Below, piece by piece: positions 1 to 64,000 of a stretch of DNA of 64,000 nucleotides. Under the pieces are notes generated by a model. That model saw only the letters and a list, made by a program, of their open reading frames with translations. It had not been told where the DNA came from and did not search any database. The position numbers and the translations under genes are program-made. Source of the DNA: an uncultured Gammaproteobacteria bacterium (GTDB taxonomy: Bacteria > Patescibacteriota > Microgenomatia > Levybacterales > UBA12049). The stretch covers positions 169,297 to 233,296 of the forward strand of contig CAZCCG010000002.1 of the NCBI GenBank assembly GCA_964497535.1, read 5' to 3'. Numbering within the stretch: position 1 is the stretch's first letter; the number at the start of each line of letters is the position of its first letter.

Positions 1-354
1 ATGAGTCTGAGGCATCGGTCCTTCTTTGGCATCAATAAGAAGCAGGGCTCCATCTGCCATTTTCAATACCCGTTCTACTTCTCCACCAAAATCAGCATGA
101 CCTGGAGTATCAATAATATTGATTTTGATTCCTTCAGGATCTGCTCCGGTGAGAACAGGATCGTGCCAGATAACTGAGGCATTTTTGGAAAAAATAGTAA
201 TTCCACGCTCCTGCTCCAGCTCATTACTATCCATAATAAGAGTCTCGGATACATCTTTTTTGAGCTTAGTTTTGGATTGTTTTAACAACGCATCCACCAA
301 CGTAGTTTTTCCGTGGTCAACGTGAGCAATAATAGCCACATTCCTTATCTTCAT
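1..354 (-). CDS. typA: Translational GTPase TypA/BipA, N-terminal part (gene continues upstream of the window; start codon at 354)
   Basis: Reverse-strand translation begins [24 protein letters not shown]...[13 protein letters not shown]...[17 protein letters not shown], matching the G1–G3 motifs and overall N-terminus of BipA/TypA. Confidence 0.85.
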
Positions 355-509
355 AATATATAAACACCCTCCCAGGTTTCCTTTTGGCACCTCGTGGGTG
401 ACTCAAGGCGTTTTTGGAGGGTTATAAATCTCCTTCATTATACCAAATTTCCCTTCAAACAAGCAAATAACAGCCTCTAGGTATTTTTAACCTTTCCGGT
501 ACAATTGAT

Positions 510-1181
510 ATGGTATTATTAACGATATCTTTTATTACCATGAAAAGTACTCTCTTATTCTTTGCTGCTATTATTGTTGCCGCAGTACTAGTTATCGCCA
601 TATTCAATAGGCCTACTGCTCAAAAACAAGAACCACTCATCAGTCCTATTGCAACCTCGGGTGGATTTTCTCTGGAGCAGGCTCCCAGTAAATCTTTGAA
701 AGGGACTATTTCTTTTACCGGATCTTTAGAGTGGCAATCACGAATAGCTACTATGCCGGCTCTCCTTACCCAACCGGTATCATTACAACAAGGTGAGATA
801 ATAATTACAAAAGATACCGGAAGAGCTACGATAGAATTTCCAAATGCCGTAAGCATCTCTGCTTCTCCCAATACTGAGATTGAATTTATTCAGACGTTAC
901 CCGATAATTTCGTCGTCCTACAACGACAAGGCAAAGCAGATTATAAAAAGTCAGGAACAACACCGCTTTCTCTTCGAATCCTGGGAATGATTCTCAAACA
1001 AAATGAGGGGGAAATTTCTGCGTCAATTGACGACACCGGCTCACTGCTTACTATTTCTGTAATAAAAGGATCAATAACAGCAGCCTACAACGATGTAGAT
1101 TATCTGAGTAATGTCCTTACTGTTTCAGAAGGAGAAACCCTCACGTTTGATAACGAAACCAAAACAGCCACTATCAATTAG
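510..1181 (+). CDS. Hypothetical membrane-anchored protein (N-terminal TM helix, extracytoplasmic domain)
   Basis: 223-aa ORF with a hydrophobic N-terminus (LLFFAAIIVAAVLVIAIF); no recognisable family. Confidence 0.5.
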   Translation: MVLLTISFITMKSTLLFFAAIIVAAVLVIAIFNRPTAQKQEPLISPIATSGGFSLEQAPSKSLKGTISFTGSLEWQSRIATMPALLTQPVSLQQGEIIITKDTGRATIEFPNAVSISASPNTEIEFIQTLPDNFVVLQRQGKADYKKSGTTPLSLRILGMILKQNEGEISASIDDTGSLLTISVIKGSITAAYNDVDYLSNVLTVSEGETLTFDNETKTATIN

Positions 1182-1236
1182 CAGTTAGCAGTTAGCAGTT
1201 AGCAGTTAGCAGTTAGCAGTTAGCAGTTAGCAGTTA
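1179..1236. repeat. Heptanucleotide tandem repeat (CAGTTAG)x~8 immediately 3' of the stop codon, followed by an AT-rich inverted-repeat region (1260–1390)
   Basis: Direct reading of tagcagttagcagttag...; the flanking AT-rich segment carries aattttcaatttta / taaattgaaaatt inverted copies between convergent genes. Confidence 0.9.
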
Positions 1237-1402
1237 ATTATCCCAACATTTGTATATAGCTATGGCACAAGGCAATTTTCAATTTTAAGTTTTCAATTTT
1301 AAATGAAATCTTAATTTGAAATATTTAAAACTTTAAACATTTACTATTCAATGAAAATTTATAATTTTAAATTGAAAATTACTTACCCTTGATACCCTTT
1401 AA

Positions 1403-2569
1403 CTATTTATACCCCTTGAGTGGATCTAAAATTGTGCTGCTTTCATATCCCAGTGCCCAGAGAGCCAAACCGCCTAATTTATTGTTCCGAGTAAAATCGA
1501 TTTTTGCCTGAGTCGACTGTGCTGTTGGATAAAACAACTGGTGAAAGGTACCCGTATCCGTATCCTGATACGTAATATATGATTCCTGGGCATCCTGATC
1601 GAAATGTGCACTACATGTTGTACAGTATGATGCAAGCTCTTGCGCCCGACTACTACTGGCAGTTAATCCGCTACCGGGCAAAACAACTGAGTGAGGATTT
1701 GAATCAATTGTTTCCCATTCATACCCGTAGAGAGGAACACCCAAAATGAGTTTGCGGGAGTCAATTACTTCCAATGCTTTTTGCATAGCCGTCTGGGTAT
1801 CATACTCTGCTGTTATACCTGCACCACCCAGAGGAGCAACAGGGCCAGTAACATATGAACCAATATAATGAAAGTCATAAGCCATAACCACAACAGAGTC
1901 GGCAATCTCACCGGTAATTTTCGGATCAATTAATGTTTTTTTAATAAGATCCTGCCCGCTTACTTCAACAGTCAGTGTCCCCAGCTTTCTGGCATCTACC
2001 TCTTCTTTAACTGTTTGTAAAAACTGTCTGAAATGCATTCTGGCTTCATCGGATGCTTGCTGGGTACTTTCAATATCTAAATTAAGATCGGTAAAACCAT
2101 ATTTTTTCATAATTGGCTCGGCATCTCTTACCAAACGTTTTGCGTGAGGTATGGGATCACTTACTAATTGGTCTATTGAATCACTATCGCCGTTGAAAAT
2201 AAGAAGGGATAAAGAAACATTATTTTTTTTCGCAGAGGATAAATAAGGATCTAAATTGCCTGAGAAAAGCGCATGCCACCCCGGTTCTTCTTCCTGCTCA
2301 TTTGCCAGTTTTAAAATACTTCCGTCACTCCCAAGATTGAGCCCAAAATAAGTAAGCGTGGTTATATATGATGAATAGTCAGTTTTTGCTTTTCCAACGA
2401 GCCAATACGGTAAAAATCCAATCACCTGCTTTTTCGCAATAATATCCTGGAAATCAAATGAGTTATTCTTAAAAGGTGTATAAAAAGTGATAAAAATCCC
2501 AAGAATGATACCGATGACAATTCCACAAAATAAAACAATACTTTTTTGAAGCATACACCATTTTATCAC
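1403..2569 (-). CDS. Glycoside hydrolase family 18-like protein (chitinase/YaaH-like), N-terminal membrane anchor
   Basis: N-terminal TM; GH18-like core around FTDLNLDIE resembling the DxxDxDxE catalytic motif with N replacing the middle Asp; TIM-barrel-like length. Confidence 0.55.
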   Translation of the reverse strand: MIKWCMLQKSIVLFCGIVIGIILGIFITFYTPFKNNSFDFQDIIAKKQVIGFLPYWLVGKAKTDYSSYITTLTYFGLNLGSDGSILKLANEQEEEPGWHALFSGNLDPYLSSAKKNNVSLSLLIFNGDSDSIDQLVSDPIPHAKRLVRDAEPIMKKYGFTDLNLDIESTQQASDEARMHFRQFLQTVKEEVDARKLGTLTVEVSGQDLIKKTLIDPKITGEIADSVVVMAYDFHYIGSYVTGPVAPLGGAGITAEYDTQTAMQKALEVIDSRKLILGVPLYGYEWETIDSNPHSVVLPGSGLTASSSRAQELASYCTTCSAHFDQDAQESYITYQDTDTGTFHQLFYPTAQSTQAKIDFTRNNKLGGLALWALGYESSTILDPLKGYK

Positions 2570-2601
2570 CTTTCCTTTTAAGTAACGTTATATAAAAACT
2601 T

Positions 2602-3291
2602 TTATCGAAGTACTTCCCTAACTGTGGCTTGTGCAAGTATTTCCATTGTATCGTAGATCTGTATCTCTTCATGTTTTGGAACAATAAGTTGTAGATCTGT
2701 ACAAGCAAGAATTATCGTCTTGAGTCCTTGAGAAGAAAAACTTTCAATTATTTGCAATAGTTCTTCTTTATCTTTTTGAGTATGTTTGCTATGAACAAGA
2801 TGATTGATAATAGCAGTTACTCTTGACTGATCTTCTTCACCTGGAGTCTGGATGGTAATACCTTTTTCCGCAAGTCTTTGGTCATACAACTGTTTACGAA
2901 TGGTTGCTGAAGTTGCTAATATTCCAACGTCTGTTATTCTTTTCTCTTCCAAAAACCGTACTGTTTCATCAATTATACTTAAAACTGGGATTTTAACAGC
3001 CTTTATTATATCTTTAATAAAAATATGGACAGAATTACAGGGTATTACAATAAAATCTGCTCCCCCATCTTCTAGGCGTTTGGCTGCATCCAAAAGATAA
3101 GGAAGATATTTTTCTTCACCCTCAGCTTTTGCAATGAAGTCTTCTTCTATTTTATAAGGAAGCGGAACATTCCAAATAAGCATAGGCGGTCTTGTTTCTT
3201 TATTTTTCTCAAAAGTTGAAAATACTACTTCCAGGTAAAAGTTAGCAGTGGTCTGCGGACCGAGTCCTCCAATAACACCAACAGTTTTCAT
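2602..3291 (-). CDS. Aspartate/glutamate racemase family protein (aspartate racemase-like)
   Basis: N-terminus MKTVGVIGGLGPQTTANFY typical of Asp/Glu racemases; ~230 aa. Confidence 0.8.
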   Translation of the reverse strand: MKTVGVIGGLGPQTTANFYLEVVFSTFEKNKETRPPMLIWNVPLPYKIEEDFIAKAEGEEKYLPYLLDAAKRLEDGGADFIVIPCNSVHIFIKDIIKAVKIPVLSIIDETVRFLEEKRITDVGILATSATIRKQLYDQRLAEKGITIQTPGEEDQSRVTAIINHLVHSKHTQKDKEELLQIIESFSSQGLKTIILACTDLQLIVPKHEEIQIYDTMEILAQATVREVLR

Positions 3292-3341
3292 AAAACGATT
3301 ATAGCAGAGTTGACCCTTGGGATTCGGATTGAGAAGAATAG

Positions 3342-4460
3342 TTATTGTGCGGAGAGATTGTGGGTGATGGTTTCCAGAATGGCTGGGATTCCTTCCCCTG
3401 ATTTGACAGAGACAAACAAAGGGGAATACATACGGTATTGTTCCAGTAATTCTTTGGTATCCAAATCCGGTACCCGATCTGTTTTATTAAAAATATAGAT
3501 AACATTATCGGTATTTCTTCCCATTTCTTTGAGAATATCATTGACTACCTGGATTTTTATATCCCGCTCTGGATCTGATACATCAATAACATGAAGCAAA
3601 ACATCTGCATGGAGCGATTCCATCAGGGTGGACTTGAATGCTTGAATAAGACGAGGCGGCAAATCACGAATAAACCCTATGGTATCTGTAATAAGGATCT
3701 CACTTTTTAACTGAGGAAGATATATCTTGCCAACAGCACTATCCAGTGTCGCAAAAAGCGCGTTCTCAGTCAGATTATGTTTCCCACTGAGTTTGTTAAA
3801 CAGAGAACTTTTCCCTGCATTGGTATATCCGATGATTGAGACAGTTTTGAATCCGGCTCGTTTTCTTCGTTCCAATTGCTGCTCCCGGGTTTTGCCCAGC
3901 TTTGCAAGCTGCTCTGTAATCTTTTTTATCTCATCCCGCCAATGACGTTTCATCAGCTCTGTATTGGTCTCTCCAACTCCCACTGTACCGATACCGCCGC
4001 CTTGTCGTGACATGACAAAGCCCATTCCGTAAATTCGTGGTCCCATATACCTCATGCGGGCGAGTTCTATTTGCAATTTTGCTTCAGTAGTTGTGGCATG
4101 TTTATCAAAAATATGCAGTATTAAATCTACCCGATCCCATACATCAATCTGAGGATTTTCTTTTTGTAATATACCTTTCAGATTATGGATCTGCCCCGGC
4201 TTGGCCATGGCATTTAAAACTACTACATCAACCTGTTTTTGTTTTACTATTTCTGCAACTTCTGCTGCTTTTCCTTTTCCAATATACGTTGCATGATCAG
4301 GCCGATCCATTCTCTGTACCACCCGCTGTACAATCGTTGCCCCCAGCGTTGTAATCAAAGACTCCAATTCTTCTCCAATATGAATCGCGTGTTCTTTTTC
4401 AAGACGCGGATCAATAACATGAATCGGAATTATTTGAAGTGTTTTATTTGTTTCAATCAT
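3342..4460 (-). CDS. hflX: GTPase HflX
   Basis: HflX N-domain followed by a GTPase domain with P-loop IGYTNAGKSSLFNKL, TLD and NKTD motifs. Confidence 0.85.
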   Translation of the reverse strand: MIETNKTLQIIPIHVIDPRLEKEHAIHIGEELESLITTLGATIVQRVVQRMDRPDHATYIGKGKAAEVAEIVKQKQVDVVVLNAMAKPGQIHNLKGILQKENPQIDVWDRVDLILHIFDKHATTTEAKLQIELARMRYMGPRIYGMGFVMSRQGGGIGTVGVGETNTELMKRHWRDEIKKITEQLAKLGKTREQQLERRKRAGFKTVSIIGYTNAGKSSLFNKLSGKHNLTENALFATLDSAVGKIYLPQLKSEILITDTIGFIRDLPPRLIQAFKSTLMESLHADVLLHVIDVSDPERDIKIQVVNDILKEMGRNTDNVIYIFNKTDRVPDLDTKELLEQYRMYSPLFVSVKSGEGIPAILETITHNLSAQ

Positions 4461-4562
4461 AGCACAAGGATTATACCTTATTTACACACATCCGGTGTGT
4501 GCTAGGTAGACACATCGGGATTTCAATGGTCCAGCACTCAAAAAAAGTGTTATACTTACTCC

Positions 4563-4901
4563 ATGGAAGAAAAAGAACAAGAGCTAAAAATTGAAGATCT
4601 CAAGGAGGGTACTGGCCCGGCAGTAAAAGATGGAGATACTGTTGTGATGCACTATACGGGCTGGCTTGAAGATGGGACCAAATTTGATTCATCACATGAC
4701 CGCAATCAACCATTTGAGACAAAAATAGGAGTTGGGTATGTTATCAAGGGATGGGATATGGGAGTACCAGGTATGAAAGTAGGAGGAAAAAGAAAACTGA
4801 CTATTCCCTATCAATTAGGATATGGAAAATACGGAGCGGGAGATGCAATCCCAGGTTTTGCAACCCTTATTTTTGAAGTCGAACTCCTCAAAATTAAATA
4901 A
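4563..4901 (+). CDS. FKBP-type peptidyl-prolyl cis-trans isomerase
   Basis: [18 protein letters not shown]...[30 protein letters not shown]...[12 protein letters not shown] is a canonical FKBP domain. Confidence 0.9.
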
Positions 4902-4960
4902 AGTGCCTCATTTTTTTTGATCTCTTGCATACTATGCTTTCTTCATTTATACTGCTTCTA

Positions 4961-5080
4961 ACATCAAGAGTGATAGATGAAATGCTATCCGGCAACCGAA
5001 GTATTTACGGTGCCAGTTCCAAATAATTGGAGATGCGGCGAGAGCAAAATACCAAAACCTCTCGCATGAGAGGTTTTTTT
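4961..5080 (+). promoter_or_regulatory. SAM-I clan (S-box-like) riboswitch leader of metK with terminator/SD-sequestering expression platform
   Basis: Conserved S-box strings ATCAAGAG (P1 5'), GATGAAA…CCGGCAACC, GGTGCCAgTTCC and AGATG (P1 3', pairs with CATC). It is followed by hairpin CCTCTC-gcat-GAGAGG (5058–5073) plus T7 (5074–5080) abutting the metK ATG. An upstream CGAGAG could form an antiterminator. Confidence 0.7.
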
Positions 5081-6184
5081 ATGAGAAATTATTTTACTTC
5101 AGAGTCCGTATGCGCAGGACATCCTGACAAAGTATGTGACCAAATAAGTGACGCAATTGTTGATGATGTTCTCTCCCAAGATAAAAACGGTAAAGTCGCA
5201 ATAGAAACACTTGTTACCCAAAACCAAATCACAATAGCCGGAGAAATAAAGGCTCATGCCAAACCTAATTTTAAAAAAATAGCCCGACGAGAAATAAAAA
5301 GACTCGGTTATACACTCCCAAAATTAAAATTTACTTCAAACTCTCCCATTTCTTTGTTTGTCCATGCACAGTCACCCGAAATCGCAGTTGGTGTTGAAAA
5401 AAAAGGAGCCGGGGATCAGGGAATGATGTTTGGGTATGCCTGTAAAGAAACCAAAGAATACATGCCGCTTCCGATTATGCTTGCCCATGCCCTCTGCCGC
5501 CAAATTGATACCCTGAGAGAGTCAAAAAAACTGCCATATTTGCTACCGGATGGCAAAAGCCAGGTAACAGTTCGCTATCAAAAAGGCAAACCCGTTGCAG
5601 TAGATCGGGTAATACTGGCTGTTCCCCATAGTGATATGGTACAACTCCAGCAAGTAAAGCACGACATTTACAAACAGGTTGTTATACCGATACTGCAAGA
5701 ATACGGATACAATACACATGAAAAAGATGTCCTGGTAAATGGGACGGGTGTCTGGCATTTCTCCGGTCCCGCAGCTGATACAGGAGTAACAGGCAGAAAG
5801 ATTGTTGTGGATACCTATGGAGGGTATGCCAGAGTTGGGGGAGGAGCCTTTTCAGGAAAAGACCCAACCAAAGTTGATCGCTCAGGAGCATATGCTGCCA
5901 GGTATTTAGCAAAAAATATTGTTGCTCATGGATTGGCGCAGCAGGCAGAGGTACGACTGGCATATGTTATTGGTAGAGCAGAACCGCTCATGCAAGAAGT
6001 TGAAACATTTGATACCAATACCGTTTCACAAAAAGCACTCATAGAATTTATGAAAAAACTCCTCGATTGTTCGGTAGAAGGCATTCTCAAGGGTCTTGCG
6101 TTACAACAACCTCTTTACCTACCTTGCGCAGCATACGGACATTTTGGAAGGTCACAGTTCCCCTGGGAAAAAATCGTGAAATAA
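5081..6184 (+). CDS. metK: S-adenosylmethionine synthetase
   Basis: MRNYFTSESVCAGHPDKVCDQISDAIVD matches the MetK N-terminus; the GAGDQG motif is present; the ATG at 5081 is preferred over the ORF-track TTG at 5027, which would read through the riboswitch. Confidence 0.9.
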   Translation: MRNYFTSESVCAGHPDKVCDQISDAIVDDVLSQDKNGKVAIETLVTQNQITIAGEIKAHAKPNFKKIARREIKRLGYTLPKLKFTSNSPISLFVHAQSPEIAVGVEKKGAGDQGMMFGYACKETKEYMPLPIMLAHALCRQIDTLRESKKLPYLLPDGKSQVTVRYQKGKPVAVDRVILAVPHSDMVQLQQVKHDIYKQVVIPILQEYGYNTHEKDVLVNGTGVWHFSGPAADTGVTGRKIVVDTYGGYARVGGGAFSGKDPTKVDRSGAYAARYLAKNIVAHGLAQQAEVRLAYVIGRAEPLMQEVETFDTNTVSQKALIEFMKKLLDCSVEGILKGLALQQPLYLPCAAYGHFGRSQFPWEKIVK

Positions 6185-6264
6185 GTCCTAGATATCAGTA
6201 TGTAGAGCACAAAAACCGCCTTTCTTACAGCCTCTAGCAATTTACAGCAAGATGTGTTATACTG

Positions 6265-6642
6265 TTGCCACAAAAGAAACCTATGAGAAAAATATTACTT
6301 TCAATCGTCCTTGCAGTCCTTATTACAGTTGGTGTCGGAAATCAACCAGCCTTTGCCCAGGTTTATCCGGGACCTCAGGCTCCTTATAATCAACCCATTG
6401 GTCTTCCTAACCCATTTCCGGGTCCTCAGCCATACGCAAATGACTACTATAGACAATATTATGCATATTTGGCCGCATATCAAAAATATATCATGGATTT
6501 TTATCGTTCTTATCAACAACCCTGTGCCGCCCCCTTGCCTTGCGGAGGTCAACCAGGTCCCTATCAACAACCATACCAGACCCCGGCAAATTATTATCCT
6601 CAACAACCAGGATTTTCTAACCCCTATCTCCAAATGTATTAA
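6265..6642 (+). CDS. Small secreted Pro/Gln/Tyr-rich low-complexity protein
   Basis: Signal peptide (MRKILLSIVLAVLITVGVGNQPAFA) followed by PGPQ/YQQP/YY low-complexity sequence; composition-based call only. Confidence 0.45.
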   Translation: MPQKKPMRKILLSIVLAVLITVGVGNQPAFAQVYPGPQAPYNQPIGLPNPFPGPQPYANDYYRQYYAYLAAYQKYIMDFYRSYQQPCAAPLPCGGQPGPYQQPYQTPANYYPQQPGFSNPYLQMY

Positions 6643-6669
6643 TCTTCTGGATCCTATAGAAGGTCACTT

Positions 6670-6939
6670 TTAGCATCTCCCCCGACAATATCTACTTACT
6701 GGATAGGTGTATGAGTAGGAATAATAATAAGGATAGTAGGTATACGTAACAGGGTAATACCAATAGGTCGGATAGTAATAATAGCTTACCGGATAATAAT
6801 ACGTTGGATATGAATACCATGCATGTGCAGACTTTACACTTCCTAATCCCGCAGATATCGCTATGACTACACTCAAAAGTATCATCAGAATAATTCTCAT
6901 AATACCTTTTACCTTACTATCCAAGAATATATTTTTCAA
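6670..6939 (-). CDS. Small secreted tyrosine-rich repeat protein (YYP/YTY repeats); probable true start at internal Met (~6900)
   Basis: Signal peptide MRIILMILLSVVIAISAGLGSVKSAHA followed by WYSYPTYYYPVSYYYYPTYWYYPVTYTYYPYYYSYSYTYP. Confidence 0.45.
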   Translation of the reverse strand: MKNIFLDSKVKGIMRIILMILLSVVIAISAGLGSVKSAHAWYSYPTYYYPVSYYYYPTYWYYPVTYTYYPYYYSYSYTYPVSRYCRGRC

Positions 6940-6981
6940 TCAAAATTCATTTAAAAATTTGTAAGAAAAAGAGGAAGGAAA

Positions 6982-7440
6982 CTAAAAAGATACGGCGATC
7001 GTACCGGATTTTGACATACCGGTAGTTGTGGTAGCATCATAATGGATCGTTGCCTGACGGGTATCCTGATCCAAAATGCCCTTAAATACAACATTTCCAT
7101 CTACAGTCAGTATTCCCAGCGGGCATGATATCGCACCTGTACCTGTAAAATCCTTCTGTGACGGGCCGGCATAATTTCCTGTGATTGTTCCATTACAGTC
7201 CCCGCTTATTTTCCCGGTGAGGGGTCCGCCGTTTTTAGGAGTAGTCATATCAATAGTTATATTCATACCCATAGCAGTAATAGTTTTTTTGATAGCTATA
7301 GTCTCTTGGGGAGACACAGTTACATGCTCTTGAGTAACGACCGGTTGGATTTGGGTATGTGAGGCAAATGGCAAAAGTGAGGTTATACCCAAAGCAAAGG
7401 TAGTAATTCCTTTTGATAATCCTTCAAAAAAGTATTCCAT
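6982..7440 (-). CDS. Hypothetical secreted protein
   Basis: 152-aa ORF, hydrophobic N-terminus, Gly/Thr-rich; no family recognised. Confidence 0.45.
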   Translation of the reverse strand: MEYFFEGLSKGITTFALGITSLLPFASHTQIQPVVTQEHVTVSPQETIAIKKTITAMGMNITIDMTTPKNGGPLTGKISGDCNGTITGNYAGPSQKDFTGTGAISCPLGILTVDGNVVFKGILDQDTRQATIHYDATTTTGMSKSGTIAVSF

Positions 7441-7516
7441 ACTATTATTATAACAGATCCCTGAATCGGTAATGTGGACTACAGATTGTCTACCCTTCTC
7501 GCTTTAGAATAATTAT

Positions 7517-7744
7517 GTGGCAGAAAAATATCAAGGATCTAACTATTTTGCAGAGCTAGCAAAAGAATCGGTTAAACGACTAGCGGCAAGACAACAAAGA
7601 GAAAGAAGACCAGATGCAGCCTTGACCCCTGAAGGTTTTGATCTATACCCACGAGCAGCATATTCAATAGATCAACTCCGTCATCAAATGAAACATGGGA
7701 TTGAAGAACCAATCTTCCCGGAATTTCAAGATTTGGAGGAATAG
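7517..7744 (+). CDS. Small hypothetical protein (75 aa)
   Basis: Only ORF in this intergenic gap; charged, no homology recognised. Confidence 0.25.
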   Translation: MAEKYQGSNYFAELAKESVKRLAARQQRERRPDAALTPEGFDLYPRAAYSIDQLRHQMKHGIEEPIFPEFQDLEE

Positions 7745-7755
7745 ATAGATAATTC

Positions 7756-9027
7756 TTAGCGTATAATCAACGCTTCACGCTTGGGACCCGTGGAGATATA
7801 CTTAACCGATACTCCGGTTAGTTTTTCCAGTTTTGCGATATACATCTTTGCATTTTTCGGTAAATCTTTGTAATTGGTTATCCCCTGTGTTGATTGTTTC
7901 CAGCCCTTCATTGTTTTGTAGACAGGTTTTACCTGTGATAAAAAGACATCATCACCATCATAGTAGCTCACTTTTTTCCCATTGTAGGTATAGCCTATAC
8001 AAATTTTAATCGTTGGAAAACTATCCAATATATCTAATTTGGTTAAAGCAAGCGAGGTAAATCCCGACAACTCTGCGGCAAATCGTACCAGCGCGGCATC
8101 AAACCAACCACAGCGGCGAGGTCGTCCGGTTGTCGTCCCATATTCCTGACCAATCTCACGCAGTTTTTCTCCATCTTTATCAAATAATTCTGTCGGAAAA
8201 GGACCTGCGCCTACTCGTGTTGTATAGGCTTTGGTTACCCCAATCGTTTCTGTAATCTCACGAGGCGCGATACCCGCTGCAGCATTAATTCCTCCCGGTA
8301 CTATTGTTGATGCAGTGACAAATGGATACGTGCCCCAATCATTATCCAAAAATACCGCTTGTGCTCCTTCCAAAAGAAATGTTTTCTTCGTTTTCAAATC
8401 TGTGTGAAGCCGGGAGAAAAGTTCTTTGACAAAAGGCGCAATAATTTTTCTTAAAGGAGCATACTGTTTCTCTATTTCTTTTTGATTGAGCGGTTTTTGG
8501 GAAAAAGCTTTTAGAATTTTGTTTTTCACACGCAATTGTATCTCAAGTTTTTGTGCAAATCTCTTTTTGTCTAAAAAGTCAGATATACGAATACCGTTGT
8601 AACTTACTTTATCCGCGTATACAGGACCGATTCCCCGTCCTGTGGTACCAGTTTTTGCTTTTCCTTTGGCCTCTTCAAAAAGTTTGTCAAAAAGCTTATG
8701 GTAAGGGAGAATCAGATGACAACGGGGAGAAATAAAGAATCGATTATCAAGCTGTATACCTGCTTCTTTCAATAACTTGATTTCATCAACCAAAACTTGT
8801 GCATCGATTACGACACCGTTACTGATATATGACGTTGCCTTTTTGGAAAAAACTCCTGAAGGGATAAGATGAAGGGGAAATTTACCGTATTCGTTAATTA
8901 CCGTATGGCCTGCGTTGTTGCCTCCGTTAAAACGGATTACATAATCAAGGGTTGGGGATAACGCGTCTATGACTTTTCCTTTCCCTTCGTCTCCCCACTG
9001 AGAACCAAGAACTACAATAACTGCCAT
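7756..9027 (-). CDS. purA: Adenylosuccinate synthetase
   Basis: N-terminus MAVIVVLGSQWGDEGKGKVID is the PurA P-loop signature; 423 aa. Confidence 0.92.
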   Translation of the reverse strand: MAVIVVLGSQWGDEGKGKVIDALSPTLDYVIRFNGGNNAGHTVINEYGKFPLHLIPSGVFSKKATSYISNGVVIDAQVLVDEIKLLKEAGIQLDNRFFISPRCHLILPYHKLFDKLFEEAKGKAKTGTTGRGIGPVYADKVSYNGIRISDFLDKKRFAQKLEIQLRVKNKILKAFSQKPLNQKEIEKQYAPLRKIIAPFVKELFSRLHTDLKTKKTFLLEGAQAVFLDNDWGTYPFVTASTIVPGGINAAAGIAPREITETIGVTKAYTTRVGAGPFPTELFDKDGEKLREIGQEYGTTTGRPRRCGWFDAALVRFAAELSGFTSLALTKLDILDSFPTIKICIGYTYNGKKVSYYDGDDVFLSQVKPVYKTMKGWKQSTQGITNYKDLPKNAKMYIAKLEKLTGVSVKYISTGPKREALIIR

Positions 9028-9085
9028 GCAACCTTACGATTGTATCATGAAGAATTCTAATTGCAAGAGATTAACTCAGGCAAAA

Positions 9086-10519
9086 TCAAGGAGTTATTTT
9101 TGTAGGGGATTTGCTCACTGTTGGTTTTTGTACATAATTTTTACCAATAACAATGAGAAGATCATAGGGAGAATTAGAATTCTTCTGACCCATAGCTACC
9201 TCTGCGTTAAATTCTGTCTGTAATGACTGTATGACCTTTTTATCTACATTAGAAATAGTATAGATTTTTGTTCTGGTGAGTGACTGATCATCAAAAGTAC
9301 CGGGAGGTAATACTGAATACTTTTTTGTTTTCAATTCATTGACAGCTAACAGTGCAAGACCGGGAGTTTTCGTCCCATTATCAACTTGGATAACCGGATC
9401 AGTAATAATACTGTTGGGATTTAACGAAAAGGCAATCCATTTATGAATTGAGTCCCATTGTCCGATACCGCTTCTGGGCATCAGGATGGATTGTTTGTCA
9501 TCAGAAAATCCATCGGTGAGATAATTCTGGTCTGTCAATGCTAAATTTTTGATCGTATAGTTTTTAAAGACATTTGATTGCTTGAGAAAAAATTCTACAT
9601 CCTGTAAGGACATATCCGTACGAAAATCTTCACCTAAGGATGTCATAAAAGGTATGATTTTTGTAATAAATCCAATATCAAATACGCGCTGTTTTACCGC
9701 AACCAAAAGATTTCTCTGGCGCTTTGCCCTACCAAAATCAGTACCATCCTGAAGAGAATGGCGAGACCTCGTATATTTGAGTGCCTGTGTTCCATCCATA
9801 TGTTGCAGTCCTTTGTCAAAATGTAAATGTTCATACCGGCAGGGGAAAATCTCCGATTCATCCATGGTAGCACTGCCTGTCGCAAGTTCTGCTGAAAATG
9901 ACGCTATCTCAGTATCACTATGTCCACATGGCTCTGTCTCTTTTCCTTCAATGGGATATGAATAATCATCAAAAGCTGTCTCAACATTAATATTTACACC
10001 CTCCAATGAATCAATCGTATGCTTGAATCCGTCAAAATCAATCGCGACAAAGTTATCAATCGGCATCCCGACTACCTGTTCTACCGTCTTTTTTGCCAGG
10101 TCTCCTGCCCCAGCTTCACCTTTATACTGATCAGGTTTATTGGGATAATTACGATCGTCCATACCAATCTGATAAGCCGTATTGATCTTTTGATTTGATA
10201 ACCCTTCAATAGGAAGTTTTACCCATAAATCCCGGGGAATTGAGATAAGCGTTACTATCTTATTTTGGGAATCAACATGAGCAACTATAATAGAATCTGT
10301 TAGATAGGTGCCATCATGGTTTCCTCCTCCATAGCCGAGCATCAAAATGTTAAAGGGTTTTTTATTGGTAAATTTTTCCTGAAGATTATCCAGTTTTGGG
10401 GCAGAAGCTGAAGTATTTTTAACAAAGATCTTGTTGGAGACGTCTTTTGTTTTAAAATAGAGATACACCCCGCCTCCCATGAATAAAAGAAGCAGTATTA
10501 TGGCTACAATTTTTTTCAT
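9086..10519 (-). CDS. LytR-CpsA-Psr (LCP) family cell-envelope polymer transferase
   Basis: N-terminal TM, then FNILMLGYGGGNHDGTYLTDSIIVAHVD...LISIPRDLWV, the LCP domain core. Confidence 0.8.
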   Translation of the reverse strand: MKKIVAIILLLLFMGGGVYLYFKTKDVSNKIFVKNTSASAPKLDNLQEKFTNKKPFNILMLGYGGGNHDGTYLTDSIIVAHVDSQNKIVTLISIPRDLWVKLPIEGLSNQKINTAYQIGMDDRNYPNKPDQYKGEAGAGDLAKKTVEQVVGMPIDNFVAIDFDGFKHTIDSLEGVNINVETAFDDYSYPIEGKETEPCGHSDTEIASFSAELATGSATMDESEIFPCRYEHLHFDKGLQHMDGTQALKYTRSRHSLQDGTDFGRAKRQRNLLVAVKQRVFDIGFITKIIPFMTSLGEDFRTDMSLQDVEFFLKQSNVFKNYTIKNLALTDQNYLTDGFSDDKQSILMPRSGIGQWDSIHKWIAFSLNPNSIITDPVIQVDNGTKTPGLALLAVNELKTKKYSVLPPGTFDDQSLTRTKIYTISNVDKKVIQSLQTEFNAEVAMGQKNSNSPYDLLIVIGKNYVQKPTVSKSPTKITP

Positions 10520-10669
10520 AGAACCATATCATACCAAAAACAACCTGAAAAAATCCTGAGGAAAATGGAATACAATTTGGGATATCAAATATAAACTTAC
10601 ACACAAAGATTATAAGAAAAAATTAAAGGGGTGCTTCTTTTGAAACACCCCAAGAGGTTGTGTTAGGCT

Positions 10670-10870
10670 TTACAACGGATGCCCGAAGAAACAATGGGTA
10701 ACTTGCCAATGGTCTTGTTTACGGTACTTAGTACCACAATTGTTACACTGCAAGTACTGGAACGAGCATGAGGCATCGCCTGCACCAAGCGTTCCATGGC
10801 ACGTAATACCATATCCATCAACAAGTCCTTTGCACTTCTCGCATTGGTACGCCAGTACCGAAAGAGACAT
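10670..10870 (-). CDS. Small Cys-rich (zinc-ribbon-like) hypothetical protein inside the GC-rich islet; alternative overlapping frame 10663..10941
   Basis: CEKCKG...CNNCG paired Cys motifs; local GC elevated; weak call. Confidence 0.25.
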   Translation of the reverse strand: MSLSVLAYQCEKCKGLVDGYGITCHGTLGAGDASCSFQYLQCNNCGTKYRKQDHWQVTHCFFGHPL

Positions 10871-10913
10871 ATGCTGATGCTCCTTTCCCCAAACATCTGT
10901 TCATCAATCTCGC

Positions 10914-11096
10914 TTACCGAAGATAAATCTGAAACCTCCATGATACTAACATCCCCACAACTGGAGACGCTGCAAATACGAATGCTCCTGCTTGATGACC
11001 ATAGAATTGACCAACAAGAAGGGATGACGCCATAGCCAGGGAAACCGCTATCATCAGGAGCATAACTTTCCTTTGAGACCGTTTTTGTTCAGTCAT
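10914..11096 (-). CDS. Small hydrophobic hypothetical protein (60 aa)
   Basis: One or two predicted TM segments; in the GC-rich islet; weak call. Confidence 0.25.
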   Translation of the reverse strand: MTEQKRSQRKVMLLMIAVSLAMASSLLVGQFYGHQAGAFVFAASPVVGMLVSWRFQIYLR

Positions 11097-11250
11097 CGTC
11101 CTTCTCCCTTCAGTTCTTCGACAAACCGAGATACCCTATCAACGTACAAATCGAATTATACGAAAGCCATACAGATAATACAAATTGAGGAATTTTGTAG
11201 AATTACTTTAGCTCTATATGCCTTTATATTTCTAAGAAGACAAAAAATAG

Positions 11251-11290
11251 GGGTGGTCGAGTCCGCCAGCTGGCGGAGACTCGACCACCC
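11251..11290 (-). terminator. Intrinsic terminator-like hairpin (13-bp perfect stem GGGTGGTCGAGTC/GACTCGACCACCC with palindromic loop CGCCAGCTGGCG), U-run on minus strand
   Basis: Read directly; lies 22 nt downstream of minus-strand ORF 11312..11605 and is followed on the minus strand by CTATTTTTTG. Confidence 0.6.
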
Positions 11291-11311
11291 ACAGTGAAAG
11301 AAACTGAGAAG

Positions 11312-11605
11312 TCAATCACGAGGAGCTGCTGCAGCAAGCTCTGAGAGGCTCACTGCATACGCTGTACGACGCGCATTATGGTATGAGACGTATTTGTCGT
11401 TGATCTCCCTCTCGAACTCGAGAAACGACTGGATGACAGACTGTCCTCCAGATGAGCTATGAGGTACTTCTACCTTTACCAGAAGCAACTCACCAGTATC
11501 AAGCTGCTCCGCAAGATAGAAGTAATCCCCCCAATCCAAAGGACGAGTTCCTGGCAACCTTCCCGGGTCAAGCTCACGCCGTACCCATTGGCACGTTTTG
11601 GACAC
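11312..11605 (-). CDS. Hypothetical protein (97 aa), GC-rich islet
   Basis: ORF with higher GC than the host background and a downstream terminator; no homology recognised. Confidence 0.4.
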   Translation of the reverse strand: MSKTCQWVRRELDPGRLPGTRPLDWGDYFYLAEQLDTGELLLVKVEVPHSSSGGQSVIQSFLEFEREINDKYVSYHNARRTAYAVSLSELAAAAPRD

Positions 11606-11760
11606 AACTACTCTCCTTCCTCTTCTTGACAGAAAATCCTATCAGATTCTCTCAACCGGAGGCATTGTACTAAAAAAAGAAGATAAAAACAAATTGAAGA
11701 TTATTTATAAGAAAAGGGGGGTACAAGTCTGCACCCCCCGAAAAACGGAATAGGATACTT

Positions 11761-12225
11761 CTAATTAAGTTGTATCGAGTACTCCTCAAGCAGTGCATCC
11801 CCATCGAGGACATAGCGGGTATCAGCCCATGTGTCTCTTGTTTCAAGAGGACATGAGAGTGTTCGGCCTTCTCCTGCAAGGACCAGACTACACTTCTCAA
11901 GCCGGTTACGTCCCACATACACGAAGTGATCGAAGCATACCTGCAAGACAACCCCGTTTTCTGGCGCGTTCTGGTCGATGCTTGCGATGTACCCTACGCC
12001 ATAACGAGTCAGTAATCTCTCTTGCCATGGTTCCATCAATAGCTCGTGGGGGTAGAACCGGTATCCCCGCAATGCCCGATTGATAAGCCACACTGGTGCT
12101 ATTTGCTGGACAAGGATTACTCCCAACCAGTATGGAACAAAGCCAAAGACTTTGAGCACGTTCACGCTGCCTCCTCTTGAGTGATATACCAACGCTACCG
12201 CCATTTTATAAAAATTACTGTGCAA
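11761..12225 (-). CDS. Hypothetical protein (154 aa), GC-rich islet
   Basis: Local GC ~50% versus ~35% background; no homology recognised. Confidence 0.4.
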   Translation of the reverse strand: MHSNFYKMAVALVYHSRGGSVNVLKVFGFVPYWLGVILVQQIAPVWLINRALRGYRFYPHELLMEPWQERLLTRYGVGYIASIDQNAPENGVVLQVCFDHFVYVGRNRLEKCSLVLAGEGRTLSCPLETRDTWADTRYVLDGDALLEEYSIQLN

Positions 12226-12263
12226 TTACAAATAAAGGAAATTATACAAAGGATTGAAGAGAG

Positions 12264-13463
12264 TTAATTTTTTTGCCGGAGAAAGGCGGGGATATCCCAT
12301 ACATCTTCGTCTTCTTTAATATTCGTATCTTCCTGAGAGAAGTTTGCAGGACTTGGAGGAGTCTGCTGTGGTTGCTGCGTCTGTTGCGGCTCAGGTTGCT
12401 GATGAGTTATCGGAGTCACCGGCGGCTGGTATCTATGTTGTTCTTCCTGATGTTCTTCTTTCATCTCAGGACCACGGGGAATAGACATAAATTGCTGAAG
12501 TTTTTGTTTGTTCTGGTCAAATCCTGTGGCAACCACGGTAATTTTGAGCTGGTCATGCATTGCCTCGTTAATTGTTGCTCCAAAAATAATATTTGCATCA
12601 GGATCAGCACTTGCTGAAATAATTTTGGCTGCTTCATCAACTTCATTCATCGTCAAATCCGGCCCTCCAATAATATTAAAGAGTACTCCGCGTGCTCCGG
12701 TCATTGATATTTCCAGAAGCGGAGAAGAAATAGCTGACCGGGCTGCTGCTTGTGCACGATTTTCGCCAAATCCGGTACCAATTCCCATCAATGCCGAACC
12801 TGCATCAGTCATAATAGTTCGTACATCGGCAAAATCGACGTTGATCAGTCCCGGCATGGTGATCAAATCTGAAATTCCCTGTACACCCTGGGTCAACACG
12901 GAATCCGCTACTTTGAATGCTTCAAGAAGCGACATTTTTTTATCTACAACATCCAGAATTCTTTGGTTGGGAATAACAATCAGGGTATCTACTTTATCTT
13001 TGAGGTTTTCAATCCCATCTTCCGCCTGGACAAAACGGCGAGTTCCTTCAAAAGAAAAAGGCTTGGTAACAACCGCTACGGTAAGCGCTCCAACTTCTTT
13101 TGCAATTCGTGCTACAACTGGAGTAGCCCCTGTACCGGTGCCGCCACCCATTCCTGCTGTCAAAAAGACCATATCTGATCCCTCAAGCATGTCTTTAATT
13201 TTCTCTTCTGATTCTTCAGCAGCTTGGCGTCCCATTTCAGGATTGCCCCCGGATCCAAGTCCTTTGGTTAATTGATCACCAATTTGAAGTTTGCCATCTG
13301 CGGGACATCCCAGAAGTGCTTGAGCATCAGTATTGACTGCTACGAAATCAACGCCATTAATACTTGCCGAGGAAATCATTGAAGCGAGAGCATTGTTGCC
13401 ACCTCCACCAATACCCACAACCCTGATTTTTGCAAAATTTGAAGTAGTTGGTTTGATCAGCAT
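12264..13463 (-). CDS. ftsZ: Cell division protein FtsZ
   Basis: [22 protein letters not shown] tubulin signature, C-terminal DIPAFLR tail. Confidence 0.95.
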
Positions 13464-13518
13464 AGGAGTGATAGCATCCTAGCAGATACAACTGGAGATT
13501 GCAAGTATACTTCATAGC

Positions 13519-14385
13519 TTAGGTATATAGTATTCGTGCATTGTTATCTGCGGATAATGACATTGTAAGATGTTCTAATGACATCCATATAATTCCTCTT
13601 TCTGAGTCAATTACCTGGATATCCATTTCACCATTTGTCTGTACCTGATATCCTGCAACACAAACTGAATGTCTCCCAACTACATCTTTATCCAAATAAA
13701 TATGATTCGACATAACAGCTAAAAGAACTGCTTGGGTATCTAAGATATTTTTTATGAGTTTTGCATTCGCACCAATCTTAGACTCATTTATTTCACTTGT
13801 TGATCCGATATAGCTTATCGTTGTGGCAAACTCTCCGTGTGATGAAACATATTCTTTCCCTACTATTCGTATGGGTTGCGTAGTTTTGTGAAGCCCAGGT
13901 AAAGAACTAATTTGAACTTCTTCATACCTTTGCCTGGCACTCATTTCTTCTAATTCTTCATATGTCATCCCTCCTCTTTTTGATTTTTCTATGTCAATTG
14001 CAAAGTTAAGCAAATCCATAGTAAATTGTGTTTTTGGACGGATTCCTAAAGCCTTCATACCGCTGGCAAATGACCAGGGTAAGCAAGTTGGTTCTATTCC
14101 CTGGTAATACCATCCCCCGGTATAAACGTGGGATGAGGCAGGACAGGCTGTAAGAGTACGGTTAGAATCAGCCAGACTTCGTTCAAAAACAGCTAGATCC
14201 TGTGCAGATGCTTTTAATTCCAGAGGGGGCAATGGATGATCAAGAAGTCGACTTACTGTCTGCCTATCATAATCAAATCCATACCCTGTCCCAATAAGAT
14301 CAGATCCAAACAAACGGATATTTGGTTTTTCTTGGGCACCAACCTCAAAAAAGTAGGATATATCTGCTTCCCGAGCAATAGCCAT
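13519..14385 (-). CDS. Hypothetical protein between ftsA and ftsZ; possible papain-fold cysteine peptidase
   Basis: 288 aa; Cys context PTCLPWSFASG and His context GRHSVCVAGYQ resemble C1/C39-like catalytic dyad motifs; speculative. Confidence 0.4.
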   Translation of the reverse strand: MAIAREADISYFFEVGAQEKPNIRLFGSDLIGTGYGFDYDRQTVSRLLDHPLPPLELKASAQDLAVFERSLADSNRTLTACPASSHVYTGGWYYQGIEPTCLPWSFASGMKALGIRPKTQFTMDLLNFAIDIEKSKRGGMTYEELEEMSARQRYEEVQISSLPGLHKTTQPIRIVGKEYVSSHGEFATTISYIGSTSEINESKIGANAKLIKNILDTQAVLLAVMSNHIYLDKDVVGRHSVCVAGYQVQTNGEMDIQVIDSERGIIWMSLEHLTMSLSADNNARILYT

Positions 14386-14418
14386 AAAACGAGGTATTAT
14401 ACCATGGAAATTCTATCG

Positions 14419-15738
14419 TTAGGGGATGAAGGATTTCAGAAGATTAACAACTTTTTTAACCATCTTTCCGCTTGGCATACCTCCAAGTCGTGGCATAGAA
14501 AATCCGAGAGGAAGTGACTTACCACCGCCGGTATCTTGTTTTGCCCCGTAAATCAAAAGCCCGACTCCTGCTGAAAAAGCAGGGCTATTGATCTCATCAA
14601 TCAAACCCTTTAGACCGGTTGGCATACCGACTCGTACCGGCATCGCAAGCATTCGCTTGGCAGATTCTGAAATTCCTACTGTCAATGATCCCCCACCTGT
14701 TATTACTAACCCTGCAGGAGTTTGACCTCCATATCCGCTCTTTTTAATCTCAAGTCCAATCATTGTGAATATTTCATTTAGTCGTGGGCGTATAATACCG
14801 TCAACCAATGTTTTTCGGGAAACCTTGTGTAATTCTTCAGGAAGTTCCAATACACCCAAATCTACTTCATCACTGATGGATGCCAAATCAGCCCGCTTCA
14901 CGGTACGACCCATCATCGTTTCTTCTGTATCTTCCGGCATGACAATTTTTTTCTGTGGCTCAGACAAAAATAATTTGATTTTCTCAGCACTTTCCAGAGA
15001 AAGCCGTAAACCGATTGCCAAATCATTGGTAATATGACGAGCACCAATAGGCAGAACTGAAGAATATGCAATTGCTCCATCAACATAAATAGAGATATCG
15101 GTAGTTCCCGCTCCCATATCTACCAAAACTACCCCTAATTCCTTCTCAGTATCGGTAACCACGGCAAGACTACTGGAATATCCACTAAATACGATACTAT
15201 CCACATCTACTCCTACTTGTGACAGTGCTTTTTCAAGATTACGCAAAGCAGTACTGCTTGCTGTTATGATATGGGTATCTACCTCCAACCGTACCCCTGT
15301 CATGCCAATCGGATCTTTGATACCATCTTGCCCATCTACCGAATAGTTACGCGGCAGTACGTGGATAATTTCTCGTGTTGAAGGCAATGAAATGGCTCGA
15401 GCAGCATCTATAACGCGTTCAACATCGTTACTGATAATCTCTCCATCAGGCTTGGAAACTGCTACAACTCCATGAGAATTTTGGCTTTCAATATGACCGC
15501 CACCGATAGAAGCCGTAACATGAGCCACAGAATAACCGGCCATTCGCTCCGCAGCTTCGATTGAGGAATTTATTGCAGCTACTGCTTCTTCAATATCAAC
15601 GATTTGTCCTTTTTTTATTCCTAAGGCTCGAGTCTCTGCAACTCCCAAAACATTGATTTCTTCATCAATTTTGGCAATTATCGTAACGATTTTCGAGGTC
15701 CCAATATCAACTCCAACAACTATCTTTCCATCTGTCAT
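14419..15738 (-). CDS. ftsA: Cell division protein FtsA
   Basis: Actin-fold N-terminus IVVGVDIGTSKIVTIIA; 439 aa; position upstream of ftsZ. Confidence 0.92.
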   Translation of the reverse strand: MTDGKIVVGVDIGTSKIVTIIAKIDEEINVLGVAETRALGIKKGQIVDIEEAVAAINSSIEAAERMAGYSVAHVTASIGGGHIESQNSHGVVAVSKPDGEIISNDVERVIDAARAISLPSTREIIHVLPRNYSVDGQDGIKDPIGMTGVRLEVDTHIITASSTALRNLEKALSQVGVDVDSIVFSGYSSSLAVVTDTEKELGVVLVDMGAGTTDISIYVDGAIAYSSVLPIGARHITNDLAIGLRLSLESAEKIKLFLSEPQKKIVMPEDTEETMMGRTVKRADLASISDEVDLGVLELPEELHKVSRKTLVDGIIRPRLNEIFTMIGLEIKKSGYGGQTPAGLVITGGGSLTVGISESAKRMLAMPVRVGMPTGLKGLIDEINSPAFSAGVGLLIYGAKQDTGGGKSLPLGFSMPRLGGMPSGKMVKKVVNLLKSFIP

Positions 15739-15760
15739 ATGAATACTAATTTAATTTGAT

Positions 15761-16201
15761 CTATTTGCGGTACACGATCACAGGATTATCAAACCTAAAA
15801 TCCAGGCTTGAAAACCGCTTTCCCTCTATTGTAAGCCGTGACAGGACAAATTGTAAAGAGGATATTTGTTGTGCAATCGGTTTTTTGGAAGAAAAATATA
15901 TGTATTCTCCATCTTTGAACTTTATAAGATACGAGTAGTCTTCTGCAATGTAAACCCCTTCATAGTCAATATGAGCTTTCCGCAGTCCCTCTTCTATTGA
16001 AAGTGTGTTGTTAGACCGCTGAGTAATAAACTTTCCCAAAGGCAACGGGCTAATAAAGTCAGGAGCCTGGTTTAACAAAATACCCACGACTACCATTACA
16101 AAACTGAAAAGAAATATAACAGCACTTACCGAAAGAAAAAATAACCGTAGTTTACGGCGTGATCGATTCCGTACCTTCCGCGGATTATGAGCAGATTTCA
16201 T
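15761..16201 (-). CDS. ftsQ: FtsQ/DivIB-like cell division protein (short form, single TM + POTRA-like region)
   Basis: Basic N-terminus, one TM, 146 aa; call based mainly on synteny between murG and ftsA. Confidence 0.5.
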   Translation of the reverse strand: MKSAHNPRKVRNRSRRKLRLFFLSVSAVIFLFSFVMVVVGILLNQAPDFISPLPLGKFITQRSNNTLSIEEGLRKAHIDYEGVYIAEDYSYLIKFKDGEYIYFSSKKPIAQQISSLQFVLSRLTIEGKRFSSLDFRFDNPVIVYRK

Positions 16202-16202
16202 C

Positions 16203-17312
16203 TTAATGCACTACCTTCTGTACTTGCTCAAAGATTTTTAAAGCTGCGGCAGGATGAAGAAGTTGTTTCCCTTTCTGCGCTGCTTTTTCGTATTCTTCTT
16301 TCCTATTGTACATATTCTTTAGAAGTTCGTACACTCGGTCAACCGATGCATCATCTTGCAGCACTACTCGTGCAAACCCCAAAGACGCAACCATTTGGGC
16401 ATTTTTCAATTGTTCACCGCGTTGACCATAGGGTAAGGGAATAAAAAGTGCCGGTTTTCCAAAATACAAAACCTCGGTTACCGTATTAATCCCGGCTCTG
16501 CCCAAAACAATATCTGCTTGGTGAAAAACACTGCCAATCTGCCCAGGACTGATAAATTTGGTAGCAACGTAGCGCTTCGCAAGCTTTGGGGAAAGACCAT
16601 CGACCACTTTTTGTAATCGGTCATAGTCGTTATACTGATGTGAATCTCCGGTCTGATGAATAATACGAAATGTTTGGAGCAATCTTTCAAGTCCTGAAAC
16701 AATCAGCATATTGATAAAATGTGCTCCTCCGCTCCCCCCGGTTACATACAAAAGCGGCACTTTCTCCTCGGAAATTTGAAATTGAAAATTTGAAATTGAA
16801 AATTTTTTCAGAGGATTACCCGTCAACACCGTTTTGCCTTTTGGAAAAAATTCTTCAGATTCTTTCCAGGAGATACAAATAGTTTTTGCAAAACGGCTGG
16901 CAAGTTTATTGGCAGCGCCTGCCTCAAGCGTTTGTTCATGAATCACCACAGGAATACCCAAAGTCTTTGCTGCCAACGTCACTGGAACTGCTACGTATCC
17001 ACCAAAAGAAAGGATACAATCAGGTTTGTATTTGCCCAAAATCAAAAGCGCCTGGGCATACCCATAGGGAATCTTCAAAATTGAAGGAATAGTATGGATG
17101 GTTAATGATCGTTGGACTCTTCCTGTTGTTAAAGCCTGAAAATTCCACTGCTCTATTTCTGCCGTTTTATACTCCAAAGAAAGAGCTTGATCACCCTCAA
17201 AGGTATACTTTCTTCCAATAAGTAAAAAGTCAACATCTTTTGGCAGTATTTTTATGACTGCATATGCTGCTGCGAAATGTCCTCCTCCCCCTGCTGTAAT
17301 AACAATTTTCAT
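16203..17312 (-). CDS. murG: UDP-GlcNAc:MurNAc-pentapeptide-PP-undecaprenol GlcNAc transferase MurG
   Basis: MKIVITAGGGGHFAAAYA (N-domain G-loop), GGSGGAHF (C-domain); contains an in-frame low-complexity insertion FSISNFQFQISEEK in the inter-domain linker. Confidence 0.9.
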   Translation of the reverse strand: MKIVITAGGGGHFAAAYAVIKILPKDVDFLLIGRKYTFEGDQALSLEYKTAEIEQWNFQALTTGRVQRSLTIHTIPSILKIPYGYAQALLILGKYKPDCILSFGGYVAVPVTLAAKTLGIPVVIHEQTLEAGAANKLASRFAKTICISWKESEEFFPKGKTVLTGNPLKKFSISNFQFQISEEKVPLLYVTGGSGGAHFINMLIVSGLERLLQTFRIIHQTGDSHQYNDYDRLQKVVDGLSPKLAKRYVATKFISPGQIGSVFHQADIVLGRAGINTVTEVLYFGKPALFIPLPYGQRGEQLKNAQMVASLGFARVVLQDDASVDRVYELLKNMYNRKEEYEKAAQKGKQLLHPAAALKIFEQVQKVVH

Positions 17313-17315
17313 AAT

Positions 17316-18431
17316 TTATTTATGATGAGCGTGAACGCTCTGTTTTGAAATATTCAACAATATTCCAACTGCCGTTAAATCTATTATAAGCGATGATCCA
17401 CCATAGGAGATAAACGGTAATGGAACTCCGGTAAGTGGAATCAATGCCGTTTGGGCTGCCAGGTTTACAAACACCTGCATAGCAAGAAATGATGTAATAC
17501 CTGCAGCAAGAAGTTTACCAAATTGATCGGAAGCATGTATCGCAATAATAAAACCTCTCCATACTACTAATATGAATAGCAATATTACACCAGTTGCTCC
17601 TATAAATCCCATCTCTTCAGCAATAATTGCAAAAATTGAATCAGTTGTATTCTCTGGTAAATAAGCATACTTTTGTAATGAATTTCCCAACCCCACACCA
17701 CTAAATCCTCCTGACCCTAAAGCAATCAAAATTTGACGGACATGATATGATGACCCTTGTAATTCTTGTTCGGGATTTAAAAAAGTCGCAAGACGTTGCG
17801 CACGATACGGGGACAATTTAATCAATAATAATCCAGCTACTCCAAGTGCCGGAATAACAAAGATAAAATTTCGGATGCTTCCACCGGAAAGAAAATAAAG
17901 AATAAATGCTTCAGACATAATAATAATTGCCGTTCCCATGTCAGGCTCAAGCATTACCAACCCCAACACCAACCCAATCAAAAGACAAAACGCCAGAAAA
18001 CGCCCTTTTTCTTTGGTAGAAAACCATGCAGATAGATAAATAGCCAACGTAAGTTTTACAAACTCAGCCGGTTGAAGGATAAAAAAATGTAGATTAATCC
18101 ACCGATGTGCTCCTAACACTTTTACTCCAATACCGGGGATGAATACAAGCATTAGAAGTCCAATGGCCACAATTAATAGTGGCAAGGATAGATTATAAAA
18201 TCTATGATAGTCAAAATAGGAGAAAAAAAGAAGAGCAGTAATTCCTATAGCAAACCATATTGATTGTTCTTTAATATAATAATACTTATCTGCAAAATCC
18301 CGAAAAGCGATAAAAGATGACGCATCAAAAATAATCAACAGTCCAAAAAATGTTAGTAAGAGAGTTAACGCCAGGAGAAAAAAATCAAATCGTTTCATGA
18401 GCTTTTTTAATTCTAGTCTATTTGGAAGCAA
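17316..18431 (-). CDS. ftsW: SEDS-family peptidoglycan glycosyltransferase FtsW/RodA
   Basis: ~10 TM polytopic protein with SEDS hallmarks; location in dcw cluster. Confidence 0.88.
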   Translation of the reverse strand: MLPNRLELKKLMKRFDFFLLALTLLLTFFGLLIIFDASSFIAFRDFADKYYYIKEQSIWFAIGITALLFFSYFDYHRFYNLSLPLLIVAIGLLMLVFIPGIGVKVLGAHRWINLHFFILQPAEFVKLTLAIYLSAWFSTKEKGRFLAFCLLIGLVLGLVMLEPDMGTAIIIMSEAFILYFLSGGSIRNFIFVIPALGVAGLLLIKLSPYRAQRLATFLNPEQELQGSSYHVRQILIALGSGGFSGVGLGNSLQKYAYLPENTTDSIFAIIAEEMGFIGATGVILLFILVVWRGFIIAIHASDQFGKLLAAGITSFLAMQVFVNLAAQTALIPLTGVPLPFISYGGSSLIIDLTAVGILLNISKQSVHAHHK

Positions 18432-18444
18432 GGAGTAAAGGATA

Positions 18445-19473
18445 TTATCGAATAAACGCCAGATACAGACCTACAACAGCGAAGACAAAGCCCAAAAGCC
18501 ATGCCCTCATGACGATTTTTGGCTCTTCCCACCCTTTCATCTGAAGAAATAAATGAAGAGGCGCAACCGGCATAACTTTTTTCTTGAGGAATTTTTTTCC
18601 CAGTAACTGAATCAATGAAGAACCTACTTCCAAAACAAAAACTCCTCCAATAACTCCCAGAGCCGGAATCTTACCAGTCAAAAGTCCAATAACTGCTAGG
18701 CAAGCCCCCAATGCCATTGAACCAGTATCTCCCAACCATAGCCTGGCCCGATAAATATTGAAATAAAGAAATGCACCAATAGATCCCATCAGAATTGCAA
18801 TAAATATACCCAATCCCTGATCAAGTTGTGTGGAAACCTGAGAGATTGCCAGAAATGCTACCAAACAAATAAGAAAAAGTCCTGATGCAAGTCCATCAAG
18901 TCCATCTGTAATATTAAATGCGTTAGTGAATGAAACAATAATAAAGGCGGCAAAAACTGCAAAAATAAGAGGAGGAATTGGTATTGTTCCGATTCCATGA
19001 ATATACAAGAAGTTAAATCCTAATTGGGTCGCCAAAACCATTCCAATAATGCCTGCCAATATCCATTGAATGAAAAATTTGTGGCGAAATCTGAGTCCGA
19101 AAAATGCTTTGGCATGAGCGGTACCGGGCTTCACCAATTTTTTCAAATCATCGTAGAACCCTAACAGTCCAAAACCAATAAAAGAAAAAATTAATACAAA
19201 TGTCTCCCACGGTTTTACTTCTATTCCAAACAATCCATATGCCCAAAAAGTCAATAAAGAAGTTACCAACACAACGAGAATTCCTCCGCCAAAGGGAGTA
19301 CCAACTTTCCAAGAGTTAAATTTATCAAATATAGGGGTACGTTTGTCAAATATGTCTTTGGTTACCTGTTTTTGACGCTTCAATTTCACCTTATACAGGA
19401 AATCTATAAAAGGAATGAGTAGGATAAAACTGATAAAAAATGATAAGATCGAAAGCCCCAAAAGCTGAGACAT
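18445..19473 (-). CDS. mraY: Phospho-N-acetylmuramoyl-pentapeptide transferase MraY
   Basis: Polytopic protein with DDLKKL and NAFNITDGLDGLA motifs. Confidence 0.92.
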   Translation of the reverse strand: MSQLLGLSILSFFISFILLIPFIDFLYKVKLKRQKQVTKDIFDKRTPIFDKFNSWKVGTPFGGGILVVLVTSLLTFWAYGLFGIEVKPWETFVLIFSFIGFGLLGFYDDLKKLVKPGTAHAKAFFGLRFRHKFFIQWILAGIIGMVLATQLGFNFLYIHGIGTIPIPPLIFAVFAAFIIVSFTNAFNITDGLDGLASGLFLICLVAFLAISQVSTQLDQGLGIFIAILMGSIGAFLYFNIYRARLWLGDTGSMALGACLAVIGLLTGKIPALGVIGGVFVLEVGSSLIQLLGKKFLKKKVMPVAPLHLFLQMKGWEEPKIVMRAWLLGFVFAVVGLYLAFIR

Positions 19474-19554
19474 AGACTGATATTATACCTCCAATCAGTT
19501 GTGATAGCAATTCTTTTTAGGCCTATATTAAATAGGATCCCTCTGGGGAAATCC

Positions 19555-20604
19555 TCAGTAGCCTCGTTTTATACGCCAAATGGTTTCAATGGTGTAATTC
19601 TTCCAATAGAGGGGAGATGTCGGTAAATCCTGAGCATGAATTAAATTTACTCGTCTTCCGCCAAATCCTGTTTTAAATAACGTTAAACCGTGCCATGGAT
19701 GCTTTGGTTTTTCAGGCGGAACTACCCCCCAAAAATTATAGATAGTTTTCCCCTGCCTTTTTGCTTCTTTGATTGCTTCCCATTGAATTAGGTATGCCCC
19801 GGGAATATCTTTATATTCATCGGCTGAAGCACCATGATGATAGACTGCCTGATTTCCATAGTAAATGACTAAAGCACCGGCAATAATGTTAGAATTATGC
19901 CGGGCTACAAATAACTTTGCCATTTTATTGTTGACGAAAATATCAAATTCTTCTCTCAAACCCCGATGAGGAATAAAATTATGACGCTTGGAAGTCCGCT
20001 CATACAGATCCATAAACTCTTCAAAATCTTTGGCTGTCCCGGCACTGCTTATCTCAACACCCAGGTTTTGTGCACGTCTTACCAGATACCTCGTTGTTTT
20101 TCGCATTCCTGCCATAATTTCTTGCTCATCCTGACTCAGATCCAATACCCAGGCATTTTCAGCATCCATATTGTGAACTGGTGCATTTCTAAATCCTCGT
20201 TTTACAAAAAAGGGCATATCTGCATGTTCTTCTTCAATAACAGGAGATATACGAATGAATTCAATCTTTTTATGCCGACATCGATTTTTAAGGTCTTCCA
20301 AAAGTACATCAAAACTGTTTTCAAAATGGGTTAACACTGGTCCGTGACGAAGATGGAAATAATGAGCACGTTTTGCTTTTATCTCAACGAGTTGGGCAAT
20401 ACCTACCAGTGTATTTTCATTAAAGATTCCAATACGATTAACCTCATGACCTACTCTTTTTTGAACCTCTCCCCATTTCCACGACTGAAAAAAAGGAGTA
20501 TAAGCGATGTTACTCCTCAACAAAAATTGTTCCCAAATGGTTTCATTTGATATATCGCGAACTTTTAGCATATGACTGTAATAATGATACAATTTTTTTG
20601 ACAT
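19555..20604 (-). CDS. FemAB-family peptidoglycan interpeptide-bridge aminoacyltransferase (FemX-like)
   Basis: FemAB-type N-terminus (FFQSWKWGEVQK), ~350 aa, acyltransferase fold pattern. Confidence 0.7.
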   Translation of the reverse strand: MSKKLYHYYSHMLKVRDISNETIWEQFLLRSNIAYTPFFQSWKWGEVQKRVGHEVNRIGIFNENTLVGIAQLVEIKAKRAHYFHLRHGPVLTHFENSFDVLLEDLKNRCRHKKIEFIRISPVIEEEHADMPFFVKRGFRNAPVHNMDAENAWVLDLSQDEQEIMAGMRKTTRYLVRRAQNLGVEISSAGTAKDFEEFMDLYERTSKRHNFIPHRGLREEFDIFVNNKMAKLFVARHNSNIIAGALVIYYGNQAVYHHGASADEYKDIPGAYLIQWEAIKEAKRQGKTIYNFWGVVPPEKPKHPWHGLTLFKTGFGGRRVNLIHAQDLPTSPLYWKNYTIETIWRIKRGY

Positions 20605-21793
20605 CCTGTGTGGACATTCGGGGATAAGTAGGAAGATTAACGATAGTTACAGCAAGATGCCTTGCTTGAGGTGTCAAAGCCGGATAAAAATGAATTTTTT
20701 CAAATTGTACCCCTTTGGGATCAATAATATTGGCATACCACGTACCCAAATATATATTATTTTTTTTGAAAAGCTCCAATAGATCCTCCCGATGATGACA
20801 CAGGATAGGAAATCTCAAGTAAGGTATCTCTTGAGTAGATGGTAATTCAAATGAAGAACCGGCAAGTTCCTTTTGGTATTGAGTGGAGATTTGAATTCTT
20901 TTTTTATTATATTCAGCAATTTTGCGTAATTGAGACAGAGCAAGGATACACAAAGCATTCGGCATTTTTCTCACAAATAGCTCACTTCGATTTGAGCGTT
21001 TTTCACCTATAGTTACCGGCATCGAGAGCAAATGCAGACGTTGTAATACTACCAGTATTACTTTGCCCAACGATAAAACCGTATAGAAGGGTAAAATAAT
21101 GCCAAAAGCAAGTGGATGCAGAAGCTGTTGAAAAATCCAAAAAAATCCCGGGTATTCTTGTTTTTTCTGAAATTGTCGAAGCGTATTCCCCAATGTTTTA
21201 TCATTTGTAATTGCCATTCCTCCAAATACACTGGAAAAAGCCTTATCTCTCCCAAAACTAAAAAAAGCTGCATCTCCAAACGTTCCTAATTTTTTACCAT
21301 CATATGTTCCCCCTACAGTATGCGCACAATCTTCAATAATAAGCAGGTTATGTTTCTTGGCAATTTTTTTGATCTGATCCATTTGGGAGGGAATTCCAAA
21401 GGTATGCTGTACCAAAATTGCTTTTGTCTTTGATGTAATGTTTTTTTCAATAGTATCGGGATTGATTGTCCCATCAAAAAGGACATCTACATATACCGGC
21501 TTTGCGCCTGCCCAAATGATCGCATTTGGCACGGCAACACAAGTAAATGCTTGCAACAACACTTCGTCTTTCTCTCCAATTTCCATTGCTTTTAATAAAC
21601 TATAAAAAGCAGACCGACCGCTATTAAATGATATTGCATATGACATGGAGAAATAGTTACGAAACCACTGTTCAAGTTTGCCTATAGAATCACCTGAAAA
21701 ATAATTCCAGGGACGGAGAATAGCTCCGAATGTTACTGCTATATCATCAGGTTGTGTGTTGGGGGATAAACCAGGAGCTATAGGAAATGCCAT
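20543..21793 (-). CDS. DegT/DnrJ/EryC1/StrS-family PLP-dependent sugar aminotransferase
   Basis: AFTCVAVPNAIIWAGAKPVYVDV and SFGRDKAFSS (PLP-lysine region) typical of the DegT family. Confidence 0.7.
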   Translation of the reverse strand: MAFPIAPGLSPNTQPDDIAVTFGAILRPWNYFSGDSIGKLEQWFRNYFSMSYAISFNSGRSAFYSLLKAMEIGEKDEVLLQAFTCVAVPNAIIWAGAKPVYVDVLFDGTINPDTIEKNITSKTKAILVQHTFGIPSQMDQIKKIAKKHNLLIIEDCAHTVGGTYDGKKLGTFGDAAFFSFGRDKAFSSVFGGMAITNDKTLGNTLRQFQKKQEYPGFFWIFQQLLHPLAFGIILPFYTVLSLGKVILVVLQRLHLLSMPVTIGEKRSNRSELFVRKMPNALCILALSQLRKIAEYNKKRIQISTQYQKELAGSSFELPSTQEIPYLRFPILCHHREDLLELFKKNNIYLGTWYANIIDPKGVQFEKIHFYPALTPQARHLAVTIVNLPTYPRMSTQDVKKIVSLLQSYAKSSRYIK

Positions 21794-21795
21794 AG

Positions 21796-23433
21796 TTATG
21801 CTTTCCTCACTTTCGTCACAATAACGCGGGGAATACCTTTTCCCATCATCACACTAATATCACCTTTTTTTGTATTGTTTACAACAAAATCAGTAATCTC
21901 CTCTATTGTTCCCGTTTTCACTTTACATTCCCCTTTTCCATCAGTAATTCCCTGAGTAATTTCTTTGTAAAAGTTTTTATTGACGAGAAAGAGATAATCG
22001 CATATAACAGAGATTGCTTTTGCAACTCTATAGTGTTCTTCTTTTCCTTTTTTCCCAAGTTCAATCATTGGTTCCAATATGAAAATTCTCTTGCCTTTAT
22101 ATTGCTTTATATACTCAAGCGTTGCAATCACACTATCAGGATTTGCATTAAATGTATTATCTAAAATATGGGATCCGTTTGAAAGTTCACTTCGAACCAT
22201 CGTATGAGGCAGCGGCGTTAGCTTGGATACGGCTGTTTTTATTTCCATATCGGACATTCCCAAATAGTCAGCTAGATAAATAGCGGGAAGAATATTTTCA
22301 ACCATATGGAGCCCAATCAATGATGTTTTTAAATGCAGTATTTTTTTTCTCAACTGCACATCAAAGTGAGTTCCATCCTCCTGGCCAGAGATATTATAGG
22401 CAACAATGTCCCCCAATTTCCCTACATTTGTTAATACTGTCTTTTTTGCCGATGATATAACTCTCCGATAGAGGACTTTTTTCTTTGTTGTATTTTTGTA
22501 TAGTTGAAAAACACGTTCGTTATTTCCGTTAAAAAGTGCCAAACCGTTTCTAGGAAGCGATTCAATTAATTCATATTTGGTTTTTTCTATATTTTCAATA
22601 CTTCCAAACAATGATAAATGTTGGCCTGCTATTGCTGTAAGTACACCGATTTTAGGACGGGCAATTGCACACAGCTCCGCGATTTCTCCTTTTTTATACG
22701 CTCCCATTTCTGCCACAAATATCTGAGTATTATTTTTTAATCCTTTCAAAATAGTATATGCTACCCCGATTGGAGTATTATCGGAATACTTTGTTTTTAA
22801 TACCTCGAATTTATGGGAGAGAACCTGGGCAATAAATTCCTTGGTAGAACTTTTTCCATAGCTGCCGGTAACTCCAATTACTAACAACTTTTCACTTTTT
22901 AAAATTTTTTTGGTTGCCCGCTCAATCTGGTAATCCTTGTAAAGCACCGTCGGCAAGGATACCGCAAAAACAACACATCCAACAACAAAAGGCAAAAGAA
23001 TATCCAAAATCATTAACCATACAAATGGATCTGTAGTAAGAGGAATGAGAAACAATGTAGTATAAATGTAAATTACTATCCCAATTAAAAGAAGCGCTTT
23101 TGTAGTAAATTTCGGACGCCGGAATGTATGAGTTAACAGTTCGTGGATAACCGCAACTCCTTCAATGAGTAATACAAGAGTAACAACTATTTGATAGAGT
23201 ACGAGAAAAAGTGGGTTATATACTGCAAATGCAAATCCTAATATCAGAATCCATTTGAAAATCGCATAAAATGAAAAAAGAATACTCTTACCACTGTGCG
23301 TTTCTGAAAGCTCTGCAAATAGCCGATCATACCGGTATTCCCGCCGTTGCCATAAAGACACCCAAAAAAAGGTGTTGCGTACTACCCATAAGAGAAAACT
23401 GACTGCGGCAATATAATATAAAACAGTAATCAT
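21796..23433 (-). CDS. murF: Mur ligase family protein (MurF-like D-Ala-D-Ala adding enzyme) with ~170-aa N-terminal polytopic membrane domain
   Basis: C-terminal two-thirds has the Mur ligase P-loop VIGVTGSYGKSSTKEF; the N-terminal ~170 aa contain 4–5 hydrophobic helices. Confidence 0.7.
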   Translation of the reverse strand: MITVLYYIAAVSFLLWVVRNTFFWVSLWQRREYRYDRLFAELSETHSGKSILFSFYAIFKWILILGFAFAVYNPLFLVLYQIVVTLVLLIEGVAVIHELLTHTFRRPKFTTKALLLIGIVIYIYTTLFLIPLTTDPFVWLMILDILLPFVVGCVVFAVSLPTVLYKDYQIERATKKILKSEKLLVIGVTGSYGKSSTKEFIAQVLSHKFEVLKTKYSDNTPIGVAYTILKGLKNNTQIFVAEMGAYKKGEIAELCAIARPKIGVLTAIAGQHLSLFGSIENIEKTKYELIESLPRNGLALFNGNNERVFQLYKNTTKKKVLYRRVISSAKKTVLTNVGKLGDIVAYNISGQEDGTHFDVQLRKKILHLKTSLIGLHMVENILPAIYLADYLGMSDMEIKTAVSKLTPLPHTMVRSELSNGSHILDNTFNANPDSVIATLEYIKQYKGKRIFILEPMIELGKKGKEEHYRVAKAISVICDYLFLVNKNFYKEITQGITDGKGECKVKTGTIEEITDFVVNNTKKGDISVMMGKGIPRVIVTKVRKA

Positions 23434-24149
23434 TGGATAAACTTTAAAACCTCCTCGGCAAATTTTTGAGGATACTCATATGGCAACTTATGTGTCGCCT
23501 CAGGTACCACTACATAAGTCGCACCCGGAATATACTCTGCAATCTCTTTTCCTATTATCAATGGTACAAATGTATCCTGTCCTCCCCATACTACCAATGT
23601 TTTTGTATGGATAGTTGGCAAAAGTGAAAGCAAGTCCTCATGAATGACTTTTTTGAATGTTTCTTTCAGACCTCCTGCTTTATAATAATCCCACTCTCCC
23701 AACAACTGATATGTCCCTTTTTTAAAGAGATCTGAAACTTCTTTTGGAAGGATATCCACAACTTGTTTGCCTGATTTTGCAATAGAGGAGATAACTTGTT
23801 TTTTCAATGATAATTTTTTTCTGATAAGCGGTGAACCGGTCAAAATCAGAGCTTGAACCAGCTGCGGATTTTGAGCGGACAATTTAGCAGCAATCCTTCC
23901 TCCAAATGAATGACCAATTAAAATTACTTTTTTCAACTGTTTCTTTATCATAAATTCTTTGACAAAATCAACATAGTCATCTAAATCCATACCTGGTTTG
24001 GTCAAAGGTTGCTTACCAAACCCGGGCAAATCTGGAGTAAAAACCGCAAACCCTTTTTTTTCAAGAATAGATTTGAGCTCGGAATAGCGATCCCCAGTCA
24101 TTGTTGTTGCCCATCCATGCAGGATGATAATTGGATATTTTTGTTTCAT
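23430..24149 (-). CDS. Alpha/beta-hydrolase fold protein
   Basis: Nucleophile elbow GHSFGG; ~240 aa. Confidence 0.75.
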   Translation of the reverse strand: MKQKYPIIILHGWATTMTGDRYSELKSILEKKGFAVFTPDLPGFGKQPLTKPGMDLDDYVDFVKEFMIKKQLKKVILIGHSFGGRIAAKLSAQNPQLVQALILTGSPLIRKKLSLKKQVISSIAKSGKQVVDILPKEVSDLFKKGTYQLLGEWDYYKAGGLKETFKKVIHEDLLSLLPTIHTKTLVVWGGQDTFVPLIIGKEIAEYIPGATYVVVPEATHKLPYEYPQKFAEEVLKFIQ

Positions 24150-24150
24150 A

Positions 24151-25911
24151 CTATTTAACTGTTACGCTTTTTGCAAGATTACGAGGTTTATCAGGATCAA
24201 ACCCTTTCTTCAATGCAAGATAATAACCCAAAAGTTGTGCAGGAATGATTTGAGGAATGATAGTTGCCTGTCCAACATCGTGTACTTCAATCCAATAATC
24301 AAAAATAGGAGAATTTTTTGAAGAAACTCCAATAATAATACCTCCCCGTGATTTAATTTCCATTGCATTTGATAACATTGCTTCATATGTTTGATCCTGT
24401 GGCGCAAAGACAATACAAGGAGTTCCCTCGGAGATCAAAGCGAGTGTCCCATGTTTGAGTTCTCCTCCTGCCAATCCTTCCGTATGAATATAGCTCACTT
24501 CTTTTATTTTAAGTGCCGCCTCCAAAGCGGTAGGAAGTGAAATTCCTCTCCCAATGGTATATAAATGTTCTTTTTTTGAAAGTAATTCAATAATGGGTTC
24601 AAGCTTTTCAATATTTTTTTTCTCCAAAAGCCGTTCTATCTCCTCAGCAGCTTTATCCAGAAGCGTTATAGATTCATTTACTTCTCCTTTTACCGCATAG
24701 GCAAGCATAAGAAGGATAGAAAGTTTGGCAATATATGCTTTTGTTGAAGCCACTGCTTTCTCAGGTCCTGCTCCAAGAAGCAATTTATAGTCTGCAAGTC
24801 TATATATTGTTGATCCTAAAACATTGGTGATAGCCACAATTTTACTTCCCTTTACTTTTGCGTGATTAAGTGGCTCTACAACATCGATTGTTTCACCGGA
24901 TTGAGATAAAGCAATTACCAAACTTTTTTTGTTGAGAAAATCTTCTAAATAATTAAATTCGGATGCGAAAGATGTATTTACATGCTTATGAGCTAATGTA
25001 GAAAACCAATACACCCCTGCCAAACAAGCATGGTATGCAGTTCCTGCAGCAATAAAAAATGTCCCTTTTGCCTCTGTTACAATTTTCCCCAAACTCTGGA
25101 CTTGTTGTCCATACTCATGCGCTATATTACGAATTACTTTTGGTTGTTCGTAAATTTCTTTTAGCATGAAATAATCATAAGTACCTTTATCTGCATCTTC
25201 TACTTTCCACGTAATTGTTTCAAAAGTTGGTTTAATTTTTGTGCCTTGAGGCATTTGCAGCAATTGTAAATCTTTACCGAGCACTACCATTTCATTATCT
25301 TTTAAAAATAACAGTTCTCTTGTATATTTAATAATTCCTGCTGCGTCTGATGCGATAAAATATTCATCATTTGTTTTTCCAACAATCAGCGGAGAGCCAT
25401 TTTTGACTGCAACAATTTCTTTCGAGGGGGCATATGCAACAACGATCGCATTCAATCCTTTTAGTTGGTTAAATGCATCACGAACAGATGAAGTAAATCC
25501 TTCTTTTTTTAGATTTTCTTCAATGAGATGACATACTATTTCAGTATCTGTTTCTGAAATAAATGTGTGACCTTTTTTTTGAAGTTGGGTTCTGAGTTCT
25601 GCGAAATTTTCAATAATTCCGTTGTGAACTACAGCTAAATCTTTGTTACAATCTAAGTGTGGATGTGCATTCTCTGTCGTAACCCCACCATGAGTTGCCC
25701 ATCGCGTATGACCAATACCAATTTCACTGTCTGCTAAGTTAACAGTAGCATTTCCAATTTTCCCGGTATGTTTATCAACAACAAGTTTTCCGCCATCCTT
25801 AACAGTTATTCCCCAAGAATCATATCCTCTGTATTCCAGAAGTTTTAATCCCTCAAGTACAATGGCTGCCGCATTTTTTCTCGTACCGATGTATCCAAAT
25901 ATTCCACACAT
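24151..25911 (-). CDS. glmS: Glutamine--fructose-6-phosphate aminotransferase (GlcN-6-P synthase)
   Basis: MCGIFGYIG Ntn-amidotransferase start, two SIS domains, 586 aa. Confidence 0.95.
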   Translation of the reverse strand: MCGIFGYIGTRKNAAAIVLEGLKLLEYRGYDSWGITVKDGGKLVVDKHTGKIGNATVNLADSEIGIGHTRWATHGGVTTENAHPHLDCNKDLAVVHNGIIENFAELRTQLQKKGHTFISETDTEIVCHLIEENLKKEGFTSSVRDAFNQLKGLNAIVVAYAPSKEIVAVKNGSPLIVGKTNDEYFIASDAAGIIKYTRELLFLKDNEMVVLGKDLQLLQMPQGTKIKPTFETITWKVEDADKGTYDYFMLKEIYEQPKVIRNIAHEYGQQVQSLGKIVTEAKGTFFIAAGTAYHACLAGVYWFSTLAHKHVNTSFASEFNYLEDFLNKKSLVIALSQSGETIDVVEPLNHAKVKGSKIVAITNVLGSTIYRLADYKLLLGAGPEKAVASTKAYIAKLSILLMLAYAVKGEVNESITLLDKAAEEIERLLEKKNIEKLEPIIELLSKKEHLYTIGRGISLPTALEAALKIKEVSYIHTEGLAGGELKHGTLALISEGTPCIVFAPQDQTYEAMLSNAMEIKSRGGIIIGVSSKNSPIFDYWIEVHDVGQATIIPQIIPAQLLGYYLALKKGFDPDKPRNLAKSVTVK

Positions 25912-25913
25912 AG

Positions 25914-26363
25914 TTAGGTATTTCCTCCTAAATAGATACGATAATCATTTGTATCTCTTTTTTCAAAACCAAGTGATTCATATAATCTATTTGCGGCAAC
26001 TCGAGTAGGATTAGACGTGAGATCAATATGATGTATTCCCTCTTTTTTTGCCATCTCAAGAAGTTTTTTGACCAAAAGAGTCCCTACTCCTTTTGATCTG
26101 TGGTTATCATCAACAAAAACATCCTGAATCCATCCTCTTTTGCCACTTAAAGCAGGTGACATAATAAGCGTTATGGTACCTATTATCTCCTCCCCCTCCA
26201 GAGCTACAAAAAGTTTTACCGAAGGGGCTACCAACAAACCTTTGAGATAATTTTCTGTCAATTGAAGCAACTGCGGATTTAACTCTTTTATAAATCTGTT
26301 GAGAGTTTCTAAAAGATATGGTGAATAGGTATCTATTTGTTGAACATTGATATTTTTTTCCAT
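25914..26363 (-). CDS. GNAT-family N-acetyltransferase (possible GNA1-like glucosamine-phosphate N-acetyltransferase)
   Basis: GNAT motif A region RSKGVGTLLVKKLLEMAKKEG; function inferred from genomic context. Confidence 0.7.
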   Translation of the reverse strand: MEKNINVQQIDTYSPYLLETLNRFIKELNPQLLQLTENYLKGLLVAPSVKLFVALEGEEIIGTITLIMSPALSGKRGWIQDVFVDDNHRSKGVGTLLVKKLLEMAKKEGIHHIDLTSNPTRVAANRLYESLGFEKRDTNDYRIYLGGNT

Positions 26364-26364
26364 A

Positions 26365-27138
26365 TTATGCTGTCTCTGAAGAAGCAGTTGAGATATGATT
26401 TAGGCTGGTAAATAATTTCTCAGCTTCTTCCAGTTCTTCTTTTGTATTTACACCCTGCCATGAAAGCTTTCCACCCTGTACTGTTGCAATTTTTTGATTA
26501 TGTTTCATTGCCGTATCAATCAAACTGGTAAGATAATATTCTCCGGTAACGGGACTTTTTTCAACTTTCGCAAGATATTTACTGAGAAAAGTTCTACTAA
26601 ACACATAGCAAGCCGGATTAATTTCATGGATTTGTCTTTGTTCCAATGTGGCATCTTTTTCTTCAACAATTGCTGTTACTTTTCCACCAAGATCGCGTAC
26701 TACCCGTCCCAGACCTGTTGGGTCATCTTTTTCAATCGTTAGAAATGTAACCGCAGCAGATGAATTAAAATGAGTATCTATTAATTTATTTAAAATTTCT
26801 TTGCTATAAAAAGCAGAGTCATCTCCTCCTAAAACAAGTACATCTGTAATTGATGGCGGTAATTTCTTCAATCCGCAAAATACAGCATGAGCTGTTCCCA
26901 ACCGTTTTCTCTGTTCTGCAAAAAGCACCGATGTCCCTGATAATGCTTTCATTACTGATTCTTTTGCAAACCCGACAACAACAACAATGTTTTGCAGCTG
27001 TAAACTTTCCAGAAGCAAAATCGAGTGCAGGATCATCGGTTTGTCCGCAAGGGAAACGGCAACTTTATTGATATCCTTGGCTTTCATACGTTTTCCTTTA
27101 CCTGCAGCCATAATAATAGCTCCAATATGTTCTCTCAT
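26365..27138 (-). CDS. Sugar-1-phosphate nucleotidyltransferase (GlmU N-terminal uridyltransferase-like; no LbH acetyltransferase domain)
   Basis: GAIIMAAGKGKRMK signature of GlmU/RmlA-type nucleotidyltransferases; only 257 aa. Confidence 0.75.
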   Translation of the reverse strand: MREHIGAIIMAAGKGKRMKAKDINKVAVSLADKPMILHSILLLESLQLQNIVVVVGFAKESVMKALSGTSVLFAEQRKRLGTAHAVFCGLKKLPPSITDVLVLGGDDSAFYSKEILNKLIDTHFNSSAAVTFLTIEKDDPTGLGRVVRDLGGKVTAIVEEKDATLEQRQIHEINPACYVFSRTFLSKYLAKVEKSPVTGEYYLTSLIDTAMKHNQKIATVQGGKLSWQGVNTKEELEEAEKLFTSLNHISTASSETA

Positions 27139-28469
27139 AATTCATCCTCTTTCTCACGAACAATGTCAGCCCCAAGATTAGTCAGACGCTGCTCAAATCG
27201 TTCATATCCTCGGTCGAGCTTTTCAACTCCAAAAATAGTACTTGTTCCACGAGCGGCCAATGCAGCCAATACCACTGCTGCACCTGCACGAATATCAAGC
27301 GTTGTAAGAATTGCATTGTGTAGTTGAGTAGGACCGGTTATACGAACCGCGTGGAAATACTCCGGACTGTCATCTTCCAGATTGAAATTGTATAGGTGCT
27401 CCCGGTTACCAACCTCAGGGTTATATAACTCCATCTGTGCACCCATTTTTTTCAAATCTTTTACATATCCCATTTTATTCTCAAATACTGTTTCATGTAC
27501 TGTTGAAACTCCATCAGCTTGAGTCATAAGTACTGCCCATGGAGCTTGCCAATCCGTCATAAATCCCGGATAAATAGCAGTAGCTACATCAGTCGCCTTC
27601 AAGGTATTTCTAAAGAAAAATCGTATTCCTTCTCCTTTGGACTCATATTCTCCTCCCACACTTTGAAGTTTTTGTAAAAAGGCTTCCAGGTTGACATTTT
27701 TTACATTCTCAACAAAAATATCTCCTTTGGTAACCAGCGCCGCAATTGCAAATGTCACAATTTCGTTTCTATCCGGACTAATGGTAAATTCTGCACCATG
27801 AAGTTTTTGTACCCCTTTGACTGTTATTTGTCGTTTTGCAGTACGTTTTATATCTGCTCCCATCAAATTAAGCAGGGTCATTAAATCATCAATTTCCGGC
27901 TCTTGGGCTGCATTCTCAAGCACTGTAGTACCTTCTGCGCAAACGGAAGCCAGAATCAAAGTCTCGGTACCGGTATGAGTATTTTTTTCAAATGTATAGT
28001 CAATCCCCTTGAGTCCCGTGGTTTTAGCATGAAAATAACCATCATCACTCATATAGGTTATATCGGTATTCATTTTGGCTATGCCTTCTATAGTCCGATC
28101 AATTGGACGAGCACCTAACCGGCATCCACCTGGATTTGGAATAATTGCCTCATGGGTACGAACCAACAGCGGAGCAATAAACATGGCAGAAGTTCTGGCA
28201 AGTGCTGCTTTTTCCAGAGAAATCGAGGAGGTTTTGAATTGTTGCATTCTAATTTTAGCTGTATGTCCCGTCACGACAACCTGAGCTCCTAACTCTTTCA
28301 TGATATCTACCATCACAAAAAAATCAGAGATATGAGGAACATTATGGATAATAACTTCTTCATCAGTAAGGCATGCGGCAACAAGCACCTTCAAGGCTAC
28401 ATTTTTTGCTCCTGATACAGCAACTGTACCACTGAGTCTTTTACCACCTGTTACGACAAACTTTTCCAT
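27135..28469 (-). CDS. murA: UDP-N-acetylglucosamine 1-carboxyvinyltransferase
   Basis: MEKFVVTGGKRLSGTVAVSGAKNVALKVLVAACL is the canonical MurA N-terminus; 444 aa. Confidence 0.95.
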   Translation of the reverse strand: MEKFVVTGGKRLSGTVAVSGAKNVALKVLVAACLTDEEVIIHNVPHISDFFVMVDIMKELGAQVVVTGHTAKIRMQQFKTSSISLEKAALARTSAMFIAPLLVRTHEAIIPNPGGCRLGARPIDRTIEGIAKMNTDITYMSDDGYFHAKTTGLKGIDYTFEKNTHTGTETLILASVCAEGTTVLENAAQEPEIDDLMTLLNLMGADIKRTAKRQITVKGVQKLHGAEFTISPDRNEIVTFAIAALVTKGDIFVENVKNVNLEAFLQKLQSVGGEYESKGEGIRFFFRNTLKATDVATAIYPGFMTDWQAPWAVLMTQADGVSTVHETVFENKMGYVKDLKKMGAQMELYNPEVGNREHLYNFNLEDDSPEYFHAVRITGPTQLHNAILTTLDIRAGAAVVLAALAARGTSTIFGVEKLDRGYERFEQRLTNLGADIVREKEDEL

Positions 28470-28553
28470 AGCATTTCTTAATTATAGTATTGGGGCAGTC
28501 TTATTGTAATAATTTCAGGCAGGTGAAACAAGAGGAAGAAACCACAACTGTAG

Positions 28554-29543
28554 TTACATTCCTACTCCATACACATTCATCATCAAATGAACTCCGCATT
28601 TTTTTAACACTTCATTTTTTGCCAATTGAACAAGGGCAACAACATCCGTTGCGCTAGCATTCCCTAAATTTACAATAAAATTCATATAGAGACCTGAAAT
28701 AATAGCATCTCCCACTTTTATATCTTTTACGCCCGATTTTCCCATCAGATGACCCGCAGAGACAATTTTATCAGGAACTTGAATCTGAGTTGACTCTTCA
28801 ACTGAGGTATTGCGAAAGGTACATCCTGATGTTTCTTTTGGTTGTGATGCACTTCGGTGCTGCAGAGCCTGAGTTCCTCGTTCCCATAGCAATTTTTTAT
28901 CCATGGGACTAAATTTAAAAATAACAGATAATACAATTTCTTTTGTTTGCTGCAAGATACTCTTGTCATACCCAAAGTTAAAATAGGATGAGTCTACTTC
29001 TTTTACTTCTCCCTCATGGGTAAGCAGACGTACCCGATATACACAATCACCTACAAATGCGCTTGCTTTCTCCCAATTGGAATTCATACAAATCCCACCT
29101 CCGACAGTCCCGGGAAGACCCAATTGATATTCAATACCGGAAAGTCCTTGTTCTATAGTAAAACGTACCAGTTGATTCATAATTGTTCCTCCTTCGGCAT
29201 ATACGTACGCATTATTGACATCCATTTTCCATCCTTCAGCTTTATTCTGCATTTTACCAGTCATACTCATGACGTCAAATTTTCGGCAGTTATTTTTGAT
29301 TACTAACCCCTTGAAACCGCTATCTGAAACAACCACGTTGGAACCTCCCCCCAGGATAAAAACTTCAATATCGTTTTCATAACATGTTTTTACCAGCTGA
29401 ATAATTTCATCAATTTTTTCGGTATCAATATAAAACTGGGCGGGACCACCAATTTTAAGTGTGGTATGCAACTTCATGGGTTCATCCAATCTCAACCTGT
29501 TCTGTCCCACAATTTGTTCTAATGCTTTTCTTTTCTTATCCAT
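28554..29543 (-). CDS. murB: UDP-N-acetylenolpyruvoylglucosamine reductase
   Basis: FAD-binding N-terminus KLHTTLKIGGPAQFY, MurB C-terminal domain; 329 aa. Confidence 0.9.
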   Translation of the reverse strand: MDKKRKALEQIVGQNRLRLDEPMKLHTTLKIGGPAQFYIDTEKIDEIIQLVKTCYENDIEVFILGGGSNVVVSDSGFKGLVIKNNCRKFDVMSMTGKMQNKAEGWKMDVNNAYVYAEGGTIMNQLVRFTIEQGLSGIEYQLGLPGTVGGGICMNSNWEKASAFVGDCVYRVRLLTHEGEVKEVDSSYFNFGYDKSILQQTKEIVLSVIFKFSPMDKKLLWERGTQALQHRSASQPKETSGCTFRNTSVEESTQIQVPDKIVSAGHLMGKSGVKDIKVGDAIISGLYMNFIVNLGNASATDVVALVQLAKNEVLKKCGVHLMMNVYGVGM

Positions 29544-29545
29544 AA

Positions 29546-30973
29546 TTATTTTACGCTTTGCATTTTTAGTTTCTCGCTTATTTTGTATACATCTCCTGCT
29601 CCCATCGTCAGAATGATTGTATCCTTGGGATAGGCTTTTTTGTTGATATATTCTACCACAGATGAACTTGTGGGTAAAAAGGTGACATTCTTATGTACTG
29701 AGGCCATATCCTGGGCTAACTTTTGAGAAGTTATTGTAGAATCAAGCTCCTCCCTCATTGACGCATAAATAGGAAGCAAAATAACAGTGTCGGCTTTATC
29801 AAAGGCTTTTAAAAAATCCGGATATAATTCTTTTGTTCGTGAATAGGTATGGGGTTGAAAAATGCAGACGATTTTGTGTTTGGGATAACTGTTGGCAAAG
29901 GCAATAAGCGTTTTTTTGATTTCCGTAGGATGGTGGGCATAATCATCAAAAAGTTGAGCTCCACCGACCAATTCACCCCTATATTCCGCTCGCCGCTTGC
30001 TCCCAACAAAATTTGGCAATGCTTTTTTAATAGTATCGATAGAAATCCCGGATTCAAAAGCTGTAATGATAGCTGCCAATGCATTCAGTGCATTATGCTC
30101 ACCCAATACGCGGACAAAAAACTCACCCAAGGAAGTTCCATATGCATCTACCCAAAAACTTGTCCGATTTGCAGAAAGCGATATATGTTTTATGACATAA
30201 TCATTGGAAGGAGAAAATCCATAGGTAATAGACTTCCCATTGTACTGTTTTAAAAGTATTTGTACTTGAGGATCATCACCGCAGGCAATTACTAGACCAT
30301 CAGTAGGAAGATTTTGGAGAAATTCCAAGAACGCATGACGCAAATCATCAACCGTATGATAAAAATCAGTATGATCCAATTCAATATTAGTAACAACCGC
30401 GATTTTGGGATGTTGCCATAAAAATTTTGTTGTCTGATCATGTATCGGATCTGTCGCATATTCATCAGCTTCGGCAATAAAATACATTCCCTTTCCTTTA
30501 TGACCGGGTTTACCCAACGATGGAACAGAAGCGGTTCCAATAACATATGATGGTTGACGTTTGGCCTGCTCAAATAAGGTTGCAACCATAGCAGTTGTCG
30601 TTGTCTTTCCATGCGTTCCTGCCACAGAGATACCGATATATTTTTTATGAAAGATATCTCCTTTCATAAATTCTCCTACCGCTTGCCCTTGTAACCATAC
30701 CGGAATGCCTTTTTCTTTCGCTGCAATTACTTCTACATTGTCATAACCACCATGTGCTCCCGTAGTAATAACAAGCTGTGCCCCATCAATATGGGATGGA
30801 TCAAAACCCACCAATGGGATAATACCGGCTTCTTGTAAGATACTGTCTGTAATAAAAGTTTCGACAATATCCGACCCTGTCACCACAAATCCGGCTTCTT
30901 TTGCAATAATTGCCAAAGGAGTCATGCCAACCCCCTTAATTCCAACAAAATGGATATGTTTAATTCTTTTCAT
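29546..30973 (-). CDS. murC: UDP-N-acetylmuramate--L-alanine ligase
   Basis: IHFVGIKGVGMTPLAII (MurC N-domain), GTHGKTTTT P-loop; 475 aa. Confidence 0.92.
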   Translation of the reverse strand: MKRIKHIHFVGIKGVGMTPLAIIAKEAGFVVTGSDIVETFITDSILQEAGIIPLVGFDPSHIDGAQLVITTGAHGGYDNVEVIAAKEKGIPVWLQGQAVGEFMKGDIFHKKYIGISVAGTHGKTTTTAMVATLFEQAKRQPSYVIGTASVPSLGKPGHKGKGMYFIAEADEYATDPIHDQTTKFLWQHPKIAVVTNIELDHTDFYHTVDDLRHAFLEFLQNLPTDGLVIACGDDPQVQILLKQYNGKSITYGFSPSNDYVIKHISLSANRTSFWVDAYGTSLGEFFVRVLGEHNALNALAAIITAFESGISIDTIKKALPNFVGSKRRAEYRGELVGGAQLFDDYAHHPTEIKKTLIAFANSYPKHKIVCIFQPHTYSRTKELYPDFLKAFDKADTVILLPIYASMREELDSTITSQKLAQDMASVHKNVTFLPTSSSVVEYINKKAYPKDTIILTMGAGDVYKISEKLKMQSVK

Positions 30974-31698
30974 ACCATGCCGATTATTCCTGCAAATACT
31001 TTATGGTTCTTTTTAACATGTTGTTTGCGATAGGAGTAGAATATATCAGCATTATCACGAGTACATATCTCTAAATCTTCAATGTTTTCTCTCTGAATGC
31101 CCATTGATACTAATTGATGATAGATAATCGTTTGTAAACTGAGGAAATTCTGATCATTTTTTTTAAGCAGAAAATCATTTCCATACTCATGGAATTTTTT
31201 TTGAAATAATTGTGCCACATCATGGGAAACAATATAACAACATATTCGTATTGAAGGCCCAATACCAACCAAAATATCCTTGGGATCAGATCCATGTTTG
31301 ATCAAATCCAGTAGAAGATGCCGCACAACCTCATGATATGTCCCCCTCCATCCGCTATGGACAATTCCAATCATCTTTAAATGAGTATCATAAAACAAAA
31401 CCGGCACACAATCGGCAAATGTACCATACAAAAATGTTTGTGGTACATTGGACCATAAGCTATCTACCCCATCAATAATTTTTCCTTTATCAATGTTCTT
31501 AGCTTGATAAACACTATTCCCATGAATTTGTTCCATTCCAATGCTATCTTCTGTTGAAATTCCCACCAGTTCAGCCAAGGATCGAATGGAACTAACTCCT
31601 TTTCCACCAGAGGCCATATTGCCAAGAAGAATAGTCGAGAACCCATGCACTAAGCCGGGAATATTTGATAATTTTTTTACTGTATATATTGAATCCAT
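30970..31698 (-). CDS. pgeF: Peptidoglycan editing factor PgeF / YfiH (DUF152, laccase-domain) family protein
   Basis: HGNSVY, ADCVPVLFYD, HSGWRG motifs of the YfiH/PgeF family. Confidence 0.8.
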   Translation of the reverse strand: MDSIYTVKKLSNIPGLVHGFSTILLGNMASGGKGVSSIRSLAELVGISTEDSIGMEQIHGNSVYQAKNIDKGKIIDGVDSLWSNVPQTFLYGTFADCVPVLFYDTHLKMIGIVHSGWRGTYHEVVRHLLLDLIKHGSDPKDILVGIGPSIRICCYIVSHDVAQLFQKKFHEYGNDFLLKKNDQNFLSLQTIIYHQLVSMGIQRENIEDLEICTRDNADIFYSYRKQHVKKNHKVFAGIIGMV

Positions 31699-31707
31699 TT
31701 TGATTAC

Positions 31708-32919
31708 TTACTGAGAAATGTTACTCAGTGCTTCTTGTACTGCCTGGTGTTCGCTATAGGGAAGTTCTTTTCCATTATAATTCATTGACTTTTCATGCCC
31801 TTTTCCAAGGAGCAAAACAATGTCTCCTTTTTTTGCTAATTTGGTAATGATAAAGTTAATTGCTTCTGTTCTGTTTGGAATTTTAAATAATGTTTTATTC
31901 TTAATTCTTGATTCATAATTCTTAATTCCTGATTGAATCTCATTGATAATCTTCATCGGGTCCTCCCGTCTTGGATCCTCATCTGTCAAAACAATAGTGT
32001 CGGCAATCCTACCAGCAATTTCTCCCATCATAGGACGTTTCAATACATCTCTTTCTGAAGCACTTCCTAACATTACAATGATTTTTCCATCTTTTTTTAT
32101 TTGCGCTTTTGCTGCTTCTAAAATTCCTTGCACAGCATCGGGCTTATGGGCAAAATCAATAATAACTCGGAAATCTTTTCCGGTAGGGACTTCCTCAAAC
32201 CGCCCGGCAAGGTTAGTAACATTTTCAAGCGCATGTTTTATTGTTTTTTCCGGCACACCCAGAATCGTACCGACGGCGGCGGCTGCTAATGCATCCAATA
32301 AATTAAAATCTCCGGGTAGCTTTATATGGAGATTTAGTTTTTTTTGCGTAATATCACCCTCATTTAAGCCAAAGGTAATTGCCTTTTTCTGTACATCGTC
32401 AAACCCTACCGCTTCTTTCAGTTCATCCTTGATTCCCTTGAAGGGAAGGACTACTTTTTTTGCGTTATGAAGGAGAATAAATTTTGCTTTTGCGTAATTT
32501 TCAAACGTTTTATGGTAATCCAAATGTTCATGGGCAAGAGTTGTTAATACACCGATTGAAAAAGGAATAAATGCCGCCCTATTTTGATGCAATGCGTGAG
32601 ATGACACTTCCAGAACAAAATATCTATCACCCTGATCCACTGCTTGACGTAAATATTTGGGAAGTGTCTGAGGATCAGGAGTTGTTACATGAAATCCGGT
32701 ATCATAATCGATACCCCCGACAACTGCTTTGATAGACGAAAGAAGAGAAACCTTATATCCTGCAGCTTTTAGGAGTTCATATACCATATGGGTTGTAGTG
32801 GTTTTACCGCTCGTACCGGTAATTCCAATCACAGTAAGCTGTTTTCCGGGAAAACGATAGTAAAGATGAGCGAGAAAAGCAGTCGCAAGATGATATAAAT
32901 TTTTAAAGTCTTGCCACAT
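31708..32919 (-). CDS. murE: Mur ligase family protein, MurE-like (short, lacks canonical N-terminal domain); could alternatively be murD
   Basis: P-loop GITGTSGKTTTTHMV, C-terminal GKGHE motif as in MurE/MurF; contains a 21-nt in-frame tandem duplication at 31898–31939. Confidence 0.65.
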   Translation of the reverse strand: MWQDFKNLYHLATAFLAHLYYRFPGKQLTVIGITGTSGKTTTTHMVYELLKAAGYKVSLLSSIKAVVGGIDYDTGFHVTTPDPQTLPKYLRQAVDQGDRYFVLEVSSHALHQNRAAFIPFSIGVLTTLAHEHLDYHKTFENYAKAKFILLHNAKKVVLPFKGIKDELKEAVGFDDVQKKAITFGLNEGDITQKKLNLHIKLPGDFNLLDALAAAAVGTILGVPEKTIKHALENVTNLAGRFEEVPTGKDFRVIIDFAHKPDAVQGILEAAKAQIKKDGKIIVMLGSASERDVLKRPMMGEIAGRIADTIVLTDEDPRREDPMKIINEIQSGIKNYESRIKNKTLFKIPNRTEAINFIITKLAKKGDIVLLLGKGHEKSMNYNGKELPYSEHQAVQEALSNISQ

Positions 32920-33028
32920 AATGGTAATGTATCAAATTGTATTTTTTATATTATAGCTGAAATACCGACACCGTGCAGACTTGGAAAACCCTTCGTAATA
33001 CCAAAAAATCACCGTCGGAAAATAAAGC

Positions 33029-33060
33029 GGGCAAGGAACAGCCTACACTATTCCTTGCCC
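33029..33060 (-). terminator. Hairpin (10-bp stem GGGCAAGGAA/TTCCTTGCCC, 12-nt loop) downstream of island gene, weak U-run
   Basis: Read directly; lies 31 nt downstream of the minus-strand stop at 33092. Confidence 0.4.
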
Positions 33061-33091
33061 AGTGAGAAGATTGAAACCACTCAGTGGCTGA

Positions 33092-33781
33092 TCACCCCTT
33101 GACAGAATCTTTGTTGGAAGACAACAAACCTACTCTAGTCATCTCGGTATGGAACCGCATCCATCCATCATCAGTGTTAAGCCTGAGCTCTTCATACAAC
33201 TCTCTTAGCCCACCAGATATAGTTTCACGATCCAGGCTTCCTTCTCGTAGCGCTATCAACCGGTCGACACCGGTCAGAAGCTGTTGTTTGAAAATAGGGT
33301 GCGTTTCACTTCCAAGAGTTGCTTTCTTCTCAAGTATCTTGAGTAGAAAACGCTTCACCGAAGGTGAAACTCCCAATTGTCCTCCCCGTATTCGTGGCTT
33401 TCTCGGGTTAGTTCTAGTTCCCCTTTTGCGAACGTCAACGGGCTGGGGACGTGGACTGGAAATGGCCTGTTCTTGAAACGCCCGCCGGGCAGCCTGGTGT
33501 TCCTCAGGCAAAAGCTGATCGTCAAGAGCATGCAAAACCCCTGATGCCTGAATTGTTACAACTGATAATCGTACTTCTACAGAAGTGATTACTGACAAAG
33601 CCAGATATAGGGTTTCCCTTATCTCAGTATCACTAAATATCCTTTCTTTGTATCGTCTCAGCTGCATTAGTGTAGGATTTAGATTGTTGGCTACCTGAGT
33701 AAGGTGGTCAGCGTGCTCAAGCAGATCTTTTTGGAAAGCTTCAAGTTGTCTCATTGCCTCATCCACCAACGTTACAGACAT
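33092..33781 (-). CDS. Hypothetical protein (229 aa), GC-rich island
   Basis: High-GC ORF, Arg/Pro-rich central linker; no homology recognised. Confidence 0.5.
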   Translation of the reverse strand: MSVTLVDEAMRQLEAFQKDLLEHADHLTQVANNLNPTLMQLRRYKERIFSDTEIRETLYLALSVITSVEVRLSVVTIQASGVLHALDDQLLPEEHQAARRAFQEQAISSPRPQPVDVRKRGTRTNPRKPRIRGGQLGVSPSVKRFLLKILEKKATLGSETHPIFKQQLLTGVDRLIALREGSLDRETISGGLRELYEELRLNTDDGWMRFHTEMTRVGLLSSNKDSVKG

Positions 33782-34030
33782 GAGTACCTCCTTCTGTCAT
33801 ACCCTCCACGTTTTATCAGAAAGTGTGTTGGTTTTCTCCTCTCACTTGTAAATGTACCCTAAACCACAAAGCCAAAACACAAGGTTTTGGCAGCAGTTAT
33901 ATGTGAAAATCTCTCACTGGTATCAATCCGTATTGATGCCAGAATCAAGATTGTGAGAGAGGGTCTTGATAGATATCTTCCTCAAACGTCAAGCCGCATA
34001 TATGGCTTGTGTGTGGAAAGTATCTTGGGT

Positions 34031-34063
34031 GGGTTGGGGCCGAGTCTAACTCGGCCCCAACCC
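34031..34063 (-). terminator. Very stable GC hairpin (14-bp perfect stem GGGTTGGGGCCGAG/CTCGGCCCCAACCC, loop TCTAA) without U-tract
   Basis: Read directly; 16 nt downstream of the minus-strand stop at 34079; resembles U-tract-less terminators of high-GC bacteria. Confidence 0.5.
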
Positions 34064-34078
34064 GGATATGTAATGCAG

Positions 34079-34825
34079 TCAGGACGCTTTGTTCCTGCCG
34101 CTGGGCAAAACGACACCCCACTGCCTGAGCAGTTTGATGAAGTTGCCCTCGCCCATGCTGCGCACTACTTCCCGCAGAGAAGCAGCATCCCGGCTAACCG
34201 GTGCATCTGAGGTCAAGCAGACTAAGGCACTGCGTAAATCCCGGCAGATGACGCTCGCCTGCTTATCAGCGATATCGTCACCAACCACGATATCCACCAG
34301 ACCGTACTGACCTTTAACAGCCAACCGCACGATATGGGTACGCCACCCCTGACCGTACATCAGCTCCATTACCGCCTCCATGCTCTTGGGAAGCGGTTTG
34401 TTACCCCGATGCATCAGGATCTTTCGAAGGATGGAGCGAGCCAACAGCGGAATCCCCTTCGTCCGTTGCGGGATAGCAGGAGTTACTGCTGGCGCGGCCA
34501 CCGGTGGGGCAGGGGGAGCCGGCGGAGAGACAGGCGGTGTCACGGAACGACCTCCGCTCTGCCTGGCTCGGGAAACTGCATGATGAGGCGCAGACGCGGT
34601 CCCCAGATCATACTGGATCTCCGATAGTGCCCGCTGCGCTTCACTGATTGCTGCAGAAAGTTGACGTGCACTACGGCGACCCTTCTGAGGTCGCTCAACA
34701 AGTGCGAGAACCTTCTGTGCCGCCACATGGTAGCGTTGACTCTCTGCCTGAAGCTGAGCCGCGATACTACGCAGCGGCCTGAAAGTCTTCTCCTCAAACA
34801 ACGATACATCTGGCTTGGCCATCAC
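34079..34825 (-). CDS. Hypothetical protein with Pro/Ala-rich linker (PPAPPAPPVAAPAVTP) and C-terminal ~110-aa domain, GC-rich island
   Basis: High-GC ORF; no homology recognised. Confidence 0.5.
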   Translation of the reverse strand: MMAKPDVSLFEEKTFRPLRSIAAQLQAESQRYHVAAQKVLALVERPQKGRRSARQLSAAISEAQRALSEIQYDLGTASAPHHAVSRARQSGGRSVTPPVSPPAPPAPPVAAPAVTPAIPQRTKGIPLLARSILRKILMHRGNKPLPKSMEAVMELMYGQGWRTHIVRLAVKGQYGLVDIVVGDDIADKQASVICRDLRSALVCLTSDAPVSRDAASLREVVRSMGEGNFIKLLRQWGVVLPSGRNKAS

Positions 34826-34916
34826 TTCTTCCTTCCACTATTCGTAGGAGACATGGCGCGATGCCATATCTCATGGAGGTTTGGTAACACTCCCCATCCA
34901 CATCAGAGGATCCTTT

Positions 34917-36872
34917 CTAGCGCTTGCGGCCGCTCGGCCGACTGACGCGCTGCTTCGACCTCCCATACAGGAGGAAGGCATTGCGATGATGCTCAGCTGG
35001 ATCCCGGGTCGGCAAGGTGACCTCAGTCACCGCCATAGCGGCACTGAGCATAACCAGGTCCCGCTGCTGTTCGATATCTCGAGCAGCGATAGCAGCAGCC
35101 AAAGCTTCTGCTTCCTGGTTTACGATTACCCAACCCAGATCCATTTCATCGACGCTATACGGCTTGTCAGGATCATCCAAGGGGGAAATCCGAACCCGTA
35201 TAGAAGGATGTAGGTGAACCTCCTCAGGAGAAGGAGTCCTCTTGGGTAAACCTGTCTCGATGTAGAAGGTGGCTCTGTGGCCAGGATCCAGAGGAGACAG
35301 GTAGAAGGTGATACTGTTGCGGCCGCTCACCTTAAAGGGTGGCGGGACCGTAACTGAAACCACATATTTCCCATGCGGCTTCTTCCCGTAGGTGATGCGT
35401 CCTCCTTCCTGGGTTACCCTGACAGGTTCCCCTTCCAGGAAGATACGCACACCCATGACGGGTTGACCCCACTCATCAATCGCCCTGATGATCACTCGAT
35501 CTGACAGGGGATCAATTGGTGGGTCTACGATAACTCCTTTCTCTTTCCTCCGGCGAGTCTCTTTCCGAGTCTCACCGGGACCGGGGACCAGGAGGGCATC
35601 TCTAAAGATGTCCATTTCTCCCATGGCTTCGGTAATCGCATTCCCCACGTCTTCGCCGACCTTGTGGATCTGCTCGTCGTTTTGTCGGCGGCGAATCTCC
35701 TCAGAGGCCTTTTTGATCTCCGGCTCGAGCTTCTTCAGCTCATCTACCAGAAGATCAAGAATCTCAGACGGCTGGGGAGCACTCTTGCGAGAGTTCCATG
35801 GAAAGACAGTGTCAGGCAAGTCGGGCGCGCTGACAAACCCGTTCAACTCAGTCCATGGGGGACTATTGAATTGAGGCAGACTTGTCAAGTCGTTCACCCG
35901 GGACCCGGCCCGACGCAGGTCAAGCTGATGTTGCCCGCGCTTTACTTCAACCTCCAGATAGAGATCCACCTCGAAGGTAATATCAGTTCCATACAGACGA
36001 AGTGTCCGATGAGGAATGATATTCACACCCCGATACTTGGTAGCCTCTACCGGGATGATGCGTCCGGTCTTGGTCTTACGACCTTCCTCGGACACTCGAT
36101 CCACGATGACAAGCCGCAGCCGGTCAATCCGGATATCTTCGCTGAAGCGGCTGGAGAATGCGTCCCTGAGCAACCACGGCCGCAGGGCAGCTTCTACCCG
36201 ATCTTTGAACTCAACAACTTCTACTTGAGTCCCGGATCGAAGTTCTTTACCGGTTTCCGGATCCCTCAGGACTACATCCACCTCTTCAATTGTATATTTG
36301 CGGTCGTTGACTGCTAACATCTCTGCAGTTGGCGCTACGAGAAGACAGGTAGGGACCTCCCAGGGATGGAACTTCCGACCCCAGAATTCCTCTGCCATGT
36401 CAACTGTCGCCCTCGTGTACCATACAGCCCGGTTCCCTATGGAAGTGAATCCTAGGATACCCAAGCCCTTGGTTCCTCGTACCCGCTTACGCGGCTTATG
36501 CCGCTTAAATGAGTATGCGGCACTCTGCATCATCATCTTAAAGGACTTCCAGGAGAGCTCGTGCTTGATCTCATCAGCCAGACTGAGGCTGTGGGCGGAA
36601 GGGACACCTTTTTTGATGTCCTCCAGAAGCATATCGAACAGAAGGTTATCGTCAGGCATGAGCGACGGCACCAGGCCATGCCCATTGCCTACGACGATGA
36701 GCTTACCTGGTTCTGTGATCACCCAAACGCGGTCGGCACCGGCATCGATTTCATTCTCAACCAGTTCCGCCGCGGCATCAATCGGCGAATCGTACAGTGC
36801 GCCGTGATGCAACATGGAGGCGCCGGGATTGATTTCCGCCGTCCCCTCATAGCGTTGGTAGCGTTGGTTCAT
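34917..36872 (-). CDS. GHKL-superfamily ATPase (MutL/MORC-like HATPase_c at extreme N-terminus) with C-terminal carboxypeptidase-regulatory-like beta-sandwich region
   Basis: N-box AAAELVENEIDAGA (ExxxNxxDAGA, as in MutL VKELVENSLDAGA), G1 VVGNGHGL, G2-like GTKGLGILGFTS; C-terminal IFLEGEPVRVTQEGGRITYGKKPHGKYVVSV pattern. Confidence 0.65.
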   Translation of the reverse strand: MNQRYQRYEGTAEINPGASMLHHGALYDSPIDAAAELVENEIDAGADRVWVITEPGKLIVVGNGHGLVPSLMPDDNLLFDMLLEDIKKGVPSAHSLSLADEIKHELSWKSFKMMMQSAAYSFKRHKPRKRVRGTKGLGILGFTSIGNRAVWYTRATVDMAEEFWGRKFHPWEVPTCLLVAPTAEMLAVNDRKYTIEEVDVVLRDPETGKELRSGTQVEVVEFKDRVEAALRPWLLRDAFSSRFSEDIRIDRLRLVIVDRVSEEGRKTKTGRIIPVEATKYRGVNIIPHRTLRLYGTDITFEVDLYLEVEVKRGQHQLDLRRAGSRVNDLTSLPQFNSPPWTELNGFVSAPDLPDTVFPWNSRKSAPQPSEILDLLVDELKKLEPEIKKASEEIRRRQNDEQIHKVGEDVGNAITEAMGEMDIFRDALLVPGPGETRKETRRRKEKGVIVDPPIDPLSDRVIIRAIDEWGQPVMGVRIFLEGEPVRVTQEGGRITYGKKPHGKYVVSVTVPPPFKVSGRNSITFYLSPLDPGHRATFYIETGLPKRTPSPEEVHLHPSIRVRISPLDDPDKPYSVDEMDLGWVIVNQEAEALAAAIAARDIEQQRDLVMLSAAMAVTEVTLPTRDPAEHHRNAFLLYGRSKQRVSRPSGRKR

Positions 36873-38638
36873 TAAAACCCTACCTCCTTCATGACTCTGA
36901 TGCGGTCTTCTCGAACCACTCCCTGTTTTACCAGGATTTCCAGAAGCTGGATAACGCCGTTCATAGCGCTTCCATGCTCCCTTCGGAGTTGATCTCGTGT
37001 AGCAGGATCATCAGCCTCCATATACTCTCGCAAGAGTGCTTCAAGACTGCTTAACGTTACCGCAACATCGCTTCCCTCTGTATGAGCCTTCCTCCTTCTG
37101 AGGCGCTCCTCAAATGCTCTTCCTTCGAGCATCTGTTGCAGACTTGTTACCGCGTTGTGTATCTGACCCAAACGCTCTGCCTGCTCGTGCAGTAACTGCT
37201 CGCGCATCTGTGCAAGATCTTGTTGGATTTGGGCTCGAATGGCTTCGTTATCTGCTGCTCGTTTTCCTCCCATAGCTAAAACTACCACCTCTGTTAAGGT
37301 TCTTGATATCTCAGCACCAATTTGCTGAGATAGTGCATGGACGAGGTTATCGATATAACCTCCTACCAAACCCCCTACAGAAGAGGATAACGATGGTACA
37401 GATGGTTCTAGTACAACCGCCTCTTCCTCCGATGGTGGCGGGAGTCGGTCTTCAGACGGTTCTTCCTCTTCGCCACTCTCGTCTCCAAGAGACGCGGGTG
37501 CAGAATCTACGTCCTCCCCATCCTCCGGGTTCTCCGACTTTTTCTCTAGCCACTCCTGATATTCTTGCTCCGACCAGGCTCGCTTCACTTCGCGAAAACC
37601 TTTTCCGTGTGCCACCCAGATAGGGGGCAACGTACAGGGATCCGCAAGTGGTAACCGGCTCAGCCGGTGGATGTTGGCGTAGTGCTCTGTGTTGAGTACA
37701 TCTTCGCCGTGGATGATCTTGTGCCATGTCCCCAACGGTATACCAGCTTCGTGTGCAAAAACCGTCAGTGACGTACCACGATTGGCAGGAATCCACTCCC
37801 GCAAATCGTGCATCAGGTCCTGGGCAAATGTCGGTGGAGGCGGTTGCTCTTGTAAAGCCAGCCACTCCTCCAATCGTTGTTCTGTCCACGCCCGATGAAT
37901 CAGGATGTGTTTCCTGTTATCCCGAGGACCAACTTGTGAAGGTCGGCCAGGGATAATCGTCGGCCGGGATTGTGGCAACCTCGTGAGGCGGTATATACGA
38001 GCATAGTACTCGTAGTCCTCCGCTTCAACGATAGACTCGCCGTAAACAACCCGCTTGAGCACATTCCAGGGTACTTCCAGCTCAGCAGACAACCTCTTGT
38101 TATCGTATCCGTGCTCACCCATCCAGGCGAGAATCGCCGTGGAAAGAGCTGCACGGAACTGCTGCGGAGTCAGCTCTTCCGATGAAGAACCACTCCTTGC
38201 AGCTGCAACTGCGGACGCTTGGTCCATGTCCACCTCCTCTTCAGTTCCTCCCTGTTGTGTGCTTCCTAAAACAGGACCTGCAGACGCAGCTTCCTGCTTA
38301 CGATTCTTCTCTAGCCACTCCTGATATTCTTGCTCCGACCAGGCACGGACTTTCCCCGACAGTATTCCACCTCTTCGCACATGTGAATATGCAATCGGTA
38401 GCCTACTCGGGTCAGCCTCTTGTATACCAAAGTCGTGATGAAGCCTGGCATAGACATCTGTTGCATCCAGGATTGCCCCTGCGGTAAGCAGCAGCTTTCC
38501 TTCGGCTTCAGATACCCCAAGCTCCTCGAAGAAATCTGGCTCAGATCGATGCTCTTTCTCAAGCATCTCCAGTACAGCAAAGGCAACCTTTTCTGCCCAC
38601 TGCTGTTCCTCGGTGGTAAACGCCAAGTTGACGTTCAA
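36872..38638 (-). CDS. Hypothetical protein with three tandem ~120-aa repeats (each ending R-A-W-[ST]-E-Q-x-x-x-E-W-L) and C-terminal coiled coil; translationally coupled to the GHKL ATPase gene
   Basis: Protein-level repeats RAWSEQEYQEWLEK (x2) and RAWTEQRLEEWLALQ; 37-nt perfect DNA repeat at 37543–37579 and 38308–38344 (765 nt apart, in frame); its stop overlaps the downstream start at 36872. Confidence 0.55.
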   Translation of the reverse strand: MNVNLAFTTEEQQWAEKVAFAVLEMLEKEHRSEPDFFEELGVSEAEGKLLLTAGAILDATDVYARLHHDFGIQEADPSRLPIAYSHVRRGGILSGKVRAWSEQEYQEWLEKNRKQEAASAGPVLGSTQQGGTEEEVDMDQASAVAAARSGSSSEELTPQQFRAALSTAILAWMGEHGYDNKRLSAELEVPWNVLKRVVYGESIVEAEDYEYYARIYRLTRLPQSRPTIIPGRPSQVGPRDNRKHILIHRAWTEQRLEEWLALQEQPPPPTFAQDLMHDLREWIPANRGTSLTVFAHEAGIPLGTWHKIIHGEDVLNTEHYANIHRLSRLPLADPCTLPPIWVAHGKGFREVKRAWSEQEYQEWLEKKSENPEDGEDVDSAPASLGDESGEEEEPSEDRLPPPSEEEAVVLEPSVPSLSSSVGGLVGGYIDNLVHALSQQIGAEISRTLTEVVVLAMGGKRAADNEAIRAQIQQDLAQMREQLLHEQAERLGQIHNAVTSLQQMLEGRAFEERLRRRKAHTEGSDVAVTLSSLEALLREYMEADDPATRDQLRREHGSAMNGVIQLLEILVKQGVVREDRIRVMKEVGF

Positions 38639-38862
38639 CGCAACCTCCTTCTTTTCTGTTTCCAGTTATCGTATAAGGTATTACATATACCCTCTCTCAC
38701 TTTTCAATGTGCTTTTTTATTCCATGGTAAAACCATTTGGGCACTCTATGCCCGCAGGTCAAAACATGGATAAGAATTATACTATAAATTGCATCTTGTA
38801 GTAAAGTCAGCAAGAGGCTAATCGATTCCCGGGAATATTCAAGAAGAGATCTTATAATACAA

Positions 38863-40542
38863 CTATTCGCTCGGAGGTATCTGGTAATAGTCAAAAAGCT
38901 TGCGGGAGATGTCGAAAAATAACGGCGCTGCAGTCTCAGCACCATAAATAGAGGTTGTCGGCCTATCAATAACAACCAGCATGGCAAATTTTGGATTATC
39001 GGCAGGAGCATAGCCGATAAATGAGGCAATTGTTTTATTTGGATCATAATGTCCTGCGATTGGAATCTGGGCAGTCCCTGTCTTTCCAGCAATTCGATAT
39101 CCTTTCACCCTGGCAAATTGGGCTTCCCCTTTATTGACTGCATTTACCAGTATTTCAGTCATGATCTTTGCTGTTTTGGAAGATATGGGGGTACTGAGTG
39201 TTTTTGGAGGAATATCAATTGTTTCCCCATCAGGAGTTTTAATCTGAGAAACAATATGCGGCTCCATCCGGATCCCATCATTGGCAAGCGCGGAAAAAGC
39301 ACTCAGTAGTTCTATCGGCGTTAAATCAATTCCCTGCCCAAAACTCGCTGTTGCCACATCTATTGGATACCACTGATCTTTTTCTTTGAGTCCCGGCGCG
39401 ATTTCTCCCTGGATATCAACCCCGGTAAGACCACCGACGCCAAACTTTTTAAAATACTCAAGCATTTGATCGAGTCCCAATTTCCTGGATACGAAAACCA
39501 TTCCTGTATTATCCGAATGACGTATTACGTCAATCATAGTCATTCCTTGCTGATATTGATTATTCCAGGTATGAATATCATATCCTCCAACGGATACAGG
39601 ACCCGCACAAATATCACATGTTGTATCTGGTTTTACTACACCTGCATCTATGGCTGCAGCCATAATAATTGATTTGAAAGTGGATCCGGGCTCATATAAA
39701 TTGCTGACGATTGGATTCTTATAAAGATCTGATTCATATTCATAAAACCTGCGTTGATCAAAAGAAGGAAAACTCGACATTGCCAAAATAGCACCCGTAT
39801 GAGGATCCATAATCACCACAAGCCCGCTGGAGGCCCCATATTTCTCAACGCTATCCTTTAATTGATTGTCAGAAATATATTGCACAGAACGATCAATACT
39901 TAAAGTCAAGGTTCTCCCATCAATCTGTCTCGTATTATCATTTATATACGCCAGAATCGGCCTGCCAAATGCATCATGAATTTCTCTTCCAATCCCACTC
40001 TTACCACTCAATTGTCTATCATAATATCCTTCAAGACCGAAATAACCTTTATCATTGCCTTCATCATCTTTACCGACAAAACCGGTCAGTTGGGCAGCCA
40101 GAGACGCTTCAGGATAAAAACGGACAGATAATTCTTCAAACCCAATTCCCGTTAGCTTTAATTTTTCAATTTCTTCTTTTTCTTTATTGTCCACAGGAGA
40201 TGTAATGGGAACCCAAAATTTATCCATGGCTAACTTAGCACTTACCGATGCCGGATCTTGCTGGAGGACCTGAGAAAGGAGAAGTGTTGTCTGATCTTTA
40301 TTTTTTATTTCTTTGGGGTTTGCAAAAACCAGGTATGCAGTTTTATTCGCAACAATTGAATAGCCATCTGCAGTCTGAATCTCTCCACGATTCGGAATGA
40401 GTTTTATATACCGTCCATACTGAGATTGCGCCAATTCAGACAATTCTTCCGCTTTCACTACTTGCCAATAAAATAACTTACTAATTACAAGGAAAAAAAG
40501 AAAAACCAAACATATCAATGTCAAACGATAACGCCATATCAT
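38863..40542 (-). CDS. ftsI: Peptidoglycan D,D-transpeptidase FtsI (class B PBP)
   Basis: N-terminal TM, SxxK (GSTFKSI), SxN (HSDN), KTGT motifs; 559 aa. Confidence 0.9.
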   Translation of the reverse strand: MIWRYRLTLICLVFLFFLVISKLFYWQVVKAEELSELAQSQYGRYIKLIPNRGEIQTADGYSIVANKTAYLVFANPKEIKNKDQTTLLLSQVLQQDPASVSAKLAMDKFWVPITSPVDNKEKEEIEKLKLTGIGFEELSVRFYPEASLAAQLTGFVGKDDEGNDKGYFGLEGYYDRQLSGKSGIGREIHDAFGRPILAYINDNTRQIDGRTLTLSIDRSVQYISDNQLKDSVEKYGASSGLVVIMDPHTGAILAMSSFPSFDQRRFYEYESDLYKNPIVSNLYEPGSTFKSIIMAAAIDAGVVKPDTTCDICAGPVSVGGYDIHTWNNQYQQGMTMIDVIRHSDNTGMVFVSRKLGLDQMLEYFKKFGVGGLTGVDIQGEIAPGLKEKDQWYPIDVATASFGQGIDLTPIELLSAFSALANDGIRMEPHIVSQIKTPDGETIDIPPKTLSTPISSKTAKIMTEILVNAVNKGEAQFARVKGYRIAGKTGTAQIPIAGHYDPNKTIASFIGYAPADNPKFAMLVVIDRPTTSIYGAETAAPLFFDISRKLFDYYQIPPSE

Positions 40543-40838
40543 TGTTCAAATGCCACGGGCATGGTGTTATTCAAGTAGGTGATCTTCTTTTCATGGATAA
40601 ACCCAAGCTCGGCAGCAGCTGACGCAATATGAGAATAGGAAGTAAGGGTAAGCATCTGCTCCTCCAGGATTGAGTTTTCATGTTTGTAATATTTAATTTG
40701 TTCCTCAAGCTGTCCGAGTACTATTCCTTTCGTAGATAAGTTATTGGATAAAGAAATCTGAACCACAGAAAGAGAAACAATAATAAGGGTTACAAATCCT
40801 ATAAAAAGTATTGAACGTTTCATATTACCTCTTCTCAA
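40539..40838 (-). CDS. ftsL: Cell division protein FtsL-like (small bitopic protein)
   Basis: 99 aa, single TM + coiled coil, sits between rsmH and ftsI. Confidence 0.6.
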   Translation of the reverse strand: MRRGNMKRSILFIGFVTLIIVSLSVVQISLSNNLSTKGIVLGQLEEQIKYYKHENSILEEQMLTLTSYSHIASAAAELGFIHEKKITYLNNTMPVAFEQ

Positions 40839-41772
40839 AAACCCTCAGTTTTGCGCTTCTGCTTCGTGGATTATGATTTACTTCATCCAAAGAAGCTGAA
40901 ATTGCATAGTGAGTTATTACTATACCTTTCTTTGTTTTTTCTAAATCTTCAAAGACAAATTGTACAATTCGATCTTCCAAAGAATGAAAAGTAATTACAG
41001 CTATTCTTCCTCCCACTTGTAATAAGGATAAAGCTTTAGGTAATGCAACACTAATTGCATTCAACTCATCATTTACCGCAATTCGAAGTGCCTGAAATAC
41101 TCTCTTATTTATATCTGCCCTCATTTTCGGACTGATAAATCCTTTTATTCCGTATGCCTGCTGTATTACAAAGGCTAATTCTCCAGTCGTCTCAATCGGT
41201 TTTCTTTCTCGTGTTTTTACAATATGATCAGCAATCACCCGTGCTTTTCTTTCCTCTCCTAGTTTTTGAAAAAGCTCTGCAAGATCTCTTTTGTCCAACG
41301 TATTTACCAATTCCTTTGCACTTATCCCACTGCTTTGATCCATTCTCATATCCAACGCCGCATCTCTTTGAAAACTGAACCCTCGCTGGGCAGTATCAAT
41401 CTGATGACTGGAAATTCCGATATCAAACAAAATTCCGGCTACCTGCTCAAACCCGTTTTCTTTTGCAATCACATCAATATCTTTGAAATTTCCCCGCACC
41501 AGGGTGATAGTAGAATACTGAGATACTAAGATATTATGTGCTTTATCTTCAATTTCTCTTTGTATCTTAATATCTTTATCTCTTAATATCTTCCCAACAT
41601 GCGCGAGCGCTTCTTGATCAACATCAATTCCCAATACTATTCCACCCTTTTCTATAATTGCCGTAGCGTGTCCTCCCCCACCCAATGTCGCATCAATATA
41701 TCTTTCCCCAGCTCCTACTTTTAATGCATCTATTGTTTCTGATACTAAAACCGGTATATGGTATGTACTCAT
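40825..41772 (-). CDS. rsmH: 16S rRNA (cytosine1402-N4)-methyltransferase RsmH/MraW
   Basis: MSTYHIPVLVSETIDAL start typical of RsmH; SAM-binding motifs; the ORF-track start at 41856 would overlap mraZ by 88 nt, so the internal Met at 41772 is preferred (ATGA overlap with the mraZ stop). Confidence 0.85.
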   Translation of the reverse strand: MSTYHIPVLVSETIDALKVGAGERYIDATLGGGGHATAIIEKGGIVLGIDVDQEALAHVGKILRDKDIKIQREIEDKAHNILVSQYSTITLVRGNFKDIDVIAKENGFEQVAGILFDIGISSHQIDTAQRGFSFQRDAALDMRMDQSSGISAKELVNTLDKRDLAELFQKLGEERKARVIADHIVKTRERKPIETTGELAFVIQQAYGIKGFISPKMRADINKRVFQALRIAVNDELNAISVALPKALSLLQVGGRIAVITFHSLEDRIVQFVFEDLEKTKKGIVITHYAISASLDEVNHNPRSRSAKLRVFEKR

Positions 41773-42212
41773 CTCTTTTTTTCTCCTTCCTGTGTAACCA
41801 ACCGGTTTGAAATTACATGAATTGTTTTTTCCAAAATTCCACGGTACTGATACCAACGTTGTCTACTCCACAACTCAACATATCGGTTCATGCCCAAAAA
41901 TACTACTTCTTTTTCTACAGTTGCAAATTCTCGGAGATAATCAGGCAATAATAATCTCCCTTTCTTATCTATTGTTACAAAACTTGCTCCGCCGAGTAGA
42001 TATCGTTGTGTGTCTCGTATCTCCTGTTGTAAAAATGATCTTTCTTCAATTCCGCGCAGTAGTGTCTTCCACTGTTTTTGAGTAACCACAATCAACGAAC
42101 GCTCATACCCAAGCGTTACGATTAAATCCGAACCCAAATCTTTCCGTAACTTCTTAGGAAATGCTATTCTTCCTTTTTGATCAATCTTTGCGTCATACTG
42201 CCCAAGTACCAT
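41769..42212 (-). CDS. mraZ: Transcriptional regulator MraZ
   Basis: MVLGQYDAKIDQKGRIAFPKKLR duplicated MraZ/SpoVT-AbrB fold signature; 147 aa. Confidence 0.9.
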   Translation of the reverse strand: MVLGQYDAKIDQKGRIAFPKKLRKDLGSDLIVTLGYERSLIVVTQKQWKTLLRGIEERSFLQQEIRDTQRYLLGGASFVTIDKKGRLLLPDYLREFATVEKEVVFLGMNRYVELWSRQRWYQYRGILEKTIHVISNRLVTQEGEKKR

Positions 42213-42229
42213 ATAAACTCCTTATATAA

Positions 42230-42330
42230 TTACGAATGGGCAGAATAATGGGTCAGAGAGATTATTTATCCCACCTTTTCCCACTTCTTATCATTTTGTA
42301 ATATTTTTCACAGAATGTCAAGAGGTTTTC
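42230..42330 (-). promoter_or_regulatory. Putative dcw-cluster promoter with MraZ-box direct repeats
   Basis: On the minus strand: TTGACA (42317–42322 on the plus strand as TGTCAA), then GTGGGAaaagGTGGGA (42269–42286) with 10-bp spacing, plus two CCCAT repeats (42236–42252); these resemble the TGGGN-type MraZ operator repeats. Confidence 0.4.
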
Positions 42331-42410
42331 ACAGAGGGTTTTTATAGAACTAGAAACTCTTTTAATAAGATCCTTGACTTTTTATTGGTTCGCAATTATC
42401 ATACACAAAT

Positions 42411-42716
42411 ATGCCAAAGGAAATTATGTATGAAAGAGATTCCAGTTGTTGCCAGTATCAAAGGACTGAACTCATAATAAAAATAGTAGTACTCGCCTTT
42501 TTAGGAATTCTTTCAATATTCCTTTTCGTTCGTCCCCCCGTTGCCCATATATACTGTGAGAAAAAATCAGAACAACTCTATTTGGGAGAAAGCATTGCAT
42601 ACAAACAACTCCATAATATGTCAAAAGGCCAAGTTCTCAATGATGCTCAGTTAAAAGCCCTTGCAGCAATTCTTTCTTACCGCTATCAACAATGCCTTCA
42701 TCGTTGGGGAGAATAA
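42411..42716 (+). CDS. Small hypothetical membrane protein
   Basis: 101 aa, one TM; the only plus-strand ORF here. Confidence 0.4.
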   Translation: MPKEIMYERDSSCCQYQRTELIIKIVVLAFLGILSIFLFVRPPVAHIYCEKKSEQLYLGESIAYKQLHNMSKGQVLNDAQLKALAAILSYRYQQCLHRWGE

Positions 42717-42757
42717 AAAGGCGAAAGACCGTACGTGAAGAAACGAAGAGTACACCG

Positions 42758-43273
42758 CTATTCCACTGGATAGGATTGTTCTGCTTGATATACTTTTCCA
42801 TTATCTTGTGTAATCTTGAGAGTTAATTTAATATCCGACATAACCTTATCATATCTGCAATGGCCGGAAGAACACGTACCAAATTCACGATATTCTGTCT
42901 CCCATGGGTTAGAACCCTTATCATTGGGAAGTGTTCCAAAAACTGCTTGATTCACGGTACCGCTATCTCCCCCTTCTTCCGGGTTGGCCGGAATTGCATC
43001 ATAAGACATGATATATTCAATAGCTTGAATACCATCGGATTTGCCTACTACGAATTTTGCTGCTTTTTTATCATCCCGAAATGTAAATGTCACTCCCAAA
43101 TCAGACATTTTCATATTCAGGACTTGTTGAGTATCTCCACTTGAGGTTTCAGTCATCTGTTTGGTAGAGGCTGATTTCTGGGAAGAAAGAACAAATACTC
43201 CTCCACCAACCAAAAGAATAACTACGACTATTATTGCAATCAAAATCCTTTTATCTTTCACTATCTTATCCAT
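42758..43273 (-). CDS. Hypothetical membrane-anchored protein
   Basis: 171 aa with an N-terminal TM (ILIAIIVVVILLVGGGVFVL). Confidence 0.5.
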   Translation of the reverse strand: MDKIVKDKRILIAIIVVVILLVGGGVFVLSSQKSASTKQMTETSSGDTQQVLNMKMSDLGVTFTFRDDKKAAKFVVGKSDGIQAIEYIMSYDAIPANPEEGGDSGTVNQAVFGTLPNDKGSNPWETEYREFGTCSSGHCRYDKVMSDIKLTLKITQDNGKVYQAEQSYPVE

Positions 43274-43296
43274 ATAAATTATTCTACGTTAGTATT

Positions 43297-44613
43297 TTAT
43301 TTACTGTCAAGTTTTTCCTGTAAATAGGGTTGTACTGAAGCTATTGTTACGCGCTCCTGTTGCCCAGTATCGCGATCGCGTACGGTAATTTGATTATCTT
43401 CAAGCGTTTGGAAATCAACAGTAATACACCAAGGAGTACCTATTTCATCCTGAGCCGCATATCGTTTGCCAATATTTCCCCGATCATCCCAGGCAACCAT
43501 ATAGGTTTGCTTGAGACTATCGTAGATCATCCGGGCTTTTTCTACTAATTCGGGCTTATTGGCCAATAAGGGAAATATTGCTGCTTTATATGGTGCAAGC
43601 TTAGGATCAAGCTGCATAACTACTTTTCCATCTTTTTCAGTATATGCATCAATGAGTAAAAAGAGGATTGAACGATCTACACCGGCCGATGTTTCAATAT
43701 CCCAAGGAATATATTCCTCACCACTTATTGGATCTCTGTAATTCATGCTTTGATGAGAATACTCTTGATGCCGACGTAAATCCCAATCACCCCTATTATG
43801 GATACCCATAAATTCCGACCACCCCCACGGCGCGTTATATTCTATATCTGTAGCTGCACGGGCATAATGAGCTCGTTCACCCTCTTCATGGTCTCGAAAT
43901 CTCAAATTCTTCTTGTTCATCCCCAAAGATACATACCAATCCATCCTATTCTGTTTCCAATAGTCAAACCAATTCTTCCCTTCCTGCTCATCAGGTTTTA
44001 TATAAAATTGAACTTCCATCTGTTCAAATTCGCGGGAACGGAATGTAAAGTTACCCGGAGTAATTTCGTTGCGAAATGCCTTCCCAATTTGAGCAATACC
44101 AAATGGGATTTTGACCCGTGTTGAATCTAAAACATTTTTGAAGTTTACATGAACACCATTAGTAATTTCACCCCGTAAATATATTTCCGTTTGTTTCCCT
44201 TCAAGTACACCCAAATAGGCTTTAACCAGAAGATTAAACTGCTGCGGTTGTGTCCACTCAATTGTTATACCCGTATGGACATTCTCATGAGCTTTGATCT
44301 CATCAGGTTTATCAGCGCGGAATCTCTGATGGCACGTTTTACATTCTACTAACGGATCTGTAAATGCCTCTACATGACCTGAGGCTTCCCAAGCGCGGGG
44401 ATTCATCATAATTGCAGCATCCACCCCTACAATATCACTACGAAGCTGTACCAGTTCTTTCCACCATATATCTTTGAGATTCTTTTTTAGAAGTGCACCC
44501 GCAGGACCGTAATCCCACGTACCTGCCAAGCCGCCGTAGATTTCACTACCGGGGAATATAAACCCCCGCCGCTTACACAGGGATACAATTTTTTCCATAC
44601 GATCCTTATCCAT
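43297..44613 (-). CDS. glyQS: Glycine--tRNA ligase (dimeric alpha2 type)
   Basis: MDKDRMEKIVSLCKRRGFIFPGSEIYGGLAGTWDYGPAG matches the GlyRS (class II) N-terminus; 438 aa. Confidence 0.9.
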   Translation of the reverse strand: MDKDRMEKIVSLCKRRGFIFPGSEIYGGLAGTWDYGPAGALLKKNLKDIWWKELVQLRSDIVGVDAAIMMNPRAWEASGHVEAFTDPLVECKTCHQRFRADKPDEIKAHENVHTGITIEWTQPQQFNLLVKAYLGVLEGKQTEIYLRGEITNGVHVNFKNVLDSTRVKIPFGIAQIGKAFRNEITPGNFTFRSREFEQMEVQFYIKPDEQEGKNWFDYWKQNRMDWYVSLGMNKKNLRFRDHEEGERAHYARAATDIEYNAPWGWSEFMGIHNRGDWDLRRHQEYSHQSMNYRDPISGEEYIPWDIETSAGVDRSILFLLIDAYTEKDGKVVMQLDPKLAPYKAAIFPLLANKPELVEKARMIYDSLKQTYMVAWDDRGNIGKRYAAQDEIGTPWCITVDFQTLEDNQITVRDRDTGQQERVTIASVQPYLQEKLDSK

Positions 44614-44640
44614 GAGCTCATTATAGCAGATATTATATGG

Positions 44641-45186
44641 TTACTGAAGAAATCGAGGGATAAGACCTTTGCTTTTTAATTTTCGTTCCAGAAGTTGTTC
44701 AATATAGGAAGAAGTGTTGAATGTTTGCTGCTCATGATTTTGGGGCAAATATCCTAGTAAATGAAGCAAATTCCTTTCAAATTCAGAGAGTAAATCAGAA
44801 CTGCTTTGAGCTTTGTCCAATTTTGTCAGAGACTGATAGAGTAGTTCATAAATCTGGTCATGCTCTTGACCTTCCGCGCATAATCCATCGATCAACTCAC
44901 ACATATGATATGAAAATCCCACCTTGCGTAAATTTGTTTTTATATTCTCAAATGCTTCAATGGTTTGCGCTTCTGTAATGATACCGATACCATTTCCTTT
45001 ATGAATTGTTACTTCTACACTATTGAGAAGTTCTATATGAGCAGACCTACGGCTTGATATTTTTCGGACTCCGCTTGCTTTGAGATTTATTTTTCCATAA
45101 TCTTTAGCAAATAGTGTTACAAATCGATCTGCCTCTCCACTATTTCGCCGCCGAATGACAATTCCTTCTAGTTTGAATCGTTTCAC
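44641..45186 (-). CDS. recO: DNA repair protein RecO (short form)
   Basis: EGIVIRRRNSGEADRFVTLFAKDYGKINLKASGVRK is the RecO N-terminal OB-fold signature. Confidence 0.75.
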   Translation of the reverse strand: MKRFKLEGIVIRRRNSGEADRFVTLFAKDYGKINLKASGVRKISSRRSAHIELLNSVEVTIHKGNGIGIITEAQTIEAFENIKTNLRKVGFSYHMCELIDGLCAEGQEHDQIYELLYQSLTKLDKAQSSSDLLSEFERNLLHLLGYLPQNHEQQTFNTSSYIEQLLERKLKSKGLIPRFLQ

Positions 45187-45255
45187 TTTTCTATCATAAC
45201 AAGATAAAAGGGGTATTACAAATGAGCAAAACTAATAATGAGTAAACCGGGGAGT

Positions 45256-47208
45256 TTAAAGCTTAATCTTCAATTCTTTATCCATCAGCAGGGGAAAGCT
45301 ATCAACCTGTTTGCCATTTACATTAACCGTATAATCAAATCCAGTGGTACCGGGTTGTTTTTGGATAAGGTATGGCAGAATTTCACCCGATTTGACTTTA
45401 AAGGGTAATCGATATTTCAAGGTATAGACTGCTGCTCCCAATGGACGTACTGTTACAAATCCATCAAATACGGTCTTTCCCAGATCTTCATAGGTCGTTA
45501 CCTTGACTTCAGAACCCTTACTATCCAGAAGCGTGCTGCCTTTGGGCACATATACCCGAATCCAGTCTCGCAAAACTGCATTGAGACAGAGTGCTCCTCG
45601 CTCCAAATTACAATCCGATGGTGCTTGAGGATTTTTATAGTTAATAGTGATAGATTGGATAAGGGTTCCATCACTTTGAGTCTCAATATTTTGGCTTACT
45701 ACTTCTTGTACAAATAGGTTTGATTTTTGCCCACCCAAATTGGCTTCGTTAATATGGAGATAATCTCCTTCAAATGGCTTAATCTGACCGGTAACGTTGA
45801 GTGACGCAAGCCCTGATTGAGCATCGGAATCATTTATATCAAAGAGAACATGCTTTTGTCCTGCTTGAGTAATGAGATCCTGCATGAGCGGTCCCCAATA
45901 TATTTTAGGTGATGATTTCAATGCTTTTTGCATAATAGCATAGAGAAGTTGACCCAACAGTGCTTTTCTTTCGGATTTGATATACCCTACCGGACGACTA
46001 ATCTCATTTTCCAACGCATAGATTACCTGAGGACAATTACAACGCTTGTCTATATCTGTTGTAAATGTTAATCCCCCTGCTTGGATTTCGTTATCTAAAA
46101 TTTTAATTGTTGATACCAAAACATGAGTATCCAAAGCAATAATTCCATCCACCTTGGTGGCACCAGGAATGCTGTTGTACATATCTTTAAATGTTTTCAT
46201 CGATTCAATATAATCGGGGGATATATTGGTATCGCGTAAATTCCAGCTGGATTGTTGAGGCAAATACTTCACAAGTGCCGCAGGAGCTTTTGGCTTATGG
46301 GGAACTTTTGCGTCTAATTCATAAATATCTTCAGATTTCTCCACCGAAATGAGGCCTTTATCGATCTTAAATACTGCGTAGGCAGTAATAAATCCACCGG
46401 TTGGGCGTAATTCTTTATCATTTTGGAAAATAATAAGATATTTCTTTTCTTTCTGATCACCCGCCAATGCAGGCAATACCTTTATCAGAGGCCGGGCTTC
46501 GTTAACAAACGTGACTCCTTGATCGGTATATGTTTTGAGTTGAGTAAGCTGGTTTCTTATTTTTGCTCCGGGTCCAAAATCAGGGTAGTGGTTGGGGTCT
46601 ACCTGATCAATTTCTGCCCGTGCCTTTAGCATATATACGGAAATTGCATCAATGTTTGGAGTTATTTTTCCAAGGGTAGCTACTGCAGTCCGAATTCGAT
46701 CCTCTGCTGAACCCATGACAAAACTCCCTTTCCCTTTGAGGCCTAGCACATCGGTATACGGTTTTAATGAAGTTACCACCAAATTTGCCGCATCCAGAGA
46801 ATCTGCACCAGCTTTGAGCAAATGATCTGCATCATTGTAATAATTGTTTGCCAAAGGAATATATTTAATATATCCCATTGCTGCCAACTCTTTTTGGGTT
46901 TGGGCAAGCTTTACCTGGGTCTTTTTTATTTCTGTTCCGGCAAGCTCAATATTTTGTTTTTTAGCAGCATCGTAGGCAAGTTTGGCTTGGGAATACGTCG
47001 CCATTGCGGCAACATAGGTTTTTTGTGCAGGCAATACAACTCCTACCAGAATAATTACTACAAATATAGCAACAACTACTGCAGTAATAATAAGAAATCT
47101 CTTTGAAATTTTTACTTTCCCTCTTCGTGACATAGTGTTTTCCGACTGTTTTCTTTCGCCCTTTTCCGGCTCGGAAGAGACAAAATCAACCTTTTTCCAT
47201 TCAGCCAT
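45256..47208 (-). CDS. Large membrane-anchored extracytoplasmic protein of unknown function
   Basis: 650 aa with an N-terminal TM; no catalytic motif recognised. Confidence 0.5.
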   Translation of the reverse strand: MAEWKKVDFVSSEPEKGERKQSENTMSRRGKVKISKRFLIITAVVVAIFVVIILVGVVLPAQKTYVAAMATYSQAKLAYDAAKKQNIELAGTEIKKTQVKLAQTQKELAAMGYIKYIPLANNYYNDADHLLKAGADSLDAANLVVTSLKPYTDVLGLKGKGSFVMGSAEDRIRTAVATLGKITPNIDAISVYMLKARAEIDQVDPNHYPDFGPGAKIRNQLTQLKTYTDQGVTFVNEARPLIKVLPALAGDQKEKKYLIIFQNDKELRPTGGFITAYAVFKIDKGLISVEKSEDIYELDAKVPHKPKAPAALVKYLPQQSSWNLRDTNISPDYIESMKTFKDMYNSIPGATKVDGIIALDTHVLVSTIKILDNEIQAGGLTFTTDIDKRCNCPQVIYALENEISRPVGYIKSERKALLGQLLYAIMQKALKSSPKIYWGPLMQDLITQAGQKHVLFDINDSDAQSGLASLNVTGQIKPFEGDYLHINEANLGGQKSNLFVQEVVSQNIETQSDGTLIQSITINYKNPQAPSDCNLERGALCLNAVLRDWIRVYVPKGSTLLDSKGSEVKVTTYEDLGKTVFDGFVTVRPLGAAVYTLKYRLPFKVKSGEILPYLIQKQPGTTGFDYTVNVNGKQVDSFPLLMDKELKIKL

Positions 47209-47280
47209 TTCTTAATGATAACCAAAAACAGTTGAGATTGTCAAATCCTTAATCACCCACTCCTAAGGCTATCTCCTCAA

Positions 47281-47946
47281 TCATAATGCTCCTTTTCCGC
47301 TAATCATAGTCCATGGAGTTTTAAGAATGATTCCTAAGTCATAAAAAACAGACCTTTTTTGGACATACTGAGCATCCATTTTTATTCTTTTGTCAAAGTT
47401 AATGGCGCTTCGTCCGCTTACCTGCCAATATCCGGTAATGCCAGGTTTTACCGATAACACAACTTTAACCGAATCTCGAGTGTAAGGATATTTTTTTTGT
47501 TGATCCCGAAGTTCGTCAGGATAATATGCCCGAGGTCCTACCAAACTCATGTCACCCCGAAGTACATTGAAAAACTGAGGAACCTCATCAAGTGAATGTC
47601 TTCGTATAAAGTGCCCAATTCGAGTTATTCGGGGATCATCTCTCAGTTTATAACTGTCCCGTTTGTATTCTGAAAAAAGTTCTGCATAGTTAGGATTCTG
47701 TCGCAAAATATCATGAGCGTTTTGGATCATGGAACGAAATTTGAACATTTTAAAAAGTTTTCCGTTCTTTCCAACGCGCTCAGGAATATCGGCAAAAACA
47801 GGCCCCGGAGAATCTAATTTAATAGCAATACAAATAATAATAATTACTGGAAGAAAGAGGAGAATCAATGCCATGGAAAATCCGATGTCTAGCGCCCGCT
47901 TGGCCATTTCATACAGTCTACTTTTTCTAATCTCAATATATGGCAT
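47281..47946 (-). CDS. Polyprenyl-phosphate sugar phosphotransferase (bacterial sugar transferase / WbaP C-domain family)
   Basis: Hallmark PGITGYWQVSGRS and DLxxDxxY motifs; single N-terminal TM. Confidence 0.85.
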   Translation of the reverse strand: MPYIEIRKSRLYEMAKRALDIGFSMALILLFLPVIIIICIAIKLDSPGPVFADIPERVGKNGKLFKMFKFRSMIQNAHDILRQNPNYAELFSEYKRDSYKLRDDPRITRIGHFIRRHSLDEVPQFFNVLRGDMSLVGPRAYYPDELRDQQKKYPYTRDSVKVVLSVKPGITGYWQVSGRSAINFDKRIKMDAQYVQKRSVFYDLGIILKTPWTMISGKGAL

Positions 47947-47949
47947 ATA

Positions 47950-49032
47950 TTAGGTGAGATGTTCATGTTCTGTTCCTTTTAATTTTTCGACAAGTTTTTT
48001 GATTTTAGGAACAGAAGTTTTTGGACATACCAACACTACGTCTTCCGTATTAATCACAAGCATTTGATTTAAATCAATACCTACTAATAATTGCTTTGTA
48101 TAATTGAATACTAACGAATCTTGTGAATCTTCTACTAAAACATTTCCTTTTGTAACAATATCCTCATCCCTATCTGAAAGTGCTTCTTTTAACGATTCCC
48201 ATGCACCTACATCGCTCCACTCCAAATCGGCAGAAATAACCAGAATTCCCGAAGGGTTCATCTTTATTAAGATCAAATCATCAAAACTTATTTTTTCAAG
48301 TTCTGGATATTTCGACTCCAAAACATTCTCAAAACTGCTTGTTCCCCATGCGTTTCCAATCTCCGCCAGTTCTGTATGCATCTGTACTGCAAATGTTTCA
48401 AAAAGTGAAGATAAATATCGTGGTGTTGAGACAAAATATCCCAGATTCCATACAAAGTTTTTATGGTTATAAAATGTTATTGCTTCCGTTAATGTCGGGC
48501 GATAGCGAAAACTTTTAAATGAGTACATTTTTACGTCTTCTTTCTGATCAATTTCTTCTCCGACCTCTATCCATCCCATATTTTGATTCGCAAACCGGGG
48601 TTTTTGAGCAATAAATACAAATTTAGATTTTTCTGTTTTTATTGCTTCTTCCGCCAAAGAAAGTGCGTTTTTAAATGCAGCAATATTTTTAACCAAATGA
48701 TCACTCCATAAAATTGCCACAGGTTCATCAGGGAATTTTTTTTGCAACAGTGCTGCTACTAACCCAATTGCAGGACCAACATCACGCATCTGAGGTTCAA
48801 AAATGAAATTTTCTTTGGGGATGGGTAACAACTGGTCGGTTATAATAGATTCGTATCGTTTTCCCGTAGCGATATAAATATCTGAATAATCAATATCTGG
48901 AATCAAACGATTTACCGTCTCTTGAAGCGTAGATTTATCCCCTATTATTTTTTCAAACTGTTTTGGCGTATTTCTTCTCGAAAGCGGCCACAAACGGGTT
49001 CCAATTCCTCCTGCAAAAATAACTACTTTCAT
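47950..49032 (-). CDS. Mannose-1-phosphate guanylyltransferase-like nucleotidyltransferase
   Basis: MKVVIFAGGIGTRLWPLSRRNTPKQF matches the ManC/GMP N-terminus. Confidence 0.8.
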   Translation of the reverse strand: MKVVIFAGGIGTRLWPLSRRNTPKQFEKIIGDKSTLQETVNRLIPDIDYSDIYIATGKRYESIITDQLLPIPKENFIFEPQMRDVGPAIGLVAALLQKKFPDEPVAILWSDHLVKNIAAFKNALSLAEEAIKTEKSKFVFIAQKPRFANQNMGWIEVGEEIDQKEDVKMYSFKSFRYRPTLTEAITFYNHKNFVWNLGYFVSTPRYLSSLFETFAVQMHTELAEIGNAWGTSSFENVLESKYPELEKISFDDLILIKMNPSGILVISADLEWSDVGAWESLKEALSDRDEDIVTKGNVLVEDSQDSLVFNYTKQLLVGIDLNQMLVINTEDVVLVCPKTSVPKIKKLVEKLKGTEHEHLT

Positions 49033-50180
49033 AGGTTCTTTTTATATTCTTTTATATATGTTTGTAATTGAGCCATAAATGCTTTCTTAAATTGCTCTGT
49101 ACCAAATTTTCTGGCTTGTTGTATACAATCTTTTCTATCAAAATGAAATGTATCAAAGTTTTTCAGTGCCGTAATTAATGCATGAGCATTTTGTGGGTAA
49201 AAAAACGCACCGGTTTTTCCTTCTATAACTGTTTCTAACACACCTCCACTTTTTAGCGCAATTACCGGCTTACCCTGAGCCTGGACTTCCAATGCTGTCA
49301 ATCCAAAATCTTCATTAGCCGGAATAATAAGGGCTTTACAATTCCTATAATACTCTAGCAATTCTTCATCCGTCAAGGTTCCTACAAACGTTACTGTTGG
49401 GCCGGCTATCCTGCGAAGTGCTCCTTCTTCAGATCCTTTGCCCACTATTATAAGAGGTAATTTAAGCATATTACATGCTTCTATAGCAATATCCAATCTT
49501 TTATAGGGCACAAATCGAGAAACGATAAGAAAATACGATGAGCGTTCACCTGCCCTCCAGTGTGTGTCACCTAAGGCGACTTTTAGTGGAGAGTTTAGTT
49601 TTTTCTCTTCCAACGAAACACTGCGAGACGCCAGGGTAAGGGCAGGATAAACAACCGAAGAATCCTTTTGATAATAGTTTTTAATCCTTTCCTGTACAGC
49701 TTGTGATATTGCAATATAAAAATCTGGACGGTTTGAGGCAATCGTATCAAATGTTTTTAAATACGCAATAGCAGGATGAGATAAAAAACGCAGCAATGAA
49801 TTTTTAAAATAATCCTGATATCCACTCCATAAATAACGAGTCGGTGTAAGACAATAACAGATATGTAGAGTCTGGGGCTTGGTAAGAATGCTTTTAGCAT
49901 GTTCACTCGTTATGGAAATGACAACATCATAGTCATCAAAATGGAAACTTTCAAAAGCCACTGGCATAAAAAGAGCAAATTGTTCATGAGAAGAAGAGGC
50001 AAACGGAATTTTCTGAAGAAATGTTGAACGGACATCAAATGGTTTTGCCCATCGTGCAGTTTTTTTATTATATACCGAAGTATACAATGGAGCATCCGGA
50101 AATAATTCCGCAAGCGCCAACAAAACGCGTTCCGCACCTCCCCATTTATTTACTCTGTCGTAGACTAATGCTACTTTCAT
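49029..50180 (-). CDS. Glycosyltransferase family 4 (GT-B)
   Basis: GT4 architecture with an E-x7-E-like C-terminal region; 383 aa. Confidence 0.75.
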   Translation of the reverse strand: MKVALVYDRVNKWGGAERVLLALAELFPDAPLYTSVYNKKTARWAKPFDVRSTFLQKIPFASSSHEQFALFMPVAFESFHFDDYDVVISITSEHAKSILTKPQTLHICYCLTPTRYLWSGYQDYFKNSLLRFLSHPAIAYLKTFDTIASNRPDFYIAISQAVQERIKNYYQKDSSVVYPALTLASRSVSLEEKKLNSPLKVALGDTHWRAGERSSYFLIVSRFVPYKRLDIAIEACNMLKLPLIIVGKGSEEGALRRIAGPTVTFVGTLTDEELLEYYRNCKALIIPANEDFGLTALEVQAQGKPVIALKSGGVLETVIEGKTGAFFYPQNAHALITALKNFDTFHFDRKDCIQQARKFGTEQFKKAFMAQLQTYIKEYKKNL

Positions 50181-50249
50181 ATGTTATGGAATAGTTCAGC
50201 TAATTCTAACGTATCGGCAGAGGCAGAAGCAAGAATCTATAGAAGTATA

Positions 50250-51368
50250 TTATCCTTGAGCATATACTTCTTGATAAATTTTCAATGTTTTTTTAGCCAT
50301 CTGTTGCCATGCAAAGCTTTTCACATACACAGATTCTTTCCTCCCATATTCTTCTCTTTTTTTCTGAGATACATGATATGCATCAACTAATCTTTTTTCT
50401 ATATCTTTTACTTTGAATGGATCGAAATACAAACAGTTTTGTTTATATATTTCTTTATATACCACAATGTTGGATGCTAGAACCAATGCTCCATATTCCA
50501 TGGCTTCAAGACCAGGTAATCCAAATCCTTCCATCAGAGATGGACAAACAACAGCCAAACAATTTTTATAAAGCTCGGCAAGTTTTTCGTCGGATACATA
50601 TCCCATGAAGGAAACAGAATTCTCAAGTGACATCGTATGGATCAGTTTTTTAATTCTTTTGTAAAAATAATCTTGCCTTCCTACTAATTGTAGTTTTACA
50701 GTTGGATAATGATGGTGAAATTGTAAAAATGCTTCCAATAATCTCTCGAGATTTTTATGAGGATAGGCATTTCCAACATATAAAAAATATGGATTTTTTA
50801 CATCTGTACCCTGCCCCGAATTAGAGATTTTCTTATCTACTCCCTCATACGTAACTGTTACTCGATCTGGGTCTACATCAAAATGTTTTATTATCTCAGC
50901 TTTTGTCGCGTTAGACACGGTAATAATAAAGTTAGATTTTCTCGAAGCTTCCTGGATAATAAATTTATAACCGAATTGTTTCAACCAATATAATGGTGGC
51001 GGCAATGTAGAAGCCTTCCCGGTTGGATAGTGATGTAAAATCAAATCATGAATCGTAACAATAAATTTTTTATGATAAAAAATTGGAACTGAAAAATAAG
51101 GGAAATGAACCAAATCTAACTCTTCCGAAGCAATAAGAGCAGGAAATGTAATCTGTTCCCAAATTGTATGCCACCGAATATCTGCTTTTACCAATGTCCA
51201 GTTTTTCTTATTGCTAATGTGAGACGCAACTTCATCATAATCAGACGATAGAACAAAAAGGGTATAGTAATTTTTTTTGTCTATTACTCCAAGTTCTCTT
51301 ACCAAATTTCTAATATACCTTCCAACTCCTGACTCATTCCAGAGTCTGCAATCAATTCCAATTCTCAT
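50250..51368 (-). CDS. Glycosyltransferase family 4 (GT-B)
   Basis: MRIGIDCRL N-terminus and GFGLPGLEAM motif typical of GT4. Confidence 0.8.
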   Translation of the reverse strand: MRIGIDCRLWNESGVGRYIRNLVRELGVIDKKNYYTLFVLSSDYDEVASHISNKKNWTLVKADIRWHTIWEQITFPALIASEELDLVHFPYFSVPIFYHKKFIVTIHDLILHHYPTGKASTLPPPLYWLKQFGYKFIIQEASRKSNFIITVSNATKAEIIKHFDVDPDRVTVTYEGVDKKISNSGQGTDVKNPYFLYVGNAYPHKNLERLLEAFLQFHHHYPTVKLQLVGRQDYFYKRIKKLIHTMSLENSVSFMGYVSDEKLAELYKNCLAVVCPSLMEGFGLPGLEAMEYGALVLASNIVVYKEIYKQNCLYFDPFKVKDIEKRLVDAYHVSQKKREEYGRKESVYVKSFAWQQMAKKTLKIYQEVYAQG

Positions 51369-52261
51369 TGATATTTCCTCCTACTGAGAATATATAAAAG
51401 ATTAATACCATTTGTAACCATTGAAGTAACAAAACCGGGATACACATTTTTATAATGTTTTTTATAGAAAATCCTCATAGCATCAAATCGGGCATCGGTA
51501 GTACGGAGTTTTGTTTCTTTATCCGCAGATGTTACATCTTTGGAAACTTGCTTGATCCCGCCTGATACTCCTTTATAATGGAGCAGTGAAACGGTTGGAA
51601 CATAATATATCTTCCACCCTTTTTTTTTCAGCATATAACAAAAATCCAAATCTTCGCCGTAGAAGAAATAATCTTCATCCCACCAGCCGATCTGCTCCCC
51701 AGCTTCCCAGCGAACGATCATAAATGCACCTGCCAATGCATCAATTTCATGAATTTTTCCTAAATCTTTCCACCCCAAATTATACCCGTTCAAAAATAAG
51801 CTGTTTGGAAATACTTTGGAGATACCACTGAAATGGCAAAAAGAATTCCAGGGAGTAGGAAATCCGCGATGAGATGCATCATCAATTTGACCATCTGGCA
51901 ATTCTACTTTACACGTCGCAGCACCAGCATCAGCATGATTATCCATGAATCGAATCATCTCCTCAAGTGTTTTTGCTCGTAAAATCGCGTCTGAATTTAG
52001 AAAGAGCATATATCTTCCTTTTGCAACTGCAACTCCAATATTATTGGCTTTTGAAAATCCTAGATTTTCATTATTTACGATGGTGTGAACCTGAGGGAAA
52101 CTCTTTCTTACCATCTTAATAGAATCATCTTTTGAATTGTTATCAACTACAATAACCTCATAATGTAATTCCTTAGATACCCTGGTAAAAACTGCAGTCA
52201 GACATTCTTTCAGAAAATCCTGCGTATTGTATGAAACAATAATAATTGAAACATCTATCAT
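51365..52261 (-). CDS. Glycosyltransferase family 2 (GT-A)
   Basis: VSIIIVSYNTQDFLKECL, DxD region; 298 aa. Confidence 0.85.
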   Translation of the reverse strand: MIDVSIIIVSYNTQDFLKECLTAVFTRVSKELHYEVIVVDNNSKDDSIKMVRKSFPQVHTIVNNENLGFSKANNIGVAVAKGRYMLFLNSDAILRAKTLEEMIRFMDNHADAGAATCKVELPDGQIDDASHRGFPTPWNSFCHFSGISKVFPNSLFLNGYNLGWKDLGKIHEIDALAGAFMIVRWEAGEQIGWWDEDYFFYGEDLDFCYMLKKKGWKIYYVPTVSLLHYKGVSGGIKQVSKDVTSADKETKLRTTDARFDAMRIFYKKHYKNVYPGFVTSMVTNGINLLYILSRRKYQ

Positions 52262-53448
52262 GTTACTGACTTATATACTCCTTCTAATTTTTCCGTAATA
52301 CTTTTCCAATTATACTGTTTTTCAACCAGGTTGCGGGCATTTTGGGAGAGTTCTTTATACTTTTTTTTATCTCGCAAAAGATCTAGTAGCGATGATCGTA
52401 TTTCTTCTGAAGTATTACTCATTATTACTTCTTTTCCTCCATGAGAAACAAGCCCTTGCGCTCCTAAGGTACTGGTAATAACCGGTACACCGCTTGCCAT
52501 TGCTTCAATTATTTTAAAGCTTGTCCCTCCTCCAATTCGTATAGGAGTTAAAAGAATAAAAGCATTTTTAAAAATATCAGAAGTTTTATCTGAAGCGTTT
52601 TCGTCAAAAATAACTGTCTGATCTAAAACTAATTGTTGAATCGAATCAGGAATATGCTTTCCTACAATCCATAATTTTAATTCATGATTCAAAATTCCCG
52701 ATTCAGACTTTATTTTTCCCCAAACTTCCTTGAGAATAAATCGAACTGTATCCCTATTTTGTAACCATTTAAAATTGCCAATAAAGAGAATGTTTCGTTC
52801 TGTTTGTTTATACTTCTCCTCAGGCAAAATATAAGGAAATGCTTCCAAATCAACTCCATTTGGAATTACAACTACATCAGACCTCTTCATTTCCTGCTTT
52901 TCCTCCTCTGAAACTGCGATAAGTTTTGTTGCTCTCTGCCAAAATTGCTGTTCCCATTTTTTTAATTTCTTAACATCAATATGCAAAAGCGGACGTAAAA
53001 AAACAGGTGCTTTTTGTACAAAACGCTCATAAACAAAATATTCAATATTATGTTCTACCAAGACAATAGGAACCGATGTGACAGGAACATTTTGCATAAT
53101 ATATGATGTCTCAACGTGAATTATATCTATCTTTTCTTTTTGCAGAATCTGCGAGATTTTCTCTTTCATCGCAGGGTTTGTATGACCCACTATCAAAAAT
53201 GGATATGAAGAAAAACCAGTTTTAAGTATTGTACTGATAGACCATTGTCTTTTACGTGGATAGGTATATATTTCTTTACAGAATTTTCCTACAGCTTGCA
53301 CATCGACTTCAGACTGATTTGACCTTTTTTCACAAACTAAAATAATCTCGTGATGACGTGAAAGGTGCTTGAGAATGTTATACAAACGAACGTGACCTCC
53401 GGAATGAAGCGGATATGGAAGATAAGAAGAAACAACCAATATTTTCAT
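52258..53448 (-). CDS. Glycosyltransferase family 4 (GT-B)
   Basis: MKILVVSSYLPYPLHSGGHVRLYN and a C-terminal GT1/GT4 motif. Confidence 0.8.
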   Translation of the reverse strand: MKILVVSSYLPYPLHSGGHVRLYNILKHLSRHHEIILVCEKRSNQSEVDVQAVGKFCKEIYTYPRKRQWSISTILKTGFSSYPFLIVGHTNPAMKEKISQILQKEKIDIIHVETSYIMQNVPVTSVPIVLVEHNIEYFVYERFVQKAPVFLRPLLHIDVKKLKKWEQQFWQRATKLIAVSEEEKQEMKRSDVVVIPNGVDLEAFPYILPEEKYKQTERNILFIGNFKWLQNRDTVRFILKEVWGKIKSESGILNHELKLWIVGKHIPDSIQQLVLDQTVIFDENASDKTSDIFKNAFILLTPIRIGGGTSFKIIEAMASGVPVITSTLGAQGLVSHGGKEVIMSNTSEEIRSSLLDLLRDKKKYKELSQNARNLVEKQYNWKSITEKLEGVYKSVT

Positions 53449-54905
53449 GGTTTCTGTTTGAGATTCACTAATATATATTGTGGTGATGAGGCAACAATTT
53501 TGTACTTTTTTCCGATAGTCATTTCTTGCTTAGTTGGGTTTACAAATACTAAGTATGTTGCTCCCATTTTTACTAAATCCTCAGTTGAGTGCTCAAAGCT
53601 AGGCCACCCTCTGCGATTCGTCTGATAAAGAAACGATGTATCTCCATCGTAGGGAGCAATAACTTTTGCATTTTTTGGTGTGAGTTTATCTACTACATGA
53701 CCTGCCACAACAATTGAACGATTATTAATATTAAAATAGTCTTTAACATACATCCACCCAACATAGAACATACCAATAGTGACCAATACAACTGCAATCT
53801 TAACTGTCACATTCTTGCGTTCCCATAAATAGTAAGCACCAATCCCATAAAAAATAGCAAGAGACGGGCTGATGAGAATTTGATAATAGTCATGCTGTAC
53901 ATTCCCTGTAGCAAAAACTATTACGTACAATGCAGACGCGATCAGAAAAGATAGGAAAAAGAAGAAAGACTTGGATTTACGAAGCTGAAAGATCCCATAG
54001 CCTAAAAAGATAAGTCCAAAATACGCTGAGATCAGTTTTGTCAACCGTTCATAGAGTATCCAACGAAAAAAAGCAGGACGGAAACGTATCCCATTCCCAT
54101 TGAGAAGCCATGCATTAGCAGGTATTCCCTCGGCATACTGACTAATCCATTGTCTCCACAAGACCAACGGCAAAATAGTAAGAATTGCCACAAGCCACAA
54201 TTGCCATTTTTTAAATAAGCTCCATCCAAATACTTCCCATGCCAAATACCCCATCGGTAAACAGAAAAACAAAGCATATGGTTTTAATAAACAAGCAGTC
54301 GCGGTAAATAGAAGTGATATCAATAAATATAGATAGTTTTTCAATTGACTGTTTTCTTTTTCATTTTTCGCTTTTCGCTTTTCACTTTTTTTGAGCCACA
54401 GGTCAAAAAAGTATATTCCACCGAGCACTGCCATAACCATCGAGGGATCGGGAAGTATTGTCCTCCCATAATAAATATTATATGGCACGAACGCATAGAA
54501 AAATGCCGTAAATAATCCTGCTTTTTTACTCAGATGATTACTGACGATTAAGTACAAAAATAACGTCGCAAGCAAAGAAGAAAGAATTGTGACGATTCTT
54601 CCCCATTCTTCCAATGTAAACCCATGGAATATTTGATACAAACCGGCTTGTGCTATATTATAGATAGGGAATTCTACAAATCTATAACCATTGGGATTAT
54701 CAAGACCTGAAGGGACATTTGATATATCATCAAATCGAGGATGTAAAATATCATATCCATGTTGTACAAAATTGCGTGATACTGCCGACGTATCCGCCTG
54801 CCTCCAGCTGTGCCAATCAGCAATAGGATTATCAAACCGATAGAGACGCACAATACATGCCCCAAGCAAAATCAGAACAAGATATAAGAGAGCATTTTTC
54901 TGCAT
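53445..54905 (-). CDS. GT-C-type polytopic membrane glycosyltransferase (ArnT/PMT-like)
   Basis: ~12 TM protein with a periplasmic C-terminal domain; 486 aa; GT-C assignment is from architecture only. Confidence 0.5.
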   Translation of the reverse strand: MQKNALLYLVLILLGACIVRLYRFDNPIADWHSWRQADTSAVSRNFVQHGYDILHPRFDDISNVPSGLDNPNGYRFVEFPIYNIAQAGLYQIFHGFTLEEWGRIVTILSSLLATLFLYLIVSNHLSKKAGLFTAFFYAFVPYNIYYGRTILPDPSMVMAVLGGIYFFDLWLKKSEKRKAKNEKENSQLKNYLYLLISLLFTATACLLKPYALFFCLPMGYLAWEVFGWSLFKKWQLWLVAILTILPLVLWRQWISQYAEGIPANAWLLNGNGIRFRPAFFRWILYERLTKLISAYFGLIFLGYGIFQLRKSKSFFFFLSFLIASALYVIVFATGNVQHDYYQILISPSLAIFYGIGAYYLWERKNVTVKIAVVLVTIGMFYVGWMYVKDYFNINNRSIVVAGHVVDKLTPKNAKVIAPYDGDTSFLYQTNRRGWPSFEHSTEDLVKMGATYLVFVNPTKQEMTIGKKYKIVASSPQYILVNLKQKP

Positions 54906-54906
54906 G

Positions 54907-57900
54907 TTAATCTACTTCAAATATAGTGTAGTTTTTATCAAAAGTAAAAATGTAGTTATTGTAAGGAGATGCTGTCTGTGCTTCCGATTTTTTTTGTTTT
55001 GCTTGCGAGATAGTTTCAGATTGGATAATATTAAGACTCGTATCTCTATAAACAAACCATACCCCGTCTGAAAGGCCTACCGGCAAAACCCATGCTTGTC
55101 CTTGTTTAATTGGTACATTTACAAACTGTAATGTTGTATGGACAGGAAACTGAGGGTGTTCAATTCTCAAAGCAGTGAGTGTATCTTGTGTAATAATTCC
55201 GGCTTTTTCCCAATCATTTTTTTGAATATTCAACTCATACCGGTAAAACATCCCTAATAAAATAACAATCACAAAAAGGACTAAGACAAGATGTGATTGT
55301 TTTTTCAAGAATACTGTTAAAAACACATGTAACGCACCCATGACCAATAGGATATAACCAATACTTGAGAAATATGCAAGATTTGGCATAACTATCCCAA
55401 ACGCCAAATAAGGAACGAGAGCAATCAAAAATACACTCATTGCAAAAACAAAGATTCTACGAAACTCCGCATCTGTTCCCTTCCTTTTTCCAAACGTGAG
55501 TAATGCTGTTCCAAGAATAAGTATCCCTATGATAATCCCAACAAATGGCTGAACAACCACCAATAGAGCAAGATAGCTTCCTAAGGTAGGAAGGATATTT
55601 TGTAGAGTATAAGGGACTCCCAATAGTAGTGGCACTCCTGCATGCTGATGGATCAGTAAATATACGGCAATAGCTACAAAGAAAGGTATATATCCAACAC
55701 AGATACTTTTTATATTTCTTCCTTTTGAGAAGATACCATCATAAGTAATAAGCAAGAGTGGAAAAATAAGTGATGAATCATTTGAAAAAAGTGCCAGAAT
55801 CATAAAAACAAGACTGATCAAATAAGAAATCGCTGATTTGGCATCCGTATATTTTATATAGAAATACAATCCATATACGATAAAGAGTACCGATAGGTTA
55901 ACAGGTAATGTCGAAATCCAGAAAATATTCTCACCATGTAACGGTAAGAGACCAAATAAGAATGCAGCAGCAAATCCCCATACCTTACTCTTGAAGAGTT
56001 TAGCAATAAGAAGAAAAACACCAAATGTAATCAACAAGTGAGTCAGAAGTGAAAAGAGATGGTAACCTTGAGGTTGAAGCGAGAAAACTGTATAGAGTGC
56101 GAACATCACCGCTTTAGCAATAGGATTATAAAAACCTGCAGAAATACCGGTAAAATAATGAGGCACATCAGGGAAATTAGATGATGCTGCCAAACGAAGC
56201 CAGATGAAATCCTCACCTACGAAAAAGTTATTAATACTGGGCATAAATACAACCATTATTATTACCAGTAAATAAAAGAAGATCAAAATATTTGATGAAA
56301 ATATTTTTTTCAAATAGAAAATGTAATCAATTTTTTTCTTTTTAAATAGATAGACAACCCCGGCCCCAATCCCGAGTAATATCCACAAGTTTTCAGCTAC
56401 TTTTGAAGCTTCAAATACATCAATAAAAAGGGCATTTACCAAAAGACCTACTACTCCCCCACAAATACCCCATACATAAGCCTGTGGATAATCTGTTTCT
56501 GACAACTCATGCCTATATACATAGAGCAAGATTCCTAATATTAGGAATATCGAAAAAAATGTCAGTAGTCCCAAAAATCCTGACTCTCCCATAAATCTTA
56601 AGTAATCTCCATCCGTAGCCAGAGTAATTGTTGAGAATCCACTTCCCAAGGGGGGAAAACGCAGAAATGCCCTCCAGGCATTTGGCCATTCTGCTTGAAA
56701 CCGTGTTGTAAACGATATGTCATACACCAAAGCCTTTTGAATAAGAAAGCTTCCTGAAACGGTAGATATCTCAACCCCACCATATTTAAGTTTTAGTCTT
56801 TTTGCTTCTTCTGCCGCTATTTTAGACTGGATCACCGCCGATGTAGTTGAAACAGGAGCCTTTGATTGAGGAACGACTATAAAGGATGAACCGGCAGGAA
56901 GATTTTGTGTTGGTGGTGCCGAACCTACCACAACGGGATTTTTGCTTATTCTATTTTGAAGCTCTGTCGGAAGGGTTGAAATGGTTTCCCCAACTACCTG
57001 CCCCTGGTTATTCGTTACAATTGAGGTCAACCGAATGGTATCTAAAAACCTCTTGGCGGTTGATCCGCTAAACAAAAGTAACAAAGAAAAACTGATAATA
57101 AGAATCGGGGGGATAAACTTTTTCTTTTTGGCAAAAACAAGTGCTGCTATCATCCCAACAATATACGCAATAAATGATACACGGGAAGCAGTAAAGATAA
57201 GAAGCATCAGAGCTCCCATGGAAAGAACCAACATTCCCAAACGCGCATACCACTTTTTAAGCATAAGAAAGAGAAGTATCAGAACCGGAATTACGAGTAC
57301 TAAATATGCTGCTAAATCATAATGCCCTCCAAATGTCGAGGTAATTCGACCATCAGGAGGAAGACATAATGGGATTCCTTTGGCAAATTCTTCATTTCCT
57401 GTTTGGAAAGAAGGAAAACAAAATGGATATTTTTCAAAAAATTGAGGAAATTTAGCCCAAAAAAACAGGTAGCTTCTTTGCCCTATCCCGTAGATTACTA
57501 CTCCCGCGATTGCTATGCAAAACACAATAAGATACTGCTTTAAAATCTTTGTTGATGTAATTGTTGAAAAGGCTACAAAAAAGAGAATCATATACTCAAG
57601 TCTACGAAGATACTGCAGAATTGAGACATGAGGAAAAAAATTAGCAATCGTTGGACCAATTAAAATAAGGCCTACTAACAGAGATCCCAATGCACAAATC
57701 CAATAAATACCAAATGGCATGGCCAAAGCAACAGGTATGTGAACTTTTTTCCGCAGCAGCTGAATAAGCCATACTCCTACACTTGTCGCAATCAGAAAAT
57801 CTTCCAAGCGAATATACACCCAGGTTCTTTCAATATGGATACTGGGTAATTTGGGGTATAACGGAATAAAAACGAGTAATAATAGGACTAAGATTCTGAG

Positions 57901-57936
57901 TAGATTTTGGTCAAGAAAGTGTAAGAGCCTCTTCAT
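54907..57936 (-). CDS. Very large polytopic membrane protein (1009 aa); probable O-antigen ligase/polymerase-like domain fused to a GT-C/YfhO-like domain
   Basis: More than 20 hydrophobic segments in two blocks separated by a ~150-aa hydrophilic region; glycan-cluster context. Confidence 0.45.
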   Translation of the reverse strand: MKRLLHFLDQNLLRILVLLLLVFIPLYPKLPSIHIERTWVYIRLEDFLIATSVGVWLIQLLRKKVHIPVALAMPFGIYWICALGSLLVGLILIGPTIANFFPHVSILQYLRRLEYMILFFVAFSTITSTKILKQYLIVFCIAIAGVVIYGIGQRSYLFFWAKFPQFFEKYPFCFPSFQTGNEEFAKGIPLCLPPDGRITSTFGGHYDLAAYLVLVIPVLILLFLMLKKWYARLGMLVLSMGALMLLIFTASRVSFIAYIVGMIAALVFAKKKKFIPPILIISFSLLLLFSGSTAKRFLDTIRLTSIVTNNQGQVVGETISTLPTELQNRISKNPVVVGSAPPTQNLPAGSSFIVVPQSKAPVSTTSAVIQSKIAAEEAKRLKLKYGGVEISTVSGSFLIQKALVYDISFTTRFQAEWPNAWRAFLRFPPLGSGFSTITLATDGDYLRFMGESGFLGLLTFFSIFLILGILLYVYRHELSETDYPQAYVWGICGGVVGLLVNALFIDVFEASKVAENLWILLGIGAGVVYLFKKKKIDYIFYLKKIFSSNILIFFYLLVIIMVVFMPSINNFFVGEDFIWLRLAASSNFPDVPHYFTGISAGFYNPIAKAVMFALYTVFSLQPQGYHLFSLLTHLLITFGVFLLIAKLFKSKVWGFAAAFLFGLLPLHGENIFWISTLPVNLSVLFIVYGLYFYIKYTDAKSAISYLISLVFMILALFSNDSSLIFPLLLITYDGIFSKGRNIKSICVGYIPFFVAIAVYLLIHQHAGVPLLLGVPYTLQNILPTLGSYLALLVVVQPFVGIIIGILILGTALLTFGKRKGTDAEFRRIFVFAMSVFLIALVPYLAFGIVMPNLAYFSSIGYILLVMGALHVFLTVFLKKQSHLVLVLFVIVILLGMFYRYELNIQKNDWEKAGIITQDTLTALRIEHPQFPVHTTLQFVNVPIKQGQAWVLPVGLSDGVWFVYRDTSLNIIQSETISQAKQKKSEAQTASPYNNYIFTFDKNYTIFEVD

Positions 57937-58786
57937 ATGTCTTTGTAAGATATGTATTATCTAATATTTTCCCTAAAAAGATCAATACCCGAGCTTTCAT
58001 ACGCAGAGCACCACGAACTACTCTGTATTCCAGGGATGATTTATGTTTTTTATAGAAATATAACAATCCTTCGTAAATGTGTACAATGGCAAAACTTCTA
58101 TTGCTACTACCATGTTGCTTATGAATAATTGTAACAGATGGGTAATAATATGTCAGATATCCTTTTTTGAAAGCTCTATAACAGAGCTCCATATCTTCTA
58201 AATACATAAAAAAAGTTTCATCAAACCCTCCTAGTTCATCAAACATATTTTTTTGCACCATCATAGATCCCCCGCTTACCCAATCTACTTGGGAAATATG
58301 AGAAGGTGAAAAACGTGATAGTCCGAACCGCTCTGCTCCGATAAGCATCAGAAGTACAATTGATAGAGTATAAAATGTTCCTGCATATAATTGGGCTGAC
58401 CCATCTGGATTTGACAGTTTGCCTCCCAGAATTCCTACTTTTTCATTTTTTTCCAAAAATTCAACCATTCCATCTAATCCCTTATCTTCTATTTGAGTAT
58501 CTGAATTAAGAAATAACAACAGTCTTGCGGATGCATGTTTTGCACCGATATTACATCCCTTTGCAAACCCGTAATTTTTGTTGTTTTCAATAAATTTGAT
58601 ATGGGTTGCCCATTTCTGTGATTTAAGAAATGGTATTGAACCATCTGTAGAAGCATTATCAACAATAATTATTTCAAATTTTCTTTCTGATATTTCTTCC
58701 TGATATTGTTTTAGAAGGGACTGAATACAAATTGTTATTAAATCTTTGGTATTAAAACTGAGGATAATAATTGAAAGAGTTGTCAT
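57911..58786 (-). CDS. Glycosyltransferase family 2 (GT-A)
   Basis: LSIIILSFNTKDLITICIQSL, DNASTDGS; 291 aa. Confidence 0.85.
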   Translation of the reverse strand: MTTLSIIILSFNTKDLITICIQSLLKQYQEEISERKFEIIIVDNASTDGSIPFLKSQKWATHIKFIENNKNYGFAKGCNIGAKHASARLLLFLNSDTQIEDKGLDGMVEFLEKNEKVGILGGKLSNPDGSAQLYAGTFYTLSIVLLMLIGAERFGLSRFSPSHISQVDWVSGGSMMVQKNMFDELGGFDETFFMYLEDMELCYRAFKKGYLTYYYPSVTIIHKQHGSSNRSFAIVHIYEGLLYFYKKHKSSLEYRVVRGALRMKARVLIFLGKILDNTYLTKTYEEALTLS

Positions 58787-58798
58787 GCGTTTTGTCAG

Positions 58799-59392
58799 TT
58801 AGCGAAACCAGGCTGCTCTGCCAAGTTTATAATGAAGATCTTTTACGTTTCGCACTCCAATCTGTTTTGCAGGTACTCCACCAACAATCTGCATTGATGC
58901 TACATCTTTAGTCACAACCGCACCTGCTCCTACCACTGCTCCTTTTTTAATTGTCACTCCGGGCAGAATAATTGCACGAGGCCCGATAAAAACATAATCT
59001 TCAATAATAACGGGTTCTGTTTGGGCTTCAAAGCTTTCACTCTGGATATTATGTTCACCATTATAAATCATTACCTGTGAAGCAATATCAACATGGTCTC
59101 CAATTCGAATCGTATCCCGACCATCTAATATAACTTCTTCTCCTATAATCGAATCGTGTCCAATAACAATGTTTTCCGGTTTATAAAACCTGGCACCTGT
59201 GTGAATAGTTGTCCCTTTCCCAATGTGTATGCCCGCCATTCGGTAAAAAAATCTTCGAATATGATGAGCGGGAAGGTATCCAATACCGCTGAGAAGAAAA
59301 AGAACAAATTCATCCAAGACGGTATCTGCTCGTACTATTGATTTTTTGACAATTTGGGAATGAGAGAGGCTATTTCCGTACTTATCCTGCAT
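58799..59392 (-). CDS. Hexapeptide-repeat (left-handed beta-helix) acetyltransferase
   Basis: Repeated [LIV]-G-x-x-x-x hexapeptides (IGHDSIIGEEVILDGRDTIRIGDHVDIASQV); maltose/galactoside O-acetyltransferase-like. Confidence 0.85.
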   Translation of the reverse strand: MQDKYGNSLSHSQIVKKSIVRADTVLDEFVLFLLSGIGYLPAHHIRRFFYRMAGIHIGKGTTIHTGARFYKPENIVIGHDSIIGEEVILDGRDTIRIGDHVDIASQVMIYNGEHNIQSESFEAQTEPVIIEDYVFIGPRAIILPGVTIKKGAVVGAGAVVTKDVASMQIVGGVPAKQIGVRNVKDLHYKLGRAAWFR

Positions 59393-60515
59393 GATTTCCC
59401 CCTACTTCTTGTAATATTTCAAGAGTTTTTTTTGCGGTTTTTTCCCAACTGAATTTTTTTACTTGTTGATATCCTTTTTCTGTCATAGCATCTCTCAGTT
59501 TTTTATCTGCCAGAAGCTTTTCCATAGCATGGGTAATTTCATCAATATTCATCGGATCAATATAGAAAGCAGCATCTCCTCCTGCTTCAGGCAATGAAGA
59601 AACATTGCTGGTAATTACCGGACATCCCAGAGACATTGCCTCCAAAACAGGTAACCCAAATCCCTCATACAGACTGGGCAAAATAAAAAATAAAGCATGC
59701 TTATAGAGTGCATGAAGCTGGTCATCATTTACGAACTCAAGGAATTTGACATGCTCTTCAACTCCATAAAGTTTTGGTGCTGCCAAAATTTCTTCATACA
59801 ACCATCCCTTCTTCCCAACAATCAGCAACTGAGGAATCTTTTTGGGGTCTTTTAATAATTTCGAATAAGCTTCAACGAGTCTAACGATATTTTTTCGAGG
59901 CTGGAGCGTTCCCACAAACAGGATATAGTCTTTGGATATTCCATATTTTTCTTGCAGAGAATCGATATCTACTGTTTTGGTCATAGATATAGCTTTGATC
60001 CCAAGGTATGTTACGGCAACCTTATCCTGGGAAACACTGTAGAATTTGATTATATCACGTTTGGATGCTTCACTGATTGTAAGAATCTTTGTGGCATTCT
60101 TTACAGAATATGCGGTCCAATTTTGAAGCTGATACAGATCTTTTGCTGTAAATAATTGCGGATAGTGTATATAAGAAAGATCCATAATAGAAATAACTGT
60201 TGGAACAGGGCAAAAACGTGGAGCATAATGCGTCGGTGAAAAAAAGACAGAAGGCCTTGGACTATGAGTATATAAATCAAAAGGAAGCCCAAATTGCGTC
60301 CAAAGTTTAGCCGGTTTCACAATTCTATAATGCCATTTCTCACTCTCTTTTGGAAAATCGCTACCAGGCTGACGCTTTAAATATATTTGATATTTAATAT
60401 TTGGTATTTGATATTCGTTGAATTGATCCAACAACTCAAAACCATATTCACTAATACCTACCTTATTCACAACATTTGCTTCATTACCATCAATTCCTAT
60501 TATCATAACTTTCAA
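59382..60515 (-). CDS. Glycosyltransferase family 4 (GT-B)
   Basis: GT4 N- and C-domains ([19 protein letters not shown]); 377 aa. Confidence 0.8.
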
Positions 60516-60524
60516 CTTTATAAA

Positions 60525-61058
60525 CTAAATCCCCGGGTATACTACTGTTAATTTCTCAGGGGATATTTTTAGTATCTCTACAGCATCTTTTTTTGTCGCC
60601 TCAGAAATACAAATAATCGTATCGCATTCTTTCTTAACCCATTCAAGCCGCTTTTTCTGCACAGTAACAATTTTTGAATCTGTTTCTTGCGGATATTTGT
60701 ATATCACCAAATCATACAAAATAGTCACATTTTTTGCATTTGTAGGTGGCTGTGTCCAATCTGAAGAGATAAATAAATCAATATCTCCTATCAACCACTC
60801 TATTGGGATAATATGAAATCTATTCCATACTAAATTAAGTAGTATCGGAGGAAATTTGAATTCTTTAATTTTAACTTTTGAATTGGAATTTTGAATTTTT
60901 AATTTTGAGTTTTGAATTCTCTTTCTCATACTTGAGTAGAATAAAACATACTCATTTTCCCGATCTTGCTCAATAATATAGTGGACAAGATTCACAAGAT
61001 AATTTGCGACTCCGGTATCAGGATATGCAAGTTGGCTAATGTCAATTCCAATTCTCAT
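60525..61058 (-). CDS. GT4 N-terminal-domain-only protein (split or truncated glycosyltransferase) carrying a low-complexity repeat insertion
   Basis: MRIGIDISQLAYPDTGVANY resembles a GT4 N-domain start; only 177 aa; contains an NSKLKIQNSNSKVKIKEF segment encoded by the AATTTTGA-type DNA repeat. Confidence 0.5.
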   Translation of the reverse strand: MRIGIDISQLAYPDTGVANYLVNLVHYIIEQDRENEYVLFYSSMRKRIQNSKLKIQNSNSKVKIKEFKFPPILLNLVWNRFHIIPIEWLIGDIDLFISSDWTQPPTNAKNVTILYDLVIYKYPQETDSKIVTVQKKRLEWVKKECDTIICISEATKKDAVEILKISPEKLTVVYPGI

Positions 61059-61061
61059 AAG

Positions 61062-61280
61062 TTATCGTTTCTTTAGACCCACAATATATAATAGTATAGC
61101 CAATAAAAAAAATCCCGCTGCATACCATGTGAGACGCTCTGCTGTGAAAAAAATCCATTTTGCAAAAAGAGGAATGGAAAAGAGGAGACACAACAATCCA
61201 GCTGATACTAATAAATATCTCTTATGGATACCAACGAGTATGATTGCTGTAATAATAAATATTATATCCTGTATTTTCAT
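61062..61280 (-). CDS. Small membrane protein (72 aa, 2 TM)
   Basis: Hydrophobic ORF whose start overlaps the stop of the upstream gene. Confidence 0.4.
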   Translation of the reverse strand: MKIQDIIFIITAIILVGIHKRYLLVSAGLLCLLFSIPLFAKWIFFTAERLTWYAAGFFLLAILLYIVGLKKR

Positions 61281-63250
61281 GTTTTTTTCTTGTTACTCTT
61301 CAGCGCTATTATCATAATAATCCATAGTATGAAACTAATACAACTTATGAATAACCCAATATTTATTATTTGCTGAGGTTGATAATAAACTGTAGCTGTA
61401 TAATCACCATCTCTTTGGATAGTGAAGCTATTCAGCCGGTTATTATAAATCCTGGCAGGCTGGGAAATATCATTTGTTTTCATCATCCAATTTTTATCAA
61501 AATTTTGGGAAAAAACTACTTGGTCACCTTTTTTTACATTCTCAAAATGGAGGATATATTCTGTAGGATTCATTCTGGTATAGGTAATCTTTGATAAAGA
61601 TCCGGGAATCAAAAATTGAGAATAATATTGCTGGGTTTCATATATGACTATTTTCCCAATTCTCTTTTTTGCTTTTAGAGCTGGTATTTGATCAAGGCTA
61701 TGTACTGTATTTTGGTACATAGTTGGATCATATGTATTATCTCTGATAAAGATTGTCCCTAAACTGTCATAAGGAACAATAATATATCTTACTCCCAATT
61801 CTTTTAGTAAATTGTACGACCCGGGGTCGGATAATATTTTTACTACTTCACTTAATGAATTTGTCTTATAAAGTCCATAGGCATTCAAAGCCGGATGTTG
61901 AGGGGAATTATAAAAAAATTTCTGTAGTGAAGGTACCCATAATGTTCTATAAAAATCAGGATCTTTACTAATATAATTTTTTAACTGAATATATTCAGAG
62001 GGTAATTCATATGGTTTAAAAAGTCCGCTCAACTGTCCCATCCACAAAGGACGATATAAAACAACCATATAAATAACTACAAATAAGAGGAGTATTTTCT
62101 GCCATGGGATATTCTTTTTTTTCACATGATATGTAATAAATTCACTCCATAACACAATACCTAGAGGTATAAGCACTGCATATGCCAATGAAATAACGCT
62201 ATAGAACTTCATGGGATCGCGGAACATATAAAAACCGGGTATGTGGCTAAATAAAAATAAATAGAGTTCTCCAAAAGGAGGATTCGCTCCTTTTCCCAAA
62301 AAACTTCCTATCAGTGCCAGAAAAGCAAACAATAAAATGAAGAATTTTGTTTTTCGCTGTAGTAGTTTACTGCTTTCTATAAATAAGAGTACCGAAAAAG
62401 ACATAAAGGGAATAAATAAAAATTCAGGTTTCATAAAGGATACTTTGCCAAAAATATTTGTCGGCCAATTTGCTTGTAATAGCGAAAATGAATTTTCAAA
62501 TTGAGCAAAGCTAAAAAAACGCACAGCCTGTAAACTGTTATATGCCGACCCCAATTGTTCCACAGGATTTTGTCGATATACAATAAGCGGCAAAATCCAA
62601 AATAAATCAAGTACGAAAATTGAAATGAAAGGGATAACAATTCCATATATAAAAATAAGTTTTATTGATTTCATTTGGAAATCTTTCATAATCACGAACA
62701 GATAATAAAGTACAACCATCAGAAAGGTAATATATGCTATCCGTGGATCGAATATAACTTGAAGACTTGCAAGTAATCCCGCAAATAAAGAATTCCGCAG
62801 TAATATAAGGTGAGAAGATTGATTTTCCTCATATGGCAGGGTTTTTATAAACCGTGCCAAAACGAATGGGGCAAATGAATACGAGAATAAAATTCCCAAC
62901 TGTCCACCGCCAAAAGTCATTAAAAAATACGTATTAAAGATATAGATTAGTCCTGCCAAAAACGAAAGTGGAACCGTGGGGAAAAGGGCTTTATACAAAT
63001 ATCTTGCAGAAAAAAAAGTGATAATCCATGGAGGAATAAACCAGAAAATAATACTTACAATATTCCAAGGAATACCAAGACTACTTATCCAGGCAGTAAA
63101 ACCAAGATAGGTATCAATACCCAGCGTGCCAAAAGAAGGCATACCCAAACCATTATTTAAATAGGAATCCCAACCGGAAGGAAAATGAGTCAAATAAGAA
63201 ATAGCTTCTTTCCAGAAAAACGGCCAATCATTGGCAACTAAAACAATCAT
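61277..63250 (-). CDS. Large polytopic membrane protein (YfhO/GT-C-like), glycan assembly
   Basis: 657 aa, ≥12 TM, large C-terminal extracytoplasmic domain; context. Confidence 0.5.
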   Translation of the reverse strand: MIVLVANDWPFFWKEAISYLTHFPSGWDSYLNNGLGMPSFGTLGIDTYLGFTAWISSLGIPWNIVSIIFWFIPPWIITFFSARYLYKALFPTVPLSFLAGLIYIFNTYFLMTFGGGQLGILFSYSFAPFVLARFIKTLPYEENQSSHLILLRNSLFAGLLASLQVIFDPRIAYITFLMVVLYYLFVIMKDFQMKSIKLIFIYGIVIPFISIFVLDLFWILPLIVYRQNPVEQLGSAYNSLQAVRFFSFAQFENSFSLLQANWPTNIFGKVSFMKPEFLFIPFMSFSVLLFIESSKLLQRKTKFFILLFAFLALIGSFLGKGANPPFGELYLFLFSHIPGFYMFRDPMKFYSVISLAYAVLIPLGIVLWSEFITYHVKKKNIPWQKILLLFVVIYMVVLYRPLWMGQLSGLFKPYELPSEYIQLKNYISKDPDFYRTLWVPSLQKFFYNSPQHPALNAYGLYKTNSLSEVVKILSDPGSYNLLKELGVRYIIVPYDSLGTIFIRDNTYDPTMYQNTVHSLDQIPALKAKKRIGKIVIYETQQYYSQFLIPGSLSKITYTRMNPTEYILHFENVKKGDQVVFSQNFDKNWMMKTNDISQPARIYNNRLNSFTIQRDGDYTATVYYQPQQIINIGLFISCISFILWIIMIIALKSNKKKT

Positions 63251-63618
63251 AATGGAGTTTTCTGCTTTCTTATCTCTGTAAGGGATAGAATTATATACGT
63301 AGCCAATAATAAATAACTTATATCTCCGGAAATCTCAAGCGGGGCTGTAAAACCAATAATCGCAAAAATACAGGCGGGAATAAATAAACAAATTCCAACC
63401 AAAAGTACTAGTTCTTTTTGAGGTCTAAAGAGTATCAGAAATGCTACCCAGTCAACGAGATAAGGGAAAAATACAATTAATATATTTATTAGGTTCAGAT
63501 AAGGTAAATTTACTAATGATGATACACAAAAATGTAATAACAAAATAAATAAGATCTTAGCAATATTCTTTTCATACCCCAAATAGATCTTTTTAATTGA
63601 ATTAGTAATTTTTTTCAT
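63247..63618 (-). CDS. Small polytopic membrane protein (GtrA-like?)
   Basis: 123 aa, 3–4 TM, start overlaps the upstream stop; GtrA-like flippase-accessory assignment is speculative. Confidence 0.35.
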   Translation of the reverse strand: MKKITNSIKKIYLGYEKNIAKILFILLLHFCVSSLVNLPYLNLINILIVFFPYLVDWVAFLILFRPQKELVLLVGICLFIPACIFAIIGFTAPLEISGDISYLLLATYIILSLTEIRKQKTPL

Positions 63619-63649
63619 TTTGTTCTTCTCTTTATTATGACAATTAATA

Positions 63650-64000
63650 ACCCACCAATAGTTATAACCAAGGAAACAACCATTATAATGAAGCTTTTAT
63701 CAACAATATCTTGTATGGTATACGTAATAACTCCCTGCCCTCCATTATTTATCAACCAGGCATTTATATGTCCGTTGGCGGTAAAACTGTTTTGATCGTT
63801 AAATCCTGATAACTTCCAGTTAGGACTGAATGATTTATCCAGGAGAATAATATTTTGCCCATTATCTTTAATATCTACTGTATACTTAGTCTGATTAATC
63901 CTATTATAACTGTAATCTACCCCTGGCGCTGAGAAATCCCCTTTCTTATAAAAAACGATATCCGGTGTGACCGATTGCCTGATTTTAAGATTTATTACTT
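63650..64000 (-). CDS. Probable 3' end of a further minus-strand gene extending beyond the window
   Basis: No start codon in the window, so it is absent from the ORF track; gene density and minus-strand polarity suggest continuation; not verified by translation. Confidence 0.2.

Follow-up and report, generated by a model that had tools for sequence, protein, structure and literature searches.

A conserved hydrolase-MurF-DegT-FemAB module in the dcw cluster of Candidate Phyla Radiation bacteria points to an undescribed step in wall-peptide building

In a Levybacteria genome of the Candidate Phyla Radiation (CPR), two open reading frames on the minus strand at 19555-21793 of the window, the whole 64,000-nucleotide stretch of DNA analysed here, encode a DegT-fold PLP enzyme and a FemAB-family transferase. 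This pair represents the third and fourth genes of an operon-like four-gene module, which forms a conserved core of the dcw cluster throughout the CPR. Its gene order is alpha/beta-hydrolase, a MurF whose N-terminus is a multi-helix membrane domain, DegT and FemAB. There is good support for the four proteins constituting one peptidoglycan-precursor unit; what the DegT PLP step does chemically is a guess. The tetrad points to an undescribed step in CPR wall-peptide building, and no description of a MurF-DegT-FemAB unit or of a membrane-anchored MurF in CPR was found in the searchable full-text literature.

The full tetrad was found in order and on one strand in 63 of the 65 Microgenomates and Parcubacteria loci with enough flanking sequence. 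Taken pair by pair, the order hydrolase-MurF is kept in 71 of 72 loci, MurF-DegT in 74 of 75 and DegT-FemAB in 71 of 72. These loci span the Levy-, Gottesman- and Woesebacteria as well as Parcubacteria lineages, and relatives of the DegT protein are present in at least 512 GTDB species representatives. A sequence-only reading of the window had called the position of the aminotransferase unusual; this holds in comparison with model bacteria but not within the CPR, where the tetrad is the rule. The called genes of the tetrad overlap by 4 and 29 nt in the window and by 4-23 nt in loci L001 and L003. Moreover, every adjacent pair of the tetrad occurs as a natural fusion protein, including hydrolase-MurF (P0462), MurF-DegT (P0324, P0334 and P0342) and DegT-FemAB (P0252, P0278, P0284 and P0322), and some of the fusions recur in independent contigs or members (2 members for P0278, 5 contigs for P0334 and 4 members in the P0342 cluster). 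The catalytic motifs are kept in all four proteins. Together, the fusions and the synteny show functional linkage, not reaction order, and the fusions of DegT to both MurF and FemAB point to the peptide-building machinery rather than to a separate sugar pathway.

The module is embedded in a co-directional dcw cluster on the minus strand, and the profile matches at this locus are far beyond chance. The run begins with mraZ, mraW and ftsI, continues through the precursor genes murE, pgeF, murC, murB, murA, the N-domain of glmU, a GNAT gene and glmS (24151..32919), passes through the hydrolase, murF, DegT, FemAB and mraY, and ends with the division genes ftsW, murG, a small ORF of 146 aa, ftsA, an unknown ORF of 288 aa and ftsZ (12264..18431). 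The DegT/FemAB pair is thus flanked by the MurF-type ligase on one side and by mraY on the other. The mraY gene (18445..19473, minus strand) encodes phospho-MurNAc-pentapeptide transferase, with 103 bits to PF00953 and 167 bits to TIGR00445, under the cutoff of 192 of the latter; it catalyses the next step of the pathway and also lies 3' of FemAB in 42 related loci. FemAB and mraY are separated by 81 nt (19474..19554), and no other gap between genes is sizeable in this part of the cluster. Ahead of mraY, the gap holds a hairpin resembling a terminator (19555-19534) and a site resembling a promoter (19510-19482), which we regard as no more than suggestive because the regional totals of such sites in the promoter/terminator scan are not above those of shuffled controls. 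Neither murD nor ddl was found within the window. A replacement of MurD by the DegT/FemAB pair was rejected, because the extension of a carboxylate is beyond FemAB chemistry and related loci do carry murD at its canonical place. The MurE of the window (403 aa) lacks the N-domain, and its motif is EDPR in Levybacteria, not the DNPR of DAP-type enzymes, and differs elsewhere, so that the residue at position 3 of the stem peptide is not callable from sequence. The window also contains an LCP-family gene (9086-10519) and a large glycan cluster, and a PADLOC search on the GC-rich island returned nothing significant.

The last gene of the tetrad (19555..20571, minus strand) encodes a FemX-like, putative aminoacyl-tRNA-dependent transferase of 338 aa. 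It matches PF02388 with 131.6 bits (E 4.6e-38, cutoff 24) and PF13480 with 46 bits, which, together with the 81-nt distance to mraY, bears out the sequence-only reading both in the FemAB-family assignment and in the placement of a FemX-like gene immediately upstream of mraY. Although the longest ORF covers 19555-20604, the true start is most likely the ATG at 20571 (MLKVRDIS...), because the identical database protein P0121 and the homologues likewise have 338 aa; the gene therefore overlaps the DegT stop by 29 nt. The best PDB match is S. aureus FemX (6snr, E 8e-15), followed by FemA, 9wqw (named an aminoacyl-tRNA-dependent peptide synthase in the PDB) and Weissella FemX. The protein has no coiled-coil insert. 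Its catalytic F-K motif is kept, with LFKTGFGG aligning with the FK of S. aureus FemX and FemA and HPW.G.tLFK.GFGG conserved among 71 homologues; the catalytic Lys of this family motif, near the C-terminus, is K305 in Weissella FemX. The score against the FemX equivalog NF047883 (UDP-MurNAc-pentapeptide-lysine N6-alanyltransferase) is 45.5 bits, below the cutoff of 500. FemAB lies between murF and mraY, with GlyRS, SerRS or LysRS genes nearby, and this gene context is what points to an aminoacyl-tRNA as the putative donor and to an amine of a peptidoglycan precursor as the putative acceptor. A branched stem peptide is a reasonable expectation from such a FemX-like enzyme.

The adjacent DegT/DnrJ/EryC1-fold PLP enzyme (20543..21793, minus strand, 416 aa) matches PF01041 with 235 bits (E 1.9e-69, cutoff 19.8), against only 23.5 bits for amino-acid aminotransferase class I/II. 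Its PLP lysine is K184 in FSFGRDK, which aligns with the QdtB lysine, and the aspartate facing the pyridine nitrogen is D155; both residues are invariant among 80 homologues, and by these residues the PLP site of the clade is intact. The predicted structure (pLDDT 93.8) matched ArnB, perosamine synthase, WbpE and QdtB in Foldseek with probability 1.00, TM of 0.72-0.76 and 20-26% identity. All PDB matches are sugar or inositol aminotransferases, in alignments covering residues 27-225 only, so that the protein groups with sugar/inositol rather than amino-acid aminotransferases by Pfam, PDB and Foldseek alike, as the sequence-only reading had anticipated. However, no curated sugar-aminotransferase equivalog cutoff in NCBIfam is reached by this clade, the best scores being 172.5 bits for PseC (cutoff 423.5), 150.7 for ArnB (631) and 139.7 for the WecE type (375). 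The clade also carries a conserved hydrophobic helical insertion of about 50 residues (about 213-265), which, like the GRDK motif, is kept across Microgenomates and Parcubacteria; this insertion could be a protein-protein interface instead of a membrane or lipid contact.

The two upstream genes of the tetrad, which the sequence-only reading had not picked up, encode the hydrolase and the ligase. The MurF-type Mur ligase (21796..23433, minus strand, 545 aa; PF08245, PF02875 and TIGR01143) ends 2 nt upstream of the DegT start and scores 230.1 bits against TIGR01143 murF (cutoff 288.6), compared with at most 72 bits against murC, murD and murE. It has no PF01225 match and departs from the three-domain architecture with an N-terminal UDP-MurNAc-binding domain: in place of the UDP-binding domain it has a hydrophobic, all-helical membrane domain about 175 residues long. 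Residues 1-179 are predicted to form hydrophobic helices, and the AlphaFold model (pLDDT 91.7) places helices at 2-30, 35-44, 46-52, 55-70, 74-101, 111-129 and 136-179, followed by the ligase domains. An invariant motif comprises W28, Q29, E32, Y33, R34, D36 and R37, and 2-6 hydrophobic segments precede the P-loop in all 77 homologous MurF ORFs. In 80 genomes, no MurF-type ligase other than this protein, hereafter MurF(TM), was found up to 10 kb away from the cluster. The first gene of the tetrad (23430..24149, minus strand), which overlaps the MurF start by 4 nt, encodes an alpha/beta-hydrolase of 239 aa with 102 bits to PF00561. Its Ser nucleophile lies in GHSFGG, Asp and His are conserved, and the motifs LHGW, GHSFGG, WG..D and H are kept among 72 homologues. 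It reaches no NCBIfam equivalog, the best match being EstV lipase (91 bits, cutoff 300).

Our preferred reading, held tentatively and put at slightly less than an even chance, is that the tetrad works as a membrane-associated unit to complete the stem peptide and branch it, with a PLP step on the same amino centre. The four proteins would tailor the precursor peptide just before or at the MraY step. MurF(TM) would attach the C-terminal dipeptide, and the FemX-like enzyme would branch the stem peptide by loading an amino acid, taken from aminoacyl-tRNA, onto an amino group that is free in the precursor. The same amino centre would be the target of the PLP enzyme, which would either make it by transamination of a carbonyl or epimerise or otherwise remodel it as the distal, free amino (alpha-amino-acid) centre of the diamino acid at position 3, and would hand its product over to the FemX-like enzyme. 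The hydrolase may contribute an accessory editing or ester-cleaving activity. It counts against this reading that, to our knowledge, the substrates of all characterised DegT-family members are keto-sugars, inosose or related carbonyls, not peptide amino centres. A bolder version, which we consider doubtful, is that MurF(TM), DegT, the FemX-like enzyme and the hydrolase form a membrane-bound complex in which, across the CPR, the peptidoglycan precursor undergoes a PLP-dependent step absent from all bacteria studied so far. In this step the position-3 diamino acid might be remodelled in situ, through transamination, epimerisation or decarboxylation, ahead of the tRNA-dependent branching; or tRNA and PLP might together serve to make the D-amino-acid terminus in place of Alr and Ddl.

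The sequence-only reading had proposed amination of a UDP-sugar, and this is the weakest part of it. DegT would then be a genuine nucleotide-sugar aminotransferase aminating a UDP-GlcNAc or UDP-MurNAc derivative or a UDP-MurNAc-peptide, and the extra amino group on the glycan would perhaps be aminoacylated by FemAB. The fold and every significant PDB and NCBIfam neighbour of the enzyme are those of sugar/inositol aminotransferases, UDP-MurNAc-peptides are themselves nucleotide sugars, so that the nucleotide-binding habit of the family could be reused, and glmS, glmU, murA and murB share the cluster of the tetrad in Microgenomates. However, when all unassigned ORFs of the 80 loci were clustered, none of the families conserved near the module was an SDR, dehydratase or oxidoreductase that could form the obligatory keto-sugar; the recurrent families were GlmU-like, FtsQ-like, DgkA-like, SerRS, LysRS, MreC, chaperones and a few others. 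In contrast, when the contig was followed beyond the right end of the window, the canonical RfbH-type DegT of the same genome (527 bits, above the cutoff of 423) was found next to an SDR NDP-sugar dehydratase/epimerase. In Parcubacteria, moreover, the tetrad directly follows ftsI and the sugar genes are missing there. The third residue before the PLP lysine, an aromatic residue or His contacting the sugar phosphate in QdtB, ArnB and DesV, is an invariant Gly in the GRDK motif of this clade. With no equivalog cutoff reached and with the fusions to MurF and FemAB, we consider amination of a UDP-sugar unlikely, and the automated annotation of this clade as 'sugar aminotransferase' or 'perosamine synthetase' is probably misleading.

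In another scenario, the module would supply the D-Ala-D-Ala terminus, or an equivalent one, without Alr or Ddl. The PLP enzyme would provide a D-amino acid through D-specific transamination of pyruvate, or would epimerise either an aminoacyl ester or a dipeptide at its N-terminal residue, with FemAB building the dipeptide from aminoacyl-tRNA, the hydrolase freeing or editing intermediates and MurF(TM) ligating what results. This scheme gives all four activities a role, a PDB relative of FemAB is named an aminoacyl-tRNA-dependent peptide synthase, and the pairwise fusions fit channelling towards MurF. In addition, a phmmer search with E. coli DdlB as the probe found no Ddl-like ORF in the window or in 84 loci covering about 1.4 Mb around CPR dcw clusters, though many bacteria keep ddl in the dcw cluster. 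This result was not taken as proof, because the search covered neighbourhoods, and absence from a neighbourhood is not absence from a genome; ddl and alr may simply sit elsewhere. Furthermore, tRNAs carry L-amino acids, we know of no DegT-family racemase or D-transaminase, and a hydrophobic insertion is not a need of a tRNA-binding enzyme. This scenario is therefore improbable in our view. It is more improbable still that DegT and FemAB are hitch-hikers in the dcw operon and belong to the synthesis of a different envelope polymer, such as a secondary wall glycopolymer with an aminoacylated amino-sugar: CPR genomes are compact with long co-directional gene runs, the LCP-family gene and the glycan cluster lie in the same window and FemAB relatives occur in exopolysaccharide systems (e.g. 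TIGR03019, a weak match), but hitch-hiking would hardly account for the recurrent MurF fusions or for a gene order that is nearly invariant among very distant CPR lineages, and the conserved unit contains no glycosyltransferase.

The CPR, or Patescibacteria, account for a large share of bacterial diversity, yet hardly any measurements exist of the chemistry of their envelope. In the module, which is conserved across the radiation, a membrane-anchored MurF is joined by a hydrolase, a vitamin-B6 enzyme and a tRNA-dependent transferase, and this offers a concrete, testable handle on CPR wall building. The four proteins are small enough for expression, UDP-MurNAc-peptides, lipid II and aminoacyl-tRNA are obtainable as substrates, and mass spectrometry would distinguish the expected products. 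If the PLP step is new chemistry, it would extend the known peptidoglycan pathway and yield a marker specific to the lineage and perhaps a target for acting selectively on CPR; PLP-dependent remodelling or a route replacing Alr and Ddl, if true, would represent stem-peptide chemistry or biosynthetic logic so far undescribed.

Each component of the module can be compared with known systems. The FemAB protein shares PF02388 with Weissella viridescens FemX (UDP-MurNAc-pentapeptide:L-alanyl transferase) and S. aureus FemX/FmhB (lipid II:glycine glycyltransferase), together with two GNAT-like lobes and the conserved F-K catalytic motif. In its size of 338 aa and the lack of a coiled-coil arm it resembles the Weissella enzyme, and its gene position between murF and mraY matches the order of action in Weissella, MurF, then FemX, then MraY. 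It differs in its low score (45 bits against an equivalog cutoff of 500), in aligning to Weissella FemX over 149-284 only, and in being obligately paired, and sometimes fused, with a PLP enzyme. DegT shares the fold, the PLP lysine and aspartate and a well-conserved large domain with QdtB, ArnB, PseC, GDP-perosamine synthase and WbpE, but unlike these NDP-sugar aminotransferases, to which it is 20-26% identical, it falls short of every equivalog cutoff, carries the hydrophobic insertion in place of a segment of about 12 residues before the C-terminal domain, has the GRDK motif, lacks a keto-sugar-forming partner and sits in the peptide-building part of the dcw cluster.

MurF(TM) has the central and C-terminal Mur ligase domains of MurF (UDP-MurNAc-tripeptide:D-Ala-D-Ala ligase) and its canonical position before mraY, and murF is its best Mur-ligase match by a wide margin. 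It differs in the membrane domain of roughly five helices with the invariant WQxxEYRxDR loop that replaces the N-terminal UDP-binding domain, and in its score of 230 against 288.6 bits. Two further systems offer precedents for the preferred reading. In MurT/GatD, the lipid II isoglutamine synthase, a Mur-type ligase without the N-domain works with an amine-supplying partner on lipid II. The module likewise combines a ligase lacking the UDP-binding N-domain at the membrane stage with a dedicated nitrogen-handling partner, although this partner is a PLP enzyme rather than a glutaminase, and the ligase is MurF-like, with the MurT model not among its matches. DhpH of dehydrophos biosynthesis is a PLP domain fused to a Fem-like Leu-tRNA transferase that acylates the PLP-provided amine. 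Although it works in secondary metabolism, on a phosphonate analogue of an amino acid, rather than in cell-wall synthesis, and its PLP domain belongs to a different subfamily, its N-terminal PLP domain followed by a Fem-like transferase is the same domain order as that of the DegT-FemAB fusions.

The interval 19555-21793 contains two ORFs on the minus strand. In the profile search, the ORF at 20543-21793 (416 aa) matched the DegT/DnrJ/EryC1/StrS family (E 1.9e-69, 235 bits) and scored only 23.5 bits against class I/II amino-acid aminotransferases, and the ORF at 19555-20604 matched the FemAB family (E 4.6e-38, 131.6 bits) together with the FemAB-like GNAT domain PF13480. The FemAB protein most likely starts at the ATG at 20571 (MLKVRDIS...), because it then has 338 aa, as have its identical database entry and all of its close homologues; from this start, the gene overlaps the DegT stop by 29 nt. 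Except for a GC-rich stretch (about 33-38.7 kb), all genes from 12.2 to 42.2 kb are on the minus strand and, by their family assignments, make up a very complete division and cell-wall (dcw) cluster, including mraZ, mraW and ftsI; murE (403 aa), pgeF, murC, murB and murA; a GlmU uridylyltransferase domain, a GNAT and glmS; an alpha/beta-hydrolase (23430-24149), a MurF-type ligase (21796-23433), DegT and FemAB; and mraY, ftsW, murG, a small ORF, ftsA, an unknown ORF and ftsZ. Both family matches and the genes assigned around them confirm the sequence-only reading that a FemAB-type and a DegT-type gene lie inside the dcw cluster. The top protein matches assign the organism to Candidatus Levybacteria (Microgenomates, Candidate Phyla Radiation, CPR), and the database homologues carry automated names such as 'DegT/DnrJ/EryC1/StrS family aminotransferase', 'perosamine synthetase', 'FemA/FemB family protein' and 'MurF'.

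Several other features of the window were recorded. The GC-rich stretch (34000-38700, ~4.7 kb, GC 0.53-0.56 against ~0.38 for the genome) separates ftsI from murE within the dcw cluster and probably represents a foreign island. Two large ORFs lie in it (34917-36872, 651 aa; 36872-38638, 588 aa), which had no Pfam or PADLOC family apart from a weak HATPase_c_3 match of the former. GlmU is apparently split (25914-27138) into a 257-aa uridylyltransferase-only protein and a 149-aa GNAT, which replaces the usual left-handed beta-helix acetyltransferase domain, whereas GlmU-like proteins in related genomes have 417-594 aa with hexapeptide repeats. The peptidoglycan editing factor PgeF/YfiH (30970-31698; TIGR00726, 147 bits) lies between murE and murC, a placement kept in many related loci. 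A 288-aa ORF between ftsA and ftsZ (13519-14385) matched no family, and none of the 84 related loci has a homologue. Outside the cluster, a SAM-I/IV riboswitch (4956-5061; 44 bits, above gathering) lies directly 5' of metK (5027-6184). The longest metK ORF, with a TTG start, overlaps the aptamer, and translation therefore probably begins further downstream. At 1403-3291, a GH18 hydrolase adjoins a cofactor-independent amino-acid racemase of the asp_race type (229 aa; TIGR00035, 171 bits), which might supply a D-amino acid for the wall.

Groundwater metagenomes contain many homologues that share 45-60% identity with DegT, FemAB or the MurF-type ligase. The run of hydrolase, MurF, DegT and FemAB (the tetrad) is also present on two contigs found by exact-protein lookup, with overlaps of 4-23 nt between the called genes; on one of the two, mraY is non-adjacent. 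When one genome per GTDB species was scanned, a DegT relative was found in at least 512 species. The best 80 loci of these, whose ORFs were annotated using the window's own proteins, came from Levy-, Gottesman- and Woesebacteria and from the Parcubacteria lineages Staskawicz-, Wildermuth-, Yanofskybacteria and Spechtbacterales. Among loci with enough flank, MurF is immediately upstream of DegT in 74 of 75, FemAB immediately downstream in 71 of 72, and the hydrolase precedes MurF in 71 of 72; the whole tetrad is in order in 63 of 65. The tetrad is followed by mraY in Microgenomates (42 loci) and comes straight after ftsI in Parcubacteria (14 loci), indicating that the unit is the tetrad rather than FemAB next to mraY. 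Recurrent neighbour families include GlmU-like and FtsQ-like proteins, a DgkA-like 123-aa protein, SerRS, LysRS, MreC and chaperones. The 123-aa membrane protein, encoded between FemAB and mraY in 21 loci, resembles by eye prokaryotic diacylglycerol/undecaprenol kinase, with no NCBIfam match. As for tRNA synthetases, GlyRS (43297-44613) lies just upstream of mraZ in the window, and SerRS (20 loci) and LysRS (17 loci) recur less than 10 kb from the tetrad in Parcubacteria, which bears circumstantially on the donor tRNA of the FemX-like enzyme.

Moreover, each adjacent tetrad pair occurs somewhere as one polypeptide. Among the 50%-identity representatives of the DegT clade, four DegT-FemAB fusions (P0252, P0278, P0284 and P0322; 747-769 aa), three MurF-DegT fusions (P0324, P0334 and P0342; 876-944 aa) and one fusion of a transglutaminase core to DegT were found, and the MurF search yielded one hydrolase-MurF fusion (P0462). 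Several of these proteins were found again, with the same length, on independent contigs or in other members of their cluster (P0278, 2 members; P0334, 5 contigs; P0342, a cluster of 4 members) and are therefore not single assembly errors. Fusion of every adjacent pair provides strong evidence that the four proteins act together.

The MurF-type ligase scored 230 bits against murF and no more than 72 against murC, murD and murE, and by these profiles is clearly MurF-like among the Mur ligases. The N-terminal, UDP-binding Mur ligase domain was not found in it; residues 1-179 are instead hydrophobic helices, modelled as a membrane domain of about five helices (pLDDT 91.7), whose first loop carries an invariant WQxxEYRxDR motif and is predicted to be cytoplasmic by the positive-inside rule. 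This domain exchange is universal in the CPR module: all 77 homologous MurF ORFs have 2-6 hydrophobic segments ahead of the P-loop. MurE (31708-32919) likewise lacks the N-terminal domain, as do its relatives (390-427 aa), and its DAP/Lys specificity motif is EDPR rather than DNPR, so the position-3 residue cannot be read from it. Replacement of murD by the DegT/FemAB pair was ruled out, since related loci carry murD between mraY and ftsW (TIGR01087, 341 bits). The F-K motif of the FemAB protein, inside a conserved HPW.G.tLFK.GFGG block, aligned to S. aureus FemX and FemA; the protein has no coiled-coil arm, like Weissella FemX, and is far below the cutoff of the curated function-level model (equivalog) for FemX (45 against 500 bits). 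In the hydrolase, the nucleophile elbow (GHSFGG) and the Asp and His are conserved, and no specific hydrolase subfamily was above cutoff in the profile search.

The confident DegT model (pLDDT 93.8) superposes on ArnB, perosamine synthase, WbpE, QdtB and an archaeal sugar transaminase (TM 0.72-0.76, 20-26% identity) and, with the profile scores, places the enzyme on the sugar rather than the amino-acid side of the aminotransferases, as had been suggested. Neither the PLP lysine (K184) nor the aspartate (D155) varies within the clade. The clade nevertheless differs from QdtB/ArnB/PseC-type enzymes. No curated equivalog cutoff was reached (best PseC, 172 against 423 bits), and sequence alignment with solved structures extends over the large domain only. 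Before the C-terminal domain, ~64 residues stand in place of ~12 in QdtB; this insertion (PsffW..QQllHP...ILP.Y....GK..L...Q....LS.PV...EK), modelled as two hydrophobic helices, is kept from Levybacteria to Parcubacteria. The lysine motif is FSFGRDK, and its invariant Gly-Arg-Asp occupies a site where family members such as QdtB, ArnB and DesV have an aromatic residue or His contacting the sugar phosphate.

The fold favours amination of a UDP-sugar, as first proposed. DegT-family aminotransferases need a keto substrate, normally supplied by an SDR dehydratase or oxidoreductase encoded nearby, but no such family was among the recurrent neighbours when all unassigned ORFs of the 80 loci were clustered. 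In the same genome, about 6-8 kb beyond the window on its right side (L086:583-2958), a canonical DegT-family gene of RfbH type (527 bits against the equivalog, cutoff 423) belongs to a glycan cluster and is neighboured by a gene for an SDR NDP-sugar dehydratase/epimerase. This second enzyme, only 38% identical to the dcw DegT along the first 165 residues, provides an internal contrast to the partner-less dcw enzyme. The changed motif on the substrate side and the setting of the tetrad in Parcubacteria also count against UDP-sugar amination, which is unlikely. Within the window, a large co-directional glycan/glycosylation cluster (45256-63618) encodes DUF4012, sugar transferase, ManC-like, several GT1/GT2/GT4 and PMT-like proteins, a hexapeptide acetyltransferase and two large proteins (1009 and 657 aa) without family.

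A route to the D-Ala-D-Ala terminus in place of Alr and Ddl would offer a role to all four enzymes, and about 1.4 Mb of sequence surrounding CPR dcw clusters yielded no Ddl-like ORF; however, ddl may sit elsewhere in the genome and no DegT-family racemase is known, making this route improbable. That the DegT and FemAB genes are hitch-hikers serving another polymer is contradicted by the MurF fusions and highly improbable.

The tetrad is likely to be one peptidoglycan-precursor unit. Because of the fusions, the order MurF, DegT, FemAB, (mraY), the MurF membrane domain and the hydrophobic DegT insertion, we tentatively favour, as an explanation of the whole, a membrane-associated unit that finishes the stem peptide of the precursor and modifies it. 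By family and position, the MurF-type ligase would add the C-terminal dipeptide, and the FemX-like enzyme, by its family, would move a tRNA-borne amino acid onto a free amine, giving the branched peptide envisaged in the sequence-only reading. More doubtfully, the PLP enzyme might act on the same amino centre, either making it from a carbonyl or remodelling the distal amino-acid centre of a diamino acid.

Each tetrad component belongs to a known family. The searched literature, including a Mur-chimera survey and CPR protein-family and genome papers, describes neither a PLP enzyme that is obligately paired with MurF and FemX and sometimes fused to them, nor a MurF anchored in the membrane and devoid of the UDP-binding domain, nor the CPR-wide conservation of both. 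The tetrad would represent a variant peptidoglycan-precursor pathway. For the proposed mechanism, two known systems offer precedents by analogy: DhpH, in which a PLP domain is fused to a Fem-like tRNA-dependent transferase, resembles the joined DegT and FemAB, and MurT/GatD, in which a Mur ligase without the N-domain is paired with a nitrogen-supplying partner on lipid II, resembles the MurF-type ligase with its putative nitrogen-handling partner.

What the first reader, a model, noticed from the sequence alone, without database searches (positions are those of the whole stretch)
21796..23433. MurF-like Mur ligase with an N-terminal ~170-aa multi-helix membrane domain
Mur ligases are classically soluble cytoplasmic enzymes. 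Here 4–5 hydrophobic helices precede the ATP-binding P-loop, which would tether the last cytoplasmic step of lipid II precursor synthesis to the membrane next to MraY. The gene sits in the dcw cluster between an alpha/beta hydrolase and a DegT aminotransferase.
Basis: seen in the sequence. Interest (0 to 1): 0.55.

Follow-up and report, generated by a model that had tools for sequence, protein, structure and literature searches.

The report
Membrane-embedded MurF cell-wall ligase
This is a real, widely conserved gene of the tiny "candidate phyla radiation" bacteria in which the normally soluble cell-wall enzyme MurF has swapped its nucleotide-binding front end for a five-helix membrane domain, so the last soluble step of cell-wall precursor synthesis probably happens on the membrane.

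Summary
ORF 21796-23433 (-) encodes 545 aa: five hydrophobic helices (aa 1-160, N-out/C-in), then MurF-type central and C-terminal ligase domains with all catalytic motifs intact.

It is not a mis-called start or a frameshift. The architecture recurs in 706 50%-identity clusters and at least 442 GTDB species across Patescibacteria. AlphaFold models it at pLDDT 93.

- The membrane domain replaces MurF's uridine-binding domain 1 rather than adding to it.
- It carries an invariant cytoplasmic loop, WQxKEYRxDR...ET, which decays together with the catalytic residues (rho 0.81).
- Catalytically dead relatives, either full-length or lacking the C domain, occupy the same slot before mraY.
- The neighbours form a conserved module, hydrolase / TM-MurF / DegT / FemAB (52 of 80 loci), with two single-case gene fusions.

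Best reading: this is the lineage's MurF, working at the membrane face, with the loop standing in for domain 1.

Not excluded: a lipid-linked substrate, or a different added residue.

I could not test whether the genome holds a second murF, or any ddl. I found no paper describing this. I rate it a new variant of a known kind.

The parts
21796..23433 (-). Complete TM-MurF gene, 545 aa
   Evidence: ORF. Pfam and NCBIfam. An identical protein is seen on 4 contigs from 3 sequencing runs. AlphaFold pLDDT 93.3, pTM 0.89.
22909..23433 (-). N-terminal membrane domain (aa 1-175): five TM helices plus the start of the connecting helix. It replaces MurF domain 1.
23353..23430 (-). TM helix 1 (aa 2-27), with conserved R19 and N20 at its cytoplasmic end
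23290..23352 (-). Invariant cytoplasmic loop motif, aa 28-48: W28 Q29 x (K/R) E32 Y33 R34 x D36 R37 ... E44 T45 x (Q) G48
   Evidence: W28, Q29, E32, Y33, R34, D36, R37 and T45 are invariant in 117 homologues. The strict motif is present in all 120 best hits. Its conservation correlates with that of the catalytic residues, Spearman 0.81.
23221..23286 (-). TM helix 2 (aa 50-71), with conserved S54 and K60 in its cytoplasmic half
23143..23211 (-). TM helix 3 (aa 75-97)
23041..23103 (-). TM helix 4 (aa 111-131), preceded by conserved P107, T110 and K112
22954..23028 (-). TM helix 5 (aa 136-160), with W139 (invariant even in the dead relatives) and D144
22897..22953 (-). Connecting helix (aa 161-179), continuous with TM5. 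It contains P161, T162, D167 and A173. Sequence homology to canonical MurF begins here.
   Evidence: AlphaFold gives a single helix over aa 136-179. The phmmer alignment to 1GG4 starts at query 158, matching chain 73.
22273..22872 (-). Mur ligase central (ATP-binding) domain, aa 188-387. It has the P-loop TGSYGKSS (aa 189-196, window 22846-22869), E242, Q271-H272, and K286, which aligns with E. coli MurF K202.
   Evidence: Pfam PF08245, 2e-35. Residue-by-residue alignment to 1GG4. Invariant columns.
21835..22179 (-). Mur ligase C-terminal domain, aa 419-533, with LDNTFNANP (aa 424-432), PMIELG (aa 455-460) and H467
   Evidence: Pfam PF02875
23430..24149 (-). Alpha/beta hydrolase, first gene of the conserved module. 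Its stop overlaps the TM-MurF start.
   Evidence: Pfam. Immediately upstream in 61 of the 80 loci, 52 of them with DegT immediately downstream as well. Fused to TM-MurF in P0072.
20543..21793 (-). DegT/DnrJ/EryC1-family PLP enzyme with a hydrophobic insert of about 40 aa; third gene of the module
   Evidence: Pfam 2e-69. PDB relatives are nucleotide-sugar aminotransferases. Hydrophobic insert. Fused to TM-MurF in L075.
19555..20604 (-). FemAB-family (aminoacyl-tRNA-dependent) transferase, fourth gene of the module
   Evidence: Pfam FemAB 5e-38. Best solved relative is S. aureus lipid II:glycine glycyltransferase 6snr, 9e-15.
18445..19473 (-). MraY, the next pathway step, downstream in the same orientation
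   Evidence: ORF. Pfam Glycos_transf_4 on the identical gene in L001. Directly follows TM-MurF in loci that lack the module.

Best explanation
The gene encodes a membrane-integral MurF.

What is shown:
- A five-helix N-terminal membrane domain (N-terminus outside, C-terminus inside) is joined by one continuous helix to MurF-type central and C-terminal ligase domains.
- Those domains keep every catalytic motif.
- The membrane domain occupies the place of MurF's N-terminal domain, which canonically holds the uridine end of UDP-MurNAc-tripeptide.

What is inferred:
- The protein is this lineage's last stem-peptide ligase, adding D-Ala-D-Ala or its local equivalent with ATP.
- It works at the cytoplasmic face of the membrane.
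- The invariant, charged and aromatic juxtamembrane loop (WQxKEYRxDR...ET), with other conserved cytoplasmic-face residues (R19, K60, K112, D167), substitutes for domain 1. It would hold the nucleotide-diphosphate end of the substrate or close the active site.
- The product is released next to MraY.
- The membrane scaffold probably has a second, non-catalytic role in the membrane machinery, because catalytically dead relatives are kept in the same genomic slot.
For: The gene is real and conserved:
- All 120 best relatives share the architecture.
- The membrane-domain profile finds 706 representatives of 50%-identity clusters; in the 150 listed it is always N-terminal, and every full-length one examined continues into a Mur-ligase-like part.
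- 442 GTDB species genomes encode a relative, across Levyi-, Gottesman-, Pace-, Specht-, Nealson-, Staskawicz-, Peri- and Gracilibacteria, Minisyncoccales and bins labelled Saccharibacteria.

MurF identity:
- NCBIfam murF scores 230 bits against 72 or less for the other Mur ligases.
- E. coli MurF 1GG4 matches at 3e-32, with the P-loop, E158, H188, K202, DDxYNAN and ELG...H equivalents all aligned.
- The top 10 Foldseek hits in the PDB are all MurF.

Domain replacement: alignments begin at MurF residue 73 and at profile position 69. The uridine-ribose pocket of MurF lies in the N-terminal domain (PMC11569785).

Structure: pLDDT 93.3 and pTM 0.89. TM5 runs on as helix 136-179 into the first ligase strand.

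Topology: the positive-inside rule holds over 117 sequences.

Synteny:
- The murF slot lies before mraY here and in the Levyibacteriota loci.
- In L073 and L066 one cluster holds MurE, MurC and MurD (389 and 348 bits) plus this protein as the only MurF-like ligase.
- In L064 the only other MurF-like gene has a broken P-loop and broken ELG and NAN motifs.

The loop is linked to catalysis. Among 91 full-length representatives, catalytic-residue identity correlates with loop identity at rho 0.81, against 0.27 for other conserved membrane positions. In 27 degenerate proteins the loop is 31% retained, while W139 and P161 are 100% retained.
Against: - No activity or substrate was tested.
- NCBIfam's murF cutoff is not reached (230 against 288.6), as expected without domain 1.
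- The window covers only 64 kb of a contig of at least 310 kb, and murD, ddl and alr are not in it. A second, canonical murF elsewhere cannot be excluded.
- MurE of the same cluster also lacks domain 1 and has no replacement. A substitute for domain 1 may therefore not be needed, which weakens the proposed role of the loop.
- The correlation is not corrected for shared ancestry.
- I had no model coordinates, so the position of the loop relative to the active-site cleft was not measured.
- Dead relatives in the same slot show that the slot does not always hold an active MurF.
Confidence: 0.55

Rival explanations
1. It is a module-specific ligase rather than the housekeeping MurF. In this reading the protein works with the alpha/beta hydrolase, the DegT-like PLP enzyme and the FemAB-like transferase. 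It adds a different amino acid or peptide to a wall precursor or another envelope polymer. D-Ala-D-Ala addition, if present at all, would be done by another enzyme.
For: - The order hydrolase / TM-Mur / DegT / FemAB is immediate in 52 of 80 loci. It also occurs away from mraY, between aaRS genes and ftsQ.
- Single-ORF fusions exist with the hydrolase (P0072) and with DegT (L075).
- No ddl or alr was seen in the window, nor among the 10 commonest unassigned ORF clusters of the 80 loci submitted to Pfam.
- The score is below the murF equivalog cutoffs.
Against: - Ten Levyibacteriota loci have the active protein directly before mraY with no module.
- In L073 and L066 it is the only MurF-like ligase beside MurC, MurD and MurE.
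- The MurF-type motifs of the C-terminal domain (DDTFNANP, MIELG...H) are invariant.
- The only second MurF-like gene found is degenerate.
Confidence: 0.2
2. It acts on a lipid-linked substrate. In this reading the enzyme lacks the uridine pocket and sits in the bilayer. It would complete the stem peptide on undecaprenyl-pyrophosphoryl-MurNAc-tripeptide (a lipid I or lipid II form) after MraY. The membrane domain would bind the polyprenyl tail and the basic juxtamembrane residues would bind the pyrophosphate.
For: - Domain 1 is lost.
- There are five TM helices with a conserved, basic cytoplasmic-face surface: R19, R34, R37, K60 and K112.
- The loop co-degenerates with the catalytic residues.
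- There is a precedent: MurT, a Mur-family protein without domain 1, acts on lipid II (own knowledge).
- The neighbouring FemAB protein is closest to a lipid II glycyltransferase.
- The DegT neighbour has a hydrophobic insert.
Against: - There is no direct evidence.
- The soluble MurE of the same cluster also lacks domain 1 and must still act before MraY.
- The gene order keeps the ligase upstream of mraY.
- MurT and the Fem enzymes need no TM helices to reach lipid II (own knowledge).
- The protein has no similarity to MurT beyond the shared fold. NF052464 does not appear among its hits.
Confidence: 0.13
3. It is a plain tether. In this view the helices only anchor an otherwise self-sufficient MurF near MraY and take no part in catalysis or substrate binding.
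For: The position next to mraY and a cytoplasmic ligase with intact motifs. MurE shows that domain 1 can be lost without replacement.
Against: - An anchor needs one helix and no sequence conservation. Here there are five helices with 15 invariant positions, eight of them in one cytoplasmic loop.
- That loop decays specifically when the catalytic residues decay, while the rest of the membrane domain does not.
- The inter-domain geometry is predicted as rigid, with pTM 0.89 and a continuous helix.
Confidence: 0.1
4. It is an annotation or assembly artefact: a separate small membrane gene run together with a truncated murF by a frameshift or a wrong start.
For: The GGAGG box lies 16 nt from the ATG, further than usual.
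Against: - The same single ORF is found on 4 independent contigs and in hundreds of species.
- There is no in-frame Met between residues 141 and 243.
- The full-length model is confident.
Confidence: 0.01

Closest known systems
Canonical MurF (UDP-MurNAc-tripeptide:D-Ala-D-Ala ligase; e.g. E. coli 1GG4, A. baumannii 4QF5, T. maritima 3ZL8)
   Same: The central ATP-binding and C-terminal domains are the same, with the P-loop, the Mg-binding Glu, the His, the Lys that aligns with E. coli MurF K202 (recalled as the carbamoylated Lys; own knowledge), DDxYNAN and ELG...H. It gives the best sequence, profile and fold matches. It occupies the dcw position before mraY.
   Different: It has no N-terminal uridine-binding domain. 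About 157 aa of five TM helices with their own invariant motif stand in its place. It is membrane-integral rather than soluble. It scores below the family cutoff.
MurT (lipid II isoglutaminyl synthase subunit, with GatD)
   Same: It is a Mur-family ligase that lacks domain 1 and works at the membrane stage (own knowledge).
   Different: MurT has no TM helices, carries a DUF1727-type C-terminal part and needs GatD. NF052464 does not match this protein. No GatD-like neighbour was seen.
PgsB/CapB (poly-gamma-glutamate synthetase, membrane-associated Mur-family amide ligase)
   Same: It is a Mur-type central domain working in a membrane complex (own knowledge).
   Different: There is no match to PgsB models among the NCBIfam hits. 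The substrate and genomic context differ, and PgsB lacks a MurF-type C-terminal domain.
Known MurF fusion proteins (MurE-MurF NF008896; MurF-alanine racemase NF008897)
   Same: They show that MurF tolerates fusion partners from the same pathway. Both models match the ligase part here.
   Different: Those fusions keep domain 1 and are soluble. Here the partner is a membrane domain of no known family, and it replaces domain 1.
Domain-1-less MurE of the same cluster (window 31708-32919)
   Same: It shows the same lineage-specific loss of the uridine-binding domain in a stem-peptide ligase.
   Different: MurE has nothing in place of domain 1 and no hydrophobic segment.

Membership tests
MurF (TIGR01143 / EC 6.3.2.10) | Whole-protein score at or above the curated family cutoff | tested here: not met
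   230.1 bits against a cutoff of 288.6. The equivalog models score 150 against 551 and 123 against 544. The shortfall is explained by the missing first 68 or so profile positions.
MurF (TIGR01143 / EC 6.3.2.10) | Closer to MurF than to MurC, MurD, MurE or Mpl | tested here: met
   murF scores 230 bits against murD 72, murC 67 and murE 64. PDB phmmer ranks seven distinct MurF sequences first. The Foldseek top 10 are all MurF.
MurF (TIGR01143 / EC 6.3.2.10) | N-terminal domain 1 that binds the uridine nucleotide of the substrate | tested here: not met
   No PF01225 hit. Alignments start at MurF residue 73 and at profile position 69. Residues 1-157 are TM helices.
MurF (TIGR01143 / EC 6.3.2.10) | Central domain catalytic set: P-loop GxxGK(S/T), Mg-binding Glu, His, and the Lys aligning with E. 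coli MurF K202 | tested here: met
   G190, S191, G193, K194, E242, Q271, H272 and E288 are invariant, and K286 is at least 90% conserved, in 117 homologues. They align to E. coli TGSSGKT, E158, H188 and K202.
MurF (TIGR01143 / EC 6.3.2.10) | C-terminal domain with DDxYNANP and (M)xELG...H motifs | tested here: met
   LDNTFNANP at 424-432 and PMIELG at 455-460, plus H467. N429, P455, E458, L459, G460 and H467 are invariant.
MurF (TIGR01143 / EC 6.3.2.10) | Gene in the dcw cluster between murE and mraY, as the fourth Mur ligase | tested here: met
   Window order. L073 and L066 hold MurE, MurC, MurD and this protein in one cluster.
MurF (TIGR01143 / EC 6.3.2.10) | ATP-dependent addition of D-Ala-D-Ala to UDP-MurNAc-tripeptide | not testable with these tools
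   This needs a biochemical assay. ddl and alr were not found in the 64-kb window, and the whole genome was not available.
MurF (TIGR01143 / EC 6.3.2.10) | Soluble cytoplasmic protein | tested here: not met
   Five predicted TM helices, conserved in the family.
MurT (lipid II isoglutaminyl synthase) | Match to the MurT model, with a DUF1727-type C-terminal region and a GatD partner | tested here: not met
   NF052464 is absent from the hits at E<=0.01. The C-terminal domain is PF02875. Neither flanking gene is a glutaminase: they are an alpha/beta hydrolase and a DegT-family protein. GlmS, further upstream, does carry a glutamine-amidotransferase domain, but no GatD-type partner was seen.
PgsB/CapB poly-gamma-glutamate synthetase | Match to the PgsB family model and pgsC/pgsA neighbours | tested here: not met
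   No PgsB model appears among the 21 NCBIfam hits. The neighbours are peptidoglycan genes.

The most novel reading that the evidence does not exclude
In much of the candidate phyla radiation, stem-peptide completion is a membrane reaction. In this reading the domain-1-less, five-helix MurF recognises the pyrophosphate-lipid (or membrane-proximal) end of the precursor through its WQxKEYRxDR loop. It finishes the peptide on a lipid-linked intermediate after MraY, inside a membrane complex with the DegT-like and FemX-like proteins. Lineages with catalytically dead copies would keep the protein as a scaffold. That would reorder the textbook pathway of lipid II synthesis.
Probability: 0.13. Interest if true: 0.85.

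Novelty: new variant of a known kind. Interest (0 to 1): 0.62.

Why it matters
Mur ligases are the textbook example of soluble three-domain enzymes, and MurF is an antibiotic target whose inhibitors bind the uridine pocket of domain 1.

Here a large branch of bacteria (hundreds of species of Patescibacteria) has a MurF without that domain and embedded in the membrane. This raises several testable questions:
- How is the substrate recognised?
- Is the cytoplasmic and membrane division of peptidoglycan synthesis universal?
- How do ultra-small cells organise wall synthesis?

The dead copies kept before mraY, and the conserved hydrolase / DegT / FemAB partners, point to an undescribed membrane complex, and possibly to unusual stem-peptide chemistry in organisms whose walls have hardly been analysed.

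There is also a practical side for annotation. The membrane domain has no Pfam family, and the protein falls below the NCBIfam cutoffs, so it is variously named MurF, "Mur ligase family protein" or hypothetical.

Tried and rejected
- **Membrane domain alone, word-indexed search.** Searching aa 1-180 through the word-indexed protein database returned nothing, not even the query itself. I treated this as a limitation of the tool and replaced it with the exhaustive profile search.
- **Pfam on the membrane domain.** Only a chance-level TMEM43 hit, E 0.4.
- **Literature.** Five full-text searches on MurF or Mur ligase with transmembrane, Patescibacteria, CPR or dcw found nothing on a membrane MurF. 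The one dcw paper left CPR out.
- **Mis-called start or frameshift.** Rejected; see the observation check.
- **A second copy of the membrane domain or a further MurF in the window.** None found; only MurC and MurE are present.
- **Search for ddl in 80 related loci.** I clustered the unassigned ORFs. The commonest clusters were a HAD hydrolase, two aaRS, FtsQ, PMT_2 and MurI, and none was Ddl. This covers only about 10 kb either side of the gene.
- **PADLOC on the GC-rich island.** No hit.
- **Not possible with these tools.** I could not read whole genomes, obtain model coordinates to measure distances from the loop to the active site, or model a complex with MraY.
Full report
**The gene and its setting**

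ORF 21796..23433 (minus strand, ATG start, 545 aa) is present as described. The window (36-40% GC) carries a long minus-strand division and cell-wall cluster. The order is RsmH, FtsI, a GC-rich insert, MurE, PgeF-like, MurC, MurB, MurA, GlmU-N-like, GNAT, GlmS, alpha/beta hydrolase, the gene in question, DegT-like, FemAB-like, MraY, FtsW, MurG, FtsA, FtsZ. MurC, MurE and this protein are the only Mur ligases in the 64 kb, and it is the only carrier of its membrane domain. The closest named relatives are from Levybacteria/Levyibacteriota and other Patescibacteria. An identical protein occurs on four contigs from three sequencing runs.

Pfam places Mur_ligase_M at aa 188-387 and Mur_ligase_C at aa 419-533, and nothing before that. 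Hydropathy gives five helices within aa 2-160.

AlphaFold with 117 homologues gives pLDDT 93.3 and pTM 0.89. The helices are 2-30, 35-44, 46-52, 55-70, 74-101, 111-129 and one long helix 136-179. That last helix runs from the fifth membrane span straight into the first ligase strand.

Over the family, loops 1 and 3 and the segment after TM5 carry 5.2, 3.7 and 6.3 Lys+Arg, against 0.3 and 0.6 in loops 2 and 4. The N-terminus is therefore outside and the ligase is in the cytoplasm.

- The start overlaps the hydrolase stop.
- There is no Met between residues 141 and 243.
- All 120 best relatives have the same length and architecture, and 116 of 119 have 4-5 hydrophobic helices before a P-loop at about residue 187.
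- The membrane part is 45% identical between homologues, against 56% for the ligase part.

**It is a MurF derivative that has lost domain 1**

NCBIfam murF scores 230 bits, against 72 or less for murD, murC and murE. The match covers only profile positions 69-400 of 418 and so stays under the cutoff of 288.6. E. coli MurF (1GG4) aligns at 3e-32 from its residue 73 to query residue 158. The following all correspond: the P-loop, ELGA..GEI, HL..FGS, the Lys at E. coli position 202, DDSYNAN and ELG...H. The ten best Foldseek matches of the model in the PDB are MurF structures.

In canonical MurF the uridine-ribose pocket lies in the N-terminal domain (PMC11569785). That domain is absent here, so the membrane domain is a replacement and not an addition.

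**The membrane domain is a conserved, functional module of no known family**

In 117 homologues, W28, Q29, E32, Y33, R34, D36, R37, T45, P107 and W139 are invariant. F13, W16, R19, N20, W24, L27, K31, H41, E44, Q47, G48, S54, K60, T110, K112, D144, P161, T162, D167 and A173 are at least 90% conserved. Nearly all of these lie on the cytoplasmic side.

A profile of the domain, scored against 1.84 billion representatives, finds 706 proteins (325 at E<=1e-10). In the 150 listed the domain is always at the N-terminus, and every full-length one examined continues into a Mur-ligase-like region. A scan of one genome per GTDB species finds 442 relatives across many Patescibacteria lineages. A few record titles from other phyla look like placeholders or mis-binned contigs.

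**Three classes of relatives**

Column-wise inspection of the representatives shows three classes:
- Active proteins of 520-560 aa.
- Full-length proteins in which the P-loop and every catalytic motif are gone.
- Proteins of 370-408 aa with a degenerate central domain and no C-terminal domain.

The dead forms lie in the same syntenic slot as the window gene. P0151 sits between glmS and mraY-ftsW-murG-ftsA. P0155 sits directly before mraY. P0188 sits after murE-murC-murA-glmU-glmS.

Among 91 full-length representatives, identity at 14 catalytic positions correlates with identity at the 9 loop positions (Spearman 0.81, p 4e-22). The correlation with 7 other conserved membrane positions is only weak (0.27). 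In the 27 degenerate proteins the loop is 31% retained, the other membrane positions 63%, and W139 and P161 100%. This is not corrected for phylogeny.

I read this as follows. The loop works with the active site. The membrane scaffold has a further role that survives loss of catalysis.

**Context**

In 52 of 80 related loci the hydrolase is immediately upstream and the DegT-like gene immediately downstream, followed by the FemAB-like gene. Ten Levyibacteriota loci have the active gene directly between glmS, GNAT or glmU and mraY with no module.

In Parcubacteria-type loci the order is FtsI, a class II aaRS, SerRS, hydrolase, TM-MurF, DegT, FemAB, FtsQ.

Single-ORF fusions exist with the hydrolase (P0072, 738 aa) and with DegT (L075, 1073 aa). 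Each is one observation.

The DegT-like protein resembles nucleotide-sugar aminotransferases in its PLP domain and carries a hydrophobic insert. The FemAB-like protein is closest to S. aureus lipid II:glycine glycyltransferase.

In L073 and L066 one cluster holds MurE, MurC, MurD (389 and 348 bits) and this protein as the only MurF-like ligase. In L064 the only other MurF-like gene is a 351-aa soluble protein with a broken P-loop and broken C-domain motifs.

**Mechanism**

Best supported (0.55): this is the lineage's MurF, acting at the inner face of the membrane. The juxtamembrane loop stands in for domain 1, and the product goes on to MraY.

Shown:
- The architecture, topology and intact catalytic set.
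- MurF ancestry and loss of domain 1.
- Conservation and synteny.
- The loop's association with catalytic integrity.

Inferred:
- D-Ala-D-Ala specificity.
- The loop's role in substrate binding.
- Any contact with MraY.
- The scaffold role of the dead copies.

Rivals:
- A module-specific ligase with another specificity (0.20).
- A lipid-linked substrate (0.13).
- A passive tether (0.10).
- An artefact (0.01).

The main weaknesses are these. MurE in the same cluster also lacks domain 1 with nothing in its place. Whole genomes could not be searched for a second murF or for ddl and alr.

**Comparison and novelty**

The protein works like MurF and descends from MurF. It fails two defining features of the family, namely domain 1 and solubility, and it falls below the curated cutoff. 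It is not MurT or PgsB.

Five literature searches found no description of a membrane-integral MurF. Databases name it inconsistently.

I rate it a new variant of a known kind, with interest 0.62. The existence claim is very robust, and the biology it implies is unexpected and testable: membrane-stage completion of the stem peptide, a conserved partner module, and retained pseudo-enzymes.

Noticed in passing
window 31708-32919 (-): MurE is only 403 aa. It passes the NCBIfam murE cutoff (359 bits) but starts at about profile position 88, so it too lacks the N-terminal uridine-binding domain, and nothing replaces it. MurE is 379-419 aa in most related Levyibacteriota loci.
   Followed up: partly
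window about 33000-38700 (-): There is a 53-56% GC island in a genome of 36-40% GC, lying between ftsI and murE inside the dcw cluster. Its four ORFs (229, 248, 651 and 588 aa) have no Pfam, NCBIfam or PADLOC family apart from a weak HATPase_c_3 hit. It is probably foreign DNA of unknown function.
   Followed up: partly
L004:5567-6745, L005:3114-4721, L007:10001-11212: These are catalytically dead relatives of the TM-MurF, with the P-loop and all motifs lost. Some are full-length; others are about 400 aa with no C-terminal domain. They are kept as intact ORFs in the same slot before mraY in other Patescibacteria. It is unknown how those organisms complete the stem peptide.
   Followed up: partly
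window 20543-21793 (-): The DegT/DnrJ/EryC1-family PLP enzyme carries a hydrophobic insert of about 40 aa (aa 215-255, Kyte-Doolittle 2.28), seen in 38 of 61 orthologues. No sugar dehydratase partner is nearby, so its substrate is unclear.
   Followed up: partly
L075:10-3231; protein P0072: Two single-ORF fusions were seen: TM-MurF with the DegT-like protein (1073 aa), and the alpha/beta hydrolase with TM-MurF (738 aa). Each is a single observation.
   Followed up: no
L055, L059-L061, L064, L071, L072, L076, L077, L080, L086, L088: In Parcubacteria-type loci a class II aaRS (Lys/Asp/Asn type) and seryl-tRNA synthetase lie directly upstream of the hydrolase / TM-MurF / DegT / FemAB module. This is suggestive, because FemAB enzymes use aminoacyl-tRNA.
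   Followed up: no
L064:18246-19301: This is a soluble 351-aa MurF-like protein after ftsI. It has a one-residue deletion in the P-loop (TGKGKKTT) and has lost the NAN and ELG motifs. It looks like a second kind of degenerate MurF.
   Followed up: partly
window 4956-5061 (+): A SAM-I/IV riboswitch (44.2 bits, above the gathering score) lies upstream of the SAM synthetase gene. The mechanical ORF start at 5027 overlaps it, so the true metK start is probably later.
   Followed up: no
window 47281-60515 (-): This is a glycosyltransferase-rich region with GT1, GT2 and GT4 genes, a Bac_transf priming transferase, PMT_2, NTP_transferase and DUF4012. It also holds a 1009-aa ORF (54907-57936) with no Pfam hit; a 657-aa ORF just beyond the region (61277-63250) also has none.
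   Followed up: no
window 1-64000: No murD, ddl or alanine racemase was found in the window, although the rest of the precursor pathway is clustered here. A glutamate-racemase-type gene is at 2602-3291.
   Followed up: partly

Follow-up and report, generated by a model that had tools for sequence, protein, structure and literature searches.

How does a bacterium acetylate the glucosamine phosphate needed for UDP-GlcNAc when its GlmU lacks the acetyltransferase domain? Textbooks present GlmU as a bifunctional enzyme that is universal and essential in bacteria, and antibiotics are aimed at its acetyltransferase domain. The 64-kb stretch of DNA analysed here (the window) comes from a Levybacteria-like bacterium of the candidate phyla radiation (CPR). 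The original prediction placed glmS, a GNAT acetyltransferase and a 257 aa nucleotidyltransferase without an LbH domain at 24151–27138. All three open reading frames are found there at exactly the predicted coordinates, on the minus strand, with the GNAT gene between the other two. The relevant features, in the direction of transcription, are:

28481–28510, minus strand: promoter-like sequence between murB and murA, ATTACA-18-TATAAT, a consensus match only
27135–28469, minus strand: murA, 444 aa, UDP-GlcNAc enolpyruvyl transferase (EPSP_synthase, E-value = 1.7e-77)
26365–27138, minus strand: glmU-N, 257 aa, stand-alone GlmU N-terminal domain, predicted GlcNAc-1-P uridylyltransferase
25914–26363, minus strand: GNAT acetyltransferase, 149 aa, proposed glucosamine-phosphate N-acetyltransferase
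24151–25911, minus strand: glmS, 586 aa, glutamine-fructose-6-phosphate aminotransferase with the N-terminus MCGI

The glmU-N, GNAT and glmS genes form a tightly packed trio after murA, inside the dcw/mur cluster. murA and glmU-N overlap by 4 nt, with the murA stop codon overlapping the start of glmU-N (ATGA). The gap between glmU-N and GNAT is 1 nt and that between GNAT and glmS is 2 nt; the Shine-Dalgarno sequence of glmS (GGAGG) lies within the 3′ end of the GNAT gene. No terminator-like sites were found among the four genes, and no Rfam families, the glmS ribozyme included, were found in the region. The promoter-like site possibly marks the start of a transcript that would read murA-glmU(N)-GNAT-glmS and onward; promoter-like sites show no enrichment relative to shuffled sequences in this region. 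The cluster also holds unusual DegT, FemAB and a/b-hydrolase genes. Independent assemblies of two sequencing runs gave the identical gene arrangement, which rules out an assembly artefact.

GlmS and a GlmU without its C-terminal half

GlmS shows a GATase domain and two SIS domains, and at 642.6 bits against TIGR01135 (cut-off 418) it is a member of that family. A domain search had been proposed as the check on the missing LbH domain. It gives NTP_transferase as the sole Pfam domain of the 257 aa protein, with Hexapep absent. The NCBIfam GlmU models cover only positions ~3–237 of ~452 and the TIGR01173 score, 206 bits, is below the full-length cut-off of 366.85. The C-terminal LbH GlcN-1-P acetyltransferase domain is absent from this protein. 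GlmU chains in the PDB likewise align only over residues ~5–245 (E-value = 1e-36).

The uridylyltransferase residues are retained. GlmU-N shares a 36% identity with E. coli GlmU across 242 residues, and equivalents of R18, K25, Q76, G81, T82, D105, E154, N169, E195 and N227 are kept; Y103 has no equivalent. The E. coli sequence used for the comparison is consistent in its numbering with R18 and K25. The LxxGxGTxM...PK signature of the GlmU pyrophosphorylase domain reads MAAGKGKRM...NK here; with this signature and the residues that bind GlcNAc-1-P and UTP, GlmU-N has that domain, and the catalytic motifs are invariant in the family alignment. Like the bifunctional E. coli type (TIGR01173), GlmU-N has a homologous uridylyltransferase domain with the catalytic and GlcNAc-binding residues, and its product would go to MurA. 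However, unlike that type it stops at the helical linker, and in lacking the LbH domain it also lacks the trimerising beta-helix.

The short GlmU had been presented as a feature of this locus, but it holds across the entire lineage. More than 3000 GlmU-N homologues were found, and the 120 closest are every one 244–266 aa long and mostly from Levybacteria. Automatic annotation calls such ~250 aa proteins 'bifunctional GlmU'.

No second GlmU or GlmU-type LbH is found within the 64-kb window. The only LbH protein there, at 58799–59392, is of another type: a WcaF-family exopolysaccharide O-acetyltransferase in a glycosyltransferase cluster. It was rejected as a GlmU substitute, with 29 bits against an HMM of the Levybacteria LbH where true members exceed 140. 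The NTP-transferase at 47950–49032 was also rejected as a source of acetyltransferase activity; it is ManC-like and its beta-helix is that of ManC. No mutase was found in the 64-kb window or in any of 85 loci, and the GlmM motif [ST][AGP]SH[NL]P is likewise absent from both.

The position beside glmU-N in related genomes

The gene downstream of glmU-N was compared in 80 loci from related genomes, found through GlmU-N. In Levybacteria loci murA is always directly upstream. The downstream slot holds this GNAT family in 15 loci and an archaeal-type GlmU acetyltransferase in 21; in the others it holds nothing. The two are never found together (0 of 80, hypergeometric P = 0.006), and no further gene family is found in this slot.

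The LbH alternative of sister Levybacteria is either an NTP-transferase fused to LbH (413–421 aa) or a stand-alone LbH half (208–221 aa). It matches TIGR03992 over positions 236–391 (E-value = 4e-46) and the C-domain of S. tokodaii ST0452 (E-value = 1e-21), and by sequence it is a GlmU-type acetyltransferase. TIGR03992 comprises archaeal-type bifunctional sugar-1-P nucleotidylyltransferase/acetyltransferases (ST0452, PDB 2GGO/5Z09), and the whole protein or its LbH half fills the slot that GNAT fills here. The label 'archaeal-style', used in the original prediction, fits the cassette of the relatives and not this window, which lacks that protein; its fold is LbH and not GNAT.

The exchange is seen in a pair of loci, L028 with GNAT and L029 with LbH. 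MurA, GlmU-N, a HAD-like protein and GlmS are 67–70% identical between them, in unchanged order, and the acetyltransferase is the only difference. The HAD-like gene (~160 aa; 11177–11659 in L028) follows either acetyltransferase type in the relatives. In the GlmU-N tree the GNAT-type loci (OZ246394.1, locus L056, and CAZDOJ010000001.1, locus L057, are of this type) and the LbH-type loci interleave. GNAT adjoins glmU-N in 17 loci, down to 29–48% GNAT identity and in clusters otherwise rearranged. An in-cluster glmS almost always comes with a GNAT or LbH cassette. Among the long loci 17 have both, none has glmS alone and 33 have neither (Fisher 1e-7); two loci, L034 and L039, break the co-occurrence when divergent or short loci are included.

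GNAT fills the exact slot that holds the archaeal-type acetyltransferase half in close relatives, and thus probably performs the missing acetylation. The non-orthologous replacement of the GlmU acetyltransferase that had been suggested from the one locus gains comparative support from this shared slot and the mutual exclusion.

The GNAT family and its likeness to GNA1

The GNAT protein matches Acetyltransf_1 (E-value = 1.8e-20) and falls under the cut-off of all named NCBIfam families. RimI (39.6 bits, cut-off 86.4) and AAC(3)-I (40.2 bits, cut-off 200) were rejected as identities, and PRK03624 is also below cut-off (42.9 bits against 124). The protein has the GNAT fold and the catalytic Tyr of canonical GNA1, and its AF2 model has a pLDDT of 90. 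The family carries the signature (D/H)LTSxPxRxxANxLYxxLGFEKR(D/E)TNxYR, and it evolves under purifying selection, its motifs being invariant.

Canonical GNA1 chains give E-values of 4e-4 with the single sequence and 6e-8 to 1e-5 with the family profile, and they rank behind more than 20 other GNATs. Judged on these matches, GNAT is not a GNA1 orthologue. The best functionally characterised PDB match of the family profile is the apicomplexan GNA1 of C. parvum (CpGNA1, PDB 6YUG; PMC7587441, PMC5838249), which aligns over the full length with an E-value = 4.7e-13. The substrate-binding residues of CpGNA1 are Arg73, His81, Arg113, Thr117, Tyr127 and Arg141 (PMC7587441). Thr117, Tyr127 and Arg141 correspond to T116, Y128 and R142 of GNAT, all three conserved, and basic residues K75/R76 lie close to the position of Arg73. 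However, His81 and Arg113 are replaced by D81 and H112, neither of them conserved, and the family has invariant residues of its own, S117, R121, T138 and N139.

Members of the family in Bacteroidota adjoin NamZ, kinase-like and MurQ-like genes of amino-sugar recycling. The wider subfamily (761 representatives at E-value ≤ 1e-30) is found in varied contexts and fusions, and is therefore not obviously dedicated to amino sugars. Fusions were considered as a clue to function, but the longer members carry HPPK, metallo-beta-lactamase or unexplained extensions, which are uninformative on amino sugars.

The original prediction held that the locus mirrors the eukaryotic GNA1 and UAP1 route. The likeness to the eukaryotic pathway (GFAT, GNA1, AGM1, UAP1) lies in a separate GNAT-fold acetyltransferase, with GlmS/GFAT acting first, and a GlcN-6-P-first order is possible. 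The comparison fails for the uridylyltransferase, which is GlmU-type (PF00483) and not UAP1-type, and for GNA1, whose chains are weak and not top-ranking matches; no AGM1 is seen within the window. The locus is a variant of the known UDP-GlcNAc pathway and not a eukaryotic module.

A predicted UDP-GlcNAc supply module and its alternatives

The reading that we consider probable is that GNAT has taken the place of the GlmU LbH acetyltransferase in situ, as a non-orthologous substitute within a murA-glmU(N)-GNAT-glmS module. The four genes would be co-transcribed and would provide de novo UDP-GlcNAc inside the peptidoglycan cluster. GlmS would form GlcN-6-P and GNAT would use acetyl-CoA to acetylate a glucosamine phosphate on its amino group. 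The phosphate would be shifted from C6 to C1 by a phosphohexosamine mutase, presumably encoded beyond the window, and the stand-alone GlmU N-domain would convert GlcNAc-1-P to UDP-GlcNAc, feeding MurA and MurG. The substrate of GNAT, the order of the reactions and the mutase are parts of this scheme that we infer. The GNA1-like order, from GlcN-6-P to GlcNAc-6-P and then the mutase, is slightly favoured over acetylation of GlcN-1-P.

The bacterial order is a form of the same displacement and is counted within it: GlmM would make GlcN-1-P and GNAT would acetylate it, as the GlmU LbH domain does. The LbH with which GNAT changes places in situ is a homologue of the domains that acetylate GlcN-1-P, and an unchanged substrate requires no change of mutase. 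However, the closest characterised structure is that of a GlcN-6-P enzyme whose Arg141 and Thr117 equivalents are conserved here. The characterised GNATs of the UDP-GlcNAc pathway act on GlcN-6-P and no GNAT-fold enzyme is known to acetylate GlcN-1-P. This order is the slightly less likely of the two. GNAT may instead act outside UDP-GlcNAc synthesis, on another wall intermediate, a stem-peptide amino acid, a xenobiotic or a salvaged sugar that has lost its N-acetyl group, with an LbH elsewhere in the genome as the GlcN-1-P acetyltransferase. In some 35 Levybacteria loci, L027 (OY970292.1) for example, glmU-N has no acetyltransferase gene as its neighbour, so the lineage can site it elsewhere or dispense with it. 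The breadth of the subfamily, its heterogeneous neighbours and fusions, the weak similarities to AAC(3)-I, RimI and Naa30, and the DegT, FemAB and a/b-hydrolase genes, which could need an acetyltransferase, point the same way. But the strict exclusion of the GlmU-type LbH from the same slot between conserved flanks, the co-occurrence with glmS, named-family scores far under every cut-off, and GNAT loci that lack DegT/FemAB (e.g. L015, L056 and L057) make a role outside the pathway unlikely.

De novo acetylation might also be missing altogether. CPR bacteria are reduced symbionts, and in about 33 related loci glmU-N has neither glmS nor an acetyltransferase nearby. GlcNAc could then be salvaged from the host, only GlmU-N would be needed, and GNAT and glmS would serve another purpose or be in decay. 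Yet glmS, GNAT and glmU-N are here intact, full-length and translationally coupled, the GNAT family shows purifying selection and invariant motifs, and the GlcN-6-P from an intact GlmS would be useless for the wall without acetylation. Salvage alone is very improbable. Within the favoured displacement, a bolder proposal is only tentative: that Levybacteria, and this genome in particular, have a native bacterial GNA1-like route. In it, GlcN-6-P would be acetylated by a GNAT subfamily dedicated to this task, which would have changed places in situ, more than once, with a GlcN-1-P acetyltransferase of the archaeal LbH type.

GNA1-type acetylation is considered eukaryotic, and for this reason bacteria that are to produce GlcNAc are given the GNA1 of yeast or worm. 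In the literature library searched, there was no description of the CPR/Patescibacteria GlmU case, of bacterial GNAT GlcN-6-P acetyltransferases, or of NamZ/MurQ-linked acetyltransferases. If true, this would offer a clear example from nature of non-orthologous gene displacement affecting a core pathway of the cell wall, with GlmU split and acetylation carried out interchangeably by an archaeal-type LbH or a GNAT. A GNAT would then have been recruited to this step three times independently, canonical and apicomplexan GNA1 being the other two cases, and the 'bifunctional GlmU' labels on 250 aa proteins would be corrected. If the native GNA1-like route is real, the HAD-like gene of the relatives might provide a missing phosphomutase or pyrophosphatase step, and the GlmU acetyltransferase domain would not be universal among peptidoglycan-making bacteria, nor would the 'bacterial' order of reactions.

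Gene order and the short GlmU of the window

The glmS-GNAT-glmU-N trio, in which glmU-N encodes a stand-alone GlmU N-terminal uridylyltransferase domain, sits within a long minus-strand division/cell-wall (dcw) cluster.

Features of the dcw cluster, in cluster order
Cluster start, minus strand: MraZ, MraW, PBP (PBP gene at 38863-40542)
33000-38800: ~6-kb high-GC island, between PBP and the MurE-like ligase
31708-32919, minus strand: MurE-like ligase
30970-31698, minus strand: YfiH-like
29546-30973, minus strand: MurC
28554-29543, minus strand: MurB
27135-28469, minus strand: MurA
26365-27138, minus strand: nucleotidyltransferase (GlmU-N), 257 aa
25914-26363, minus strand: GNAT, 149 aa
24151-25911, minus strand: GlmS
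After GlmS, minus strand, in this order: a/b-hydrolase, long MurF, DegT, FemAB, MraY, FtsW, MurG, FtsA, FtsZ

The open reading frames agree exactly with the coordinates and lengths given in the original prediction for glmS, the GNAT gene and the nucleotidyltransferase gene. The start of glmU-N overlaps the murA stop codon (ATGA), gaps of 1 nt and 2 nt separate the GNAT gene from glmU-N and glmS, respectively, and glmS is preceded by GGAGG. No terminator-like sites are seen between the murA, glmU-N, GNAT and glmS genes. Two sequencing runs, assembled independently, give an identical gene arrangement.

The identity of GlmS is unambiguous (TIGR01135, 642.6 bits vs a cut-off of 418). The 257 aa protein matches every GlmU model, only at profile positions ~3–237 of ~452, with a GlmU score of 206 bits that is far under the full-length cut-off. 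It had been predicted to lack the left-handed beta-helix (LbH, hexapeptide) domain; the Pfam search agrees, with no Hexapep domain found and the GlmU models stopping at ~237. Solved GlmU structures align to it over their N-domain only (E-value = 1e-36). In an alignment with an E. coli GlmU sequence whose numbering reproduces R18 and K25, equivalents of R18, K25, Q76, G81, T82, D105, E154, N169, E195 and N227 are kept and, among the residues checked, only Y103 is replaced. The N-domain matches, the lack of Hexapep and the kept residues mark the protein as a predicted bacterial-type GlcNAc-1-P uridylyltransferase domain that ends at the helical linker. Such a short GlmU is usual for the lineage: of >3000 GlmU-N homologues, the 120 closest all measure 244–266 aa, and several carry the wrong name "bifunctional GlmU" in their source records.

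Other features of the window are as follows. The a/b-hydrolase, long MurF, DegT-family aminotransferase and FemAB-family transferase genes (19555-24149) form a conserved block after glmS, kept in the window and at least 12 related loci. The long MurF has 545 aa, with ~185 residues preceding the ligase domain, and the block suggests a non-standard peptidoglycan precursor. The island (GC 0.53–0.56 vs ~0.37 elsewhere) interrupts the dcw cluster and carries four long minus-strand open reading frames (229, 248, 651 and 588 aa), which have no match in Pfam or PADLOC except a weak HATPase_c_3. In the relative L001 (76–81% identical) the PBP and ligase genes are just 82 bp apart. The island is likely a foreign insertion, or else possibly an assembly chimera. 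A glycosyltransferase-rich polysaccharide cluster (47281-63250) displays Bac_transf, a ManC-like NTP-transferase, several GT4 and GT2, PMT_2 and a WcaF-family LbH O-acetyltransferase (58799-59392); its 1009 aa (54907-57936) and 657 aa (61277-63250) open reading frames have no Pfam match. A SAM-I/IV riboswitch (4956-5061, plus strand; 44.2 bits vs a gathering score of 41.1) lies directly upstream of metK (5027-6184), overlapping the annotated TTG start.

Acetyltransferase genes beside glmU-N in related loci

Scanning one genome per species gave 80 loci labelled Levybacteria/Levyibacteriota or Patescibacteria, many with an evidently wrong bulk "Gammaproteobacteria" label. L006, L009-L011, L015, L021 and others are titled "uncultured Gammaproteobacteria/Pseudomonadales bacterium", yet their mur clusters are Levybacteria-type, and the deposited taxonomy of such MAG records looks wrong. 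Open reading frames were called in all loci and classes assigned by BLAST, clustering, local HMMs and Pfam/NCBIfam.

In Levybacteria-type loci murA directly precedes glmU-N. Over all loci, the slot beside glmU-N comes in three classes. In 15 of the 80 loci it holds a GNAT from the family of the window GNAT (29–48% identity); L001 and L002 are extra GNAT loci that came from searching with the GNAT itself. In 21 loci it holds an LbH protein, either stand-alone (208–221 aa) or as an NTP-transferase+LbH form (413–421 aa), and in three distant loci this protein lies directly upstream of glmU-N, not downstream. The remaining loci have no acetyltransferase in the slot, and in Levybacteria-type ones mraY comes next, except in L013 and L016, where a HAD-like and/or CofD gene is found instead. 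The LbH proteins match positions 236–391 of TIGR03992, the archaeal-type bifunctional nucleotidylyltransferase/acetyltransferase model (E-value = 4e-46), and the C-domain of S. tokodaii ST0452 (E-value = 1e-21), and the TIGR03992 match of the long forms runs full length (288 bits). By these matches the LbH proteins belong to the archaeal-type GlmU acetyltransferases.

GNAT and LbH are never found together (0 loci, hypergeometric P = 0.006), and the GNAT family is not found elsewhere within ±10 kb of any locus. The GNAT locus L028 and the LbH locus L029 have the same gene order, with MurA, GlmU-N, HAD-like and GlmS proteins 67–70% identical, and differ in the acetyltransferase only; each resembles the other more than it does further loci with its own cassette type. 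The two types interleave on a poorly resolved GlmU-N neighbour-joining tree. Among loci long enough to judge, 17 have cluster glmS with an acetyltransferase cassette, none has glmS alone and 33 have neither (Fisher 1e-7), L034 and L039 being exceptions if divergent GlmS and short loci are counted. Two unrelated acetyl-CoA-dependent folds alternate in one slot, between a glmU-N without its acetyltransferase half and glmS, the maker of the amine to be acetylated, the pattern classically expected of non-orthologous displacement.

A ~160 aa HAD-like open reading frame, weakly YjjG/CTE7-like with intact DxDxT, S, K and DD motifs, comes after either acetyltransferase (12/17 GNAT loci, 10/18 downstream-LbH loci; 22 loci), and without one in L013. 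It is not present in the window.

HAD-like open reading frames (also in 20 other loci)
L028: 11177-11659
L029: 7709-8197
L002: 8441-8941

The HAD-like protein is a candidate for a further step of the module, e.g. mutase, pyrophosphatase or phosphatase. L016 has a CofD/YvcK-family protein right after glmU-N (10746-11732; Pfam CofD, E-value = 6e-95), and L013 has one behind the HAD-like gene (9348-10394). In B. subtilis, UDP-GlcNAc is bound by YvcK (GlmR), a regulator of GlmS, and this neighbour may be a regulatory link.

The GNAT family

The window GNAT is generic by sequence, showing only GNAT domains in Pfam and falling below every curated NCBIfam cut-off, RimI and AAC(3)-I included. A profile of 18 mur-linked GNATs finds the uncharacterised GNAT 1z4e first among structures and C. 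parvum GNA1 (CpGNA1) second, aligned over its full length (E-value = 4.7e-13); canonical GNA1s give E-values of 6e-8 to 1e-5. Mutagenesis of CpGNA1 shows that Arg73, His81, Arg113, Thr117, Tyr127 and Arg141 matter (PMC7587441). Thr117 and Tyr127 correspond to the invariant T116 and Y128, and Arg141 to the well conserved R142. The basic residues K75/R76 map close to Arg73, and conservation does not extend to His81 or Arg113. The signature of the family is (D/H)LTSxPxRxxANxLYxxLGFEKR(D/E)TNxYR.

The subfamily is large (761 representatives at E-value ≤1e-30) and not limited to the glmU-N/mur context. One member adjoins a cytidylyltransferase-like gene; the rare members fused to HPPK or a metallo-beta-lactamase domain give no clue to function. 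In Bacteroidota, members of the subfamily stand last in a cluster of NamZ, kinase-like and MurQ-like genes for amino-sugar recycling, and this gives a second link to amino sugars, independent of the first.

Fermentimonas-like (Bacteroidota) GNAT clusters
L003: 4064-8438
L086: 1-6432
L088: 1-6435

The order in these three is MFS/BT1 transporter, NamZ, 390 aa unknown, BcrAD_BadFG-like kinase, SIS (MurQ-like), 113 aa unknown, esterase and GNAT. The cluster looks like a MurNAc/peptidoglycan recycling locus, and a literature search found no paper on it.

Predicted route and comparison with known systems

In the best-supported route GlmS would form GlcN-6-P, the GNAT would N-acetylate a glucosamine phosphate, a mutase would supply the 1-phosphate and GlmU-N would form UDP-GlcNAc for MurA. 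No GlmM/AGM1 motif is found in the window or any locus. Acetylation of GlcN-6-P, the GNA1-like order, is slightly preferred, because the closest characterised structure is a GlcN-6-P enzyme and, to our knowledge, so is every characterised GNAT of the UDP-GlcNAc pathway. The opposite order, in which the GNAT would acetylate GlcN-1-P, fits its exchange in situ with a GlcN-1-P-type LbH, but those same enzymes weigh against it. The main rival to a GNAT takeover is that the GNAT has another role and an LbH acetyltransferase is encoded elsewhere in the genome. This is excluded within the 64-kb window, where the only other LbH is the WcaF-type O-acetyltransferase of the glycosyltransferase cluster, rejected as a GlmU-type acetyltransferase.

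The original prediction of a non-orthologous replacement of the GlmU acetyltransferase half finds its main support in the comparative alternation of GNAT and LbH in one slot, with the GNAT as the putative replacement enzyme. Its "eukaryotic" style is not borne out, as, unlike in the eukaryotic pathway, the uridylyltransferase belongs to the GlmU type and the acetyltransferase is no orthologue of GNA1. Nor is the "archaeal" style, the archaeal-type element being the LbH that relatives carry as an alternative cassette. No description of a split GlmU with GNAT takeover was found in the searchable literature. Eukaryotes and Apicomplexa each recruited a GNAT as GNA1 independently (PMC5838249), and the proposed takeover in the window would parallel these recruitments. 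The comparative evidence for the takeover is strong, the function of the GNAT being a predicted one, and the description that suits the module best is a split bacterial GlmU with an acetyltransferase step that a GNAT would have taken over.
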